This document shows positions 1 to 64,000 of a DNA stretch of 64,000 bases, in pieces. The number at the start of each line of letters is the position of its first letter. Within the stretch, counting starts at the first letter, position 1. This DNA comes from an uncultured Candidatus Rokubacteria bacterium (lineage in GTDB: Bacteria; Methylomirabilota; Methylomirabilia; Rokubacteriales; DASRDR01). The notes under the pieces are model-generated. The model had not been told where the DNA came from. It was given only the letters and a program-made list of their open reading frames with translations, and did no database searches. Made by a program: the position numbers and the translations under genes. The stretch covers positions 64,001 through 128,000 of the forward strand of contig CAVPSB010000015.1 in assembly GCA_963708025.1 (NCBI GenBank). The letters run 5' to 3'.

Positions 1-2
1 TG

Positions 3-815
3 CCGTCCCAGTACGAGACCGTCATCCTCGCCATCGACGTCTCCGGGAGCATGCGCGCCACCGACGTCACGCCGAACCGGCTGGTCGCGGCCCAGGCCGC
101 CGCGCGGACCTTCGTCGCCGAGCAGCCCCGCCGCACACGCATCGGCGTGGTGGCGTTCGCGGCCACGGCGTCGCTCGTGCAGCCGGCGACCCACAGCCGG
201 GAGGACATCCTCGCCGCCATCGATCGACTCCAGGTGCAGCGCGGCACCGCCGTGGGCAGCGCCATCCTGATCTCGCTCAAGACGATCTTCCCGGACGTCG
301 AGTTCGACCTCCGCTCGTCGAATCCCCGGCCCGACGCCGCGCGCCAGTCCGGACGCGGCGTCCCCCTCGGGTCGGGGAACGAGCCGGCGCGACCGGCCTT
401 CACGCCGGTTCCGCCCGGCTCCTACACGTCCGCCGTCATCATCCTGCTGACGGACGGCCGGACGACGACGGGCGCCGACCCCATCGAGGCGGCGCGCATG
501 GCCGCCGAGCGCGGGGTGCGCGTCTTCACGGTGGGGGTGGGCACGCCGGAGGGCGGGATCCTCGCCCAGGAAGGCTGGTCGATGCGCGTGCGCCTCGACG
601 AGGAAGCGCTCAAGACGATCGCGTCCACGACCCGCGGCGAGTACCATCACGCGGGCACCGCCACGGACCTGACGAAGGTCTACCAGGCCCTGACCTCCCG
701 GGTCGTCGCGGAGCGGAAGGAGACGGAGGTCACGGCGCTGTTCTCGGCAGCGGCGCTCGCCCTGGCGCTCGCCTCGGGGCTGCTGTCGGTCCTGTGGTTC
801 CACCGGATCCTGTAG
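3..815 (+). CDS. VWA-domain membrane protein (BatA/Ca-activated chloride channel-like), 5' truncated by window edge
   Basis: Frame is open from position 3 and reads VILAIDVSGSM (MIDAS DxSxS); later ILLTDG motif and a C-terminal TM helix. Confidence 0.85.
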   Translation, partial: PSQYETVILAIDVSGSMRATDVTPNRLVAAQAAARTFVAEQPRRTRIGVVAFAATASLVQPATHSREDILAAIDRLQVQRGTAVGSAILISLKTIFPDVEFDLRSSNPRPDAARQSGRGVPLGSGNEPARPAFTPVPPGSYTSAVIILLTDGRTTTGADPIEAARMAAERGVRVFTVGVGTPEGGILAQEGWSMRVRLDEEALKTIASTTRGEYHHAGTATDLTKVYQALTSRVVAERKETEVTALFSAAALALALASGLLSVLWFHRIL

Positions 816-886
816 ACAATGGTCACCGATCCCACCGGGGAGGGTTCCCAGATGCTCGCCGCCGCCCGACCGTCCGAGGCGAAGCC

Positions 887-1802
887 ATGGCCGTGACGAC
901 CCCGTGCTGGACTCAGGGGCGGCCCATCCCCGATGCGCTGGTGGGCGAGCTGCGGGACAGCTCGGCGGCCGCCGGGGACGGCCCCGAGCTCGGTCGCCGG
1001 CTCCGCGAGGACGGCTACCTCCTCCTGCGCGGCGTCCTGGATCCCCGCCTGGTGCTGGCCGCCCGCGCCGAGGTGCTCGGCCGCCTGGTGGCCGTGGACG
1101 AGATCCGGTCGCCGGCCCTCGACGGGATCGCTACCGGGAAGAGCCGGCGGGCGGAGATCGTCGGCGACCTGGGCGCGTTCTGGAAGTCGGTGAGCGAAGG
1201 GCCGGCCTTGCGACAGGTGACGCACGGCCCGGACCTCGCCACGTTGCTCGGCCGGGTGGCGGGTGAGCCGGTCGCGGGCGCACGACTACCTGTTCCTGCG
1301 GGCGGCGCCGGTCGGGCGCAGCACCGGGCTCCACTTCGACTACCCGTTCTTCACCCGCACCACCGAGCGGGTCTACACCACGTGGATCCCGTTCGGCGAC
1401 GTGCCGGTCACCGACGGGCCCCTCACGATCGTCGAGGGCTCGCACCGCTTCACCGATCTCCACGCCGAGCTCCGCGGCTTCGACGTCGTCTACGACACCT
1501 CCCGCAAGGCCCAGGTGGCCGCCGACTTCACGGCGTTCGCCGAGAGCCGGGGCTGCCGCCTGCTGACCACCGACTTCCGGGCGGGGGACGTGTGCGTCTT
1601 CGGGATGTTCACCCTCCACGGGTCGCTCGACAACCGCTCGGCGATCGACCGGGTGCGCCTGTCGTGCGACGTGCGCTACCAGCCGGCGGCCGACCCGATC
1701 GACCCGCGCTACTTCGGGCCCGACCCCCGGGGCACGACGGGCGCCGGGTACGGAGAGCTGAACGGCGCCAAGCCGCTGACCCAGCCCTGGCACGTCCGGT
1801 AG
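887..1802 (+). CDS. Phytanoyl-CoA dioxygenase (PhyH) family Fe(II)/2OG oxygenase, frameshifted near 1275
   Basis: N-half in ORF 794 frame (LREDGYLLLRGVL); C-half in ORF 1263 frame with HxD (LHFD), TTWIP and distal His (TLHGS). Confidence 0.8.
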
Positions 1803-1958
1803 GCTCGGCCTCGCGGCGGGCGCGGCGCCCCGCTCCGCGCCAGGGCCGGGGCCCCGAAGTCGCTCTCACTGGCTGTGAAGGAGTGCCGGCTGCCATTCCG
1901 ACCGTCCATTGGCTTCTCGCAACCGTCTGACTCTGGCCACGCGGTCGTGGCGGTCCAC

Positions 1959-2027
1959 TTCGAGCCGCGGCTTCGCCGCGGCCTCCGAGGGGGGGAATCG
2001 GGGGGGTCTTCCGAGACCCCCCCGAAG
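1959..2027. repeat. Double-hairpin palindromic repeat between convergent genes (possible terminator)
   Basis: GCCGCGGC-TTC-GCCGCGGC at 1964-1982 and TCGGGGGGGTC-TTCCGA-GACCCCCCCGA at 1998-2025. Confidence 0.65.
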
Positions 2028-2031
2028 ATCC

Positions 2032-3306
2032 TCACTGCATCAGCGAGGGCAGCCAGAGCACGAGCGCGGGCACGTAGGCCACCAGGAGCACGACAGCCAG
2101 CCAGGCCACCGAGTACGGTACCAGCATGCCGAAGCTCCGGCTGTACTCGATGCCGGCGATCCGGCAGGCCACCATCGCCAGGATGCCGACCGGCGGCGTG
2201 ACCGAGCCGTAGACCAGCATCATGATGGTAATGATCCCGAAGTGGACGGGGTGGAAGCCCAGGTGCTGGATGATCGGGGTCATCACGGGCACGATGATGA
2301 TGAGGGCCGGCACCGGCTCCAGGAACGTCCCCACCAGGAAGAAGAAGGCCAGGATGATGGGCATGGCCAGGGCCGGGCTGTCGGTGAGGGCGACCAGGGC
2401 CCGGAGCGCCATGGCCCCCACCCCGGCCCGGCTCAGGATCCAGCTGAACAGGGCGGCGCCACCCAGGGTGATCAGGGCCCCGGCGGTGACGGAGGCGGCG
2501 CTGGCGAAGTTCCGGTACAGCGAGGCGGCCGTGTGCCGGCGGGCGACCAGCCCGAACAGGATGGCGTAGAGCGCGGCCACCGCGCCGGCCTCGGTCGGCG
2601 TGAAGGCGCCGGACAGGATGCCGCCGATGATGATGAGGGGCATCAACAGGGCCGGCAGGGCCCGGGCCGCCGCGTGCCGCGCCTCGAGCAGGGTCGCCCG
2701 CGGCGTCGGCCGGCCCCCCGCCCGGGGCGCCAGGAACCAGGTGACGGCCATCATGGCCAGCCCGGCCAGCACGCCCGGGATCGCGCCACCCAGGAAGAGG
2801 GCGCCGATGGACACGCCGGTGACGGAGCCGTAGATCACCGCGATCACGCTCGGCGGGATGATGGGGGCCATCATCGCGGCGCAGGCGGTGACCGCGGCGG
2901 CGAACTCCGGGCGGTAGCCGTCGCGCTTCATGGCCGGGATCATCATCGAGCCGATGGCCGCCAGGTCGGCCAGGGCGGAGCCCGAGAGGGCGGCCATGAA
3001 CATGTTGGTCAGGACGTTGGCCTGGGCCAGCCCACCCCGGAGATGGCCGACCAGCGCGCGGGAGAGGCCGACCAGGCGCTCGGTGATGCCGCCGACGTTC
3101 ATGAGCTCCCCGGCCAGGACGAAGAGCGGCACGGCCAGCAGCGGGAAGCTGTCCAGCGCATCGTAGAAGCGCTGGGCCAGGAGGAGGAGGGGAATGTCCC
3201 CCTCCAGCGCCAGGGCCAGCACCGCGGCAAGGCCCATGGCGTGGGAGATCGGCATCCCGATCGTCAGGCAGACCGTCAGGAGCGCGAGCAGGATCCCGAC
3301 GATCAC
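2032..3306 (-). CDS. dctM: TRAP transporter large permease DctM
   Basis: Hydrophobic 424 aa with SFPLLAVPLFVLAGELM, LSGSALAD, PIIPPS, TPTEAGA, TPPVG; GTG start overlaps dctQ stop (GTGA). Confidence 0.92.
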   Translation of the reverse strand: MIVGILLALLTVCLTIGMPISHAMGLAAVLALALEGDIPLLLLAQRFYDALDSFPLLAVPLFVLAGELMNVGGITERLVGLSRALVGHLRGGLAQANVLTNMFMAALSGSALADLAAIGSMMIPAMKRDGYRPEFAAAVTACAAMMAPIIPPSVIAVIYGSVTGVSIGALFLGGAIPGVLAGLAMMAVTWFLAPRAGGRPTPRATLLEARHAAARALPALLMPLIIIGGILSGAFTPTEAGAVAALYAILFGLVARRHTAASLYRNFASAASVTAGALITLGGAALFSWILSRAGVGAMALRALVALTDSPALAMPIILAFFFLVGTFLEPVPALIIIVPVMTPIIQHLGFHPVHFGIITIMMLVYGSVTPPVGILAMVACRIAGIEYSRSFGMLVPYSVAWLAVVLLVAYVPALVLWLPSLMQ

Positions 3307-3785
3307 ACCACGGCCTCGGGCGTCCCCGGACCCGGCGGCGCGCCTCGGCGGGCCAGCATGCAGACCGCCTCCAGCACCGCGCCCACCGGCACGGCGGCGT
3401 AGACCGCCCAGACCGGCACCTCGAGGACCGGCGAGCGCTGGGTCAGCGTCCGGAAGGTGAACTGGACGCCCGTCCCGGCCAGGATCACGCAGAAGGCGAA
3501 GGTCAGGAACTCGGCCAGGCGCGCCACGACCGTCCGGGCGGGCGGCGGGAGGACGGCGTCCAGGGCGTCGATGCGGATGTGCTCGCCCCGGTAGGCGACC
3601 ACGGCCGACCCCAGCATGACGCTCCACACCAGGGCGAACCGCACCACCTCCTCGGACCAGAAGAGCGAGCGGTTCAGCACGTAGCGGAAGAAGACCTGGA
3701 GGACGACGAGGACGAAGTACACGACGAGGAGCGCGACGGTGACCGCCTCCAGGCCGCGGTGGAGGCGGTCACCCAGCCCGGGCAT
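3303..3785 (-). CDS. dctQ: TRAP transporter small permease DctQ
   Basis: QVFFRYVLN, WSEEVVRF and HIRID motifs; about 4 TM helices; lies between dctP and dctM. Confidence 0.92.
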   Translation of the reverse strand: MPGLGDRLHRGLEAVTVALLVVYFVLVVLQVFFRYVLNRSLFWSEEVVRFALVWSVMLGSAVVAYRGEHIRIDALDAVLPPPARTVVARLAEFLTFAFCVILAGTGVQFTFRTLTQRSPVLEVPVWAVYAAVPVGAVLEAVCMLARRGAPPGPGTPEAVV

Positions 3786-3791
3786 CGGCGG

Positions 3792-4802
3792 CTACTTGAC
3801 GGCCCGGACGGCGTCGATGTACTCGCGCCCCTTGGGCCCGACCTTGGCCACGAAGGCGTCGATCACCGGGCCCATCTTGGCCTGGAACGACGCGATGTCC
3901 GGATTGGCGTTGGCCTGCATCTTCTGGGTCAGGGTCTGCCAGGCGGCCTCCTGGGCCTTCATGTTCTCGGTCTTGTACCAGCCCTGGACGACCTCGACGG
4001 CGGCGTCCCGCACGGCCTTCTGGTGCTCGGCGGACAGGGCCGAGAGCCGCTTGGCGCTGGCCATGAGGGAGACCTCGGTCATGATGTGGTACGTGCGGGT
4101 CACGTGGCGGGCGACCTCGAAGAGCTTGGTGGACTCGACGAAGTCGGCCGGGGCTTCCATGCCGTTGACCACCCCCGTCTGGAGGGCGGTGTAGATCTCC
4201 CCGGCCGGGATCGGCGTGGGGTTCGTCCCCAGCGCCCGGGCCATCTCGACGTAGACGGGGATCTCCGGAACCCGGAGCTTGATCCCCTGCACGTCGGCGG
4301 CCGACCGGACCGGGCGCTTGGTCACGAACACCCGGAAGCCCGAGACGGCCAGCGACAGGATCTCGACGCCCAGGCGCTCGCGGACCTCCCGGCGCACCTG
4401 CTCGCCCACGGGCCCGTACAGCACGCGGTAGGCGTGCTCGAAGTCGGTGAACAGGAACGGCATGGCCGTGAACCCCAGCGGCGGGTACCAGTTGCCGAGG
4501 CTGCCGAGGTCGGTCCAGGCCAGGTCGAGGGTGCCGAGCTGGAGGGCCTCCGCCGAGGTGCGGAGGTTGAAGAGCTGCGAGGCCGGCCGGATCTCCACCA
4601 CCACCTGGCCACCGGTCTTGTCCTGGACCGCGCGAGCGAACCGCTCGGCCGCCGCGTGGAGGATGTGGGTGGTCGGCACGTGGTGGGAGAAGATGAGCTT
4701 GGACTGAGCCTCCGCCGCCCTCGGGCCGGGGATTCCCAGCAGGGCGAGCCCGAGCGCCACCGCCACGCCGACGCCTCGCGAACAGGACCGCCATCGCATC
4801 AT
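3792..4802 (-). CDS. dctP: TRAP substrate-binding protein DctP
   Basis: Signal peptide; GIKLRVP, EIYTALQTGVVNGME motifs; RBS AGGAGG. Confidence 0.92.
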   Translation of the reverse strand: MMRWRSCSRGVGVAVALGLALLGIPGPRAAEAQSKLIFSHHVPTTHILHAAAERFARAVQDKTGGQVVVEIRPASQLFNLRTSAEALQLGTLDLAWTDLGSLGNWYPPLGFTAMPFLFTDFEHAYRVLYGPVGEQVRREVRERLGVEILSLAVSGFRVFVTKRPVRSAADVQGIKLRVPEIPVYVEMARALGTNPTPIPAGEIYTALQTGVVNGMEAPADFVESTKLFEVARHVTRTYHIMTEVSLMASAKRLSALSAEHQKAVRDAAVEVVQGWYKTENMKAQEAAWQTLTQKMQANANPDIASFQAKMGPVIDAFVAKVGPKGREYIDAVRAVK

Positions 4803-4886
4803 CGGACGTCCTCCTTGTCTGGACCGCTCGTCGCTCCCGGTGCCGGGTGCCCCGATCGTGCACCGCGGGGTTTCCGCGCCTCCGGG

Positions 4887-4956
4887 ATTCTACCCGATTG
4901 CCAGGCCGCTCGATACTCGGAAGCTCCTAGAAGCTCCCAGAAGCTCCCAGAAGCTC
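4887..4956 (-). promoter_or_regulatory. Putative dctPQM promoter (-10 TAGAAT) with four 10-bp-phased direct repeats upstream
   Basis: TAGAAT on minus strand at 4892-4887; GAAGCTC repeated at 4920, 4930, 4940, 4950. Confidence 0.5.
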
Positions 4957-4966
4957 GAGGTTCGAG

Positions 4967-6064
4967 CTAGGCGGCGGTGTCCGCGGCCAGCGCCGAGCGC
5001 AGGTCGGCGGCGATCGCCGCCCGCGCCGGGCGCACGTGCCCGGAGCCGTAGTGCTCGGCGAGGCCCTGACAGAGCAGGGGCAGGGCGATCGTCAAGTCGG
5101 TGAACACCATGACGTTGCGGCCGTCCGCGGCCTCCTTGCCCCACGAGATACACTCGGTGTGGACGCCCGCGCCGCCCAGCCCGCCGAACACCGTGTTGTC
5201 GGTGGTGATCTGAATGGCCGCCGCGTGGGGACTCGCCTCGCCGCTTCCACGCTGTGCGGCCACGCTGGTCGCGGTGATCTGGATGAAGTCTTTCGGGACG
5301 CCGCCACCCACGAAGATGGCGGCCGTGCCCGGGCCCGGGGGCATGTAGCGGCCCATGATCCCCAGCGCGATCTCGTAGTCCCGGAAGAAGTCCACCGTGG
5401 GCCCCTTGCGGGCCGCCGTCCGGTACCCCTCCGCCAGCGGTCCGTCGGGTGCGGCCGGCACGAAGAGCGGCACGCCGTGCCGGAAGCAGGTGGCGGCCAG
5501 GGAGGCCCGGAGCCCCTCGGCGTCGAGCCAGCGCCCGAGCTCGTGCACGAAGCGGACGCCGGCGATGGCGGAGCCCGGCCAGGACTGCGCCAGGTGCTCG
5601 AAGAAGCCGCGGGTGAAGTCTTCCATGCGGTCGTACTCGCGGGCGCTCACCACGTGGTCGTAGAAGCGGTAGAAGCCGCGCGTCCAGAGCTCCCGGTCAT
5701 CGACGTGGTCGGGATCGACCTGGTAGAAGGGGGCGCCCCGCTCCTCCAGGATGTCCTCGGTGGCGTTGGCCGAGGTGGAGACCAGCAGGTCCACGTAGCC
5801 CCGCTCGACCAGCCAGGTGACGAGCGGGCCGAGGCCGGCGCTGGCCATCGAGCCCGCCAGCCCCATCGCGATCAGGCAGCCGTGGTCGATCATCCAGGTC
5901 CAGGTCTCGAAGGCCTCGCCGAGCTTGCGCGCCTGGAACGCCGACCGCCCCATGCGGGCGAGCAGGCGGCTCACGGATCCACCCGGCGCGCCGCGATCCG
6001 CGCCGTCCCCTTCGACGCGCATCGGCGCCCGGACCGGCCACGCCGGCACCTCGGGATCGATCAT
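4967..6064 (-). CDS. Deoxyhypusine synthase-like protein (DHS / homospermidine synthase type)
   Basis: AFQARKLGEA, VSTSAN, FVGGGVPKDFIQ, IQITTD, GGLGG..ECISWGK (active-site Lys); strong RBS AGGAGGAGG before ATG 6064. Confidence 0.85.
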   Translation of the reverse strand: MIDPEVPAWPVRAPMRVEGDGADRGAPGGSVSRLLARMGRSAFQARKLGEAFETWTWMIDHGCLIAMGLAGSMASAGLGPLVTWLVERGYVDLLVSTSANATEDILEERGAPFYQVDPDHVDDRELWTRGFYRFYDHVVSAREYDRMEDFTRGFFEHLAQSWPGSAIAGVRFVHELGRWLDAEGLRASLAATCFRHGVPLFVPAAPDGPLAEGYRTAARKGPTVDFFRDYEIALGIMGRYMPPGPGTAAIFVGGGVPKDFIQITATSVAAQRGSGEASPHAAAIQITTDNTVFGGLGGAGVHTECISWGKEAADGRNVMVFTDLTIALPLLCQGLAEHYGSGHVRPARAAIAADLRSALAADTAA

Positions 6065-6101
6065 GGGCGACCTCCTCCTGCGTTTTCGGTAGACTTCCAT
6101 C

Positions 6102-6956
6102 GTGCTGGACGCCACCGCCCGGTTCTTCGACGCGATGGCCGCATCCTACGACGATCTCGAGCCGTGGTATCGCCACCTCTACGCGCGCCTGCACCGGCTC
6201 CTCCGCGCCACGCTCGGGCCCGCGCCGGCCGGCGCCCGGGCGCTGGACGCCGGGTGCGGCACCGGATTCCAGACGGCCATTGTCGCCGAGCTCGGGTACC
6301 GCGCGCACGGCCTCGACGTGTCGGCCGGGGTCCTGGCGTTGGCGCGGGCCCGCCTGCCCGCCGTGGGGCTGGTCCGGGGCGACCTGCGCGGGCTCCCGTA
6401 CCGCGATGCGACGTTCGACGCCGTCGTCTGCGCCGGGAGCACGCTCGACTTCGTGGACGATCCCGCCTCGGCGATCGCGGAGCTGGCCCGCGTGATGCGC
6501 CCCGGGGCGATCCTCTTCCTGGAGGTCGAGCGGCGCTTCTGTCTGGACCTGGGCTGGACGCTCCTGAGCAGCGTGACCGGCGACCTGCTCGCGTACGGCC
6601 TCCGGCCGGCGCAGGCCTGGGCGCTCCTGGCCCGCTCACCCCGGGAGGGGGTGTGGCTCGACTATCCCGGCTACCCCCGGCTCCGGCTCTTCACCGATCC
6701 CGAGCTCCGGGGCATGCTCGGCCGCGCCGGGCTCCGCGTGGAGCGCGCCTGGGGCATTCACGCGGTCACCAATCTCCTGCCGTCCACCGTGCTCCACCGG
6801 CCGCGCGTGCCCGCCGGGCTGCGCCCGCTGTACCGGGTGCTCTGCGCGGTGGACGCCGCCGTCGGCGGCTGGCGAGCCGCCCGGGCGCTCGCACCCCACG
6901 CCGTCGTGCTCGCGCGCAAGGGCGCGCCGAATGGCGCGCCCGATGGTACTGTGTGA
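6102..6956 (+). CDS. Class I SAM-dependent methyltransferase
   Basis: ALDAGCGTG motif I, GLDVS, LPYRDATFDAV, RVMRPGA. Confidence 0.85.
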   Translation: MLDATARFFDAMAASYDDLEPWYRHLYARLHRLLRATLGPAPAGARALDAGCGTGFQTAIVAELGYRAHGLDVSAGVLALARARLPAVGLVRGDLRGLPYRDATFDAVVCAGSTLDFVDDPASAIAELARVMRPGAILFLEVERRFCLDLGWTLLSSVTGDLLAYGLRPAQAWALLARSPREGVWLDYPGYPRLRLFTDPELRGMLGRAGLRVERAWGIHAVTNLLPSTVLHRPRVPAGLRPLYRVLCAVDAAVGGWRAARALAPHAVVLARKGAPNGAPDGTV

Positions 6957-7002
6957 CTGTCCCAGGGTCCGTGCTGCTTCTCGCGAACACGAGGATGCCG
7001 AC

Positions 7003-8433
7003 ATGAGTGAATTGCAAGACAGATCCGAGCCGGAAGACTTCGCGACGCTGTTCGCCCGCGAAGGCGCGCGGCGGTCGCTCGAGGTGGGGCAGGTCGTGAC
7101 CGGGCGGATTCTCCAGATCGACGAGGAGACCGTCTTCGTCGACGTCGGCGGCAAGGGCGAGGCGCTGATCGACCGCGCCGAGCTGCAAGACGCGCAGGGC
7201 AACGTCACGGTGGTGGTGGGCGACAGCATCGAAGCCACCGTCATCCGCACGGGGGACGCGGTCCGCCTCTCCTACCGCCTGCTGCAGGGCGCCCAGGCCC
7301 GGGAGGGGCTCGCCGTCGCCGCCGAGACCGGCCTGCCCGTCGAGGGCAAGGTGGCCGCCGTCGTCAAGGGCGGCTACGAGGTGACGGTGGCGGGGCTGCG
7401 CGCGTTCTGCCCCTTCTCGCTGATGGACCTGCGCCGGGTTGACGACGCCGAGGCGCTGGTCGGGCGGGTCCTCGAGTTCCGCATCGCCCGCTACGACGAG
7501 CGCGGTCGCAACATCGTGCTCTCCCGCCGCGCGCTGCTGGAGGAGCGGGCCGCCCGGGCGGCCGTGGAGACGTGGAAGAAGCTGGTCGCGGGCGCAGTGC
7601 TCCCCGGCACGGTGACGTCGCTCGCCGACTTCGGCGCCTTCGTGGACCTCGGCGGCGTGCAGGGTCTGGTGCCGGTCTCCGAGATCTCGCACTCGCGCGT
7701 CGGCCGGCCGGCCGATCGCCTCCGTGTAGGCGACGCCGTCACCGTGAAGGTGCTGACCGTCGACCAGGCCAGGAGCCGGGTGTCGCTCAGCCTGAAGGCG
7801 CTCGACGCCGACCCGTGGGCAGCCGTGCCCGGGCAGCTGCGCGAGCGTCAGGTCGTGCGCGGACGCGTGGCCCGGATGACCGACTTCGGGGTCTTCGTCG
7901 AGCTCCTGGCCGGCGTCGATGGCCTCCTGCACCTGAGCGAGATCCCGCGCAGCCGCCACGGCGAGATGAAGCGGGCCGCCGAGACCGGCGCCGAGCTCGT
8001 CGTGCTGGTGACCAGCATCGACCTCGACCGGCATCGCGTCGGCCTCGCGCTGGCGCCGGACGGCGCCACCGCCGGCGAGCAGGTGGAGTCGAAGATCGCT
8101 GTCGGCGCGGTCGTCACCGGCACCGTCGAGCGCATCGAGTCGTTCGGCGTCTTCGTCCGCCTCGGCCCGGGGCAGGTCGGCCTCGTCCCAAACGCCGAGA
8201 TGGCGACCTCCAGCGGCGCCGATCACCGGAAGGAGTTCCCACCCGGCACCGAGGTCAAGGTGGCGGTGCTCGCGATCGAGGACGGCGGCAAGCGCATCCG
8301 CCTCTCGCGCGCCCAGGCGCTGCGGATGGAGGAGAACGCCGAGACCCGGGCCTACCTGCAGGACACCGCCCGCAAGGCCACGGGCTTCGGGATGACGCTC
8401 GGCGAGGCCCTGCGCCGGAGCCAGCGGAAGTAG
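7003..8433 (+). CDS. 30S ribosomal protein S1-like protein (five S1 domains)
   Basis: Repeated S1 motifs (FVDVGGKGEA, DFGAFVDLGGVQGLVPVSEIS, DFGVFVEL..VDGLLHLSEI, SFGVFVRL). Confidence 0.85.
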   Translation: MSELQDRSEPEDFATLFAREGARRSLEVGQVVTGRILQIDEETVFVDVGGKGEALIDRAELQDAQGNVTVVVGDSIEATVIRTGDAVRLSYRLLQGAQAREGLAVAAETGLPVEGKVAAVVKGGYEVTVAGLRAFCPFSLMDLRRVDDAEALVGRVLEFRIARYDERGRNIVLSRRALLEERAARAAVETWKKLVAGAVLPGTVTSLADFGAFVDLGGVQGLVPVSEISHSRVGRPADRLRVGDAVTVKVLTVDQARSRVSLSLKALDADPWAAVPGQLRERQVVRGRVARMTDFGVFVELLAGVDGLLHLSEIPRSRHGEMKRAAETGAELVVLVTSIDLDRHRVGLALAPDGATAGEQVESKIAVGAVVTGTVERIESFGVFVRLGPGQVGLVPNAEMATSSGADHRKEFPPGTEVKVAVLAIEDGGKRIRLSRAQALRMEENAETRAYLQDTARKATGFGMTLGEALRRSQRK

Positions 8434-8480
8434 CCCGCCGGCTGGTCACCCGAAGTCTTCAGGCGGTCTGCTCTCATTTT

Positions 8481-8515
8481 CCCTCTCCCCCTCTGGGGGA
8501 GAGGGTCAGGGTGAG
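8481..8515. repeat. REP-like palindrome, left part of the IS110 target site
   Basis: CCCTCTCCCC-CTCTG-GGGGAGAGGG followed by TCAGGGTGAG; interrupted exactly at AG 8514-8515. Confidence 0.85.
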
Positions 8516-8530
8516 CAACTGTCTCCGTTG

Positions 8531-9700
<1,170 letters not shown>

Positions 9701-9705
9701 TCACA

Positions 9706-9746
9706 CCCTCACCCCAACCCTCTCCCTGGAAGGGAGAGGGAGCGGA
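9706..9746. repeat. Second REP-like palindrome (inverted partner of 8481-8515)
   Basis: CCCTCACCCCAACCCTCTCCC-TGGAA-GGGAGAGGGAGCGGA; near-identical copy at 27711-27751. Confidence 0.85.
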
Positions 9747-9835
9747 ATAGGAGCGCCGACTCCTCTCGCACCACGAGCAGCCGGCCATGAGTTGACGGGC
9801 CAGCGGAAAGGTGGTCTGCTGCTGGACGGCCTCAC

Positions 9836-10798
9836 ATGAACCCCACTGCGACGCCGGCCGCCCGGCTCGACCTGCCCTTCCGCGGCATCGCCTTCATCCT
9901 GGTCGGGGCGTCGGTGTTCCCGCTGCAGGACGTGGTGATCAAGAAGCTGAGCGACCACTACCCCGTCCTCCAGATCGTCTTCATCCGCGGCCTGGTGTCA
10001 GTGTGGGCGCTGGCCTTGCTGGCATGGTGGGAGCGAGGGCTGGCCGGACTCTCGACGAAGCGGCCGGGCCTCCACGCCCTGCGTGGATCGCTCGGCGTGG
10101 TGTCCTTCACCGCGTACTACATGGCGATCGCCGCGCTCCCCCTCGCGGAGGTGGTGGCCGTGAGCTTCGTGAGCCCGCTGTTCGTCACGGCGCTCTCGGC
10201 GCTGGCGCTGGGCGAGCCGGTCGGCGCCCGGCGTTGGAGCGCGGTCCTGGTCGGCTTTGCCGGTGTGCTCGTGGTGTTGCGACCGGGCACCGCCGTGTTC
10301 GAGCCCGCGGCCCTCCTCGTCGTGGTGTCGGCGCTGTTCTACGCGGTGTCGCAGACGATCACGCGCCACCTGGGTCGCACCGATTCCGGCGCCACCATCG
10401 CCCTGACCTCGACCCTCCTCTCGCTGCCGGTGGCAGCGGTGGGCGGGCTGGTTGCCGGGCGCCACGCCACGGACGGCGCGCTGCATCCCAGCCTCGCCTT
10501 CCTGGTGCGGGGCTGGGTGCGGCCCGGGTGGGGCGAGCTGGCGCTCTTGGCGCTGTGTGGTGTCATCGCGGGGGTCGGGGCCTACTCGCTGGCCCAGGCG
10601 TACCGGGCGGCGCCGGCGAGCACCGTGGCGCCCTTCGAGTACGTGATGATCCTCTGGGCCGTGCTCTGGGGCTACGTATTCTGGGGCGACGTGCCGGGAG
10701 GCGCCACCGTGCTCGGCGTGGCGATGACCGTGGGCGCGGGTCTCTGGGTGGTGCATCACCAGGCAGGGCTCGAGCGCGAGCGCCGACGCCGTGCCTGA
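9836..10798 (+). CDS. DMT/EamA family transporter
   Basis: About 10 TM helices; LPLAEVVAVSFVSPLF, ALGEPVG, AYRAAPASTVAPFEY. Confidence 0.9.
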   Translation: MNPTATPAARLDLPFRGIAFILVGASVFPLQDVVIKKLSDHYPVLQIVFIRGLVSVWALALLAWWERGLAGLSTKRPGLHALRGSLGVVSFTAYYMAIAALPLAEVVAVSFVSPLFVTALSALALGEPVGARRWSAVLVGFAGVLVVLRPGTAVFEPAALLVVVSALFYAVSQTITRHLGRTDSGATIALTSTLLSLPVAAVGGLVAGRHATDGALHPSLAFLVRGWVRPGWGELALLALCGVIAGVGAYSLAQAYRAAPASTVAPFEYVMILWAVLWGYVFWGDVPGGATVLGVAMTVGAGLWVVHHQAGLERERRRRA

Positions 10799-10881
10799 GA
10801 ATCGTGTCCCGGTCGAGCGGCTGGTCGATCAGGCTGGCGCCGCGCTCGGTTGACGCCAACCGACGCCGGGCGCTCGCGCGG

Positions 10882-11313
10882 TCAGCGGACCAGTGCGTTC
10901 AGCCGATTCTGGCGCGCCTGGCGATTCCGCTCCAGCACCTCGTAGATCGCGCCGAGGTCGGCCTTGATCCGCTCGGCCTCGCGGGAGCGCAGGTCCCGCT
11001 CGGCCAGCACGAGAAGGCTCGTCTTCTTGAGGGCCTGGAGGACTTCCTCCTGCTGCTTGCGAAGCTCGTCGAGCAGCCGGTCGATCTTGGCCGGGGCCGG
11101 CAACGCTCGTGGCTTCGCCGCCGGTCTCCCGTCCGTCTTGGCCCCGTTCGACGGAGCCGTCGCGGGTCTGGCCGCATGACCGTTGTGTCGCGCCGCCTCG
11201 TGTCGGCCGCGAGCCGCTGGCCAGTTGGTCTCGAAGCCGCACGAGAAGCGGCACACGTAGGTCTTCGAGCGGTCGATCCGAGTCTTGCTGTCCGTTGCGT
11301 GGTCGGTTGTCAT
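10882..11313 (-). CDS. Hypothetical protein with C2H2-type zinc-finger motif and C-terminal coiled coil
   Basis: YVC-RFS-C-x12-H-x4-H; heptad-rich helical C-terminus; RBS GAGGGA; typical codon usage. Confidence 0.65.
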   Translation of the reverse strand: MTTDHATDSKTRIDRSKTYVCRFSCGFETNWPAARGRHEAARHNGHAARPATAPSNGAKTDGRPAAKPRALPAPAKIDRLLDELRKQQEEVLQALKKTSLLVLAERDLRSREAERIKADLGAIYEVLERNRQARQNRLNALVR

Positions 11314-11485
11314 GTTCCCTCATCCTGCTTGTTCATTGCCTCGGTCCAGGGGAAGCCAAGTCTGGGGCGTGTGGGCACAACTGGCTGATGACGGGTAGTG
11401 TACCATCCGGAGGCCACCGCCGGGGGGAGCCCGATCGGACTCGAGGAGTGGCCCGGTTCTGGAGGGCGAGGAGGTCGGAGGCACG

Positions 11486-11869
11486 GTGAGTTCCGGGGAG
11501 GCCGGATTCACCCCGCCCGAGCCCGACCCATCGGACGTTCCCGTCCTCGTCGACGCGGAGAACGTTCGCCGCTCCGTGTGGCCGAACATCTCTGCCCGGC
11601 GCCTGGCCGACCTGTGCGCCGGGTGGGCGGAGCAGCGCGGTCGCCGGGTGGTCCTCGTCTTCGACGGCGGAAGCCCGGAAGGACGCGGGCGCTGCGAGAC
11701 GGTGGCGGCCCCGAACGCGGACGACTGGATCGCGGATGCCGCCTCGAGGCTCGACCGCTACTGGCTCGTCACGTCCGACCGCGAGCTGCGGAGGAGGGCG
11801 GGCGAGCGAGCGGCGAGGGTGATCGGCGGCGGCGCGTTCGCCCGGGAGCTAGTGGGCGGGGGCCGATGA
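11486..11869 (+). CDS. NYN/PIN-like (YacP-type) domain protein
   Basis: Acidic motifs VLVDAENV, LVFDG, ADDWI, LVTSDREL; RBS GGAGG. Confidence 0.75.
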   Translation: MSSGEAGFTPPEPDPSDVPVLVDAENVRRSVWPNISARRLADLCAGWAEQRGRRVVLVFDGGSPEGRGRCETVAAPNADDWIADAASRLDRYWLVTSDRELRRRAGERAARVIGGGAFARELVGGGR

Positions 11870-12077
11870 GCGTCGCAACGTTCATCTCGGTCGTGACGCC
11901 CTCGGCCTACGGCCTCGGGCCCGTCTCGACCTATGGTCGTCGTTCGGACGGCCTTCGGCCTTTGGGGTCGTCGCCGATCCTCGGCGTACTCGGAGTACGC
12001 CTGCGGCCGGCGACTCCCTGCGTCCTAGCGCTGCTCGCTCCTCGGCCCCGCCCCCAAGAACGTGACTGATACGCTGA
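11868..12077. repeat. Structured ~210-bp intergenic repeat / MITE-like element
   Basis: Imperfect ends AGCGT..ACGTTC / GAACGT..ACGCT; internal hairpins GGCC-TTC-GGCC and GGCGTACT-CGG-AGTACGCC. Confidence 0.5.
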
Positions 12078-12166
12078 GGTTTCGCACCCCGAGGACTCTA
12101 GGATCACCGGCACGCTCGGCCAGTCATCCGGGCCGGGCGCCGAACGGGGTGGCCCGCGCGGCGCCG

Positions 12167-12718
12167 TCAGTCGAAGAGCGCGAGCGAGCCGTTCACCTGC
12201 GCGCCTTCGATCGAGAGGAGGCGGAGCTTCGTCCTGACGCCGCCGTTCGCGGAGAAGCCGCCGACCTTGCCGCCGGCCGCGAGCACGCGATGGCACGGCA
12301 CGACGATCGCGAACGGGTTTCTCCCGAGCGCCTGCCCCACGGCGCGCGCCGCCCCGGGCGCGCCGATCCGGGCCGCGATGTCGCCGTAGGACAGCGTCGC
12401 GCCCGGCGGAATGGCGCGCGCGACCTCGTAGACGCGGCGGTGGAACGACGGCACGTCGTCCATGTCGAGCGCGACGCCGGAAAGATCGCTCGCCTCGCCG
12501 CGGAGGAGCGCGACGATGCCGTCGAGCGCGCGCTGCACGTCGGGCGGCGGTGTCGCTTCGCGCGCGTGCGGAAACCGCCGGACCACCCGCGCGCGCGTCT
12601 GGGGCTCGCCCGCCTCCGGGAGCTGCACGCCGGCGACGCCGCGTCCGCTCCACGCGAGGCCGCACCGGCCGATGGCCGTGTCGAACAGCGTAAAGCCGAG
12701 TGCTGTCATGGTCGCCAC
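12167..12718 (-). CDS. ogt: Methylated-DNA--protein-cysteine S-methyltransferase
   Basis: SYGDIA, AARAVGQALGRNP, PCHRV active site. Confidence 0.93.
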   Translation of the reverse strand: MATMTALGFTLFDTAIGRCGLAWSGRGVAGVQLPEAGEPQTRARVVRRFPHAREATPPPDVQRALDGIVALLRGEASDLSGVALDMDDVPSFHRRVYEVARAIPPGATLSYGDIAARIGAPGAARAVGQALGRNPFAIVVPCHRVLAAGGKVGGFSANGGVRTKLRLLSIEGAQVNGSLALFD

Positions 12719-12719
12719 C

Positions 12720-13184
12720 TCACCGACCGCTCGGTGACGGCTGCCGCCACCCGCGGATCTGGGCCGTGTGCTCGCGATAGTGTCCCGGGCCGGCGCCGTC
12801 GAACGGCTCCCGGGCGGGGCCGCCCGGCTCGAAGTGCCGCTCCGGCACGGCGGCGGCGGCGCCGACGAACCGCCGGTGGGATGCGTCGAGCTCCGCGAGG
12901 ATCTCGGCGGTCTTCACGCCCGTCTTCTGGTCGACGAACCGCGCGTTCCAGCTGTCGAAGTCGTCGTACGTCCCCGCCGGGTACGGCGCCTCGCCCTTGG
13001 CGACCCGTCCGAGGGCCGGGATCATCACCTCGTGCCAGCCCGAAATGTGGATCAGGATCTCGCGCACGCCCCAGGTGCCGAGCCAGACGCGGCGCATCTC
13101 GTCGTCGGTCAGGCCGTCGATCGCCCGGCGCAGCTCGGTGAACTCCTCGTCCGCCTCCCGCAGCAGCGTGGCCTTGTCGCTCAT
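12720..13184 (-). CDS. DinB/ClbS-DfsB-like four-helix bundle protein
   Basis: WGVREILIHISGWH, DSWNA, HYREH metal-binding pattern; RBS GGAGG. Confidence 0.75.
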   Translation of the reverse strand: MSDKATLLREADEEFTELRRAIDGLTDDEMRRVWLGTWGVREILIHISGWHEVMIPALGRVAKGEAPYPAGTYDDFDSWNARFVDQKTGVKTAEILAELDASHRRFVGAAAAVPERHFEPGGPAREPFDGAGPGHYREHTAQIRGWRQPSPSGR

Positions 13185-13267
13185 CTGAACCTCCCGGCTC
13201 GAGTGGTCCTCGCTCCCCGTAGCATGAGACCCCGGCCGGACGCCGGCGTGAAATCCGGAGCGGCCGC

Positions 13268-13855
13268 TCAGCCCGGGGCCCCGGCGCCCGGGGGGCGGGA
13301 GCCGGGAGGAAACGGCCCGCCGGGACTGGCGCCCGCGGGCAGCGGCACCTCGAAGGCGTTCAGCACGAGGCCGATCATGGCGTAGTACCCGACCATCGTC
13401 ACCAGCTCGACCAGCCCGACCCGGCCCAGCTCGGCCTCGGCGCGCTGGAACTGCCCGTCGGTGAGGCGGCGCGCCCGGTAGAGGGTGCGCACGGTGTCGA
13501 TGATCACCGCCTCCCGGGGCGTGAGGCCGTCCGTGGGCCGGCCGTCGAGGATGCAGGCGATCGCCTGGGGCCGCGTCCCTTCCCGCTGGGCGATCGGCTC
13601 GTGGGCGGCCCACTCGTACGGGGAGCCCACCTCCCGGCCCGCGGCCAGGATGGCCAGCTCGCGCTCGGCCCCGGGCAGCGTCGAGTGGAACCGGACCTGC
13701 TCGCCGAGGGCGGCGACGCGGTCGGCCAGGATCGGGTAGTGCATCAGCACCCCGTAGGGGCCGCGGATGGCGCCGCGGGTGTCGGCGATCCGGTCGAAGA
13801 CCGCGCGGGCCTCCGCCGTCAGCTCCTCGCGTCTGGGCTCCGGGATCCGGGTCAT
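13268..13855 (-). CDS. Carboxymuconolactone decarboxylase (CMD/AhpD-like) family protein
   Basis: RGPYGVLMH, ERELAIL..YEWAAH, LVELVTMVGYY; ATGA overlap with upstream esterase. Confidence 0.8.
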   Translation of the reverse strand: MTRIPEPRREELTAEARAVFDRIADTRGAIRGPYGVLMHYPILADRVAALGEQVRFHSTLPGAERELAILAAGREVGSPYEWAAHEPIAQREGTRPQAIACILDGRPTDGLTPREAVIIDTVRTLYRARRLTDGQFQRAEAELGRVGLVELVTMVGYYAMIGLVLNAFEVPLPAGASPGGPFPPGSRPPGAGAPG

Positions 13856-14808
13856 GTCCGCTCCCTCAGCGCCTGGCGCAGCGCGCCGGCGATCAGCGTG
13901 ACTGCGTGCGACGCGGTGTCGATGAGCCGTCCCATCGGCACGAAGCCGTGGATCATCCCCCCGTAGCCGACGGAGTCCACGCGCACGCCCGCGTCCCGCA
14001 GGCGCCGGGCGTACGCTTCTCCCTCGTCCCGCAGGGGATCGAACCCGGCGGTGACGACGAGGGCCGGCGGCAGGCCGGCGAGCGACGGCGCGCGGAGCGG
14101 CGAGGCGCGCCAGTCGGCCGCCTCGCCCGGCGAGCCGAGGTAGTGCGCGATGAACCAGCGCATCGCGTCGCGGGTGAGGAGGTAGCCGTCGGCGAAGTCC
14201 CGGTACGACGCGCGTTTCGGCTGCCACGTCGGTGACCGGGTAGATCAGCGACCTGCAAGGCGATGGACGGCGCCCCGGTGTCGCGCGCCAGCAGCGAGAC
14301 GACCGCGGCCAGGTTGCCGCCGGCGCTGTCGCCGCCGACGGCGAGGCGACTCGCGTCGAGGCCGAGCTCGGCAGCGTGGGCGACGATCCAGCGCGTGGCC
14401 GCCCAGGCGTCGTCGACGGCGGCGGGGAACTTGTGCTCGGGCGCCAGACGGTAGTCGACGGCGACCACGCTGGCGCCGGACTCGGCGGTGAGCTGGCGGC
14501 ACAGCACGTCGTGGGTGTCGAGGTCGCCGATCACCCAGCCGCCGCCGTGGAAGAAGACGCAGCGCCGGCAGCGGCGTCGCGGCGGGGACGCCCGCCGGCT
14601 GGTAGAGGCGCAGGGGGATCGGCCCGTGCGGGCCGTCCGCCGTCACGTTCCTCACGCTGCCGATCTCCGGCGGCGCCGGCGTCGAGGCAGGGCGCGTCTC
14701 GCGGAACAGCTGGCGGGCTTCCTTCGGCGCGAGCGTGTTGTACGCCGGGCGTCCCGACTTCACGGCGAGATCGATGACGGCCTTGGCCTGGGGATCGAGA
14801 GCGTTCAC
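13852..14808 (-). CDS. Alpha/beta hydrolase (HSL/acetyl-esterase family), three frameshifts (~14560, ~14250, ~14215)
   Basis: [32 protein letters not shown] and HGF are spread across ORFs 14245..14808, 13953..14534 and 13852..14163. Confidence 0.85.
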
Positions 14809-14833
14809 ATGGCACCTCCTCCGGAGCTCGTGA

Positions 14834-16199
14834 CTACGCGGATTGGCTCACGCGGCCGGGGACCTCGAGCCGCCGGAGCACCGGCGACCCGACCGCCGGG
14901 GCCGGCCCCTCACCGACGGTCACCGCGGCCCGCAGCGCCGCCGCCGCCGCCTCGGCGCGGTCTGACGACGACGCGTGGACCACGGCGATCGGCCGGTCGG
15001 GCCCCACGGCGTCCCCCGGGCCGCGCACCTCCGCGAGGCCCACCCGAGGATCGATGAAATCGTCGGCGCGGCGGCGGCCGCCGCCCAGCCCCACCACGAC
15101 GAGGCCGAGCGCCCGCGCGTCCACGGCCGTGACGACGCCGGGGCGGTCGGGGAGAACCGGAAGCTGCACCGGCGCCTCCGGCGGGCGTCGGTCCGGGCGA
15201 TCGACGATGTCCCGGGGGCCCCCGAGCGCCGCGATCATCCTGGCGAAGCGCTCGGCGGCGGCGCCCGAGGCCAGGGCCCGCTCCACCGCGCGCGCGGCCT
15301 CGCCGGGGTCGGCGGCCAGGCCGCCCAGGACGAGCAGCTCGCCGGCCAGAGCGGCGGTCACCGCCTGGAGCCGGGCTTCCCGGCGCCGGCCGGCCAGGAA
15401 GTCGATCGCCTCGCGCACCTCGAGCGCGTTCCCCACGTGGTGGCCGAGCACCTGGTTCATGTCGGTCAGCAGCGCGACCGTCCGGAGCCCCGCGTCGCGC
15501 GCGACCGCGATCAGGCTCTCGGCCAGCGCGGTCGCCTGCTCCGGCGTCGCCAGGAGGGCGCCGGAGCCGACCTTGACGTCCATGACGAGGGCATCGAGCC
15601 CCGCCGCCAGCTTCTTCGAGAGGATCGACGCGGTGATGAGCGGGATCGAGTCGTCGGTGGCGGTGACGTCGCGGATCGCGTAGAGGCGGCGGTCGGCGGG
15701 GGCCAGCTCGGCGCTCGGGCCGACGATGGCGCAGCCGGCGGCGCGAACGGCCGCCCGGAAGCGCGCGGGGTTCGGGGCGATCTCGTAGCCCAGGATGCTG
15801 CCGAGCTTGTCGAGCGTGCCCCCCGTGTGGCCGAGCCCCCGGCCCGAGATCATCGGCACGAAGCCCCCGCACGCCGCGACCACCGGAGCGAGGATGAGGC
15901 TGACCTTGTCCCCGACGCCCCCGGTCGAGTGCTTGTCCAGGATCGGGCCGCCGAGGTCGCTCGCGGGACCAGTCGAGGCGGGAGCCGGAGCGGGCCATGG
16001 CGCGGGTCAGCGCCGCGCACTCCGCCGAGGTCATGCCGCGGATGCACACGGCCATGGCGAAGGCGGCGACCTGGGCGTCGCTGAGGGCGCCGTGGGTGAT
16101 GCCCTTGACCAGGCCCGTGATCTCGTCGTCGGTCAGGGTGGCCCCGTCCCGCTTCCGGCGAATGAGCTCCGCCGTCGAGGGCCCGGCCCGTGGCGCCAC
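14834..16199 (-). CDS. deoA: Thymidine phosphorylase, frameshift near 15965
   Basis: [52 protein letters not shown]. Confidence 0.9.
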
Positions 16200-16200
16200 G

Positions 16201-16641
16201 TCAGGGAGCCGCGCCGGCCCCGGGGGGCGCCGGGGTGCCGGGCGGGGCGAGGGTATCCGGACCGAAGGCCAGCGGCAGGAGGTCGCCGAGCGTGGTGGTG
16301 ACCCGGACGCCCTCCGGCCCGCAGAGGTGGATGCGCGCGTCCGGACGCGCGAACTCGGCGAGCTGCTGGCGGCACCGGCCGCAGGGAGCGCAGAGCGCGG
16401 CGCCCTCGCTCACGATCACCGCCTCGACGATCTGCCGCTCGCCGGCGGCGACCATGGCGCCGATCGCGGTCGCCTCGGCGCACTGGCCGACCGGATAGGC
16501 CGCGTTCTCCACGTTGCAGCCCGCGTAGAGCCGACCGCTCCCGGCCCGGAGGCACGCCCCGACCCGGAAGCGCGAGTACGGCGCGTGGGCGTTCGCCAGG
16601 GCCCGGCGGGCCAGCTCCAGCATCGGCTCGACCGCGCTCAT
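16201..16641 (-). CDS. cdd: Cytidine deaminase
   Basis: APYSRFRVGA, GCNVENAAY, CAE, PCGRCRQ, LLPLAF. Confidence 0.95.
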   Translation of the reverse strand: MSAVEPMLELARRALANAHAPYSRFRVGACLRAGSGRLYAGCNVENAAYPVGQCAEATAIGAMVAAGERQIVEAVIVSEGAALCAPCGRCRQQLAEFARPDARIHLCGPEGVRVTTTLGDLLPLAFGPDTLAPPGTPAPPGAGAAP

Positions 16642-16644
16642 CGA

Positions 16645-16740
16645 TCGAGACCTCCCGCCACCCCCCCGTGGCCCCCCCTCCCCACCGATCGGACGGCCTT
16701 CGGCCTGTGGCGGGCGGAGGGGGGGCAGGAAACAGTGCCC
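16645..16740 (-). repeat. G-rich gene-junction repeat carrying the cdd RBS
   Basis: Contains GGCCGAAGGCCGTCC module and GGGGGGTGGCGGGAGGTCTCGAT end, shared with other junction copies. Confidence 0.7.
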
Positions 16741-16750
16741 TCGAACCGGC

Positions 16751-17725
16751 TCATCGCTCCTTCACGTAGGGGACGCCGATGGCCCGCGGCGCCACCGCGC
16801 GTCCCACGAAGCCGGCCAGGAGGCAGACCGTCAGCACGTAGGGAATCGCCTGGATGAGCTGGACCGGCACCACGCCGACGAGGGGGAGCGGCGTCCCCTG
16901 AAGGCGCGCCTGGACCGCGTCCGCGAAGGCGAAGAGGAGGCAGGCGGCGACCGTCGGCGCCGGGCGCCACTGCCCGAAGATCAGGGCGGCCAGGGCGAGG
17001 TACCCCTTGCCGGCCGACATGTCCCGGATGAAGGACGCGTGGTGGGCGATCGACAGGTACGCGCCCGACAGGCCGCAGAGCACGCCGCTCATGACGAGCG
17101 CCTGGTACCGCGTGGCGGCCACCGAGATCCCGGCGGTGTCGACGGCCCCCGGGCTCTCGCCCACGGCGCGCAGTCGCAGGCCGAAGCGCGTCCGGTACAC
17201 GAGCCAGGCCACGAAGGGGACGGCCGCCGCCGCCAGGTAGACGAGCAGGTTGTGGCCGCTCAGGACCTCGCCGTAGACGCGGCCGATTCCCGGCAGTCCC
17301 GCGAGCGCGGTGGCGCCCGGCAGGTCGATGGGCCCGAAACGCGCGCCGGCGCCGAGGAGCGGGGTCTGGCCGCCTTCCCGGAACCAGGCGTAGCCCAGCA
17401 CCACGGTCAGCCCCGACACGGTGATGTTGAGCGCCATGCCCGAGACCACCTGGTTGCCGTGGTGGGTCACGCAGGCGAAGCCGTGCATCACCGCCAGCAG
17501 GACCGCCGCCGCGATCCCCGCGGCGAGTCCGGCCCAGGCCGAGTCCGTGACCGCCGCGGTCGCGGCGGCCGCGAACGCCGAGGCCAGCATCTTGCCCTCC
17601 AGGGCGATGTCCACGACGCCCGAGCGCTCGGCGAAGAGCCCGCCGAGGGCCGCCAGCACGAGGGGGGCGGCTCCGCGGACGGTGGCGCTCGCCAGGAGGA
17701 CCAGGATCAGGAAGGCTTCACCCAT
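16751..17725 (-). CDS. Nucleoside ABC transporter permease
   Basis: ERSGVVDIALEGKM, RTRFGLRLRAVGE, GKGYLALAALIFG. Confidence 0.9.
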   Translation of the reverse strand: MGEAFLILVLLASATVRGAAPLVLAALGGLFAERSGVVDIALEGKMLASAFAAAATAAVTDSAWAGLAAGIAAAVLLAVMHGFACVTHHGNQVVSGMALNITVSGLTVVLGYAWFREGGQTPLLGAGARFGPIDLPGATALAGLPGIGRVYGEVLSGHNLLVYLAAAAVPFVAWLVYRTRFGLRLRAVGESPGAVDTAGISVAATRYQALVMSGVLCGLSGAYLSIAHHASFIRDMSAGKGYLALAALIFGQWRPAPTVAACLLFAFADAVQARLQGTPLPLVGVVPVQLIQAIPYVLTVCLLAGFVGRAVAPRAIGVPYVKER

Positions 17726-17730
17726 CGGCG

Positions 17731-18060
17731 TCACCCGCGAGCGTCGAGGGCCTCCGTGACGACGGCGGTTCCATAGCACAGGACTTCCGCCGCGCCGACC
17801 ATGGGCCCGGTGTCGTACCGCACGCCCACCACCGCGTTGGCGCCGAGCTCTCGGGCGTGCGCCACCATCAGTCGAAACGACTCCTCCCGGGCCGCCTCAC
17901 AGAGGTTCGTGAAGATCCCGGCTCTTCCCCCGAAGAGCGTGCGCAGGCCGCCCACGATGGTCACCGGCAGCGACCGGGTCCTGACGGTGAGCCCTCGAAC
18001 GAGACCGAGGCACCTGACGATCCGCACGCCGGGCAGCTCGAACGTCGTGCTGGTGAGCAT
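17731..18060 (-). CDS. YbjQ/UPF0145 family protein
   Basis: STTFELPG, LGLVRGLTVR, AREES..MVAHARELGANAVVGVRYD, EVLCYGTAV; RBS GGAGG. Confidence 0.9.
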   Translation of the reverse strand: MLTSTTFELPGVRIVRCLGLVRGLTVRTRSLPVTIVGGLRTLFGGRAGIFTNLCEAAREESFRLMVAHARELGANAVVGVRYDTGPMVGAAEVLCYGTAVVTEALDARG

Positions 18061-18154
18061 CGGCCCTCCCCTGGGCACGGGATGCTCCGCGCCGGGAGCG
18101 GGCCCCGGCGCCACCCGCGCCTCGCACGTGACCACGCTTCGCGCATCATTCGGG

Positions 18155-19267
18155 CTAGCCCCCCGCCCGGGCCGGTCGGCGGAACAACGCTTCGAGGGGT
18201 CCCCGGAGCGCGTACTCGAGGGCCCCGCAGACGAGGATGATCAGCCCCTGGATGACCACGACCATGTCGCGCGTCAGCTTCGGCATGTCGAACGACAGCT
18301 CGGACCCGCCCTGGTAGAGCGCCCCGAACAGGACGGCGGCCAGGACGATCCCGACCGGGTGGTTCCGGCCCATCAGCGCCACCGCGATGCCGACGAATCC
18401 CGCTCCCCCCGTGAAGTTGAGGAGCAGGCGGTGCTGGACGCCCATGACCTCGTTCAGGCTCATGAGCCCGGCCAGCGCCCCGGAAACGGACATGGCCACG
18501 ATCACCGTCCGGGCCGGCGGGATGCCCCCGTAGACGGCGGCCGCCTCGTTGTGGCCGAGGGCGCGCAGCTCGTAGCCCCAGCGCGTGTGCCAGAGATAGA
18601 GCCAGACCAGGCCACCGGCGGCCAGCGCGAAGAGGAACGACAGGTTGAGCGGCGAGCGGCCCATCTCCCAGCCCAGCGACCGCGCCAGGTCGTAGAGCTG
18701 GGGGAGCCAGGTGCTCGGGGCGAACTCCCGGGTCTCCGGCGACTGCTGGCCGGGCTTCATCATGACGTTGACCAGGAGGTAGGTCATCAGCGCCGAGGCG
18801 ATGAAGTTGAACATGATCGTCGTGATGACGACGTGGCTGCCCCGCCGGGCCTGGAGCCACCCCGGCACGAACGCCCAGGCGGCGCCGCCGGCCGCGGCCA
18901 CGACGATGGCGGCCGGCACGACCAGGACCGTCGGCCACCCGCCGGCCCCGAGGCAGAGGAGCGCCACGCCGAGGCCGGCGATGTAGGCCTGCCCCTCGGC
19001 GCCGATGTTGAAGAGCCCGCCATGGAAGGCGACGGCGACGGCCAGACCGGTGAAGACGAAGTTGGTCGCGTAGTAGAGCGTGTAGCCGACCGACTCGGCG
19101 TCGCCGAAGGCGCCCGTCGCGAGGAGGCGGAGGGCCCGGACCGGGCTCTCGCCGACCAGGAGGACGACCACCGCGGACAGGAGGAGCGCCAGAGCGAGGT
19201 TGACCGCCGGCAGCAGCGCCAGGGCGATCCAGTCGAACCCGGGGGAGGACCGGGCGGATCCGGTCAT
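18155..19267 (-). CDS. Nucleoside ABC transporter permease
   Basis: GLFNIGAEGQ, HVVITTIMFNFIA, GFVGIAVALMGRNHP. Confidence 0.9.
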   Translation of the reverse strand: MTGSARSSPGFDWIALALLPAVNLALALLLSAVVVLLVGESPVRALRLLATGAFGDAESVGYTLYYATNFVFTGLAVAVAFHGGLFNIGAEGQAYIAGLGVALLCLGAGGWPTVLVVPAAIVVAAAGGAAWAFVPGWLQARRGSHVVITTIMFNFIASALMTYLLVNVMMKPGQQSPETREFAPSTWLPQLYDLARSLGWEMGRSPLNLSFLFALAAGGLVWLYLWHTRWGYELRALGHNEAAAVYGGIPPARTVIVAMSVSGALAGLMSLNEVMGVQHRLLLNFTGGAGFVGIAVALMGRNHPVGIVLAAVLFGALYQGGSELSFDMPKLTRDMVVVIQGLIILVCGALEYALRGPLEALFRRPARAGG

Positions 19268-19365
19268 TTGAGTCCACCCCTACCTGTTCGACGGCCTTCG
19301 GCCTTTGGCGACCCCTCCCGACTGATCGGACGGCCTCCGGCCTGCGGCGGGGGGAGGGGGGGCAC
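19268..19365 (-). repeat. G-rich gene-junction repeat
   Basis: Two GGCC(G)(A/G)AGGCCGTC modules; CCAAAGGCCGAAGGCCGTCGAACAGGTAGG…ATG resembles 35672-35725. Confidence 0.7.
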
Positions 19366-19437
19366 CGCGCGGTGCCGACGCGGTCGGGGACCGGCGGCAG
19401 GCAGCGCCCGTCACTCGCCGGCCTGGCTCATGGTCCC

Positions 19438-21024
<1,587 letters not shown>

Positions 21025-21037
21025 CCGAGCGGCTTGG

Positions 21038-22030
21038 CTACTTGGCCATGTAGTCGGTGACCTTGATCTTGCCGGCCACGATGTCGGCGCGCGCCTGCTC
21101 CAGCCGCTTCTCCATCTCCGGGGTGATCAGCTTGCGGTTGTTCTCGTCGATCGCGTAGCCGACCCCGCCCTCGGCCACACCCAGGTTGCGCACGCCGGCC
21201 TTCCACGTCCCCTCCTTCGCGGTCTTGAAGGCCTCGTAGACGGAGAGGTCGACGCGCTTGATCATCGAGGTCAGGATCGAGCCCGGGTGGATGTGGTTCT
21301 GGTTCGAGTCCACGCCGATGGCCAGCTTCCCCTTGTCCTTGGCCGCCTGGAGCACGCCGAGCCCGGTGGCGCCGGCGGCCGCGTACACGACGTCGGCGCC
21401 GCGGTCGAACTGGCTCCGGGCCAGCTCGCCGCCCCGCGTCGGGTCGTTCCAGGCGGCCGGCGTGGTCCCGGTCATGTTCTGGAAGATCTCGATCCGGGGG
21501 TTGACGTACTTGGCCCCTTCCTCGTAGCCGAGGGCGAACCGGCGGATCAGGGGGATGTCCATGCCGCCGACGAACCCGACCTTGCCGGTCTTCGAGGCCA
21601 TCGCCGCCGCCATGCCCACCAGGAACGACCCCTCGTGCTCCTTGAAGACGAGCGACTGGACGTTGGGCAGGTCCACGACCGCGTCGATGATGGCGAACTT
21701 CACCGCCGGGAACTCCTTGGCCACCTTCTCCAGGCCGGTGGCCTGGGCGAAGCCGATCCCCACCACGATCTGGGAGCCCCGCCGCGCCATGTTGCGCAGC
21801 GCCTGCTCGCGCTGGGCCTCGTTGGTCACCTCGAAGTCGCGATACGCGATCCCCGTCTCCTTCTTGAAGCGCTCGGCGCCCTGGTAGGCGGCCTCGTTGA
21901 AGGACTTGTCGAACTTCCCGCCCATGTCGAACACGACGGCCGGGGCGAACTCCTGGGTCCCGGCCGGGCCCGCGAGGGCGAGGGCGGCGAGCACGAAGAC
22001 GGCGACCGCGATGCTTCCCGGCTTCTTCAT
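21038..22030 (-). CDS. BMP family nucleoside-binding protein
   Basis: Signal peptide; GGKFDKSFNE, FKEHEGSFLVG, AIGVDSNQ, TSMIKRVD; RBS AGGAGG. Confidence 0.92.
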   Translation of the reverse strand: MKKPGSIAVAVFVLAALALAGPAGTQEFAPAVVFDMGGKFDKSFNEAAYQGAERFKKETGIAYRDFEVTNEAQREQALRNMARRGSQIVVGIGFAQATGLEKVAKEFPAVKFAIIDAVVDLPNVQSLVFKEHEGSFLVGMAAAMASKTGKVGFVGGMDIPLIRRFALGYEEGAKYVNPRIEIFQNMTGTTPAAWNDPTRGGELARSQFDRGADVVYAAAGATGLGVLQAAKDKGKLAIGVDSNQNHIHPGSILTSMIKRVDLSVYEAFKTAKEGTWKAGVRNLGVAEGGVGYAIDENNRKLITPEMEKRLEQARADIVAGKIKVTDYMAK

Positions 22031-22085
22031 GGTCCAGACCTCCTGTGTGTCGATGGTCTCCGGGGCGGGGCCGCGACCGCGGCCC

Positions 22086-24083
22086 TCATGAGCCGATCTC
22101 GCCCCCATCCTGCTTCGTGATCACGACGACGGCCGGACGCGGCGGCACCCCCGGGCTGAAGTCCGGCCAGCGCGTCGTCGGCTTGTCGAAGGTCGAGCCC
22201 CGCTCTTCGCCCGGGTGCTGGACGGCCACGAAGAGCGTCCGGCCGTCCGGGGTGAGCACCGGCCCGCACACCTCGCCCCCCCGCGGCGCCGCAAAGAAGC
22301 GCCGGGTCACCGCCCGGCCGGGCCCGGCGGTGTCCGCCGCGTACAGTGCATCGGCAGCCGGCGGCTGGGCCTGGGTGGGCATGCCGTCGGTGGCGATCCA
22401 GATCCGACCCCGGGGGTCGAAGGCGACGTTGTCGGGGGCCGCCAGCCAGCCGCTCGGGGTGACGCCGGGCCCGTACTTCGACCCCTGCTCCGGCTTGCCC
22501 GGATCCCCGGCCAGGAGGAAGAACTCCCACCGGTAGCTGTCGGCGGTGTGGTCGGCCGCCCGCCCCGGCCCCCCGGGCGGGATCAGCTCGATGACGTGCC
22601 CCCACCGGTTGCCCGGCCGCGGATTGGCCGCATCGGCCCGCTCGCGCGCGTTGGGATCGTCCTTCGGCTTCCGCCGATCGTTGGAGGTGAGGACGATGTA
22701 GACTCGACCGCTGGCCGGGTTGGGCTCCACGTCCTCCGGCCGGTCCATCGGGGTCGCCCCGACCAGGTCGGCCGCCCGTCGCGCCTCGATCAGGACGTCG
22801 GCCTGGCTCTGGAAGCCGTTGGCCGGCCCGAGAGGTCCCTGGCCGTGAACGAGCGGGAGCCAGGTGACGGTCCCGTCTGCGTCGAACCGCGCCACCGACA
22901 GGGTCCCCTGGTCGAGCAGGTCGGCATTGGCCCGCCGGTCGCTCGGATCGAACCGGGCGGCGGTCACGAACCGGTACACGTACTCCCATCGCTCGTCGTC
23001 GCCCGAGTAGACGGCGACGCGGCCGTCGGGGGCTACCACCGTCGTGGCGCCCTCGTGCTTGAAGCGGCCGAGCGCGGTGCGCTTCACCGGCGTCGACTGG
23101 GGATCGTAGGGGTCGTACTCCACGACCCAGCCGAAGCGGTTGGGCTCGTTCGGCTCCTTCTCGACGTCGAAGCGCGGGAAGTAACGACCCCACGAGTTGT
23201 CCTGCCAGACCTCGACCCCGTACCGCCGGTGGTTGGCGGCCTCCGGCGTCTTCTTCGCGTCGCCCAGGAAGTAGCCGTTGAAGTTCTCCTCCCCCGACAG
23301 CACCGTCCCCCACGGCGTGACGCCGCCGGCGCAGTTGTTGAGCGTGCCGCGGACCGTGGTGCCGGCCGGGTCGGCCGCCGTGCGCAGCCGCGGGTGCCCG
23401 GCCGCGGGGCCGGCCAGGCGGAAGGCGGTGCCCTCGGTCGTGAAGCGGCGGTTGTACAGGCCGCCGGCCACGACCGCCCAGCGGCCGCCGGTCTTCCGGA
23501 CTTCCACGACCGTCAGGCCATGGGCCGCCAGGTCCACCTCGGCCTGCGCCTGCGTGAGGCCGGCGGGCCCGTTGTGCGGGCGGGTGAGGCCCGCGAACAT
23601 CAGCTCGGTATTCGTGTACTCGTGGTTGACGCAGAGGAGCCCGTGCTCCGAGCTCGGCGAGCCGGGCGGGAGCGGCATGTAGGCGAGGAAGTCGTTGTTG
23701 TAGCCGAGTTGCCCCGCCTGGGCGCCGGCGTCGAGCCTGGCCGGGTCGAACGGCGGCGCCCCGGCCAGCACCGGGTCGCCCCACCGGATCAGCACGTCGG
23801 CCGAGTAGCCCGGCGCCACGTGGTGGCGCTCGTCGAGCCCGTGGGGGATCTCGGTGAAGGTCAGGGTGGAGCCGCCGGCCGGCCCCTGGGCCTGCGCCCG
23901 CGTGGCCCGGCCGGCGGGCCAGGCCGCCGCGACCGTGGCCGCCACCAGGCCGCGCAGCAGCTCGCGGCGACCGAGCCGCGCGGCGATGACGTCCTGGATC
24001 GTGGGCGGCATGGGCCGCTCGACCCCGACATCTTCGGGCGCCACCTCGTCGGCCCAGGTCTCCTCGTCCCGCACCCTGTCCAT
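22086..24083 (-). CDS. phoX: PhoX family alkaline phosphatase (Tat-exported)
   Basis: RRELL Tat motif; VNHEY, NCAGGVTPWGTVLSGEEN, GRFKHEG, MDRPED, PDN, EVCGP, QHPGE. Confidence 0.93.
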   Translation of the reverse strand: MDRVRDEETWADEVAPEDVGVERPMPPTIQDVIAARLGRRELLRGLVAATVAAAWPAGRATRAQAQGPAGGSTLTFTEIPHGLDERHHVAPGYSADVLIRWGDPVLAGAPPFDPARLDAGAQAGQLGYNNDFLAYMPLPPGSPSSEHGLLCVNHEYTNTELMFAGLTRPHNGPAGLTQAQAEVDLAAHGLTVVEVRKTGGRWAVVAGGLYNRRFTTEGTAFRLAGPAAGHPRLRTAADPAGTTVRGTLNNCAGGVTPWGTVLSGEENFNGYFLGDAKKTPEAANHRRYGVEVWQDNSWGRYFPRFDVEKEPNEPNRFGWVVEYDPYDPQSTPVKRTALGRFKHEGATTVVAPDGRVAVYSGDDERWEYVYRFVTAARFDPSDRRANADLLDQGTLSVARFDADGTVTWLPLVHGQGPLGPANGFQSQADVLIEARRAADLVGATPMDRPEDVEPNPASGRVYIVLTSNDRRKPKDDPNARERADAANPRPGNRWGHVIELIPPGGPGRAADHTADSYRWEFFLLAGDPGKPEQGSKYGPGVTPSGWLAAPDNVAFDPRGRIWIATDGMPTQAQPPAADALYAADTAGPGRAVTRRFFAAPRGGEVCGPVLTPDGRTLFVAVQHPGEERGSTFDKPTTRWPDFSPGVPPRPAVVVITKQDGGEIGS

Positions 24084-24310
24084 GGATCCCTCCCTGTCGC
24101 GTGACTCGCCGCCGACGCTGCCTGCGGCGGCTTCCGGCCCGGCCGCCTCGCGCACGGGCGAAAACCGGGGCCCGGCGCCCCGATGATACCCATCTGCTCC
24201 ACGTTCGCCTAGGGGGCGTCGACCGCCACGACGCTGGCGATGCTGGAACGACTCGGCTATGCTCGAAGCCTCCGCGCTGCCCCGTCGTCGAGCTCTCACG
24301 GAGGTCGGTC

Positions 24311-24811
24311 ATGAGCGGGAAGGTCCGGATCTACATGGCGGGTCCGCTGGGCTTCTCCGAGGCCGGGCGCCACTTCCACAACTCCGCTCTCGTTCCCTTC
24401 GTGCAGCGCCTCGGGTTCGAGGTCGTCGATCCCTGGACGCTGACCGATCCGCGGAAGATCGAGGCGGTTCAGCGGATGCCGTACGGGCCGGAGCGACGCC
24501 ACGCGTGGCGGGAGCTCAACCGGGAGATCGGCACCAACAACCGGGCGGCCATCGACGGCGCGCGCGGCGTGGTGGCGGTGCTGGACGGCGTGGACGTGGA
24601 CAGCGGCACCGCGGCGGAGATCGGGTACGCGTTCGCGCGCGGCAAGCTCATCGTCGGCTATCGCGGGGACTTCCGCCTGAGCGCCGACAACGAGGGGAGC
24701 ATCGTCAATCTCCAGGTGGAGTACTTCATCCGGGAGAGCGGCGGCACCATCGTCGAGCGCTACGAAGACCTGGAGTCGGGCCTCCGGCCCCTGCGTCCCG
24801 GGCCTCCTTGA
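24311..24811 (+). CDS. Nucleoside 2-deoxyribosyltransferase family protein
   Basis: IYMAGPLGFSEA, DGVDVDSGTAAEIGYA, RGDFR, NLQV. Confidence 0.88.
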   Translation: MSGKVRIYMAGPLGFSEAGRHFHNSALVPFVQRLGFEVVDPWTLTDPRKIEAVQRMPYGPERRHAWRELNREIGTNNRAAIDGARGVVAVLDGVDVDSGTAAEIGYAFARGKLIVGYRGDFRLSADNEGSIVNLQVEYFIRESGGTIVERYEDLESGLRPLRPGPP

Positions 24812-24929
24812 ACGGCCGCCGGCGCCTCGTCGGCGAGAGCGGCGGCCGGAGAGCGACACCGCGCGCGGGGTTCCCGCCCGATCTCGCGTGTCGCGGGAAT
24901 CCGGGCGGCGGGAACCGGCGGCGCCCGAG

Positions 24930-27581
24930 ATGAATCCGGGCAAGAAGCGGCTTCTGATCGACGTCGGCTTCATCACGGGCCTGCTCGTGCTCTCGGCCGT
25001 CCCGCTCGTCGTCTGGCGTCACTCGCCATGGTTACACGAGACGCGCTTCGTGCTGGGCTACTGGACGGTGTGGCTCCTCGGGGCCGGCCTCTGGCCGGTG
25101 ATCCACCGGCGGATCGACAGCGCCTCGCCGCCGGGGAATCCCGACGAAAGGGCCACCGGGAAACCGCGTGCGCGAGCGGCATGGATCCGGACCGCCATCG
25201 AGACGATCCTGCTCGGTGGCCTCACCGGGGTGACCTTCCTCGATCCGGTGCGCCGGCACTTCTGGGGCGGATACGACGAGCCCAGCTCCAGCCTCGCCAG
25301 CGAAAAGGCGCGGATCTGGAGCCAGGCGTGGGACGGCGAGCTGGGTCGCCCGTTGCTCGGTCTGCCGGCCCTGCTCGGTCAGATCCTGACCCCGGATCGC
25401 ATCGAGGGGTTCCTCTGGCTGGCCGCCGCCCTCTGCTTCTTGAACAGCGTGCTGCTGATGGCCATCATCCGGCGCCTGCTGCCCGGGGCGCTCCTGGTGG
25501 CCGGCGTGGCGGCGGCGCTGTTCATCGCCAATCGGGCCGAGCCGTTGCTCTTCTTTCCGCTCTGGACGACCAACTTCTACTGGCTGGCGCTGTTCTGGCT
25601 GCTCCTCGCGCTCTGGCTCCTGCTGCTGTCCCACGATCGCCAGGAACGGGGCCTCCTGGTGGCGTCCTGCGCGAGCCTCGGCGCCGCGCTCCTGACGAAC
25701 GAGGGCCTGTTCCCCCTGGCCCTGCTGGGCCCCGTCCTCCTCTGGCTCCGGCGCCGGCGCGGGTCAGAGCTGCGGATCTGGAGCTATGCCTGGCTCGGGA
25801 CCATGGCGCTGCTGGCCGTCCGGTTTGGCGCCTACCTCCTGTCGCGTCCGGACAGCTCCTATCATGCCCGGCTGCTTGCCGAGGTCGTCGGGCCGACCGC
25901 GCTCTTCCACAACCTCACGGCTTGTCTGATGCTCGGGCTCGCCTACTTCCAGTGGCCGACGTCGCCGCGCGAATACTGGCTTTCGTGGCTCGCGGCCTTC
26001 GTCCTGGGGGCCGTCCTTCTGACCGGGGCGGCCCGGCTCCCCGAGGCGGGGGGGCGGCGGGGAGCGTACGGGCTGGGCCTGGGCGTGGCCGCCCTGGGGC
26101 TGCTCCTCGGCATCGCTCCCTTCGTGCATCTGAACACGCCGTGGCGGACGCAGTACTTCGCGGGCCCGGGTCAGGCCGCGTCGCTGGCGTTCGCGATCGG
26201 CCTGCTGGGGTCGGTCCTCCCGGGCTGGCGGGGCCGATGTGTGGTCGTGGCGATCACGGGCCTGCTGGTGGCCAACGCGACGGCCGCCTCGCTTCGGTCC
26301 CAGGACTCGTCCGGCGCGCTCGTCCGCTTCGAGAAGACGGCCCACATCTTCCGGCAGATCCACGCGCTCTCACCTCGCCTCGGCCGCGACACGCTGGTTC
26401 TGCTCGTTCTCGACGACGACGGCGGCGACACGCCACTGGGACCGAACTACCACGTCTGCGCTCTGTCCTGGATCGTGCTCGGCGAGCTGGCGACGCAGGC
26501 GCACTTCGACGATCCCCACCGGAACCAGCCGATTTTCGCGCGGGATGGCGTGGAGGTCCGGTGCCGGGATCTCTTCCAGTACACGTACGATCAGATCGTG
26601 GCCTTTCGCCTGGCGGCCGACGGCACTGTCAGCCTCCTGCTGCACCTTCCGTCGTCGCTGCTGCCGGCGGAGAGCCTGGCCGGGCACTATCGCCCGCTGG
26701 CCCGACTACGCCCGGGCTCGATCGACGAGCCGCGCTACCTGCGCTACCCCTCGTGGAGCGAGCGACCGGGGGATGTGCTGGAGACGGAAGACGGCGTGAT
26801 GCTCGGCGAAAACTGGAGCCCCGTGAGGCGCGAGGGGCGACAGATCTTCCGCTGGGCCGACCGGGACGCCGCCATCGCCGTGAATCCGGCGGGTCGCGAT
26901 CGGCGAACCATCGCGCTCGACGTGGAGCCCGGAGGCGATCTGAGCGGACGGGCGAGCGAGCTGCTCGTGCTCGATGGGACGGGCCGGGTCGTCGCCAGCG
27001 CTCGGCTGGACGGCGGCCGGCAGGTGGTTCCGCTCACGCTGCCTCTGGAGCCGAGCCAGGTGGCGGTGTTCCGGCTGCGGATCCGGCCCGGCGATCCCTC
27101 GGTCACGGGAGACGCCGCCGGGTGGTACCTCCGGGTGTTCGGTCCGGATCGCGGGAGAAGCGACGATCGCCGGGCGACCGACCGGGCGTCCGACATCGTC
27201 GAGCGCGATCTCTACCTACGGCTGGGCCGGAACTGGTATCCGCTCGAACGATTCGGGGGGCAGGCCTTCCGCTGGCTGAACGACGATGCCGAGATCCTCG
27301 TGGACCATCTCCCCCCTGGCGCCCTGGTCCTGGCGCTGGACCTGGCGCCGGGGCCGGGGCTCCGGGGACAGCCGTGCCGCCTCCGCGTGGCCGATGGGAG
27401 CGGGCGGGTCGTGGCCACGGCGAGCGCGCCGGGGCGCCAGGTGATCCGGGTCGCACTGACGATCACCGCGCAGCCCATGGAGGTCTTTCGGCTGCGGGTG
27501 GAGGGCGGAGGGTTCCCGACCGCCGGCGATCCCCGGATCCTGAACTGCCGGGTGTTCGCCGTCCGACGGCTCGGGAGCTAG
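24930..27581 (+). CDS. Large polytopic membrane protein (possible GT-C glycosyltransferase) with two C-terminal beta-rich repeats
   Basis: About 11 TM segments with luminal GGYDEP; duplicated LG.NW.P…FRW domain; adjacent to glycosylation genes. Confidence 0.6.
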   Translation: MNPGKKRLLIDVGFITGLLVLSAVPLVVWRHSPWLHETRFVLGYWTVWLLGAGLWPVIHRRIDSASPPGNPDERATGKPRARAAWIRTAIETILLGGLTGVTFLDPVRRHFWGGYDEPSSSLASEKARIWSQAWDGELGRPLLGLPALLGQILTPDRIEGFLWLAAALCFLNSVLLMAIIRRLLPGALLVAGVAAALFIANRAEPLLFFPLWTTNFYWLALFWLLLALWLLLLSHDRQERGLLVASCASLGAALLTNEGLFPLALLGPVLLWLRRRRGSELRIWSYAWLGTMALLAVRFGAYLLSRPDSSYHARLLAEVVGPTALFHNLTACLMLGLAYFQWPTSPREYWLSWLAAFVLGAVLLTGAARLPEAGGRRGAYGLGLGVAALGLLLGIAPFVHLNTPWRTQYFAGPGQAASLAFAIGLLGSVLPGWRGRCVVVAITGLLVANATAASLRSQDSSGALVRFEKTAHIFRQIHALSPRLGRDTLVLLVLDDDGGDTPLGPNYHVCALSWIVLGELATQAHFDDPHRNQPIFARDGVEVRCRDLFQYTYDQIVAFRLAADGTVSLLLHLPSSLLPAESLAGHYRPLARLRPGSIDEPRYLRYPSWSERPGDVLETEDGVMLGENWSPVRREGRQIFRWADRDAAIAVNPAGRDRRTIALDVEPGGDLSGRASELLVLDGTGRVVASARLDGGRQVVPLTLPLEPSQVAVFRLRIRPGDPSVTGDAAGWYLRVFGPDRGRSDDRRATDRASDIVERDLYLRLGRNWYPLERFGGQAFRWLNDDAEILVDHLPPGALVLALDLAPGPGLRGQPCRLRVADGSGRVVATASAPGRQVIRVALTITAQPMEVFRLRVEGGGFPTAGDPRILNCRVFAVRRLGS

Positions 27582-27691
27582 TGCCGTTCCAACTACATGA
27601 GCCAAAGTGGGGCAAGCGAAAGCGATTCTTGGAGCACGGACTTGCCGCATTCCTCGAAAGCACTAGCTGGAACAAGTTGGAACGGCACTAG
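27578..27691. mobile_element. MITE with 13-bp TIRs flanked by CTAG
   Basis: CTAG-TGCCGTTCCAACT (27578-27594) … AGTTGGAACGGCA-CTAG (27675-27691); lower-GC non-coding interior. Confidence 0.75.
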
Positions 27692-27693
27692 CC

Positions 27694-27751
27694 CCACGCG
27701 CCCCTCTGAACCCTCACCTCGACCCTCTCCCTGGAAGGGAGAGGGAGCGGA
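27694..27751. repeat. REP-like palindrome
   Basis: CCACGCGCCCC…CCCTCACCTCGACCCTCTCCCTGGAAGGGAGAGGGAGCGGA closely matches 9689-9746. Confidence 0.85.
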
Positions 27752-27782
27752 GTGGGACCGCCGACGACCTGGCCACGGGTGA

Positions 27783-28523
27783 TCAGCAGCGGGGCCGCCG
27801 GGCTCCGGGCAAGGCTCTCAGGCCCCACGGGTCCGCGAAGGGGAGGCGGGCCCGGGCGAGATTGACGAGGAACTGCAGGCAGGTCGTCCACCGGACGGTG
27901 GAGCGGCCCGTCTTGCGCGGCTCGAACTCGAGGTCGACCTCGCACACGGTCAGGTCGAGGCGCTGGGCCTTCAGGACGAGCTCGGCGTCGATGAAGTTGT
28001 CGGTGCTCCTGAGCTGGAGGGCTAGGTAGGCGTGGCGGGTGAGCAGCTTCGGGTGCCCGTTGACATCGTCGAAGGGAATGCCGAAGCAGATCCGCATCAG
28101 TGTGTTGTAGGCAGAGGAGACGACTGCTCGATGCCAGCCGTCCCGGCGCACCGTCCTGCGCCCTTTCCCGATGTCGGCCTTCGTCTCGTCCATTCGACGC
28201 AGGAGCCGTGACAGGACCATCGGGTTGACCTGTCCGTCGCCCGGCATGTATCCGACGATGTCCCCGGCGCATTCGGCGAGCCCCTGGAGGATGCCGTGGC
28301 CGAACCCCCGGTTGACCGGGACGACGACCACCCGCAGCGCCTTGTGCTCGCGCTCGAGGCGCGCGAGGATCTGCCCCGTCCGGTCCCCGGAGCCGTTCTG
28401 CACGGCGACGATCTCGAAGGAGACTCCGCTGCGCTCGAGCTCGCCACGGGCTCCGCCGACGACCTCCTCCACGCATTGCTCCTCGTTGTAGAAGGGGAGG
28501 ACGATCGACAGGAGCGGCGGCAT
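27783..28523 (-). CDS. Glycosyltransferase family 2 (DPM-synthase-like)
   Basis: SIVLPFYNEE, NGSGDRT, NRGFGHG, PGDGQ, FIDAEL. Confidence 0.88.
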   Translation of the reverse strand: MPPLLSIVLPFYNEEQCVEEVVGGARGELERSGVSFEIVAVQNGSGDRTGQILARLEREHKALRVVVVPVNRGFGHGILQGLAECAGDIVGYMPGDGQVNPMVLSRLLRRMDETKADIGKGRRTVRRDGWHRAVVSSAYNTLMRICFGIPFDDVNGHPKLLTRHAYLALQLRSTDNFIDAELVLKAQRLDLTVCEVDLEFEPRKTGRSTVRWTTCLQFLVNLARARLPFADPWGLRALPGARRPRC

Positions 28524-28542
28524 TCCGGGGATCCGGGAGGGG

Positions 28543-28601
28543 CTCAGTTCGGGACCTCCCTCCCACCCGGGCCGGACATCCCGATTCCTTCACACGCTCT
28601 C
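28543..28601 (-). repeat. Short (internally deleted) gene-junction repeat
   Basis: GAGAGCGTGTGAAGGAATCGGGAT is identical to 34663-34686; ends GGGAGGTCCCGAACTGAG like 34764-34781. Confidence 0.75.
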
Positions 28602-30319
28602 ACGTCCCCTCCAGGTCCAGCGGCTTAGCCAGGGGTTCCATCTGCGTCATGGGTCGACCGAACGCGATCTTCGGGTACGCGTTGGCGAACGTGTCGACGA
28701 CCACCTGGAGGAGGGAGGGAGACTCGGGCGCGCGCCACAGCCGCCCGATGGCGTCCGGCACGTCGGCGGCCTTCTCGACCGTGTCCGCCTCGAGGCCGTA
28801 GGCCTGGGCGACCCGGGCGAAATCCGGGGCCGAGTAGCCCCAGTAGGTGGACTGGTAGCGCCCGTCGAAGTAGCTCTCCTGGAACTGCCGGACCATGCCG
28901 TGGCAGCGGTTGTTGAGCACGACGATCTTCATCGGGAGCCGGTTCCGGACCACCGTCTCCAGTTCCTGGAGGTTCAGCTGGAAGCCGCCGTCCCCGGCGA
29001 TCAGGACGACCGGTCGGGGGGCCACGCCAGCGCGGCGCCGACGGCGGCGGGGAGGCCGAAGCCCATGGCGCCCATCCCGCCGGATGTCAGGAAGCGTTGG
29101 GTCCGATCCAGGTCCAGCGACTGGGCGGCCCACATCTGGTGCTGGCCGACGTCGGCCACGAACACCCCGGCCGCCGAGGATTGCGCCGCCAGCTCGTGCA
29201 TGAATTCATTCGGGTTGATGCCGTGGACGTCGGGGAGCTCCCCCGTGTCGGGCCACCGACGCTTCAGCGCGGCGATCGCCGCCGCCCACTCGAGCCGCTC
29301 CGGCAGGTCGGCCCGACCGCGGCCCGCGTGGCCTCGGCCAGGAAGGATGCCAGGTTGACGCACACGACCTGACAGCCCGTCACCCGGTTGTTGATCTCGC
29401 CGGGCTCGCAGTCCACGTGGTACACGACGCGATCGCCCTTGAAGGCGGCGGTGTCGGATCCGGTCTGCCGGATGTCGAGACGGCTGCCCAGCACCAGGAG
29501 GAGATCCGCCTCGCCGAGGGCGGTGTTGGCCCAGCGGTTCCCGTAGGTCCCGATCATCCCGACCCGCAGCGGGTCCGGGCCCGGAAGCGCGTCCATCGCC
29601 ATGAGGGAGTGGACCACCGGCACCTTCACCGTGGCCACGAAGCGTCGGAACTGATCGATCGCGCGCGCGGTCCGGATGCCGCCGCCGGCCAGGATGAGCG
29701 GGCGGCGCGACGCCCGGAGCGCCGCCAGCACGGCCTCGATCTCGGCGACGCCGGCGGGGGGGCTCGCCGCGGGCCCCACGCGCCGGGGGGGCTCGAGCGC
29801 CAGGTCGACGCGCTGCACGTCCATCGGGATGTCGACCAGGACCGGTCCGCGTCGCCCCGACAGCGCCAGCTCGAAGGCGCGCGCCAGCAGCGCCGGGACC
29901 TCCTCCGGCGATCGACACGGCCAGGCGGCCTTCGTGATGGGCTGGGCCATCGCGACGATGTCGGTCTCCTGGAACCCGAGCTGGCGGATGGCACGCGCGC
30001 CCTTCTGCTCGCTGCGGTTGACCTGGCCCGTGATGAAGACGGCCGGCGAGGAGTCGAAGTAGCAGCTGCCGACGCCGGTGAGCAGGTTGGTGGCCCCCGG
30101 TCCGCTGGTCGCCATGGCCACGCCGGGGATGCCCGTCAGCCGCGCCATCGCGTCGGCGGCGAAGGCGGCGGCCTGCTCGTGATGCGTGGAGACGAGGCGG
30201 ATCGACCCCTGGACGGCGATCGAATCGATCAGGTGGGCGATCATGCCGCCGACGACCTCGAAGACGTGCGTGACGCCCTGGCAGTCGAGGAACCGCGCGA
30301 CGTAGTCCGAGACCTTCAC
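28600..30319 (-). CDS. Thiamine pyrophosphate-dependent enzyme (acetolactate synthase-like, YerE-like), frameshifts ~29310 and ~29020
   Basis: HEQAAAFAA, TSGPGATN, GFQETDIV, DVGQHQMWAAQ, GAMGFGLP, GDGGFQLNLQEL…LNN. Confidence 0.85.
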
Positions 30320-31286
30320 GAGGGGGTCTCGCGGGCTCCGGACGACCGGACCGGAGCGCCACCGTCCGGTCCGAGCCGGGCCCGGTACCACTCGACGGTG
30401 GCGCGGAGGCCCTCGTCCAGCGACACCTTCGGTCGCCAGCCCGTCGCGGCCTGGAACCGGCCGATGTCGGCCTCCAGGCGCATGGGCTGCCCGGCCGGGT
30501 AGGGCAGCGCCCCGAGGCCGAGCGGGAGCGCCGGGTCGATCAGGTCGCGCAGGCGCTCGGCGATCTCGCGGACCCGGTGGGCTTCCCCGGAGGCGAGGTT
30601 GAAGAGGCCGTGCGCCCGCGAGCCGACGGCGGCTCGTAGACGGCGGCCGCCGCGTCCTCGACGTGGAGGTAGTCCCACCACTGCTCCCCCGCCGTCAGCG
30701 CGGGAGGTCGCCCGCGGAGAAGCTCGGCGATCACGGTCGGGATCAGCCGCGTCTCGGTGTCCTTCGGACCGTAGGTGGCGAGCAGGCGGAGCCAGATCGA
30801 GCGGATCCCGGCCGCCTCGCAGGTGGTCAGGGTCAGGAGGCCGACGCAGAGCTTCGTCACGCCATAGGCCGTGACCGGCCGGGCCGGCAGGTCTTCCCGC
30901 CAGGGGCCCGGCAGCACGCCGTACTCGGCCTGCGAGCCCAGGCCGACCCAGCACTCGCAGCCGGCCTCGAGCGTGATCTGGAGCAGGTGCAGGCTGCCGA
31001 CGACGTTGGCCTCGATCTGCGCCGACCGCTCCACGGCGGGATCCCACGCGCCGAGCCAGCCCAGGTGGAAGACGGTCTCCGGTCGGAAGTCCAGGAGCTC
31101 GGCTCTCACCCGATCGATGGCGTTCAGGTCCCCCCGGACGAGCCGGGCCTGGAGCGCGATGTCGGCGATCCGCCAGAGGTCGCTGTGCGGGCGCACCAGC
31201 AACGCCACCTGGTGGCCTTGCCGCACGAGGAGACGGGTGAGGTAGGAGCCGAGCTGGCCCGACGCGCCGGTCACCAGGCACCGCAC
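30316..31286 (-). CDS. NAD-dependent epimerase/dehydratase (NDP-sugar reductase), frameshift ~30630
   Basis: VTGASGQLG, GSQAEYG, YGVTK, DYLHVED; C-terminus FNLASG..GWRPKVSLDEGL lies in the 30316 frame. Confidence 0.85.
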
Positions 31287-31307
31287 GCTCGGGAGGCTCC
31301 GGTGTCC

Positions 31308-32663
31308 TTACACGACGGAGGGGGCCGCCGGGGCCCTCTCCGTCGATCTCAGCTCGAGGGCGGCGGCGTGCAGCACCTCGATCACGTAGTCGATCATGGG
31401 CGGGGTCAGACCCGGGTACACGCCGATCCAGAACACGGAGGTCAGGACGAAGTCGGCGTTCGCCAGGGCCCCGACCAATCGATGCCGCACGTCGCGGTAG
31501 GCGGGCTGGCGGAGCAGGTTGCCGCCGAACAGCAGACGGGTCGCGACCCGGCGATCCTCGAGATACCGGACCACGGCGTCTCGCGTGAACGGCGCGCCGG
31601 GCCGCACCGCGAGCGGAAAGCCGAACCAGGACGGGTCGGCGTGCGGCGTCGCGGCCGGGCGGACGAAGACGTCGTCCAGGTCCCGGAGCCCGGCCTGCAG
31701 CCGGGCGAAGTTCTCGCGCCGGGCCTGGATGAAGCCCGGGAGCTTGGCGAGCTGAGCCACGCCGATGGCCGCTTGCAGCTCGGTCAGCTTCAGGTTGTAG
31801 CCGATGTGCGCGTACGTGTACTTGTGATCGTAGCCGCACGGCAGGTCGCCCAGCCGCCAGTCGAAGCGCTTGCCGCAGGTGTTCTCCTGGCCGGGATCGC
31901 ACCAGCAGTCCCGTCCCCAGTCCCGGAAGGACTCCACCAGGGTCTTGAGCACCGGCTGGTCGGAGAGGACGCAGCCGCCCTCCCCCATGGTGATGTGGTG
32001 CGCGGGGTAGAAGCTCACCGTCGCCAGGTCGCCGAAGGTGCCGACGCTGCGGCCTCGGTAGGAGGCGCCCACCGCGTCGCAGCAATCCTCGATCAGCCAG
32101 AGGCCTCGGCGCCGGCAAAAATCGGTGACCGCGTCGAGGTCGAAAGGGTTGCCCAGGGTGTGGGCCAGCATGACCGCCCGTGTCCGGACCGACCACGCCG
32201 CCTCGAGCTGACGCACGTCGACGTTGTAGGTGGGGATGGTGACGTCCACGAACACCGGGACGAGCTGGTTCTGGACGATGGGATTCACCGTGGTGGGGAA
32301 GCCCGAGGCGACGGTGATCACCTCGTCGCCTGGTCGGAGACGCCGCTCGCCCAGCTTGGGCGACGTCAGGGCCGAGAGCGCCAGGAGGTTGGCGGACGAG
32401 CCGGAGTTGACCAGGACCGCATGACGGAGGCCGAAGAACCGGGCAAAGGCTTGCTCGAATTCGTCGGCGAAGCGGCCGGCGGTCAGCCAGAAATCCAGCA
32501 CGGCGTCGACCGCACCGGTCAGCTCGGCGCTGTCGAAGACCCGGGCGGCGTACGGGACCGGTGACCGCCCCGGGATGAAGGACGCGGGGGGAAAGGCCGC
32601 GGTGTAGTATTCTCGGACGAGCCGGAGGATGTGCTGGCGAAGCGCCTCGGCCTCACCGTTCAT
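31308..32663 (-). CDS. rfbH: CDP-4-keto-6-deoxy-D-glucose 3-dehydrase (E1)
   Basis: [29 protein letters not shown] (His in place of the PLP Lys), Fe-S motif RDCWC..NTC, GYNLK. Confidence 0.93.
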
Positions 32664-32860
32664 GGGCAGCGACCCGATGATGCCGCGGGAGGGCGTCTCC
32701 GAGGGATTCGTGAAGGGGCGGAGACCTTCATGACGGGCATGACGGGCCGATCCGGCGACCCGCCGGCTCTCTCCGCACAGGCGGCGCGCCCCACGCGAGG
32801 ATTATGAGTATGCGGCTTTCGCGTGTCAAGGAAGGGACGGTCGGGTGAGCGGAGCCGGCG

Positions 32861-34651
32861 ATGGATGACACGCGGGCGAGCGTGGCACGCCACGACGGAG
32901 CGCCGGCCGCGGCGCCCGCGTCCGCGGTCTGGGCCAGCGACGTCGTCGCCGACCTGCTGCGGGCGCTCGGACTGCCCTACGTCTGCCTCAACCCGGGGGC
33001 GAGCTTCCGCGGCCTGCACGACAGCCTGGTCAACCATCTCGGCAACCGCGATCCCCGGATGCTGCTGTGCCTGCACGAGGAGCACGCGGTGGCGATCGCC
33101 CACGGCTGGGCCAAGGTGACCGGCCGGCCCCTCGGCGTGATCGTCCACGCCAACGTCGGCCTGATGCACGCGACCATGGCGATCTTCGACGCCTGGTGCG
33201 ACCGGGTGCCGGTGATCGTGCTCGGCGCCACCGGCCCGGTGGACGCGGCCCGGCGCCGGCCGTGGATCGACTGGATCCACACCGCGCGCGACCAGGGCGC
33301 GCTGGTGCGCCACTACGTCAAGTGGGACGACCAGCCGGCGTCCGTCGCCGCCGCCCAGGAGGCGCTGCTGCGCGCGGCGCAGATCGCGAGCACGGCGCCG
33401 CGGGGGCCGGTCTACGTCTGCCTCGACGCCGCGCTGCAGGAGGCCCGGCTCGATTCGCCGCCGCGCCCGCCCGAGGTCGGGCGCTTCCGCCCGCCGGTGT
33501 CGCCGCCGCCGGCGCCGGAGCTGGTGCGTCAGGCGGCGGAGTGGCTCGGCGCGGCGCGGAGCCCGGTGATCCTGATGGGGCGGGTCTCGCGCGACGAGGG
33601 CGCCTGGCGGGAGCGCGTGGCGCTCGCCGAGAGCCTGGGCGCCGCCGTGCTCACCGACCTGAAGGTCGGCGCGGCCTTTCCCACCGACCATCCGCTGCAC
33701 GCCGCGGCGCCCGGCATCTTCCTGTCGCCCACCGCCGCGGCCGAGCTGAGAGCCGCCGACGTGGTGCTGAGCCTCGACTGGGTCGACCTGGCCGGCACCC
33801 TCAAGCAGGCCTGGGGCGCCGAGGAGATCGGCGCCCGTGTGATCCAGGTCTCGCTGGACCAGCTCGTCCACAACGGCTGGAGCATGGACCACCAGGGCCT
33901 GCCGCCGGCCGACCTCTATCTCCTGAGCGAGCCCGACGTGGCGGTGCCGCGGCTCCTGGAGGCGGTGCGGTCACGAGTCCCGCGGCCCCGGCCCCGGACG
34001 GCAACGCCGGTGGCGCCGGCCGGCGCACCGGCCGACGGCCGCATCGCCATCGGGGACCTCGCCCGGACGCTCCAGCAGGCGGTCGCGGGCGAACCCGTGT
34101 CCTTGCTGCGGCTGCCCCTCGGCTGGTCGGGCGAGCTGTGGCACTTCCGCCACCCGCTCGACTACCTCGGCAGCGACGGCGGTGGCGGCATCGGCTCCGG
34201 CCCGGGCATGGCGGTCGGCGCGGCGCTGGCGCTCCAGGGCGGGGGGCGGTTGCCGGTCGCGATCCTCGGCGACGGCGACTACCTCATGGGGCTCACCGCG
34301 CTGTGGACGGCGGCCCACGCGCGGGTGCCGCTGCTGGTGGTGGTCGCCAACAACAACTCGTACTTCAACGACGAGCTGCACCAGGAGCGGGTGGCGCGAG
34401 TCCGCGGCCGGCCGGTGGAGAACCGCTGGATCGGCCAGCGCATCGCCGATCCCGCCCCCGACCTGGCGCTGCTCGCCCGCGGCCAGGGGCTGGCGGGCAT
34501 CGGCCCGGTGGAGAAGCCCGAGGCGCTCGCCCCAGCGCTCGCCGAGGCTGTGGCCCTGGTGAAGCAGGGCCAGGCCTGCGTGGTGGACGTGCGCGTCGCC
34601 CCCGGCTACGGGCCGTCGAGCGCCCTGACCCGCGGCGAGCGCCCGGGCTGA
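32861..34651 (+). CDS. Thiamine pyrophosphate-binding protein (decarboxylase-like)
   Basis: NPGASFRGLHDS, LHEEHAV, LGDGDYLMG…NNNSYFNDE. Confidence 0.88.
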   Translation: MDDTRASVARHDGAPAAAPASAVWASDVVADLLRALGLPYVCLNPGASFRGLHDSLVNHLGNRDPRMLLCLHEEHAVAIAHGWAKVTGRPLGVIVHANVGLMHATMAIFDAWCDRVPVIVLGATGPVDAARRRPWIDWIHTARDQGALVRHYVKWDDQPASVAAAQEALLRAAQIASTAPRGPVYVCLDAALQEARLDSPPRPPEVGRFRPPVSPPPAPELVRQAAEWLGAARSPVILMGRVSRDEGAWRERVALAESLGAAVLTDLKVGAAFPTDHPLHAAAPGIFLSPTAAAELRAADVVLSLDWVDLAGTLKQAWGAEEIGARVIQVSLDQLVHNGWSMDHQGLPPADLYLLSEPDVAVPRLLEAVRSRVPRPRPRTATPVAPAGAPADGRIAIGDLARTLQQAVAGEPVSLLRLPLGWSGELWHFRHPLDYLGSDGGGGIGSGPGMAVGAALALQGGGRLPVAILGDGDYLMGLTALWTAAHARVPLLVVVANNNSYFNDELHQERVARVRGRPVENRWIGQRIADPAPDLALLARGQGLAGIGPVEKPEALAPALAEAVALVKQGQACVVDVRVAPGYGPSSALTRGERPG

Positions 34652-34662
34652 CCCGCGGGCTC

Positions 34663-34781
34663 GAGAGCGTGTGAAGGAATCGGGATTCTCCGGCTCCCCC
34701 CTCCCCCCAGCCAAAGGCCGAAGGCCGTCCATGAGTAGGGGAGGGGGGCTGGGGGGGGTGGGCGGGAGGTCCCAAACTGAG
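34663..34781 (+). repeat. Full-length G-rich gene-junction repeat carrying the ATPase RBS
   Basis: GAAGGAATCGGGA…CCCCCTCCCC-[GGCCGAAGGCC]-GGGGAGGGGG…GGGAGGTCCCAAACTGAG-ATG. Confidence 0.75.
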
Positions 34782-35603
34782 ATGCCGGCAGCGCGCGGTG
34801 ACGGCGGGAGCGTCGCGCTGTCGATCCGAAACGTCAGCAAGCGCTTCGGTCGGGGCGCCGACGCCATCCACGCCCTCGACGACATCTCGCTGGAGGTGAG
34901 CCCGGGAGAGCTCCTGGCGGTGATCGGGCCGTCGGGGTGCGGCAAGTCGACGCTGTTCAACGTCGTCGGCGGCCTGATCGACGACTACCAGGGCGAGATC
35001 CGGGTGGACGGCCGGCCGGTGCGTGGTCCGCAGCGCGACATGGGCATGGTGTTCCAGGAGGAGTCGACCTTCCCGTGGCTCACCACGCTCGAGAACGTGA
35101 TGTTTCCCCTGGAGGTCGGCGGCGTCGCCCGGCCCGAATGCCGCGCCCGTGCCCGGGAGCTTCTGCGGCTGGTGGGGCTGGAGGAGTTCGCCGGGCGGTA
35201 CCCGGCCGAGCTCTCCGGCGGGATGCGCCAGCGCACCGCCATCGCCCGGACGCTCGCCTTCGCCCCCCGGATCCTGCTCATGGACGAGCCGTTCGGCGCG
35301 CTCGACGAGCAGACCCGACTGCTGCTCGGCGACAAGGTATTGCAGATCCAGAGCGAGCTGGGCCAGACGTCGCTCCTGATCACCCACAGCCTGACCGAGG
35401 CGGTGCAGCTCGCCGACCGGGTGGCGGTCATGACGTTCCGGCCGGGACGCATCAAGCGGGTGGTCGAGATCGACCTGCCGCGGCCGCGCACCTCCGAGAT
35501 CGTGGCCAGCGCCGAGTTCGGGCGCCTGGTCGGGCTCCTGTGGGGAGACCTGCGCGAAGAGGCCTCGCGCGGCCTCTCCGAGACCGAAGCCGCCGCCCGG
35601 TAG
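34782..35603 (+). CDS. NitT/TauT-type ABC transporter ATP-binding protein
   Basis: GPSGCGKST, LSGGMRQR, LLMDEPFGALD, ITHS. Confidence 0.93.
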   Translation: MPAARGDGGSVALSIRNVSKRFGRGADAIHALDDISLEVSPGELLAVIGPSGCGKSTLFNVVGGLIDDYQGEIRVDGRPVRGPQRDMGMVFQEESTFPWLTTLENVMFPLEVGGVARPECRARARELLRLVGLEEFAGRYPAELSGGMRQRTAIARTLAFAPRILLMDEPFGALDEQTRLLLGDKVLQIQSELGQTSLLITHSLTEAVQLADRVAVMTFRPGRIKRVVEIDLPRPRTSEIVASAEFGRLVGLLWGDLREEASRGLSETEAAAR

Positions 35604-35609
35604 CGATTC

Positions 35610-35722
35610 GGATCGGGTGTCCAACTCGCCCTCCGACTCCCCCCTCCCCCCCGGTGGGTGGGGGAGGGGGGCCAAAGGGCCGAAGGCCGTCGAACAACAG
35701 GGTAGGAGGGAGGATTCAAGTA
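35610..35722 (+). repeat. G-rich gene-junction repeat
   Basis: CCGACTCCCCCTCCCCCCGGTGGGTGGGGGAGGGGG is shared with 52381-52416, followed by the GGCCGAAGGCCGTCGAAC module. Confidence 0.72.
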
Positions 35723-36688
35723 ATGCACAGCATGAAGTCCATCGTCGCAGTGGCGCTCGGTCTGCTGATGCTGGCGGCGCTGCCGGCCCAGGCCCAGGCG
35801 CCCGATCGGGTCAGGGCCGCGATCGGCCAGCGCGGCAACTGGGACACGATGGTGGTGCCGCAGGGGATCGAGGCCGGCTTCTTCAAGAAGGAGAACCTCG
35901 AGGTCGAAATGACCTGGACGCGCGGCGGCGCCGAGACGCTGCAGGCGCTCATCACCGGCAGCGTGGACGTCGACCTCGCCAACGGAATCCTCGGCGTGAT
36001 CGGCGCCTACGCCAAGGGCGCGCCGATCCGGGTGATCAGCGCCGAGTTCACCGGCGCCCACGACCTGTTCTGGTACGTCAAGGCCGACAGCCCCGTGAAG
36101 TCCATGAAGGACATGGACGGCCGGACCATGGGCTACTCGCGCCCGGGCTCGTCCACGCATCTCGTCTCGCAGTCGCTGGCGGCGGCGGCGGGCGTGAAGC
36201 CCCGCTTCGTGTCGGCCGGCGGCGTGCCCGACAACCGCACCCAGGTCATGTCGGGCCAGATCGACGCCGGCTGGTCCATCCCCCCGTTCAACCTCGAGCT
36301 CCTGGCCGAGGGGAAGATCCGCGTCATCGCCCGCGGCGGCGACGTGCCGGCGCTGTCCGCCCAGACCGTCCGGGTGAACGTGGCCAGCCTGAAGTTCCTC
36401 ACCGAGCGCCGGGACGTGGCGCGCCGCTTCGTGAAGGCGTACCCGACACGATCGACTGGATGTACAAGAACCCGGAGGCCGCCATCGCCTTCTTCGCCAA
36501 GTTCAACAGCGTCTCGCTGGACATCGCGAAGCAAGACCCAGGAGTCCTACCCCCGGCAGGCCATGGCGCCCGAGCCGGTCGCGGGCCTGGAGCAGACCCT
36601 GGCCCAGGCGCTCGAGTACAAGCAGCTCGACAAGCCGATGAGCGTCCAGCAGGCGCAGGGCCTGTTCGACTTCGTCTACAAGCCGTAG
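35723..36688 (+). CDS. NitT/TauT-type ABC substrate-binding protein, two compensating frameshifts (~36442, ~36535)
   Basis: Signal peptide; GFFKKENLEV, GYSRPGSS, SGQIDAG; segment DTIDWMYKNPEAAIAFFAK lies in the alternative frame. Confidence 0.88.
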   Translation: MHSMKSIVAVALGLLMLAALPAQAQAPDRVRAAIGQRGNWDTMVVPQGIEAGFFKKENLEVEMTWTRGGAETLQALITGSVDVDLANGILGVIGAYAKGAPIRVISAEFTGAHDLFWYVKADSPVKSMKDMDGRTMGYSRPGSSTHLVSQSLAAAAGVKPRFVSAGGVPDNRTQVMSGQIDAGWSIPPFNLELLAEGKIRVIARGGDVPALSAQTVRVNVASLKFLTERRDVARRFVKAYPTRSTGCTRTRRPPSPSSPSSTASRWTSRSKTQESYPRQAMAPEPVAGLEQTLAQALEYKQLDKPMSVQQAQGLFDFVYKP

Positions 36689-36816
36689 GGGCGGGGCAGT
36701 TAGTTAGAGCCCCTGACTCCTCCATCGGGCAAGGGCGAGAGAGGAGGTTCTCGCGCATCCGACGACAAGAAGCGGCAGTAACGAATAGACATGCGAAATG
36801 GGTTGAAGCCTACGAG

Positions 36817-36885
36817 GTGTATCCTTTTCGATACACTGCATCGAAACGCGAATTCCTTGACAGGATCTGCTCCGCTTGCTACCGT
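36817..36885 (+). promoter_or_regulatory. Sigma70-type promoter with upstream palindromic operator for the inserted cassette
   Basis: TTGACA 36857-36862, 17-bp spacer, TGc-TACCGT 36880-36885; GTGTATC-N6-GATACAC at 36817-36836. Confidence 0.6.
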
Positions 36886-36943
36886 CGCCTGCACTTCAGC
36901 CGTTCGATTATTTTCGATTATTATAGAACATGGGGAGGGCCAC

Positions 36944-38413
36944 ATGTCTGCCTGTCTCCCATCCCTTCGGTTGCTCCTCACTGTTCTCGGCGCGCTCGCC
37001 CTTGCGCCGATCATCGTCGCACCATGCGCAGCGGCGGCTGACTATTTCCTGCATACCACCCAGGCGGACATTCTGGATCAAACGAGTCCGACCGCAACGA
37101 CCGCCAAGCTCAAGGATTCTCCCGCGGTCAACCGGACGACCTATCAGCCGATCGGAACGTGGTCGGGGGCGCCGACGAACCAGGCCCGCCAGCTGGACTC
37201 GGTCAGCGCGGTGCACGTGTGGGTCGGCCTCAAGAACAGCGACGACCAGGGCACGTATTTCGACGTGCGGGCGGAGGTCCGAAAGAACGGGGTCGTGGTC
37301 GCCTCGGGCGAGACCAAGAACATTCAAGGCGTCACCCGGAATCCGGATCTGGCGAAGGAAGTGGTGGTGGCTCTCGGGCTGACGTCCCCGGTCATGTTCG
37401 ACGCGGGCGACGTCCTGTCGCTCAAGCTCCTCGCAAAGGTGGCCGACAGCGGCGGCCATGCGAACGCGGTCGGCCTGCGGGCCTACTACGACGGCACCAG
37501 CCGCGCCTCGCGGTTCGGGGCCACGCTCACGGCGGCGGCAAGCCTCCAGATCGCGATCACCAGTCCCATGGACGGTGGCGTCCTCCCGGAGCCGGCCACG
37601 CTGGTGGAGGGGACGCTGACCGGTCCGCCGGGCACCGGAGTGACTCTGACGATCACTCTGACCTTCCAGGAACAATCCTTCGAGCTCCCCATTCCGGTTC
37701 AGCTCGCCCAGGGCCGATTTGCAGCCTGGGTTGCCTTGACGGTGGGAGCCAATCGGCTGGTCGCGCGGGCCACCGCACCGACGGGAGCATCGGCCGAGAG
37801 CGCAGCCTCCGTCATCGTGCAGGCGGACGATCCCGAGCTGACCCGCGTGCCCCGGCCCGATGTGTCGCCCACCGTCGGCTTCGCGCCCCTGGCGGTGACC
37901 TTCGGAGGCGTCGCCGCGGCGGCCCCCGAGGTCGTCGTCCTCGACCTCGACGTGGACAGCGACGGCGTTCCCGATTACACTCTGGCCCACTTCGCCACGC
38001 CGCCCCACAAAGTCACGCACGTCTACTCGACCGAGGGTCTCTATATCACGACCATGGTGATTCGGGATGCGACCGGGCAATCGCGGACGACGCGGGTCCC
38101 GATCAACGTCATCCCGGTGCCGGATCTTGGCGCCATCTGGCGTGCCTTCCAGGCGGCGCTGGTTTCCGGGGACATCGACGCGGCGCTTCAGTATGTCGCG
38201 GTAGAAGCCCGCGATCGGTACCGAAGCGCGTTCCTGAATCTGCAGTCAGACCTCCCGAGCATCGCGGCCGCGTTCCAGACGCTGACCGTTCAGGTGATCA
38301 CGAGCGGCTACGGGACGGCCTCGCTCGTCCGGATCCGCGATGGGCTCTCCGAAGGCTTCTTGATCCATTTCGTGCGTGACGGCGATGGCGTCTGGCGTAT
38401 CGCGAGCATGTAG
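36944..38413 (+). CDS. Secreted multidomain protein (unknown N-domain, Ig-like, PKD, NTF2-like C-terminus)
   Basis: RBS GGGGAGG; signal peptide; IAITSP..VEGT Ig strand pattern; PKD-like GFAPLAVTF…THVYSTEGLY; C-terminal W..F..AL..GDIDAAL…F.RDGDGVWRI. Confidence 0.7.
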   Translation: MSACLPSLRLLLTVLGALALAPIIVAPCAAAADYFLHTTQADILDQTSPTATTAKLKDSPAVNRTTYQPIGTWSGAPTNQARQLDSVSAVHVWVGLKNSDDQGTYFDVRAEVRKNGVVVASGETKNIQGVTRNPDLAKEVVVALGLTSPVMFDAGDVLSLKLLAKVADSGGHANAVGLRAYYDGTSRASRFGATLTAAASLQIAITSPMDGGVLPEPATLVEGTLTGPPGTGVTLTITLTFQEQSFELPIPVQLAQGRFAAWVALTVGANRLVARATAPTGASAESAASVIVQADDPELTRVPRPDVSPTVGFAPLAVTFGGVAAAAPEVVVLDLDVDSDGVPDYTLAHFATPPHKVTHVYSTEGLYITTMVIRDATGQSRTTRVPINVIPVPDLGAIWRAFQAALVSGDIDAALQYVAVEARDRYRSAFLNLQSDLPSIAAAFQTLTVQVITSGYGTASLVRIRDGLSEGFLIHFVRDGDGVWRIASM

Positions 38414-38420
38414 GTTGGCG

Positions 38421-39089
38421 ATGTGGCGCGCGGGAATGGCGGTGCTCCTCGCCGTCATCGTTCCGATTGCCTGTGTCGCGGCGGCACCGGCGTTCTACTC
38501 CGGCGCCGCGATTCGGGGCCGCGTAGTGGACGCCGAGAGCCAGCAGCCCCTCGAAGGCGTCCATGTCGTTACCCAGACGGTTCTCAGCACCGGATTCTTA
38601 CACGGGCAGCACGTCGAGCGCTTCCACGTGGCGGAGACCGTGACGAACGCGCGGGGCGAGTACGAGCTGCCGGCATGGGGACCGAAGCCGCGGCCGTTCC
38701 TGTCTGAGCTAGACTATGGCGATCCGCGATTGACGTACTTCAAGCCCGGCTACCGTGCCGAGTTTCGAGGCAATCCGGCCAGCGTCCCGAACGACAACTC
38801 GGTGAGAGCATCCCAGTGGGATGGCGCGACGATCCCCCTGACCCAATTCCGGGGAGCGCCCGAAGAGTGGGCTCGAGAGCTCCGAACGTTGCAACGGAAT
38901 CTCGCGTGGGGTGTCCTTGTCGGAGACGTCGTTCGCCGACGCAACGACTATTGGAAAGCGATGCCAACAATGGTGTGGACGATCGAGGCAGCTCGCCGTG
39001 AGTTGCCAGAGCCGATGCGTTTCATTCCGTTGGACCTTGAGAACTGGGACATCACGGAGCCGGAGTTGAACGCCCTCTTGCCACGATAG
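38421..39089 (+). CDS. Exported protein with carboxypeptidase-regulatory-like (transthyretin-like) domain
   Basis: Signal peptide; IRGRVVDAESQQPLEGVHVV, TVTNARGEYELP, YFKPGY. Confidence 0.7.
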   Translation: MWRAGMAVLLAVIVPIACVAAAPAFYSGAAIRGRVVDAESQQPLEGVHVVTQTVLSTGFLHGQHVERFHVAETVTNARGEYELPAWGPKPRPFLSELDYGDPRLTYFKPGYRAEFRGNPASVPNDNSVRASQWDGATIPLTQFRGAPEEWARELRTLQRNLAWGVLVGDVVRRRNDYWKAMPTMVWTIEAARRELPEPMRFIPLDLENWDITEPELNALLPR

Positions 39090-39100
39090 GGGTCTGCTCA

Positions 39101-41281
39101 ATGAGATTCCATCCGCGGCGCTTCACATGGCTGTCCGTCGCTTCGCTTCTCGCAGTGACAGCGTCGCCGGTGGCCGCGTACGAGTTCGATACGCACGAAG
39201 CCATGTCCGCGGCAGCGTTCCAGCTCAGCTCGCTTCCGTCACGACTGTCGGCCTATGGCATCCGAGTCGGTGACCCGCTGCCGGGACGGGTCAGGATCTT
39301 CCGGTGGGAGCGGCTGAGACCAATCGAGTGGGTCGCTCAAGGTGGCCGAGACGAGGACTGGCCGGACGTGCGAGTTATCAACCATTTCTACGATCCGTAC
39401 AATGACCGCGGGTTCACTGGCTTCGGACAGTTCGGATACAGGGCGCCGGACTGGGCCCTCGAGGACACGCGCGAGTTCCCGGATCAGAACCACTCGTACA
39501 GGGATGCGCGGGCCGCCTTCTACCTGGGCCTCACCGACCGTGACCGGGCGACGCGGGAGCGGAGCCTCGGCTACACGTTCTACGCGCTCGGCCACGTGAT
39601 GCACCTGATTCAAGACATGGCCCAGCCTCAGCACGCCCGCAATGACCCCCATCCGACCTTCTCATCACGGCGGAGCCTTTTGGAGGCATACGTTGACGAG
39701 CTCGTCAATGCGGGCCGGTTCGATCCAGCCGGCGACGTTGCGCCGAGCGCGATTCTCGGCAAGATTGGACGAGTCCGCGACCTTTGGGCGACGGGGACCG
39801 GAACGGCGATGGGGCGACTCGGCATGGCCGCGTTCACGAACGCCAGCTTCGTCTCGGCGGGCACCAACTTCAACGACCTACGAGGTGGAGCCACTGGTGG
39901 CGGCTACCCAGACCCGAAACTCGACCTCCTACAGATCAGTTCCCCCACGCCCAACGCACAGTGCAAGGATGGTGTGCGGCCTCCCTTGGGCTTCCCGCTC
40001 ACGTTCTACGGGAATCGCTTCAGTGATCCCATCCAGGGCGGTGAAATCGAGAACGATCGGATGACGACGTACTCCATCTTCGATCAGCATCTCCACGCGC
40101 AGAACGCAGGCCTTATCTTTGCGCTGAATTGCTTCAACCTGGACAGGGTTGCGGATATCCTCGTTCGCCGGGCAGTGTCCTACTCCGCGGCCCTACTCGA
40201 CTACTTCTTCCGCGGGCGGATCGAGGGACGGCTGGAGCCCCCGCGGAACGGCGAGGCTCGTGCACCGCTTCGGATCGTCAATCCGGCCTCGACCCCGACG
40301 GCGCCCGGCGAGCGCCTGACCGGGACCTTCGAGCTCTACTACGACGCGGCGGACGGGATCCGGGTGCGGCAGGCTCGCTGGGAAGACGTTGATCTTACAC
40401 CCGGCGCTCAGACCGACCCCCTGTCGATCCCCGACCCGCCGATGGATCAGCCAGCCCCGGTCGACCCGGCCCGCTACCTGCTGGTCTTCCGGGGGAAGCT
40501 CGGCGAGGAATCCGACGCAGTGACGGCCACCCAGGTAGACGGCCGCGTCTGGTATCTCCAGCTCGGCTCGCAGACGCGCGATCATGGGGCGCTCGTCGAG
40601 TATCCCCCCATGGTCCTCGAGCCCGGGCCGATCCTCTCGGGGACCCTGACACCCGTCGATCCGGCGGCGGTGTTCGACGGGACGGCGTACGTCGTCATGG
40701 CGGGGGCCGGTCGCACGGCGACGCTGGAGTACGTGTTCACGTGTGGCGGCCCCGAGTTCACGCCGATGGGCATCCAGACCCCGCGGGGCGAAGGGCGCTC
40801 CCTCATGGCGTGGTATCGAGGGCCGGCGGCGATGCGCGGCGATACGGCGGTGCTTTCGGTCAGCGGTCAGGACGAGACACTCACCGTCGAGGGGCAAGGC
40901 TACGTCAGCTCGTTCAGCCCCGTGACGATCGAGGTCGTCCGGTTCGCGGCGCCGGCGTCGCCCGAGGCGCTGGCGGCCTTCACGGTCCTGAACCCGCCGG
41001 TCGTGCAGGCCGTGCTGTCCACCGTCTCGGTGAATGCCCCGTCCTTCGTCGAGGTGGGCCCGATCGATCTCCAAGGGGCCGCCTTCGTGGGAGTGCGCCT
41101 CACCGCGGTGCCGACCGCCCCGGGCCCGATCGTTCCCAGTGGGGTCGGGGGCTTCCTGGACAACATCTGCTTTCACGAGATCGTCCCGCGGTTCGGCCTG
41201 GTCAGCCTGCGGATCTATGGGGGCAGCTTCGGCCAGGGACCCCAGGCGACCATCACGCTGAGAATCCAGCCAGCCCCCTGA
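39101..41281 (+). CDS. Secreted Zn-dependent phospholipase C / S1-P1 nuclease-fold protein with C-terminal beta domains
   Basis: Signal peptide ending PVAA then YEFDTH; EDWPD, NHFYDP, GHVMHLIQDMAQPQH, then H and E candidates, matching the tri-Zn ligand order. Confidence 0.72.
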   Translation: MRFHPRRFTWLSVASLLAVTASPVAAYEFDTHEAMSAAAFQLSSLPSRLSAYGIRVGDPLPGRVRIFRWERLRPIEWVAQGGRDEDWPDVRVINHFYDPYNDRGFTGFGQFGYRAPDWALEDTREFPDQNHSYRDARAAFYLGLTDRDRATRERSLGYTFYALGHVMHLIQDMAQPQHARNDPHPTFSSRRSLLEAYVDELVNAGRFDPAGDVAPSAILGKIGRVRDLWATGTGTAMGRLGMAAFTNASFVSAGTNFNDLRGGATGGGYPDPKLDLLQISSPTPNAQCKDGVRPPLGFPLTFYGNRFSDPIQGGEIENDRMTTYSIFDQHLHAQNAGLIFALNCFNLDRVADILVRRAVSYSAALLDYFFRGRIEGRLEPPRNGEARAPLRIVNPASTPTAPGERLTGTFELYYDAADGIRVRQARWEDVDLTPGAQTDPLSIPDPPMDQPAPVDPARYLLVFRGKLGEESDAVTATQVDGRVWYLQLGSQTRDHGALVEYPPMVLEPGPILSGTLTPVDPAAVFDGTAYVVMAGAGRTATLEYVFTCGGPEFTPMGIQTPRGEGRSLMAWYRGPAAMRGDTAVLSVSGQDETLTVEGQGYVSSFSPVTIEVVRFAAPASPEALAAFTVLNPPVVQAVLSTVSVNAPSFVEVGPIDLQGAAFVGVRLTAVPTAPGPIVPSGVGGFLDNICFHEIVPRFGLVSLRIYGGSFGQGPQATITLRIQPAP

Positions 41282-41378
41282 CGGCGCCCAGACGATCCTA
41301 AGGCGGTGGCTGACGGTCTGGAGACAGGCGGAACGGCCTTTGTTGGGGTCATTCGAGGCTGGGGCGGAGATCCGACAA

Positions 41379-42200
41379 ATGCGCATCAGCCGCAAACAAC
41401 GACTTTGGCGTTTCAAGGAGTCGGAGTCGTCAGGGTGGGGTTGGATCGGCGGGGTGGTGCTGCTGCTGACTGTCTCGACGGTGTCGGTTGCGGAGGAGGC
41501 GCCGAAGTTCGACGGCCGGGGCTGGATGGTCGGGAACCAGCAGAAGAACGCTCGCCAGAGCCTGACGGAGTACGTGTTGCCCGGCCAGACGGTAGACAAC
41601 TGGAGGGAGCTGGTCACCAGCACCGTCTTCTACCAGCCCGTCCCCCTCGCCGCCTTCGTGGAGAGGCTCCACTCGTCCATGTCCCGGGGTTGTCCCTCCC
41701 TCGTCTGGAACGTCATCCGGCAGGATGAGAAGACCGTGGTCTTCGAGTGGCGGGACGCGGGGTGCGGCGGCTTCGAGCCTCAGAGCGAGCTGGACCGGGT
41801 CACGATCGAGAAGGATGGACTCTACCGGCTGGCGTATGCGGCCAAGGTCCAAGGGCCTCTTCCGCCCGAGAAGCGAAAGGAATGGCTCGCCATCCTGGGC
41901 CAGGTTCCACTCGCCGAGCGTTCCGTGGGCGGAACGTCGCCCGCCGGAACGCCGGCCGCCTCGGCCCCAGGCAGCAAGGCAGGGGCGCCGGCAACGAAGC
42001 TGTCCACCGAAGAGCTCGCGGCCGGAGTGCGTCGGAGCGGGTGGACCTGCCCGGCGGGCGTCAAGAGCGAGGTCAAGGGTCAAGTGCAAGGGCCTCAGGG
42101 ACCTCTGACGACGTGGCTCCTCGACTGCTCGAACGGTCAGCAGTACACGGTGCTCGTGGACCCATCCGGCTCCATGACCGCCTTCCAGACGCCCAGGTAG
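41379..42200 (+). CDS. Hypothetical exported protein
   Basis: Hydrophobic signal-like segment; EYVLPGQTVDNWRELVT domain; Pro/Ala linker; small C-terminal two-Cys domain; start uncertain. Confidence 0.6.
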   Translation: MRISRKQRLWRFKESESSGWGWIGGVVLLLTVSTVSVAEEAPKFDGRGWMVGNQQKNARQSLTEYVLPGQTVDNWRELVTSTVFYQPVPLAAFVERLHSSMSRGCPSLVWNVIRQDEKTVVFEWRDAGCGGFEPQSELDRVTIEKDGLYRLAYAAKVQGPLPPEKRKEWLAILGQVPLAERSVGGTSPAGTPAASAPGSKAGAPATKLSTEELAAGVRRSGWTCPAGVKSEVKGQVQGPQGPLTTWLLDCSNGQQYTVLVDPSGSMTAFQTPR

Positions 42201-42202
42201 AC

Positions 42203-42271
42203 GGAAGGGAATCGGCTGCCCGGCTCCCTCTCGGCGGATGGCCGGGGGTGGGTGGGAGGTCCCGAGCTGAG
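42203..42271 (+). repeat. Degenerate gene-junction repeat at permease start
   Basis: GAAGGGAATCGG…GGGGGTGGGTGGGAGGTCCCGAGCTGAG matches the ends of 34663-34781. Confidence 0.65.
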
Positions 42272-43016
42272 GCGCACGGTGGTGAGCACGGTGGCTGGCT
42301 TGGCCGGACTGGCTGTGGTGGCCGGGCTCGTCGAGCTGGTCATCCGGCTGGGCTGGGTCTCGCCGCTGGTGGTGGCGCCGCCGGGGGCGCTGCCGGGCGC
42401 CTTCACCAAGCTCTGGGCCGAGGGCTACGTGCTGGCGCCGTTCTTTACCACGCTGGCCCAGGCCTTCGCCGCGACGCTGCTGGCCGCCCTGGTCGGCATC
42501 CCGTCCGGCTACCTCCTGTGGAAGCGGCCGGCGCTGGGCGTCGCCTACGAGCCCTGGCTGGGCGCCGCCTTTGCCGCCCCCATCATCCTGCTCTATCCGC
42601 TGTTCCTGGTGGTCATGGGGCGGGGCTACGTCACCACGGTGTTCGCCGGCTTCCTGGCGGCGGCGATCCCGGTGGTGCTCAAGACCCGCGAGGGGCTGCT
42701 CGGCGTGCCGCGGGTGCTGATCGACGTCGGTCGCAGCCTGCACGTCCCATCCCGCCAGCTCCTGACGCGGGTCATCCTGCCGGCGGCCGCGCCGACCGTG
42801 TTCACCGGGCTCCGCCTCGGCCTGATCTACGCGCTGGTGAACATCATCGGCATCGAGTACCTGATCGACTTCGGCGGCCTGGGGCGTGTGGTGTCGGAGA
42901 TGCACTACCGCTTCGAGATCCCCGCCATGTACGGGGCTATCTTACTCATCGTGGCGGTCAGCTCGATCTTCCTGCTCGCCCTCCGCCGGGTGGAGCGGTG
43001 GCTGAGACCACGCTGA
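42252..43016 (+). CDS. NitT/TauT ABC permease
   Basis: TM helices; PIILLYPLF, VILPAAAPTVFTGLRLG, GGLG; start uncertain. Confidence 0.88.
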   Translation: MGGPELRRTVVSTVAGLAGLAVVAGLVELVIRLGWVSPLVVAPPGALPGAFTKLWAEGYVLAPFFTTLAQAFAATLLAALVGIPSGYLLWKRPALGVAYEPWLGAAFAAPIILLYPLFLVVMGRGYVTTVFAGFLAAAIPVVLKTREGLLGVPRVLIDVGRSLHVPSRQLLTRVILPAAAPTVFTGLRLGLIYALVNIIGIEYLIDFGGLGRVVSEMHYRFEIPAMYGAILLIVAVSSIFLLALRRVERWLRPR

Positions 43017-43783
43017 CCCGGGCGGCGGGGGCGGTGGGCCGCGCGCGGTGGTTGGCGCCGAGCCGCGTGAGCGCGGCCACCCTGGCCGTGATCCTCGCCG
43101 CCTGGGAGGCGATGGCGCGCTCGGGCCTCCTGTACCAGGACGTGGTGCCGCCGCTGGAGAAGGTGGTGATCGCGTTCGGGCAACTGCTCGCCAGCGCCGA
43201 GACCTATCGCCATCTGGGCGTCACCGCCTGGGAAGTCGGCGCCGGCTTCACCCTCGGGCTCGCCGCCGGGCTCGCCTTCGGCGTCCTGATGGGCGCCCGG
43301 CGCCTCCTCGGCGAGGCGGCGACGCCCTACGTCGAGGGGCTGGCCACCGCGCCCAAGATCGTGTTCCTGCCGATCGCGATGCTGGCGCTCGGCGTGGGGA
43401 TCCAGTCGAAGATCGCGCTGGGGGCGCTGTCGGCGTTCTTCCCGGTGGTGCTCAACACCGCCGCCGGGATGCGCGAGATCCGGCCGGTGCTGATCCAGGT
43501 CGGCCGGAGCTTCGGCCTGTCGGCCTGGCAGATGGCGCGCCGCATCTACCTGCCGGCGCTGGCGCGCTCGGTGGTGATCAGCATGCGCCTCGGCCTCGGC
43601 GTGGCGGTGGTGGGCGTGGTGCTGGCCGAGATCAAGCTGGCCAACCGCGGGCTGGGCTTCCTGGCCATCGAGCACTACAGCCACTTCCGCATCCCGCAGA
43701 TGTACGCGGTGCTGCTGCTCGTCTTCGTGCTGGCGATCGCCGCCAACGGCCTGATCGGCCGCCTGCTGCCGAAGCACTACTAG
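42998..43783 (+). CDS. NitT/TauT ABC permease
   Basis: PKIVFLP, FFPVVLNT, IYLPA..SMRLG, GLG (3' part of ORF 41747..43783). Confidence 0.88.
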   Translation: MAETTLTRAAGAVGRARWLAPSRVSAATLAVILAAWEAMARSGLLYQDVVPPLEKVVIAFGQLLASAETYRHLGVTAWEVGAGFTLGLAAGLAFGVLMGARRLLGEAATPYVEGLATAPKIVFLPIAMLALGVGIQSKIALGALSAFFPVVLNTAAGMREIRPVLIQVGRSFGLSAWQMARRIYLPALARSVVISMRLGLGVAVVGVVLAEIKLANRGLGFLAIEHYSHFRIPQMYAVLLLVFVLAIAANGLIGRLLPKHY

Positions 43784-44421
43784 TCAGGCAGGGAGTGCAC
43801 CCTCGGCGTAGGGCTTCAGGGCGGCATACACGGCGAAGTTCAGCGGGGTCGGGATCCCCACCAGTCGCCCGAGTCGTACGGCGGTCCCATTCAGGGCTTC
43901 GAGCTCCAGGGGACGGCCGGCCAGCACGTCCTGGGACATGGAGCCGCGGGCGGACGGATCCAGGCCCGACACGAGTGCCCAGTGCCGGTCCACACAATCC
44001 TCGGGCAGGACGATCACTCCGGGCGCCACGCGCGTGGAGATGACGTAGCCACGCCACCGAGCACCGGCGCCGGACCGAGAATCCGGGCCAGGCGCTCGGC
44101 ACTGTCGATGCCGTTCTGCAAGGGAAGCACCATCGTGTGGGACCCGATGAGGGGGGAGAGCCGGGAGGCCGCCGCGTCGAGATCGTAGGTCTTCACGCAA
44201 GAGAGGACGAGATCCACCTCGCCGATCGAGGCGGGGTCGTCGGTGGCCGAGACCGCCCGCGTGAAATCGCCGGTGACACGAGACTGGACGGTGAGGCCGC
44301 GGGTACGGAGCGCCTCGAGGTGGGCTCCCCGCGCGATGAAGGTCACGTCTTCCCCCGCCTGTGCCAGCAACCCGCCGAAGGAGCTGCCCGCCCCCCCACT
44401 CCCCATGACGGCGATACGCAT
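43784..44421 (-). pseudogene. Ketopantoate reductase (PanE/ApbA) with frameshift (~44048) and large internal deletion (~44012)
   Basis: MRIAVMGSGGAGS, VKTYD, LQNG joined via APGVI directly to LPED…SMSQD..GRPLELEALNG; about 210 codons versus about 300 typical. Confidence 0.75.
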
Positions 44422-44507
44422 GCCTGTCCTCCTATCTCAGTCCTGCTTCTGGATCGTCATGGTGGACTATTCTGGCATGCGAGGATCAGCCTTCCGGGCG
44501 ATGTGGG

Positions 44508-45779
44508 TCACGGGCGGCGGTTGACGACGATGCGCCCCTCGCGCATCACGACGCGGATCCGGGCGTGGTCCTGGAGCACGCGCACGTCCCGGTCGGGCTC
44601 GCCGTCGACGACGATGAGATCCGCCAGCTTGCCCGGCTCGAGCGTGCCCAGGCGGTCCTCGGCGCCCAGCGCGGCGGCGGCGTTGCGGGTCGCGGTCAGG
44701 AGCGCCTGCTCGGGCGACAGGCCGCGCTCCACCATCAGCTCGAGCTCGTAGGCGTTCTGGCCCCAGTAGTCGCGGAGCGACCGGTAGGTGTCGGTGCCCA
44801 GCGCCATCCGGACGCCGGCCTCGCAGGCGCGCCGGAACCACTTGTCGCCCGTGGCCGCGACCTCCGCGTACTTGCGGACGACCTCGGGCGGCGCCTGCCC
44901 GGCGGCGCGGCCCCGCATCGCCCGCTCGGAGCGGATGGAGATGGTCGGCACCATGAACGCGCCGGTCTCGGCGAACAGGCGGAGGCACTCCTCGTCCAGC
45001 TCGGTGCCGTGCTCGATCGTGTCCACGCCGGCCCGGAGGGCCCGCCGGGTGGCCTCGGCCGTGTGGCTGTGGACGGCCACCCGCTTGCCCACCGCGTGCG
45101 CCTCGTCGACCAGGGCGGTCAGCTCCTCGGCGGTGTAGTTCCGCCACCACAGCTCTTCCTTGTGGCCGGCGGCGCCGCCGGAGGCGGAGGTCTTGAAGAG
45201 GTCGACCCCGAGCCGGATCTCGGCCCGGACCAGGCGCCGCACCGCCCAGGGTCCGTCGGCGTAGACCGATTCCTCGCGCGGCCAGGCGTCCGGGAGCGGC
45301 AGGTCGGAGTGGCCGCCGGTCTGCCCCACCCACCCGGCGACGAAGATGCGGGGGCCCGGGACCAGGCCGATCGCGATCGCCCGGCGAAGCGCCAGCACCT
45401 CGAGGTTGAGGGGGTTGATGGGGCCGGCCAGGTCGCGCACGGTCGTGAAGCCGGCCTCGAGCATCAGCCGGGCGTTCTTCGCGGCGTGGAGCGTGAGAAG
45501 CTGGGTCCGCGCGCTCACCTCGGCCCAGATGGCGTTCGGCTCGTCGGGGTCGAGGACACTGACCAGGTGGACGTGGAGGTCCATGAGACCGGGCATGACG
45601 GTGGCGCCGCTCGCGTCCAGCCGCGGACCGGTCCAGCCGGTCAGCTCGGCCACGGGCGCCACCCGCTCGATCCGGCCGCCCCGGACGACGAGCCCCGCGT
45701 CCCGTCGGGCGGGCGCGCCGGAGCCGTCCCAGAGGCGGCCGGCCAGGACCAGGAGTCCGTCGGGGTCGGGGGTGCTCAC
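44508..45779 (-). CDS. Metal-dependent amidohydrolase (Xaa-Pro dipeptidase-like)
   Basis: PGLMDLHVH, GFTTVRD, GGHSD, AVHSH, TIEHG, LGTD, GKLADL. Confidence 0.88.
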   Translation of the reverse strand: MSTPDPDGLLVLAGRLWDGSGAPARRDAGLVVRGGRIERVAPVAELTGWTGPRLDASGATVMPGLMDLHVHLVSVLDPDEPNAIWAEVSARTQLLTLHAAKNARLMLEAGFTTVRDLAGPINPLNLEVLALRRAIAIGLVPGPRIFVAGWVGQTGGHSDLPLPDAWPREESVYADGPWAVRRLVRAEIRLGVDLFKTSASGGAAGHKEELWWRNYTAEELTALVDEAHAVGKRVAVHSHTAEATRRALRAGVDTIEHGTELDEECLRLFAETGAFMVPTISIRSERAMRGRAAGQAPPEVVRKYAEVAATGDKWFRRACEAGVRMALGTDTYRSLRDYWGQNAYELELMVERGLSPEQALLTATRNAAAALGAEDRLGTLEPGKLADLIVVDGEPDRDVRVLQDHARIRVVMREGRIVVNRRP

Positions 45780-45946
45780 GGCTCGATAGCTTGCCCGAGG
45801 CGGGGGACGGGCCACAAGGGGCGCCCACGGCCTGCAGGAGTCCGCAGCCTCGGCGGCGCTTTGGTGGTACCGTGGTGGTCGGTGGTTAGCACCGCCCAAG
45901 CCCAAGCTCTCGAGTCCGCCCACGCCCCTGGCCGGAGGGGTCCGGC

Positions 45947-46903
45947 GTGAGGCGCCGGCGTCCGGGGGGACGGATGCCACCGCCCCACCGTGATCAACAC
46001 CGCGATCCCCACCGCGACCGGCCCCCGCAGCGGGCGCCCTCCCTCTTCGAGACGCTGACGGCGGTCCATGCTCACGAGCGGCTCCGTCTCGAGAACGACA
46101 GCGGCGACCTGTCCACACGGGTCATGGACCTCGTCACCCCCATCGGGAAGGGCCAGCGCGGCCTCATCGTGGCGCCGCCGCGGGCGGGCAAGACCGTCCT
46201 CCTCCAGCAGATCGCCAAGGCCGTCGCCGCGAATCACCCGGAGGTGAAGGTGATGATCCTCCTGGTGGACGAGCGGCCGGAGGAGGTGACCGACTTCCGC
46301 ATGACCCTCGGGCGGGCGGCGGAGATCTTCGCCTCGAGCAACGACAACTCGCCAGCGGACCACGTGCGGCTGACCGAGCAGGTGATCGAGAAGGCCAAGC
46401 GCATGGTCGAGCAGAAGCAGGACGTCCTGATCCTCTTCGACTCGCTCACCCGGATGACGCGCGCCTACAACAACCAGCTCTCCTCGCGCGGGCGGACGAT
46501 GTCCGGGGGCATCGACGCCCGGGCCTTCCTGGGGCCCCGGGCCTTCTTCGGGGCGGCCCGCGCCATCGACCAGGGCGGCTCGCTCACCATCATCGGCACC
46601 GTGCTGGTGGACACCGGCTCCCGCATGGACGACATCATCTTCGAGGAGTTCAAGGGGACGGGAAACCTGGAGCTCTACCTCTCGCGCGAGCTGGCCGATC
46701 GGCGCATCTTCCCGTCGTTCGACGTGGTGCGCTCCGGCACCCGCCGCGAGGAGCTGCTCTTTCCCGCCGACGAGCTCGAGCGGGTCCGCCGCCTCCGCCG
46801 CCTGCTCTCGGACATCAACCCCCGGGACGCGATGGAAGCCCTCCTGGACCGGCTCAAGCTCAGCAAGACCAACGCCGAGTTCCTGAAGGCCCTCGGCGGC
46901 TAA
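45947..46903 (+). CDS. rho: Short transcription termination factor Rho (ATPase domain only)
   Basis: PIGKGQRGLIVAPPRAGKT, DERPEEVTD, DSLTR, SGGID, EEFKGTGN, SGTRREELL; RBS GGAGGGG. Confidence 0.88.
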   Translation: MRRRRPGGRMPPPHRDQHRDPHRDRPPQRAPSLFETLTAVHAHERLRLENDSGDLSTRVMDLVTPIGKGQRGLIVAPPRAGKTVLLQQIAKAVAANHPEVKVMILLVDERPEEVTDFRMTLGRAAEIFASSNDNSPADHVRLTEQVIEKAKRMVEQKQDVLILFDSLTRMTRAYNNQLSSRGRTMSGGIDARAFLGPRAFFGAARAIDQGGSLTIIGTVLVDTGSRMDDIIFEEFKGTGNLELYLSRELADRRIFPSFDVVRSGTRREELLFPADELERVRRLRRLLSDINPRDAMEALLDRLKLSKTNAEFLKALGG

Positions 46904-46913
46904 CGCCGCCCCC

Positions 46914-47474
46914 TCACTCGACGTAGAGCTGCCCCACCACCGCGTGGCGGCCGTCGGCCGCCCGCCGCAGCACCACGAGCTCGCCCATCCGGATGCTGCG
47001 ACCGGTCAGGTCGGTGACGACAGAGCCGTGGGTGACCAGGACCAGGGGCGGCCCGGTCCGGTGGGCGGCGATCCGCTCCCTGATCTCCGCGACGAGGCGC
47101 CGCCGGCGCTCCGTGTCGTCGAGCGCGCCCTGCAGGACGTCCCAGGCCTCCACCTGGCCGAAGGCCAGGCGGGCCGTGTCCAGGCAGCGGCAGCGCGGGC
47201 TGGACAGGATCGCGCCGACCGTGATGCCGTTCCGCCGGAACGCCTCGCCGATCCGCGTGGCTTGCGCCCGGCCGCCCTCGTCCAGGTTGCGCTGGGTCGA
47301 GCAGTCGTCCAGCCTGGCGTCGGGGGGATCGAAGCCGCCGGGGGCGAAGCTGTGGCGCAGCACCACGACGGCGCCAGGCGTGCTCAAGGCCTGCCAGATC
47401 GAGTCGGAGGCCCGGGCGACCGACACCGTCCCGGTGCACAGCAGGACTACCGTCAACCATCGAAGTGGCGCCAT
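46914..47474 (-). CDS. Exported histidine phosphatase family protein
   Basis: Signal peptide; VLRHS, QRNL..GR.QA, SSPRCRCLDTA, LVTHG. Confidence 0.85.
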   Translation of the reverse strand: MAPLRWLTVVLLCTGTVSVARASDSIWQALSTPGAVVVLRHSFAPGGFDPPDARLDDCSTQRNLDEGGRAQATRIGEAFRRNGITVGAILSSPRCRCLDTARLAFGQVEAWDVLQGALDDTERRRRLVAEIRERIAAHRTGPPLVLVTHGSVVTDLTGRSIRMGELVVLRRAADGRHAVVGQLYVE

Positions 47475-47487
47475 GGCGAGATTTCCC

Positions 47488-48378
47488 TCAGCGGGCCGGC
47501 CGGGGGACCGGCCGGTCGGCGAGGAGGGGCGGGTCGCCCTCGAGGGTCGTCCGGTGCATCCGGCGGCGATGCCGGACGTCGTCGAACTCGGTGGCACAAT
47601 GCTGCGCGCACCGGTTGTCCCACAGGACCGCGTCGCCCACGCGCCACCGATGCCGATGGACGAACTCGGGGCGCGTGGCGAACTCCTGCAGGAAGCGGAC
47701 GAGGTCGCGCCCTTCGTCCTCGGGGAGTCCCTCCACCTCGCACGCCCACCGGCCGATGTAGAGCGCGGTCCAGCCCGAGCGGGGGTGACGGCGGGCGATC
47801 GGGTGCCACACGTCGGGGCGCTGCGCCTTCTGCTCCTCGGTCAGCGGCTCCATGTGGGGGTAGTGGACGTGGTGCAGCCGGACGCGGCTGAAGCAGGCCC
47901 GCCGGCCCATGACGAGCCGGCGGACGTCGGCGGGAAGCGCGGCGAAGGCGGCGTAGGTGTCGGCGAAGAGCGTGTCGCCGCCCTCCGGCGGGACCTCCAG
48001 GGCGTAGAGGAAGGACCCGGCGTTGGGGATGGTCTTGTCCTCGCCGTCCGAGTGCCAGCCCCAGCCGGCCCGCTTGAGCCCGACCGGCTTGCCGCCCTCC
48101 TCGACGTTCGAGACCACGAACACCTCGGGGTGGTCCGGGAGGTTGAACTCCAGGGGCTCCATGACGTGGAGCGCACCCAGCCGGCGGGTGAAGGCGACGT
48201 GCTGGGCCGGCGTCATCCGGACGTCGCGGAAGAGGAGGATGCTGTACCGCGTCCAGGCGTCCTCGATGGCGGCGACCGTCCCGTCGTCCAGGTCGCGGGC
48301 GAGGTCCACGCCGACGACCTCGGCGCCGAAGCTGTCGTGGATCGGCCGGGTCTCGAGCGGCATCGCCTTCACCTCCAT
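47488..48378 (-). CDS. TauD/TfdA family dioxygenase
   Basis: FGAEV.GVDL, WHSD, GGDTLFAD, HPIARRHP, WDNRCAQH, MHRTT. Confidence 0.92.
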   Translation of the reverse strand: MEVKAMPLETRPIHDSFGAEVVGVDLARDLDDGTVAAIEDAWTRYSILLFRDVRMTPAQHVAFTRRLGALHVMEPLEFNLPDHPEVFVVSNVEEGGKPVGLKRAGWGWHSDGEDKTIPNAGSFLYALEVPPEGGDTLFADTYAAFAALPADVRRLVMGRRACFSRVRLHHVHYPHMEPLTEEQKAQRPDVWHPIARRHPRSGWTALYIGRWACEVEGLPEDEGRDLVRFLQEFATRPEFVHRHRWRVGDAVLWDNRCAQHCATEFDDVRHRRRMHRTTLEGDPPLLADRPVPRPAR

Positions 48379-48454
48379 GGGGTGGGGCCTTTCATTCTTA
48401 TCGTTCTCGCGGTTGGGCCCGCCAGATTGTCAGAATGAAAGGCCTGACCCGCTC

Positions 48455-50014
48455 TCACGCCTCGGCCAGGCCGCCGTCGCCGCGGGGGTCGGAGGCGCCG
48501 GTGGCCCGCCCGGTCGCCGGGTCGACCGCGATCAGGCACACGCGCCCTCCGTACGAATCGTCCCGCAGCCGGAGCCCCCGGGCCTCGAGCGCGCCGCGCA
48601 CGTCGGGTGGGAGCGGGAAGAACGGCTCCACGCGGACGTCGGCGAGGTCGCCCTCGCAGTGGACCCGTGGGCTCGTGACGGCGGCGGCCGGCGAGCGCCC
48701 GAAGTCGACCAGCTCGGCCAGGACGTGCCCCATGGCGCTGATCTTCCGGCCCCCGTGGGGCGAGCCGAGGACGTAGCGGACCCGGCCGCGCTCGAGGACG
48801 ATCGTCGGCCCGCCGCCGTAGACCGGCCGCTTGCCCGGGGCGATCGAGTTGGCCCGGCCCGGCCGCGGATCGAAGGCCATCATGTTGTTGTTCAGCACGA
48901 ACCCGAGTCCCGGCGTCACCACGCCCGAGCCCGTTCCCACCGAGTGCGTGAAGGAGACCGCGGAGCCGTCGCCGTCGAGCGTGGAGACCTGGGTGGTGCC
49001 GGCCAGCGGCGCGACCGCTCGCTCGGCCTCGATCCGGGCGCGGAGGCCGGCGGCGTGCGCGGGGTCCACCATCCGCGCCGGCAGGTCGGCGGCGGCGGGG
49101 TCGGTCATGTAGCGGGCCCGATCGCGGAAGACCCCGGCCAGGGCCCGGGCCATCAGCTCGTGGTAGGCGGCCGAGCCGGCGCCGAGCGCCGCGACGTCGT
49201 AACCCTCCAGCACGTTCAGCAGCTCGACGAGCAGGATGCCGATGTGCGGGGCGGGGTCGGTCGAGACGGTGAGGCCCCGGTACGCGCCGTAGAGGGGCGG
49301 GCCGACCAGGCACCGGCAGTCGGCCAGATCCTCGGCGGTGACCGGCGCCCCGTGGGCTTCCAGGTCGCGGGCGAGCCGCCGACCGATCGCCCCCGTGTAG
49401 AAGGCGTCGGGACCATCGTCCGCGAGGACCCGGAGCGTCCGCGCCAGGTCAGGCTGGACGATCCGCTCGCCGATGGCGGGGACACGCCCGTCGCGCGTGA
49501 AGATCGCGGCACAGGCCGCGGTGGTGGTGAGCATCTCGTGGCCGTCGAAGCGGTCGGCCGTCTGCTGAATCGGATCCTCGGCGCGCCAGTACTGGTGCAT
49601 GTAGGGGTAGACGGGGAAGCCGTCCTCGGCGAAGCGGATCGCCGGCTCGAGGAGGGCCGGCCACGACACGCGACCGCTGCCGAGCCGCTCGAACGCGGTG
49701 TGGGTCCCGCGCACGAAGGTTGGCACCAGAACCGACGCGTAGCCCCGCACGTGGGAGCCGGCGGGCGCCCGCTCGTACATGTCGGCCGCCGCCCGGCTGC
49801 CCGCGTACCCCATGAAGTCGACGAGCAGGTGGCGGCCGGTGGGGGCGTGGAAGACGTTCATGATGCCGTTGCCGGCGATCGTGGTCATGGCGGGGGAGAC
49901 CACCGCCTGGGTGAAGGCGGTGGCCACGGCCGCGTCGACGGCCGAGCCGCCGAGACGGAAGACCTGGGCGCCCGCCAGCGCGGCCAGCGGCTCCGGACAG
50001 ACGACGAGGCTCAC
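48455..50014 (-). CDS. Gamma-glutamyltransferase family protein
   Basis: GGSAVDAAVA, GPDAFYTG, autocleavage TTQVS, GFVLNN.M, PGKRP, GASDPR. Confidence 0.9.
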   Translation of the reverse strand: MSLVVCPEPLAALAGAQVFRLGGSAVDAAVATAFTQAVVSPAMTTIAGNGIMNVFHAPTGRHLLVDFMGYAGSRAAADMYERAPAGSHVRGYASVLVPTFVRGTHTAFERLGSGRVSWPALLEPAIRFAEDGFPVYPYMHQYWRAEDPIQQTADRFDGHEMLTTTAACAAIFTRDGRVPAIGERIVQPDLARTLRVLADDGPDAFYTGAIGRRLARDLEAHGAPVTAEDLADCRCLVGPPLYGAYRGLTVSTDPAPHIGILLVELLNVLEGYDVAALGAGSAAYHELMARALAGVFRDRARYMTDPAAADLPARMVDPAHAAGLRARIEAERAVAPLAGTTQVSTLDGDGSAVSFTHSVGTGSGVVTPGLGFVLNNNMMAFDPRPGRANSIAPGKRPVYGGGPTIVLERGRVRYVLGSPHGGRKISAMGHVLAELVDFGRSPAAAVTSPRVHCEGDLADVRVEPFFPLPPDVRGALEARGLRLRDDSYGGRVCLIAVDPATGRATGASDPRGDGGLAEA

Positions 50015-50077
50015 GCGCCGCCCACCTCGGCGGGAGCTTCCGGAGTCGCAGCGAGGCGCCCCATCGTCGGCGTCCCC

Positions 50078-50584
50078 CTACGCGAAGGGCTGGCCGTAGC
50101 GCTCCCCATGGGCGACGGCGCCCAGGGACTTTCGCTGCTTCTTGCCTCGTCCCACGACCCCGACCGGGTAGCCGAACGGCAGGATCGCCAGCAGTTCGAG
50201 CTGGGCCGGGATCGCGAGAAGCGCCTTGACTTCCGCCAGCCCCCCGAAGCCGACCCAGTTCGAGCCCACCCCGTCGGCCCACGCGGCCAGCAGCATCGAC
50301 TGGATCGCGCGGCTCGCGTCGGACACGGCGAACGGGGTCTTGTCCACCGCGACCACGATCGCCAGCGGCGCCTGGGCGACGTAGGGCCCGGTCCCGGCCA
50401 GGGCGCCGAGCCGGCGCAGGGTCTCCCGATCCTGGACCACGACGAAGTGCCAGGGCTGCAGGTTCTTCGCGCTGCCCGTCAGGCGCCCGGCCTCGACGAT
50501 CCGGCGGACCGTCGCCTCCGGCACGGGCTTGTCCTGGTAGCGCCGGATCGCCAGCATCGTCCTGATCGCCTCGAAGACGTCCAT
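50078..50584 (-). CDS. Nitroreductase family protein
   Basis: AIRT…IRRY, SAKNLQPWHF, AAWADGVGSNW, PFGYP. Confidence 0.9.
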   Translation of the reverse strand: MDVFEAIRTMLAIRRYQDKPVPEATVRRIVEAGRLTGSAKNLQPWHFVVVQDRETLRRLGALAGTGPYVAQAPLAIVVAVDKTPFAVSDASRAIQSMLLAAWADGVGSNWVGFGGLAEVKALLAIPAQLELLAILPFGYPVGVVGRGKKQRKSLGAVAHGERYGQPFA

Positions 50585-50703
50585 CACGAATCCCTTTCCT
50601 CGCGTCGCGCGACCGCGGTTCTGTCCGTCACGAGTGTACGGCCTCCGAAGGCCGACGGCCAGGCACCGCTCCTCGCGACCGGCTCCCGGCCGACCGGCGC
50701 GGC

Positions 50704-50732
50704 TTGACACCCCGGGGGCCGCGCGGTATCAA
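50704..50732 (+). promoter_or_regulatory. Putative sigma70 promoter of the peptide-type ABC operon
   Basis: TTGACA 50704-50709, 17-bp spacer, TATCAA 50727-50732, about 50 bp upstream of RBS GGGAGG. Confidence 0.55.
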
Positions 50733-50783
50733 GGGCAGGCATCGAGCCCTCAACCCATCGCTCGCTCGCAGCGGGAGGACATC

Positions 50784-52307
50784 ATGCGGCTCCTGATCGT
50801 GTGCGCGCTCGTGGTCGCCGTCGGACTCGGAGGGGCGCCGGCCTGGGCTCAGGCGCCCGGGTCGCAGATCACGGTGGCGCAGCTCTACAACCCGGAGGAC
50901 ATGAGCCCCTGGAACTACACGGCGGTCGCCACCGTGGACATCTGGGCGCACTTCATGGAGCCCCTCACGGTCTTCGACCGCCAGGGGAACCTCCAGGGGG
51001 TGGTGGCCGAGAGCTGGCAGGTGGTCTCGCCCACCGAGTGGATCGTGAAGATCCGCCACGGCCTGCGCTTCCACGACCCGAAGTACGGGGAGCTGACCGC
51101 CGAGGACGTCAAGTTCACGCTCGACCGGGCGGTGCAGCAGGGCGAGGTCATCCGACGGCTCCTCCCGAAGCCGGTGCAGGAGGGCTCGGTCGAGGTCGTC
51201 GACAAGCACACCATCCGCTGGAAGCTGGGGGCGCCGGGCACCGGCAGCCTGCCCAACTACATGTCGCTGGTCCACATCACCTCGAAGGCGTACGTCGAGG
51301 GCGAGGGCAAGGACACGTTCAAGCGGCGACCGATGGGGACCGGGCCCTACCGGTTCGTCGAGTGGCTCACGAACCAGCGGGTCGTCGGCGAGGCGTTCCC
51401 CGGCTACTGGGGCCCCAAGCCGGGCTTCGGGCGCGTCGTGTGGCGGATCCTGCCCGACGCGCTGACCGCCAAGAACGCGCTCCTGGCCGGGGAGGTCGAC
51501 CTCTTCCAGTTCGTCCCGCCGGAGGCGATCCCCGAGGTCCAGCGGAACCCGAAGACGCGGGTGGTGGAGGTGCTGAGCGCCCGCATGCTGTTCATGGTCA
51601 TCAACGCGACCGAGCCGCCGCTCGACAACAAGCTCGTGCGCCAGGCGCTGAACCACGCCGTCGACCGGAAGACGCTGGTGGAGCAGCTCTATCGCGGCCG
51701 GGCGGTGGCGCTGCGGGCGCCGATGCAGGAGACGATCCCCGAGCTGAACCGGAGCCTGGCCGGGTACGCCTACGACCCGCAGAAGGCGAAGGACCTCCTC
51801 AAGCAGGCCGGCTACCAGGGGCAGCCCGTCAAGGTGAACGCCCCGATCGGGCGCTACACGCTCGACAAGGAGCTGGGCGAGGCGGTCGCCGGGATGCTGG
51901 AGAAGGTGGGCGCCAATGTGGAGTTCAAGGCGTCGGAGTGGGGCGGCTACGCCCAGCCGCTGTTCCAGGGCAAGGCGTCCGGCGCGAGCCTGGTCGGCAT
52001 GGGCAACACGGTGTTCCTGCCCGACTGGGTGTTCACGCTCTGGCTCCTGCCCGGCGGCCAGGGCGAGGTCTACACGAAAGGCCGGCCGGCCAACTGGGAG
52101 GGTGACGTCGCCCGGCTGGCGCTCATGGCCCGCGGCAACCGGGAGCGGCAGCCGCTGCTCGACAGGCTCCAGGCCGAGGCCCTCGACTTCGCGCCCTGGA
52201 TCCTCCTGGTCAACCTGAAGGACGTGTACGCGCTGAGCGACCGGGTCGTCTGGGAGCCGTACGCGAACGAGATGCGGAACCTGAAGGACGCCAAGCCGCG
52301 CAACTAG
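50784..52307 (+). CDS. ABC transporter substrate-binding protein, family 5 (Opp/Dpp/Nik)
   Basis: Signal peptide; LTAEDVKFT, PMGTGPY, VRQALNHAVDR, YDPQKAKDLL. Confidence 0.92.
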   Translation: MRLLIVCALVVAVGLGGAPAWAQAPGSQITVAQLYNPEDMSPWNYTAVATVDIWAHFMEPLTVFDRQGNLQGVVAESWQVVSPTEWIVKIRHGLRFHDPKYGELTAEDVKFTLDRAVQQGEVIRRLLPKPVQEGSVEVVDKHTIRWKLGAPGTGSLPNYMSLVHITSKAYVEGEGKDTFKRRPMGTGPYRFVEWLTNQRVVGEAFPGYWGPKPGFGRVVWRILPDALTAKNALLAGEVDLFQFVPPEAIPEVQRNPKTRVVEVLSARMLFMVINATEPPLDNKLVRQALNHAVDRKTLVEQLYRGRAVALRAPMQETIPELNRSLAGYAYDPQKAKDLLKQAGYQGQPVKVNAPIGRYTLDKELGEAVAGMLEKVGANVEFKASEWGGYAQPLFQGKASGASLVGMGNTVFLPDWVFTLWLLPGGQGEVYTKGRPANWEGDVARLALMARGNRERQPLLDRLQAEALDFAPWILLVNLKDVYALSDRVVWEPYANEMRNLKDAKPRN

Positions 52308-52362
52308 GCGCGCGCCCGCACGCCAGCCCCGGCGGCGCGGCCGCGCGCCAAGCGCGGAGCCG

Positions 52363-53358
52363 GTGAACGGATCGGGACTTCCGACTCCCCCTCCCCCCGG
52401 TGGGTGGGGGAGGGGGTGGGGGGGAGGGCGGGAGGTACCGATAATCGGCGCGTACATCGGGCGTCGCCTGCTCCAGAGCGCGCTGACCGTCTTCGCGGTC
52501 AGCGCGCTCGTCTTCGCCTTCATGACGATGGCCGGCGACCCGGCCATCCTGCTCCTGCCTCCGGAGGCCGGGACGGCCGAGCTCGAGCGGTTCCGGCACG
52601 AGCTCGGGCTGGACCGCCCGGCCCACGTCCGCTACCTCGCCTTCATGACGAGGTTCTGGTACAGCGACGCGGTGCGGTCGTTCCGGTACAGCGATCCGCT
52701 GCTGCCCCTCGTCCTGGGACACCTCCGGTGGACCCTGGTCCTGGCCGCGGCCGCGATGACGCTCGCGCTGGCGCTGGCGCTGCCGCTCGGGGCCTGGGCG
52801 GCCCGGCGGCGGGGCGGCGTCGCCGACGTGCTGATCCGGCTGGTGGCGGTGGTTGGCGAGTCGGTGCCGTCGTTCGTCACGGCGATCCTGCTCATGTACG
52901 TGCTGGCGGTGTGGCTTCCCATCCTGCCGGTGGCCGGGCTGGGCCTGCCCCATGCGGTGCTGCCGGTCGCCACCCTCACGCTCTTCCAGCTCGCCGTGCT
53001 CCTCCGCCTCCTCCGCTCCGAGCTGCTCGACGTGCTCGGCCAGGACTACGTCCGGACGGCCCGCGGCAAGGGGGTGGCCGAGGCCGCGATCCTCGCCCGC
53101 CACGCGCTCCGGAACGCGCTGATCCCGGTCGTCGCCATGGCCGGGCTGCTCCTCAACGGTCTTGTGGTGGGCGCCGTCGTCGTGGAGCCCATCTTCGCCT
53201 GGCCAGGCCTGGGCTGGCTCCTGGTCCAGTCGGTCTTCGCCCGCGACTACCCGGTGGTGGTGGGCGGCGCGACCATCGCCGCCGTCGTCGTCGCGCTGGT
53301 GAACCTGCTGGTGGACGTGCTGCAGGTGTGGATCGACCCGCGGATCCGCACGGCGTGA
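52363..53358 (+). CDS. DppB/OppB-type ABC permease (N-terminus overlaps a junction repeat; start uncertain)
   Basis: YIGRRLL, LGLDRP, DYVRTARGKG, HALRNAL, RDYPVV, DPRIR. Confidence 0.9.
   Translation: MNGSGLPTPPPPGGWGRGWGGGREVPIIGAYIGRRLLQSALTVFAVSALVFAFMTMAGDPAILLLPPEAGTAELERFRHELGLDRPAHVRYLAFMTRFWYSDAVRSFRYSDPLLPLVLGHLRWTLVLAAAAMTLALALALPLGAWAARRRGGVADVLIRLVAVVGESVPSFVTAILLMYVLAVWLPILPVAGLGLPHAVLPVATLTLFQLAVLLRLLRSELLDVLGQDYVRTARGKGVAEAAILARHALRNALIPVVAMAGLLLNGLVVGAVVVEPIFAWPGLGWLLVQSVFARDYPVVVGGATIAAVVVALVNLLVDVLQVWIDPRIRTA
52366..52443 (+). repeat. G-rich gene-junction repeat, in frame at the permease N-terminus
   Basis: GATCGGGA…CCCCCTCCCCCCGGTGGGTGGGGGAGGGGGTGGGGGGAGGGCGGGAGGTACCGATA. 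Confidence 0.72.
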
Positions 53359-54206
53359 CCGCGCCGCAGCGGCTCGCCGGCGACCTCGCCTTCGGGCTGT
53401 CCTTGGCGGTCCTGCTGGCGGTGTCGCTGCTGGCCGCGTGGCCCGGCCTGGTCACGAGCCAGAATCCCGCGCGCCAGAGCCTGCTCGACCGGCACCGGCC
53501 GCCGGGGCACGTGGACGAGGCGGGCCGCTCGCACCCGCTGGGGACGGACCACCTGGGGCGGGACGTCTGGAGCCGGCTGGCTCACGGGGCGCGGGCCTCG
53601 CTCACGGTGGGCTACGCGGGGCTCGTGCTCGGCGCCGGCCTCGGCGTGACGCTCGGGCTCGTGGCGGGCTTCCGCGGCGGGGCCCTGGACCGTGGGCTGG
53701 TGGGGGTGATCGATGCCTATCTGAGCTTCCCCTACATCCTGATCGCGATCGTCTGGGGCGCCCTGGTCCGGATGACGATCGGGACCCTGGTCGTGATCAT
53801 CGCGCTCCGCGGCTGGGTGGAGTTCGCCCGGGTCGTGCGGGCCCAGGTGCTGTCCGTTCGCGAGCGGGAGTTCGTGGTCGCCGCCCGGGCGCTCGGGGCC
53901 AGCGACGCGCGGCTGGTCGCGCGGCACGTGCTGCCGAGCGCCCGCGGCGCCATTCTGGTGATCGCCGGGTTCCAGCTCGGCCGGCTCATCCTCCTCGAGT
54001 CGACGCTCTCGTTCCTCGGCCTCGGCATCCAGCCCCCGACCCCGGCCTGGGGGGCCATGCTCGCCGACGCCCGCCTCTACCTCACGCAGGCCTGGTGGAC
54101 GGTCGCCTTCCCCGGCGCCGCCATCTCGCTGGTGGTGGTGGCGGCGAACTTCCTGGGTGACAGCGTGCGCGACCGCCTCGACCCGACGATCCGCGGGCGA
54201 CTCTGA
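53355..54206 (+). CDS. DppC/OppC-type ABC permease
   Basis: HPLGTDHLGRDV, EFVVAARALGAS, LSFLGLG..PP.PAWG.ML; GTGA overlap. Confidence 0.92.
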   Translation: MTAPQRLAGDLAFGLSLAVLLAVSLLAAWPGLVTSQNPARQSLLDRHRPPGHVDEAGRSHPLGTDHLGRDVWSRLAHGARASLTVGYAGLVLGAGLGVTLGLVAGFRGGALDRGLVGVIDAYLSFPYILIAIVWGALVRMTIGTLVVIIALRGWVEFARVVRAQVLSVREREFVVAARALGASDARLVARHVLPSARGAILVIAGFQLGRLILLESTLSFLGLGIQPPTPAWGAMLADARLYLTQAWWTVAFPGAAISLVVVAANFLGDSVRDRLDPTIRGRL

Positions 54207-54304
54207 ACCCGCCGCACGTTGCCGGGTCCGGATGGATGGAGTATCGTTCCCCTCGGCGTCCTCACCGCCACACCGAGCCACGGGCATGGGAGAAAGGCAG
54301 GACC

Positions 54305-54661
54305 ATGACAGTCGCTGGCAACATCGCGGTGGCCCTGGTGGCGCTGTTGCATCTGTACTTCCTGGTCCTGGAGATGTTTCTCTGGGAGAAGCCGCGGGGC
54401 CTGCGGACCTTCGGTCTCACGCCCGAGTTCGCGAAGGCCTCGAAGACTCTCGCCGCGAACCAGGGTCTGTACAACGGATTCCTGGTGGCTGGGCTCGTCT
54501 GGGGCCTCAGCCTCGGTGCCGCGGGGAGCTCGATCAAGGTCTTCTTCCTCGGGTGTGTCGTCGTCGCCGGGGTGTTCGGCGCGTTGACCGCGAATCGCAA
54601 GATCCTCTGGGTTCAGGCGGTTCCCGGTGCGGTCGCGCTCGTGCTGGTGCTGGCGTCCTGA
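54305..54661 (+). CDS. DUF1304 family membrane protein
   Basis: LHLYFLVLEMFLW, LAANQGLYNGFL, KILWVQ. Confidence 0.88.
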   Translation: MTVAGNIAVALVALLHLYFLVLEMFLWEKPRGLRTFGLTPEFAKASKTLAANQGLYNGFLVAGLVWGLSLGAAGSSIKVFFLGCVVVAGVFGALTANRKILWVQAVPGAVALVLVLAS

Positions 54662-54684
54662 GGCCCTGCGACCGGGAATCGGAT

Positions 54685-55212
54685 GTGATCGAGCTCCGGA
54701 CGGACCGGCTGCTCCTGCGCCCGCTTCGCGAGGCGGACCTCGACGCGTACGCGGCCATGTGCGCCGACCCGGAGATCATGCGCTACCTGGGCGACGGGCG
54801 GACGCTGGATCGCGAGGACGCCTGGCGCCACATGGCGATGCTGATGGGCCACTGGGCGCTGCGCGGCTTCGGGACGTGGGCCCTCGAGGAGCGGGGCAGC
54901 GGCGCGTTCGTCGGGCGGGCGGGTCTCCATTTCCCGGAAGGATGGCCCGATCGGGAGGTCGGCTGGGCCCTGGGGCGCGAGCACTGGGGGAAGGGGTACG
55001 CCACCGAGGCGGCGCGGGCGGCGCTCGATCACGCGTTCGACACGCTCGGGTGGGAGCGCGCGATCAGCCTGATCCACGCCGAGAATCGGCGCTCGATTCG
55101 TGTCGCCGAGCGGCTGGGCGAGCGCTTCGAGCGCGAGGCCACGGTCCGCGGACAGCCGGCCGGTCTCTACGTCGTGAGCCGCGCTACCTGGAAGGCGCGC
55201 GCCTCCGGCTGA
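54685..55212 (+). CDS. GNAT (RimJ/RimL-type) N-acetyltransferase
   Basis: LRTDRLLLR, EVGW, WGKGYATEAA, ENRRSIRVAERLG. Confidence 0.9.
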   Translation: MIELRTDRLLLRPLREADLDAYAAMCADPEIMRYLGDGRTLDREDAWRHMAMLMGHWALRGFGTWALEERGSGAFVGRAGLHFPEGWPDREVGWALGREHWGKGYATEAARAALDHAFDTLGWERAISLIHAENRRSIRVAERLGERFEREATVRGQPAGLYVVSRATWKARASG

Positions 55213-55280
55213 TCCGCACTCCAGCGGGCCCGCGCAGTCCGCCGAGGGAGGCCGCCCGGGCCCGATGCCGGGAGCCGGGT

Positions 55281-56788
55281 TCACGTCGCCCTCCACGAGA
55301 CGCGGCGCACCGGCAGGCCGAGGAGGCGGCGGTCTCCCGGCGCCGGCGGCCACGGGGAGCAAGCCCACGCGAACCGCGCCCAGCCGGTGGACGCCTGGTG
55401 AAAGCGGGCCACGGCCCGATGCTCTCCGTACGTCACGTCCGGGACCCTGCCGTTGACGTAGATTCGGAGAGCGAGTGACCGTCGCACCGGGAGCCACTCG
55501 ATCGACACCTCATAGGAGCCGGCGGCCAGTGGCGCCTCGAAGATCGCGACGGGCTCCGACCAGCGGAAAGGCTGACCACGCCAGCGCTCGGGGGAATGGA
55601 GGCCGAGCGACGGGAAGCCCTCGGCCCGCGCCGCGTCCCACGGGGAGGCCGTCCGGGAGTCCCGGAAGCGGCTCGAGCGCGGACGGGGCCGCGGGCGGGG
55701 GCTGGGAAGCGAGCCAGCGATTCGACGAAGCGGAGTCGGATCCGCTGGACGGCGGCGTCGTTGAGGAGGGCGACCCCATGACGGCCCGGCACCTTGCCGC
55801 GGGAGAGCCGGAGACGCCATGGCAGCGCGGCGCGGGCGATCGCCAGCCGAAGGCGCGCGCGGCTCAGGCGTGGCCACACCCCGAACGCGGCCCGGCCCGC
55901 CGCGCCGAGCAGGAAGCGGAGCCACGCTGCCGTCCATCGCCGGTCCCCGGAGCCTCGAGCCCGCATCCACTCCCGGAACCCCAGGGACCAGGCGGCCCGG
56001 GCCAGGTCGGGGCGCCACTGATGGCGGCCGAACCACTCCGGGACCTCGTCGAGCAGGGTCCGGCACGGGTCATCGCCGGCCTCCGCGTGATAGCGGACCT
56101 CCCCGCGCGCGAAGTCCTCGGCGAACTCGATGAGCTCGCCGATGTGCCCCAGATAGAAGTGCCGTAGCACGACCTCCGGCGCGTAGCCGATCCGGTACCC
56201 CAGCCGGTACATGCGGGCGGCGAGCAGCCACTCCGCGAAGTGGCCGAACTCCGGGCGGAACCCCCCCGCCTCGAGGTACGGCCCCCGCCACGCGATGTAG
56301 CACTGGTCGAGGATTCTCCGCCACGGGTGCTGCTCCATGCCGTATCGGATGTCGTCCTCGTACATGGCGGCCTCGGCCTGGCCCAGGCGGTTGTGCGTCA
56401 CGCCGACCGAGCGGCAGCTCAGACCGGCGACCCCGGGGCGGGCGCGGATCGCCTCGTCGGCTCGCTGCAGCGTCTCCGGCGCCGGGAGCACGTGGGATTC
56501 CGTGAAGAAGAGCAGCTCGCCCCGCGCCTCGCGTGCTCCCCGGTCCGCGAGCGCGATGTCGTGCGGCTGGTCGTGGACGAGCAGCCGGTCGAAGCGGGTC
56601 AGCAGCGACTCCGCGGCCGCCACCGGCGGGGACCCTGGCGAGAGCGGACACCAGACGGCGAGCACCTCGTAGCGGTCGCGCGGGAACGTCTGCTCCCGGG
56701 TCCAGCCGCGCAGGCAAGCTTCGGCCTGGCCGCGAGGGGACTCCAGCGGCACGATGACCGAGAACCGGTAGCGCGGCTCGCTCGTCAC
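55281..56788 (-). CDS. Glycosyltransferase family 2-like protein with C-terminal beta domain, frameshift ~55690
   Basis: FSVIVP, ARGELLFFTESH, GGF..EFGHFAE; C-terminal PERWRGQPFRWS…DRRLLG in ORF 55281 frame. Confidence 0.7.
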
Positions 56789-56822
56789 GGGAGCATCGGC
56801 CGGAGACGGTCCGAGGGAGCCA

Positions 56823-57683
56823 TCAGGCAGTGTGCCGCGGGCGGAGGCCGCGCGCCCTCCGGGCGAGGACGTCCTGGAGCCCGTCCGACAGCACCTGGAA
56901 GGCCAGCACGACGAGGAAGATGGCGGCTCCGGAGGCCACCGAGATCCACGGCGCCAGCAGGAGGTACGAGTAGCCCTCCCGCAGCATCCGGCCCCACGAC
57001 AGGGCGGGCGGCGGCACGCCGAGACCGAGGAACGAGAGGCTCGCCTCGGTCAGGATGGCGGTCCCCACCCCGAACGACGCCTGCACCAGGAGCACGTCGC
57101 TCACGTTCGGCAGGAGGTGCCGCCACATGATCCGGAGGCGCCGGGAGCCGAGCGCCCGGGCGGCGGTGATGAACTCGCGCTCGCGGAGCGACAGCACCTC
57201 GCCCCGCACCAGGATCGCGAACGTCGGGACGAAGGTGACGGCCAGCGCGCCGATCACGTTCCAGAGGCTCACGCCCAGGAAGGCCGTGATGGCCAGGGCC
57301 AGGACGAGGGACGGAAACACCAGGAGGGCGTCCATCGCCCGCATCAGGAGATCGGCCGCGCGGCCGGGCGCGCTGCCGGCCACGAGCCCGACCGCCGTTC
57401 CCGCCACCGTCCCGACCAGGACGGACAGCACGCCCACCACCATCGAGATCCGGGCCCCGGCCATGACCTGGCTCAGGACGTCCCGCCCGAGCGGATCCGT
57501 CCCCAGGGGGTGCGCCGGGCCTGGTCGGCTCAGGGTGCTCCGGGCGTCGTAGCGCGCGGGATCGTGCGGCGTGATCCGGGCGCCGAGCGCCGCGCACGTC
57601 AGGGCCGCGCCGATGACGAGCGCCCCCAGGCCGATGGGCGCTCCCGGCCTACCGATGGCGAACGCGCGGGTCCACCAGCCCAT
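56823..57683 (-). CDS. DppC/OppC-type ABC permease
   Basis: HPLGTDPLGRDV, EFITAARALG, HLLPN, EASLSFLGLG; start approximate. Confidence 0.92.
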   Translation of the reverse strand: MGWWTRAFAIGRPGAPIGLGALVIGAALTCAALGARITPHDPARYDARSTLSRPGPAHPLGTDPLGRDVLSQVMAGARISMVVGVLSVLVGTVAGTAVGLVAGSAPGRAADLLMRAMDALLVFPSLVLALAITAFLGVSLWNVIGALAVTFVPTFAILVRGEVLSLREREFITAARALGSRRLRIMWRHLLPNVSDVLLVQASFGVGTAILTEASLSFLGLGVPPPALSWGRMLREGYSYLLLAPWISVASGAAIFLVVLAFQVLSDGLQDVLARRARGLRPRHTA

Positions 57684-58593
57684 AGGCCAGCTCGACCAGG
57701 AGGTTGGTCAGGAACACCCCGACGGTGACGACGATGATCACGCCCTGCACCACCGGAAAATCCCGGCTCAGGATGGAGTCCACGAGCAGGACGCCGACGC
57801 CGGGGAGGGCGAAGATGGTCTCGGTGACCACGGCGCCCCCGAAGAGCCGGGAGACGCTCACGCCCAGCACGCTCAGCACCGGCAGGAGCGAGTTCCGCAG
57901 CGCGTGCACCCAGAGGACGCGCCGCTCGCGGACCCCCTTGGCCCGGGCCGTCCGGACGTAGTCGCTCTCCAGCGCGTCCAGCATCCGGGCCCGCGTGAGG
58001 CGGGCCAGGTTCGAGAAGTACGCCGCGCTGAGCGTGATGGCCGGGAGGACCATGGACTTCAGGTTCCCGAGCGGGTCCTCCAGGGCCGACACGCTGCCCG
58101 ACGAGGGCAGCACCCGGAGCTGGAGCGCGAAGAGGAGGATGAGCAGGATCGCGATCCAGAAGTTCGGCATGGCGATGCCGAGCGCGGTCAGCACCGACAC
58201 GCCGAGGTCGACCCGGGTGTGGGCCCGGACCGCGGCCAGGATCCCCAGCGCGAGGGCCAGCCCCACCGCCAGCCCCAGCGCCAGGACCGTCAGCTCGAGG
58301 GTCACCGGCAGCCGGGCCCCGATGGAGCCCAGCACCGGCTGCCCCGTCCGGAACGAGCGCCCCCAGTCGCCGCGCGCGAGGCGCCCGAGCCAGTCGAGGT
58401 ACTGGACGTGGGCCGGGCGGTCGAAGCCCAGGTCCTGCCGGAGCCGGGCCACGGTGGCCGGATCCGCGTCGCGCCCCAGCATCAGGACCACCGGGTCGCC
58501 CAGGACCGCCTGCATCAGGAAGAAGACGAGGGCGGTGAGGAACAGGACGGCGAACAGCATCGCCGCCAGGCGGCGGAGGACGAAGACCCCCAC
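57649..58593 (-). CDS. DppB/OppB-type ABC permease
   Basis: GDWGRS, RLPVTLEL, DYVRTARAKG, HALRNS, RDFPVVQG, DPRV. Confidence 0.93.
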   Translation of the reverse strand: MGVFVLRRLAAMLFAVLFLTALVFFLMQAVLGDPVVLMLGRDADPATVARLRQDLGFDRPAHVQYLDWLGRLARGDWGRSFRTGQPVLGSIGARLPVTLELTVLALGLAVGLALALGILAAVRAHTRVDLGVSVLTALGIAMPNFWIAILLILLFALQLRVLPSSGSVSALEDPLGNLKSMVLPAITLSAAYFSNLARLTRARMLDALESDYVRTARAKGVRERRVLWVHALRNSLLPVLSVLGVSVSRLFGGAVVTETIFALPGVGVLLVDSILSRDFPVVQGVIIVVTVGVFLTNLLVELAYGLVDPRVRHR

Positions 58594-58635
58594 GGCCGGC
58601 CGGCTCAGGCCGGGGGCGTCACGGGCCGGCCCCGG

Positions 58636-60174
58636 CTACTTGTCGAGCCACAGCTCGCGGAAGCGCGGGATCAGGTCGGGGATCCAGCCCCAGTTCTGCA
58701 CCTTGCGGCCCATGACCGCGAACTCGGCGGTGTAGTTGAGGAAGACGTAGGGGACGTCGTCCACGATCATCCGCTCCGCCTCGTGGTAGAGGGGCTTGCG
58801 CCGCTCGGGCTCGTAGATCGCCGCCGCCCGGTCGAGCAGCTCGTCCACCCGCGGGTTGCTGTACCCGGTGGAGTTGGCGAAGCCCTTGCTGTGAAAGAGA
58901 ATCGACAGGAGCCCGCTCGGATCGGCCCGCTGGGTCCACCGGGTGTGGGTCCAGTTCGACTTCCGCTGGACGATCAGCGCGTAGGCGTCGGCGGTGTTCA
59001 CCGGCTCGAATTCCAGCGTCACGTTGATCTTCTGGAGCTGCCCCTGGAGCAGCTCGGCCTGGCGGATCCACTGGGGGGTGTTCTCGACGACGAACTTGTG
59101 GCGGAAGCCGTTCGGATACCCGGCCTCGGCGAGCTTCTTCCGCGCCTCCGCCGGGTCGTGCCCGAAGCCCTTGAGCCCGGCGTCGAACCACCAGAGCCCC
59201 GGCACCACCGGGCCCCGGGCCGGCTCGCCGAACCCCCGGAGCAGGATGTCCTTCAGCTCGTTCCGGTCGATACCGAGGGCAATGGCCTGCCGGAGCGCCT
59301 TGTTGTTGAAGGGCGGCTTGTCCACCTGCCACTGGAGCGCGGTCCAGCGGGCGGCCGGCCGCATCTCGGACACCCGGAGGCTGGCCTCGCCCTGGAGGGC
59401 GGGGACGTCCTTGGCGTCCACGTCGGTGGTGATGTCCACCTCGCCGGTCCGGACCATGGTCAGCCGGACCGTCGGGTCCGGCACGATCCGGAAGGTGATC
59501 TTGTCGAGGTACGGCTTGCCCTTGTCCCAGTAGTCCGGGAACCGCTCGAGGGTCACCTGGGAATCGGCGACCCACTCGACGAGCCGGAACGGCCCGGTTC
59601 CCACCGGGCGCCGGCCGAAGTCCGGGCCGGCCTGCTTCACGGCGGCCGGCGACACGATGAAGCCGGGTCGCTCGGCCAGGGCGGCCAGGAGCGGCGCGAA
59701 GGGCTTCTTCAGCTCGAACGCGACCGTGTGGGGGTCGACCACCGTCACCGCGGCCACCGCGGGCTCGAGTTGGCTCCGCTGGGGCGACTTGCTCTGCGGG
59801 TCCAGGATGCGCTCGACGTTCCACTTCACGACCTCGGCGGTGAGGTCCGTCCCGTCGTGGAACTTGACGCCGCGCTGGAGCTGGAACGTCACCCGCTTGC
59901 CGTCCGGGGACACCTGCCAGGCCCGCGCCAGCTCGGGCACGACGTTGAAGCCCTTGTCGAGGCCCACCAGCGTGTTGAACACGAGGTAGAGGACGTAGCG
60001 CTCGGAGAACTGCACCGAGAAGTGCGGGTCGAGGATCTTGGCGTCGGCGATCCACCCGACCCGGAGCGTGCCGCCCCGGACGGGGGTCTGGGCCCGGCCC
60101 AGCGCCGCGAGGGCCAGCACCGTCGCGAGGCCGACGACCATCGTGAACAGCGCCGCTCGTCGATCCGCTCTCAT
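58636..60174 (-). CDS. ABC transporter substrate-binding protein, family 5
   Basis: Signal peptide; RGGTLR, PELA..W, GVKFHDGT, PVGTGPF, LRQAIA. Confidence 0.93.
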   Translation of the reverse strand: MRADRRAALFTMVVGLATVLALAALGRAQTPVRGGTLRVGWIADAKILDPHFSVQFSERYVLYLVFNTLVGLDKGFNVVPELARAWQVSPDGKRVTFQLQRGVKFHDGTDLTAEVVKWNVERILDPQSKSPQRSQLEPAVAAVTVVDPHTVAFELKKPFAPLLAALAERPGFIVSPAAVKQAGPDFGRRPVGTGPFRLVEWVADSQVTLERFPDYWDKGKPYLDKITFRIVPDPTVRLTMVRTGEVDITTDVDAKDVPALQGEASLRVSEMRPAARWTALQWQVDKPPFNNKALRQAIALGIDRNELKDILLRGFGEPARGPVVPGLWWFDAGLKGFGHDPAEARKKLAEAGYPNGFRHKFVVENTPQWIRQAELLQGQLQKINVTLEFEPVNTADAYALIVQRKSNWTHTRWTQRADPSGLLSILFHSKGFANSTGYSNPRVDELLDRAAAIYEPERRKPLYHEAERMIVDDVPYVFLNYTAEFAVMGRKVQNWGWIPDLIPRFRELWLDK

Positions 60175-60212
60175 CCCCCCCACCTCCCGTGTCGCGCGCG
60201 TCTCGGGCTAAT

Positions 60213-60617
60213 CTAACCGGCCGCCTGCTTGTCGAGCTGGTCGAAGACCTCCTTGGCCGCCCGGAAGCCGGCGTGGGCGGCCGGCTGGCCGGCGTAGAAG
60301 GCCATCTGCATGATGATCTCGACGATCTGCTCCCGCGTGAGCCCGAGGTTGAGACCACCGCGGATGTGCGCCTTCAGCTCGGGCTCCCGCCCCAGCGCGG
60401 TGAGCGCCGCGATCGTGATCATGCTGCGGTGGGGGAGCTCCAGGCCCGGACGGCTCCAGACCTGACCGAACAGCACCTCGTCGCTGATGCGCCCCAGGTC
60501 GGGCGCCAGCTCCTGGGTTGGGCTCTTGGCGGCGCCGGGCGCCGGGGCGCCGAAGACCCGCTGCCGCAGCTTCTGCCCGATGGCCCGATACTCGTCCAGG
60601 GTCGGCATGGTCGTCAC
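60213..60617 (-). CDS. Carboxymuconolactone decarboxylase family protein
   Basis: FGQVWSRPGL..RSMITIAAL, HIRGGLNLG, FYAGQP; GTGA overlap with LLM gene. Confidence 0.88.
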   Translation of the reverse strand: MTTMPTLDEYRAIGQKLRQRVFGAPAPGAAKSPTQELAPDLGRISDEVLFGQVWSRPGLELPHRSMITIAALTALGREPELKAHIRGGLNLGLTREQIVEIIMQMAFYAGQPAAHAGFRAAKEVFDQLDKQAAG

Positions 60618-62050
60618 CGCTCCATCGCGCGTCGATTGGTGTGCCGCTCGTGCCACCGGAGCTCCCGCATGCGCTCGGTCAGGTGGCGCCCGATCGCCGC
60701 CCGGTCCTCTCCGTCCCACCGCCGGTACAGCGCGATGACCGGCCGGCCGCAGTCGGGACACCCGGCGTCCGAGACGAGGCGCAGGAGCCCCTGCACGTCG
60801 ACCGAGCCGTCGGCGTGCGCCCGCACCTTGGGCGCGGTCGCGAAGTCGAAGATGTAGCTCCGGCGGCGCTGGCCGGTCGAGGCGCGCTCGAACTGGCCGA
60901 ACCACTCGTCGGCTTCCCAGGCCATCCAGTCCCCGGCCAGGCCCTCGACGTCGATGAGCACCGGCTCCCGCATGGTCGTGCGGGCCCGCCCGTGGGGGTC
61001 GGGGATCGGACGCGCGGCCGGCCGGTCGTCCGCGAAGTGCGGCATCACCCGCTCGGCGAAGAGCTCCATCGACCGGACGATGTCGCGCTGCGGCTGGCCC
61101 CAGTCGAAGTTGACGATGAACGCCTGGGCGCCCAGCGCCTCGTACTGGCGGAGCCGCTCGACGCAGTGCTCGGGCTCGCCGATCACCCCGCGCGCGATCA
61201 GCTCCTCCGCCGAGATGTCGTACCCCTTCGGCAGCGGCACCGCCTCGGTGAAGCCGTCCACGGTCGGGGCGGCGTTCTGGTGGAGGTTCCACTGGACCGT
61301 GTGGTACTCCTGCAACTGCTCGGCGGCCCGCCGCGCCTCGGCCTGGCTGGTCGTGACCCAGACCTCCCGCGACAGGCGCACCGGCGGCCGGTCCACCCCG
61401 AGGTCCTCGCAGATGGCGGCGAGCAGCCGCATCTGCCCCTCGAGCCGCCCGATGGGCTGGCGCTGGGCCGCCATCATGATGCCGATGCCGTGCTCGGCCG
61501 CGAAGCGCATGCTGTCCGGCGTCCGCGCGGCGATCCACGTCGGCGGGCACGGCCGCTGGAACGGGCGGGGGACCACGGTCACCTCGGGGAACTTGAAGTG
61601 GGTCCCCGCGTAGGCGAAGTCGGTCTCCGTCCAGGCCCGGAGGATGATCTCCAGGGCCTCCTGCTGGCGGGCGGCGGCCAGGGGCTCCGTCATGCCGAGC
61701 CGCTCGTACTCGTACTTGAAGCCGCCGCGGCCGAAGCCGATCTCCAGGCGCCCCCGCGTGAGCTGGTCGGCCAGCGCGACCTGGCCCGCCACCAGGAGGG
61801 GATCGTAGTATGGCGTGATGACCACCGCGGTGCCGAGCCGGACGCGGGTCGTGCGGTGGGCGGCGTCCACGACGTTGATGAGGGGGGCCGGCGAGCAGAG
61901 CTGGTTGGTGAACTGGTGCTCCGGGAACCAGACGGTGTCCATCCCCATCTGGTCACACAGCCGGATCTGCTCCAGCCCGTCGGCGTACACTCGCTCGAAC
62001 GGCTCGGCGGCGTCCGTCCGGGTGTGGGTGACGAAGTAGTCGAACTTCAT
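60614..62050 (-). CDS. LLM-class flavin-dependent oxidoreductase with ~130-aa C-terminal extension
   Basis: VWFPEHQF, RVRLGTAV, D.LT.GRLEIGFGRG, VVPRP.Q.P.P, GEPEHC, SMELFAERVMP; then a tail with CPDCG. Confidence 0.85.
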   Translation of the reverse strand: MKFDYFVTHTRTDAAEPFERVYADGLEQIRLCDQMGMDTVWFPEHQFTNQLCSPAPLINVVDAAHRTTRVRLGTAVVITPYYDPLLVAGQVALADQLTRGRLEIGFGRGGFKYEYERLGMTEPLAAARQQEALEIILRAWTETDFAYAGTHFKFPEVTVVPRPFQRPCPPTWIAARTPDSMRFAAEHGIGIMMAAQRQPIGRLEGQMRLLAAICEDLGVDRPPVRLSREVWVTTSQAEARRAAEQLQEYHTVQWNLHQNAAPTVDGFTEAVPLPKGYDISAEELIARGVIGEPEHCVERLRQYEALGAQAFIVNFDWGQPQRDIVRSMELFAERVMPHFADDRPAARPIPDPHGRARTTMREPVLIDVEGLAGDWMAWEADEWFGQFERASTGQRRRSYIFDFATAPKVRAHADGSVDVQGLLRLVSDAGCPDCGRPVIALYRRWDGEDRAAIGRHLTERMRELRWHERHTNRRAMER

Positions 62051-62105
62051 TCGGGACCCCCCCCACCCCCATCCCCTCCCCACCTGCCGGGGGGAGGGGG
62101 GTCGG
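62051..62105 (-). repeat. G-rich gene-junction repeat abutting the LLM start codon
   Basis: Minus strand CCGACCCCCTCCCCCCGGCAGGTGGGGAGGGGATGGGGGTGGGGGGGTCCCGA-ATG. Confidence 0.7.
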
Positions 62106-62176
62106 CCCTCGCGACCTCCGAGCTGCCCTGGCGAGGTAACGGCCTCGCGTGGTGTTCGGCGAACTGCATTGGGTCG

Positions 62177-63028
62177 CTATCCTCCGTCGAGTCCTAGCAG
62201 CTCGAGGGGGCGCTCGTAGAGCACGCTCTCGATGACGCGCTCGGGGATGCGGGGCAGGTTGGTGCCCTCGACCATGCGGTTGAGGCCGCGGAACTGCTCG
62301 ATCGCCAGCTCCGGGGTGGCCACCGGGAAGTCGGTCCCGAACAGGAGCTTGTCTTCCACCCGGTACTCCAGGGCCAGGACGAGCCCGTTGTAGAGCTGCC
62401 ACGGGCGGTGGTACCGCGCCGACAGATCGGCGAAGACGCGCGGGTTCTTGCGCATCAGCATGACCGTCTCGGCCATCCACGGCTGGCCCAGGTGCGCCAC
62501 GATGATCGGGAGGTCCGGGAAGGCGCGGGCGACCGGGTCGAGGAGCACGGGGTTCGCGGTCTCCAGCGAGGCCGACGCCGGGTAGGCCCCGCCGGCGTGG
62601 AACATGACCGGGACCCGCCACCGGTTCGCCAGCTCGTAGAGGCGCCAGGCCTCCGGCATGCGGGGATCGAAGCCCTGGTAGGCTGGCGAGAGCTTGAGGC
62701 CGCGGAGCCCCAGCTCCCGGACCGCCCGCTCGAACTCCCGGGGGGCGTCGGCCTGCCGGGGGTTCACCGAGGCGAACCCGATCGCCCGGCCGCCCGACTC
62801 GGCCACCTGCTGGGCCACGAAGTCGTTCGGGACGTTGGGGCCGTGCGGGGCACCCCACTGGACCCCGACGATCACGTAGCGGTCCACGCCGGCCATGGCC
62901 CGGCGATGGGTGGCCGGCGGCGCATCGAGCGCGCCCACCCGGTCCTGCATCTCGCTCGCCTGGTCGGGGGTGAAGTGCTCGCGGAGCCACACGTGCGAGT
63001 GCCAGTCGATGAGGGAGCGCCCCGCCAC
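62177..63028 (-). CDS. Amidohydrolase_2 family protein
   Basis: IDWHSH, GLRGLKL, PVMFHAG, IIVAHLG.P, LLFGTDFP. Confidence 0.9.
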   Translation of the reverse strand: MAGRSLIDWHSHVWLREHFTPDQASEMQDRVGALDAPPATHRRAMAGVDRYVIVGVQWGAPHGPNVPNDFVAQQVAESGGRAIGFASVNPRQADAPREFERAVRELGLRGLKLSPAYQGFDPRMPEAWRLYELANRWRVPVMFHAGGAYPASASLETANPVLLDPVARAFPDLPIIVAHLGQPWMAETVMLMRKNPRVFADLSARYHRPWQLYNGLVLALEYRVEDKLLFGTDFPVATPELAIEQFRGLNRMVEGTNLPRIPERVIESVLYERPLELLGLDGG

Positions 63029-63439
63029 GGCGTCAGCCCTTCCTGGTCCGCCGGTCGTGAGAGCGTGAGTCACCCTGGACCATGCCAGGACCATAGGGCC
63101 CGCGTCTGCCTGCTGTCAACCGTCGGATCGAGACTCTCGGCGCTGTTGCGGTCCCCGAATCCGAAAGAACGTCGCCACTCGGCGGCGGCGGCGTAGCTGG
63201 GTGTCGGCGCGATTGCCGTGCTCGTCCGTCTCGATCATGCGGACGGCGCCGGGCAGCCGCATGACGGATCGTGCATCGGCGCCAGGATCGCGTTCGACGG
63301 GCGTACCTGTACCGGGGTATGCTTCGAGGTGGCGTCCTTCTGGCAATCAGGCGTGCTGAGCTATCTTGATCTTGACGGGGGGCTGGTATGAGCGCTCCAC
63401 GGCCCATTCTCGCGGTCATCCTGACCATGGGCCTCTTCT

Positions 63440-63674
63440 CTTCCGCGAGAGCGTCGAGACCGGTGGCCTCATGGCCTATGGGCCCAGCTTCTACGATCTC
63501 GGGCGTCGCGCGGCCAGCTACGTGGACAGAATTCTGAAGGGCGCCAAGCCCGCCGATCTCCCCGTGGAGCAACCGACCAAGTTCGAGCTGGTCGTCAATC
63601 TCAAGACTGCGAAGGCGCTGGGGCTGACGATCCCGCCGTCGCTGCTCGTGCTCACGGATCAGGTGATCGAGTGA
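63440..63674 (+). pseudogene. C-terminal remnant of an ABC substrate-binding protein
   Basis: GGLMAYGP…[38 protein letters not shown]; the N-terminal ~250 aa are absent upstream. Confidence 0.75.
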
Positions 63675-63705
63675 CCGAGTCGGGGCCCCGCCGGCCCAGG
63701 GTCCC

Positions 63706-64000
63706 ATGACCAGCGACCGGATCGAACCCCCCGCGTACTTCATGGGCATCGCGATGGCCGTCCGTCGCCGGGCGGACTGCCTCGGCAACCGGGTGGGCTC
63801 GATCGTCGTCCTGGACCGCCGGATCATCTCGACCGGGTACAACGGCACACCCGAGAACATGCCGAACTGCACGGAGGGCGGCTGCCACCGGTGCTCGAAC
63901 CGCGACCGGTACCCCCCGGGGACCGGCTACGACCTGTGCATCTGCGTCCACGCCGAGCAGAACGCCCTGCTGGCGGCCGCGCGCTTCGGCATCTCGGTGG
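63706..64000 (+). CDS. dCMP deaminase family protein, 3' truncated by window edge
   Basis: Own translation: YFMGIAMAVRRRADC..RVG…ISTGYNGTP…CICVHAEQNA. Confidence 0.9.
   Translation, partial: MTSDRIEPPAYFMGIAMAVRRRADCLGNRVGSIVVLDRRIISTGYNGTPENMPNCTEGGCHRCSNRDRYPPGTGYDLCICVHAEQNALLAAARFGISV

Follow-up and report, generated by a model that had tools for sequence, protein, structure and literature searches.

The three adjacent genes g1, g2 and g3 appear, from comparison with other genomes, to be one copy of a widespread and undescribed three-gene operon. Here the operon lies in a foreign block that splits an ABC transporter operon. The best overall explanation, which we consider probable, is that this acquired block holds a trio operon encoding an exported metallo-phosphodiesterase of the PLC/P1 fold (g3) and two exported partners (g1 and g2). 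It is supported directly by the fold of g3, its conserved ligands, the signals for export, the joint conservation of the genes and the insertion, whereas we infer the three contacts between the proteins as well as their role in biology.

The inserted block and its genes

The window is the whole stretch of DNA that was analysed (64,000 nucleotides). Its ORF listing gave four co-oriented ORFs on the + strand between 36944 and 42200, and the features discussed below are as follows.

36689..42251, + strand: inserted 5.56-kb block (g1-g4), between the binding-protein gene and permease 1 of an ABC transporter operon
36826..36939, + strand: candidate upstream control region with promoter-like hexamers, repeats and RBS, putative in function
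36826-36846, + strand: inverted repeat TTTCGAT-N7-ATCGAAA, part of the candidate control region
36857-36862, + strand: -35 hexamer TTGACA, followed by a 17-nt spacer
36880-36885, + strand: -10 TACCGT, candidate promoter hexamer
36903-36922, + strand: tandem TTCGATTATT x2, a 10-nt repeat (2 matches vs 0.12 expected)
36932-36939, + strand: RBS GGGGAGGG, upstream of g1
36944..38413, + strand: g1, 489 aa from ATG; signal-like N-terminus, beta-rich domain about 1-193, Ig-like (Glucodextran_B-like) domain about 200-295, PKD domain about 300-390, NTF2/cystatin-like domain about 392-489 ending ...DGVWRIASM
38421..39089, + strand: g2, 222 aa from ATG; transthyretin-like (CarboxypepD_reg-like) beta-sandwich about 26-110, then a C-terminal region without assigned fold
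39101..41281, + strand: g3, 726 aa from ATG; exported putative enzyme with signal peptide 1-26, PLC/P1-fold catalytic domain 27-372, Ig-like beta-sandwich 373-483, and a poorly modelled, variable region 484-726
39179..39685, + strand: codons of the g3 candidate metal ligands Y27, H32, D86, H95, H168, D172, H178, H184 and E195
41340..42200, + strand: g4, 286 aa from TTG, or 273 aa from the ATG at 41379 (probably the start); exported or membrane-anchored protein in the inserted block, outside the conserved trio

The gaps between the genes were 7 nt (g1/g2), 11 nt (g2/g3) and 58 nt (g3/g4), in agreement with an earlier note that had described four co-oriented, closely spaced genes. Its claim of more A/T at third codon positions also stood, as GC3 was 0.827 in g1, 0.758 in g2, 0.818 in g3 and 0.836 in g4, against 0.913-0.960 in four flanking genes read in frame. 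Judged by composition, all four proteins had the signal-like N-termini that it reported: g1 reads MSACLPSLRLLLTVLGALALAPIIVAPCAAAA/DY, g2 has a hydrophobic run with PIAC at its end, g3 reads ...LLAVTASPVAA/YEFDTH, and g4 reads ...GGVVLLLTVSTVSVA/EE.

The substrate-binding-protein gene of the transporter ends at 36688, and the first permease gene starts at 42252. Two relatives (L094 from G005, L095 from G002) have an uninterrupted operon that runs through the ATPase, binding-protein, permease 1 and permease 2 genes; there, only about 100-200 nt lie between the binding-protein gene and permease 1, and g1-g4 had no match within either operon. Both GC and GC3 of the block were below those of the flanks, and a search for repeats flanking the block found none. 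From the uninterrupted ABC operon of these relatives and the lower GC3 of the cassette we concluded that the 5.56-kb block is a horizontally acquired foreign insert that splits the transporter operon. The block may have a sigma-70-like promoter of its own. The TTGACA-17-TACCGT site upstream of g1 was not among the sites listed by a simple promoter scan. In the same genome, contig C26 carries a paralogous cassette that keeps promoter-like hexamers (TTGACA-17-TAGCAT) upstream; of the inverted repeat, arm one (TTTCGATACACTG) is kept there and arm two is not.

The earlier note had taken the fourth gene as a member of the module, and this did not hold up. Gene g4 was found in 0/80 g3-family loci, in 0/25 relatives and nowhere else in its own genome. 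Its 129 homologues (about 260 aa, some pre-annotated PF27161) are up to 89% identical, far closer than those of g1-g3; a search of g4 against our Pfam copy gave no match. By these comparisons g4 appears to be an unrelated passenger.

Fold and active site of g3

The AF2 model of g3 had a pLDDT of 75.4 overall and high values over residues 27-488. Compared with PDB structures by VIA-align, it matched 1olp with Z 17.6 (rmsd 2.9, 209 aligned) and the zinc PLCs 1ca1, 1ah7 and 8cqm with Z 17.1, 17.0 and 15.8, and residue 27 of the model aligned with chain residue 1 of the zinc PLC structures. The S1/P1 nucleases and SmNuc1 gave Z 11.4-12.7 over about 205-214 residues, the S1 nuclease 5fbg reaching 12.7. 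The top Foldseek matches were all zinc PLCs (alpha-toxin, PC-PLC), and a g3-family profile matched Listeria phospholipase C (8cqm) in the PDB with E = 1.3e-6. Against Pfam PF00882, g3 itself scored 17.1 bits (E = 0.0055), below the 26.8-bit cut-off; this model matched 8/43 family members at E <= 0.1 (best 3.7e-5). The model thus indicates that g3 has the tri-zinc PLC/P1 fold, as the earlier note had claimed, and that it is structurally closer to zinc PLC than to S1/P1 nucleases.

The nine metal ligands of zinc PLC are residue 1 (through N and O), His, Asp, His, His, Asp, His, His and Glu. The motif order in g3 is Y27-x4-H32, E85-D86, N94-H95-F96, H168-x3-D172 and Q175-P176-Q177-H178. The earlier note had pointed to an N-terminal aromatic residue with His at +6, then D, NHF, HxxxD and QPQH, and these positions proved to be near-invariant among 193 family members (counts are of aligned non-gap residues only). 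Position 27 was Y or F in 172/173 and H32 was present in 172/173, while D86 (182/182), H95 (185/185), H168 (189/189) and D172 (190/190) did not vary. Two residues absent from that earlier motif list, H184 (190/190) and E195 (189/190), were likewise near-invariant, as was H178 (190/190). In a profile alignment H95, H168, D172, H178 and E195 aligned with PLC, and Ser192 aligned with the site-2 (penultimate ligand) His of PLC. The invariant H184 may be a candidate substitute for that His. Both the Ser192 position and the PF00882 score below threshold count against our overall explanation.

The N-terminal aromatic residue was preceded by A, G or S at position -1 in 139/148 family members, which resembles a signal-peptidase-I site, and by a hydrophobic core in 143/148, at a median position of about 25. 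Mature g3 is accordingly predicted to start at Tyr27, on the basis of both the sequence and the model. We infer its metal content and its substrate.

Could g3 instead be a secreted nuclease or nucleotide phosphodiesterase of the S1/P1 type, acting for example in the turnover of extracellular DNA or biofilm matrix? We regard this as improbable. The fold is common to S1/P1 nucleases and SmNuc1, g1 resembles an adhesin or matrix protein, and the spacing of Y27 to H32 equals that of W1 to H6 in P1 nuclease and differs from the PLC spacing, so that this Y1-x4-H6 arrangement counts against a PLC reading. Yet the structural matches to PLC were clearly stronger, and the sequence profile and Pfam found PLC only: S1-P1_nuclease (PF02265) matched 0/43 family members at E <= 0.1, and the g3-family profile matched no such nuclease in the PDB. 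Moreover, NHFYDP of g3 aligns with HFYNP of PLC.

With a limit of E <= 1e-3 the g3 family had 8,403 cluster representatives, and with E <= 1e-30 it had 3,467; those listed with a source name were all labelled hypothetical. The module had been put forward as undescribed, and the family indeed lacked a passing Pfam or NCBIfam model and was not described in a full-text literature search. Polymorphic toxin C-termini, also looked for at the suggestion of the earlier note, did not turn up in g3 relatives: their variable ends were non-catalytic Ig, TIG or PD40/other beta-propeller modules, or had no match. The polymorphic toxin layout, with conserved N-terminal trafficking and a variable C-terminal toxin, was rejected, since the catalytic domain of g3 is N-terminal and conserved. 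Paralogous g3-family cassettes number several per genome, with diversified partner modules.

The partner proteins and conservation of the trio

The predicted Ig + PKD + NTF2-like make-up of g1 was upheld by profiles and models. Searched alone against Pfam, g1 gave sub-threshold matches only, PKD included; a g1-family profile matched the PKD domain of ColH with E = 3.2e-8, and PKD_4 matched 23/33 family members at E <= 5 (best 7.4e-7). Residues 200-489 gave an AF2 model with a pLDDT of 91.2, the C-terminal domain of which matched 3gzr in the PDB with Z 10.3 (rmsd 2.6, 96 aligned), 3f7s with Z 10.1, 2gxf with Z 10.0 and 7sjy with Z 9.9. At least 10 more NTF2/cystatin-like entries matched model residues 193-290 of the fragment. 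No Pfam model passed for this domain, DUF4864 matching 2/33 members (best E = 8.7e-4). By its model, the domain has the alpha+beta cone fold of the NTF2-like superfamily. Relatives of g1 carry Ig, PKD, propeller and beta-helix modules of the carbohydrate-enzyme type.

For g2, described earlier as carboxypeptidase-regulatory-like, the assignment stood in part. The match to PF13620 (E = 1.8e-5, 25.4 bits) was consistent, recurring below threshold in 13/18 homologues, but it fell short of the 32.3-bit gathering cut-off. The hydrophobic N-terminus of g2 ends at Cys18 in a possible lipobox (PIAC), and a lipobox-like motif was present in 22/34 aligned homologues. Proteins g2 and g3 are each 30-50% identical to their own relatives, i.e. 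they evolve at similar rates. The g2 stop and the g3 start overlap by 4 nt at 32/50 junctions, and g2 paralogues, which the earlier note had suggested looking for, occur in tandem in 10/66 loci.

We sampled the neighbourhoods of g3 relatives at 66 genome loci from many phyla, including Methylomirabilota/Rokubacteria, Nitrospirota, Acidobacteriota, beta-, gamma- and deltaproteobacterial MAGs and a Hyalangium (myxobacterial) MAG, and clustered ORFs over 80 loci. A gene ending in the g1-type PKD + NTF2-like module lay upstream of the g3 relative at 64/66 loci, and a g2-like gene lay just upstream of it at 57/66. At 6/66 loci a predicted ORF for a mini-protein with 3-4 TM segments took the place of g2; among these, only the mini-proteins of L072 and L075 had detectable mutual similarity. 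Three of the 66 loci (L042, L068, L074) had neither before g3, and the g3 copies of at least L042 and L068 align over the catalytic region. The order and strand of g1-g2-g3 were kept in at least 53/66 loci. Thus the co-conserved trio that had been looked for in other genomes was found across phyla. Clustering of the ORFs revealed no further conserved neighbour; the cluster ranking next was present in 12/80 loci.

Profile searches tied the partners to g3 in the other direction also. Over the 8.17-Mb genome the NTF2 profile matched in only 2 places, both adjoining g3 genes, and in 25 relatives at least 21/30 of its matches lay within about 2.5 kb of a g3 match on the same contig and strand. The g2 profile had 6 matches in the window's genome; five adjoin the g3-family genes of the window, C16 and C26, and the sixth lies on C22. 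The paralogous cassette on C26 has the g1 N-terminal domain only, without PKD or NTF2, a point against our overall explanation.

These data bear on the view that there is no functional unit, i.e. that four genes for exported proteins are simply neighbours and that the PLC likeness of g3 is a non-catalytic relic of the fold. Every Pfam match was under its gathering threshold, as this view would allow. However, the kept order and strand across phyla, the start/stop overlap of g2 and g3, the invariance of nine ligand positions in about 190 sequences and the reciprocal ties of the NTF2 and g2 profiles to g3 genes speak against it. The conservation data already contradict this view, and we give it almost no credence.

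Proposed mechanism and comparison with known systems

In the tri-zinc fold, the amino and carbonyl groups of the first residue bind one zinc. We propose that g3 is a Sec-exported metallo-phosphodiesterase in which the signal-peptide cut would expose Tyr27 as residue 1; the enzyme would be active only after export, because by the mechanism of the family residue 1 itself binds zinc. Protein g2, made just before g3 by translational coupling, would bind it and restrain or escort it in the periplasm. The NTF2-like domain of g1 would dock g3, and the variable N-terminal binding modules would tether or aim the enzyme.

As to function, our leading reading is an extracellular attack of the PLC type on foreign membranes, from which the gene before g3 would protect the producing cell itself, and we hold it tentatively, at somewhat short of an even chance. 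Three counts favor protection from that slot: the tandem g2 genes (10/66 loci), the swap for a mini-protein (6 loci) and the lipobox-like motif (22/34). Counted against it, g2 equals g3 in conservation and precedes it, unlike classical immunity genes. Three of 66 loci have neither g2 nor a mini-protein, and therefore the enzyme may not always need protection, or g1 may provide it. ORF clustering over 80 loci found no dedicated secretion genes conserved near g3, and therefore export beyond the periplasm is only assumed.

Nutrient scavenging is a rather unlikely alternative, in which a surface or periplasmic complex would free phosphate or head groups from environmental phospholipids or organophosphodiesters, with g1 binding particles or polymers and g2 serving as the outer-membrane anchor of the enzyme. 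By database descriptions the hosts live in soil, sediment and groundwater, the modules of g1 relatives are those usually seen in accessory domains that bind substrate, many g2 proteins are lipoproteins by their motif, and g2 and g3 evolve at similar rates. On the other hand, no phosphate-regulon, transporter or phosphatase gene was co-conserved with the trio in the 80 clustered loci, and genomes carry multiple paralogous cassettes with diversified partners. Nor would a simple anchor be expected to be swapped for mostly dissimilar membrane mini-proteins or amplified in tandem.

Returning to membrane attack, its most specific form is a speculation that we think unlikely to hold as a whole. The trio would be a new and very widespread class of phospholipase weapon, Sec-dependent and targeted, in diderm bacteria of soil and groundwater. 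Its enzyme would be armed by the signal-peptide cut, restrained in the periplasm by a transthyretin-like lipoprotein or small membrane protein as immunity, and then passed on to a modular adhesin with an NTF2-like dock, the swappable Ig/PKD/propeller head of which picks the target cell or surface. If membrane attack is true, the trio would be a common, unrecognised antagonism or anti-grazer system in uncultured phyla of soil, Rokubacteria and Nitrospirota among them; if phosphodiester scavenging is true, it would bear on phosphorus cycling. For thousands of protein clusters labelled hypothetical (the representatives at E <= 1e-3) these results would provide a fold, an active site and a mode of activation, and the enzyme and its two near-obligatory partners make up a three-component system that is undescribed in the literature searched.

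Among known systems, small exported or lipidated proteins are encoded beside membrane-active hydrolases in several cases: the Tli proteins are periplasmic immunity lipoproteins of antibacterial lipase effectors (Tle), and PhlB and PlcR are accessory proteins of secreted phospholipases. The trio resembles these in that arrangement, the small protein often having tandem copies and being made in a fixed ratio with the enzyme. However, g2 has no sequence or fold relation to them and lies upstream of the enzyme gene, unlike the Tle/Tli arrangement, and g3 has a predicted Sec route rather than the type VI system of Tle effectors. Immunity lipoproteins of antibacterial lipase effectors are treated in PMC13133936.

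Zhang et al. 2012 (PMC3482391) predict Het-C/Tox-HET-C of polymorphic toxin systems to be another divergent branch of the PLC/S1-P1 fold, serving as a secreted toxin, and this offers a precedent for toxin use of the fold. The Het-C motif listed is HxxxDxxxH, compared with HxxxDxxxxxH in g3, and the catalytic domain of g3 is N-terminal and conserved instead of being a swappable C-terminal cassette. Membership of g3 in Het-C was rejected, as the Het-C Pfam model had no match in 43 g3-family members at E <= 0.1.

The S1/P1 nucleases (5fbg, 8qjm SmNuc1, 3sng TBN1) have the fold and the tri-metal ligand order of g3; their structural match is weaker than that of PLC and is accompanied by no sequence-profile or Pfam match. 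Closest are the zinc PLCs (PF00882: 1ah7 B. cereus PC-PLC, 8cqm Listeria PlcB, 1ca1/1olp Clostridium alpha-toxin N-terminal domain), which share with g3 the all-alpha fold (Z 15.8-17.6), an aromatic residue at chain residue 1, the HFYDP-like, HxxxD, QPxH and ...E motifs, and Sec export, which is predicted for g3. Like alpha-toxin, g3 has a beta-sandwich after the catalytic domain, but this one is Ig-like, with its best Z of 6.9 to GH2 domains and no PLAT/C2-type match among the matches listed. The catalytic domain of g3 is also longer (about 345 residues vs about 245), with a conserved insertion at about 200-343 that contains NFVSAGTNF and RMTTxSxFDQ. Position 1 is Tyr/Phe in the g3 family and Trp in zinc PLC, the first His of g3 stands at +5, and the site-2 His of zinc PLC is replaced by Ser192, the invariant His184 lying elsewhere. 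The relocated His, the Tyr/Phe for Trp1 and the 100-residue insertion would widen knowledge of tri-metal PLC/P1 enzymes. Lastly, to our knowledge the known zinc PLCs have no conserved partner genes, whereas g3 is encoded with two.

Layout and foreign origin of the gene block

Four genes on the + strand made up the block at 36944–42200 of the window; g1, g2 and g3 are together referred to as the trio.

36944–38413, +, g1, 489 aa
38421–39089, +, g2, 222 aa
39101–41281, +, g3, the PLC/P1-fold enzyme, 726 aa
41340–42200, +, g4, 286 aa from TTG, or 273 aa from ATG at 41379

Between neighbouring genes lay 7 nt (g1–g2), 11 nt (g2–g3) and 58 nt (g3–g4). Judged by reading the sequence, the N-termini of all four products (4/4) appear to be export signals, each beginning with basic residues and running through a hydrophobic stretch to small residues ahead of a likely cleavage point. 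GC3 measured in frame was 0.76–0.84 in g1–g4 versus 0.91–0.96 in four flanking genes, and the GC profile dropped across the block from ~0.72 to 0.60–0.68. All that the earlier note had described of this layout (four co-oriented ORFs, their spacing, signal-like N-termini and lower GC3) was reproduced. NCBIfam gave zero matches for g1, g2, g3 and g4, as did PADLOC. Both strands of 32660–46363 also contained numerous long overlapping ORFs (e.g., 36908–38080 minus, 390 aa), a usual by-product of ~72% GC; none was widely conserved, and one antisense cluster was common to only 4 loci.

The region 36689–42251 splits an ABC transporter operon, after its binding-protein gene and ahead of its first permease gene:

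34671–35603, ATPase
35723–36688, binding protein
42252–43016, permease
~42998–43783, permease

Two relatives from the same family (loci L094 and L095) had the orthologous ATPase, binding protein, permease 1 and permease 2 genes (79–87% and 54–66% identity) side by side without interruption, and there the binding protein–permease 1 junction measured ~100–200 nt and was without g1–g4. Because the operon is contiguous in these relatives and GC3 is lower in the block, we concluded that 36689–42251 is an insertion of foreign origin. A search of its borders for flanking repeats or mobile-element signatures yielded only short repeats at chance level.

The earlier note had counted g4 into the module. 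This part of the proposal failed: g4 had 0 matches in the 80 g3-family loci examined, in 25 relatives and in the rest of the window genome. Its 129 homologues of ~260 aa were patchily distributed; identity reached 89% in metagenomes, and some of them bore the tag PF27161. Gene g4, which likely starts at the ATG at 41379, is an unrelated passenger.

Upstream of g1, the sequence suggests a ribosome-binding site (GGGGAGGG) preceded by an inverted repeat and a putative promoter, TTGACA-17 nt-TACCGT. Both hexamers, along with the first inverted-repeat arm (TTTCGATACACTG), were kept ahead of the paralogous cassette of contig C26. Positions 36826–36922 held two repeats with the common word TTCGAT, one inverted (TTTCGAT-N7-ATCGAAA, perfect over 7 nt) and one tandem (TTCGATTATT twice, 10 nt per copy); these repeats may be a regulator site, and the tandem repeat was not kept upstream of the C26 paralogue. 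A simple promoter/terminator scan listed two internal promoter-like sites, the proposed TTGACA site not being among those listed, and found no convincing terminator.

Conservation and linkage of the trio

A scan of one genome per species returned at least 490 g3 relatives, from which the 80 best-scoring loci, rather than a random sample, were kept; many of these are MAGs with frameshifts or short contigs. By record title they comprised MAGs of Rokubacteria/Methylomirabilota, Nitrospirota, Burkholderiales, other Betaproteobacteria and several gammaproteobacterial lineages, together with Acidobacteriota, Binatia, Gemmatimonadaceae, delta-type lineages and Hyalangium. Steroidobacter flavus and Peristeroidobacter soli were the cultured carriers among the loci.

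Across the 67 loci with at least 1.6 kb of upstream sequence, tblastn detected a g1-like gene (C-terminal half) in 61, a g2-like gene in 49 and both in 47, and all matched loci had one strand and the order g1, g2, g3. When ORFs from the 80 loci were clustered all-vs-all, just three clusters were widely shared, namely g3 (79), g1 (67) and g2 (57); the fourth-ranked cluster was antisense and reached 12/80 loci. By profile HMM, 64/66 loci had an ORF upstream that closes with the C-terminal domain of g1, and 57/66 had g2 within 1.5 kb ahead of g3. Genes g1, g2 and g3 are co-conserved in order and strand, and g2 and g3 are translationally coupled. The g2 stop overlapped the g3 start by 4 nt at 32 of 50 junctions, and 47/50 fell within −8 to +20 nt, where the g3 start was taken as the candidate nearest the g2 stop that gave a 14–45-residue signal peptide, a choice biased to short gaps.

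The association was reciprocal. A profile of the NTF2-like C-terminal domain of g1 (A6) had two matches only in the 8.17-Mb window genome, each just upstream of a g3-family gene. The same profile had 30 matches in the 25 relatives, at least 21 of them on the same contig and strand and within ~2.5 kb upstream of a g3 match; this pairing compares two hit tables, and the remaining matches lay at contig ends or were unresolved. The g3 family itself was present in 18/25 relatives. Five of the six g2-profile matches in the window genome were g2-like genes beside the g3-family genes of the window, C16 and C26, and the sixth was on C22. Fusion of the g1 C-terminal domain or g2 domain to g3 was absent among 120 g3 homologues, and no longer proteins matching g2 were found, which is weak evidence against fusion. 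Two loci, L113 (G012:C11) and L114 (G001:C104), carried a four-gene variant with a second, shorter PKD + NTF2 gene (~270 aa) between g1 and g2.

The window genome contained four g3-family loci: the window and contigs C16, C26 and C39. C16 (L088) had g1-like, g2-like and g3-like genes, the last broken by TGA and TAG stops, and C39 (L087) lay at a contig end, its N-terminal AY-x4-H segment falling in another reading frame; these broken g3 copies could be pseudogenes or assembly errors. C26 (L089, 4614–8929) held a gene for a protein of 217 aa that matched only residues 1–193 of g1 (78% identity) and had no PKD or NTF2 domain, two divergent tandem g2-like genes, a g3-like gene of 578 aa and, on the opposite strand, a further divergent g2-like gene (47% identical).

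The enzyme and its two partners

The motifs of g3 were Y27-EFDT-H32, E85-D86, N94-H95-F96, H168-LIQ-D172 and Q175-P176-Q177-H178, then H184 and E195; the motif order in the earlier note (Y/His, D, NHF, HxxxD, QPQH) was as stated there, with invariant H184 and E195 to be added. The Pfam match to Zn_dep_PLPC scored 17.1 bits, below the 26.8-bit cut-off. A homology search gave 229 proteins, and all listed ones bearing a source name were hypothetical; homologues had the first ~470 residues in common and diverged beyond. An exhaustive profile search reached E ≤ 1e-3 for 8,403 cluster representatives and E ≤ 1e-30 for 3,467.

The profile of 43 family members (A1) matched 8cqm, the broad-range phospholipase C of Listeria, with E = 1.3e-6, spanning HxxxD...QPxH...E with a weaker stretch at HFYDP. 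In an AlphaFold2 model built on A1, residues 27–488 were confident and 484–726 poor. Foldseek's top matches were exclusively zinc PLCs, and VIA-align gave C. absonum alpha-toxin Z 17.6 (rmsd 2.9, 209 aligned), C. perfringens alpha-toxin Z 17.1, B. cereus PLC Z 17.0 and Listeria PlcB Z 15.8. These results bore out the PLC/P1 fold proposed from the sequence. Residues 373–483 formed an Ig-like sandwich (Z ~6.9 to GH2 domains), and a conserved insertion of ~100 residues (NFVSAGTNF, RMTTxSxFDQ) enlarges the catalytic domain. S1/P1 nucleases aligned at Z 11.4–12.7. The PLC Pfam model was reached at E ≤ 0.1 by only 8/43 members, and those for S1-P1_nuclease and Het-C by 0/43 at the same cut-off. A nuclease role for g3 seems to us improbable.

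Ligand conservation was counted in 193 family members (120 homology-search proteins and 73 locus ORFs of at least 450 aa), with gaps, which are truncated sequences, left out of the denominators.

Candidate metal ligands of g3: members conserved among those aligned
Y or F at 27: 172/173
H32: 172/173
D86: 182/182
H95: 185/185
H168: 189/189
D172: 190/190
H178: 190/190
H184: 190/190
E195: 189/190

Across these members the nine candidate ligands are essentially invariant. A hydrophobic core preceded the aromatic residue in 143 of the 148 members with enough upstream sequence, position −1 was A, G or S in 139/148, and the aromatic residue lay at median position ~25 (94 called proteins among the 148). 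Because of this hydrophobic core and small −1 residue, Y27 is the predicted first residue of mature g3. The alignments to both alpha-toxins and B. cereus PLC likewise began by pairing model residue 27 with chain residue 1. The first mature residue is Trp1 in PLC and P1 nuclease, where its carbonyl and free amino group coordinate one zinc. Since residue 1 is a zinc ligand, g3 is predicted to gain competence only after export. The residue aligned with the PLC site-2 histidine in the A1–8cqm profile alignment was Ser192, and the invariant H184 is a candidate stand-in for the missing histidine.

Relatives of g1 ranged from ~300 to 1,900 aa and combined a constant C-terminal module, always ending ...DGVWR[IL]xxM, with widely varying N-terminal parts (Big_7, Big_13, PKD, cadherin-like, beta-propeller, beta-helix and ice-binding-like adhesin domains). 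The module's profile matched collagenase PKD domains at E = 3.2e-8, and its AlphaFold2 model (pLDDT 91.2) comprised Ig and PKD domains and, last, an alpha+beta domain. The NTF2-like call of the earlier note is supported because this last domain matched NTF2/cystatin-like structures over its full length (3gzr Z 10.3, rmsd 2.6, 96 aligned; 3f7s Z 10.1; 2gxf Z 10.0; 7sjy RsgI9 NTF2 Z 9.9). It also resembled scytalone dehydratase, ketosteroid-isomerase-like proteins and others; an ESM Atlas search with the domain gave zero usable named matches.

The suggestion that g2 is carboxypeptidase-regulatory-like stood in part: its CarboxypepD_reg match (E = 1.8e-5) is below the Pfam threshold, but a sub-threshold match recurred in 13/18 g2 homologues. 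The C-terminal half had no recognisable relatives by PDB profile search or in the ESM Atlas; with g2, the former gave nothing significant (best E 0.18) and the latter only unnamed hypothetical clusters, 1/30 matches having an 18% CarboxypepD_reg share. A lipobox-like motif with Cys closing the hydrophobic N-terminus was present in 22/34 aligned homologues, window g2 having PIAC and its closest relative no Cys at that position. Two additional conserved Cys in many proteobacterial members would fit an oxidising compartment.

The position before g3 and possible action of the trio

The slot directly before g3, usually filled by g2, was variable. The check for tandem paralogues found g2 in more than one copy at 10/66 loci. 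At L005, L019, L076 and L052 the extra g2 was part of a partial tandem duplication (g2 plus a 5′ fragment of g3) ahead of a complete g3, and L071 and L075 likewise carried 5′ g3 fragments. The fragments encoded 115–337 aa, usually with their own g2, and the duplicated parts were nearly identical; they could be genuine g2 amplification or a metagenome assembly artefact. In six of the loci without g2 (L065 and L066, which are near-duplicates, L070, L072, L075, and L020, assigned from one of the analyses only), the g1–g3 interval of 400–600 nt held a predicted 110–150-aa ORF with 3–4 predicted membrane helices:

L020, 5001–5448, predicted mini-protein ORF
L065, ~1204–1615, predicted mini-protein ORF
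L070, 5284–5740, predicted mini-protein ORF
L072, 1169–1620, predicted mini-protein ORF
L075, 6289–6640, predicted mini-protein ORF

Similarity among these mini-proteins was not detectable except between L072 and L075. Their genes are candidates for an alternative partner or immunity function. Gene g1 abutted g3 in L042 and L068, and L074 was without either partner. Immunity genes beside membrane-active toxins are known to be amplified and to be displaced by unrelated small proteins, and by this analogy the slot gene appears to behave like a protective gene.

We envisage that g3, its signal peptide removed and three metal ions bound, would hydrolyse a phosphodiester. In the periplasm g2 or the membrane mini-protein would meet g3 and restrain or escort it; the NTF2-like domain of g1 might dock g3, and the variable g1 head might tether or target it. 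Scavenging of phosphodiesters by the trio is unlikely in our estimate. We tentatively favour phospholipase-C-type action on foreign membranes, as possible and somewhat short of probable, because g3 is nearer PLC than the nucleases, the slot gene behaves like a protective gene, accessory modules are diversified with several cassettes per genome, and the block is mobile. Counted against a toxin are the partner gene, which lies upstream and is about as conserved as the enzyme; the three loci without a slot gene, in at least two of which (L042, L068) g3 aligns over the catalytic region; and the finding that none of the genes linked to the trio was a secretion gene.

A description of the g3 family or the trio was not found in searches of full-text literature (subscription journals lying outside their coverage), Pfam, NCBIfam or PADLOC. 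The trio is a new conserved three-gene system around a known catalytic fold: the new part is the system, and the known part is the fold of g3. Since it is the catalytic domain that stays constant in g3, the trio is not a classical polymorphic toxin locus. Among known enzymes the zinc PLCs come closest; g3 differs from them in falling under PF00882's own threshold, and the g3 family is thus a separate branch of the PLC/P1 superfamily. A parallel case is Het-C, which Zhang et al. 2012 (PMC3482391) predicted to be another PLC/P1-fold branch, there used as a toxin.
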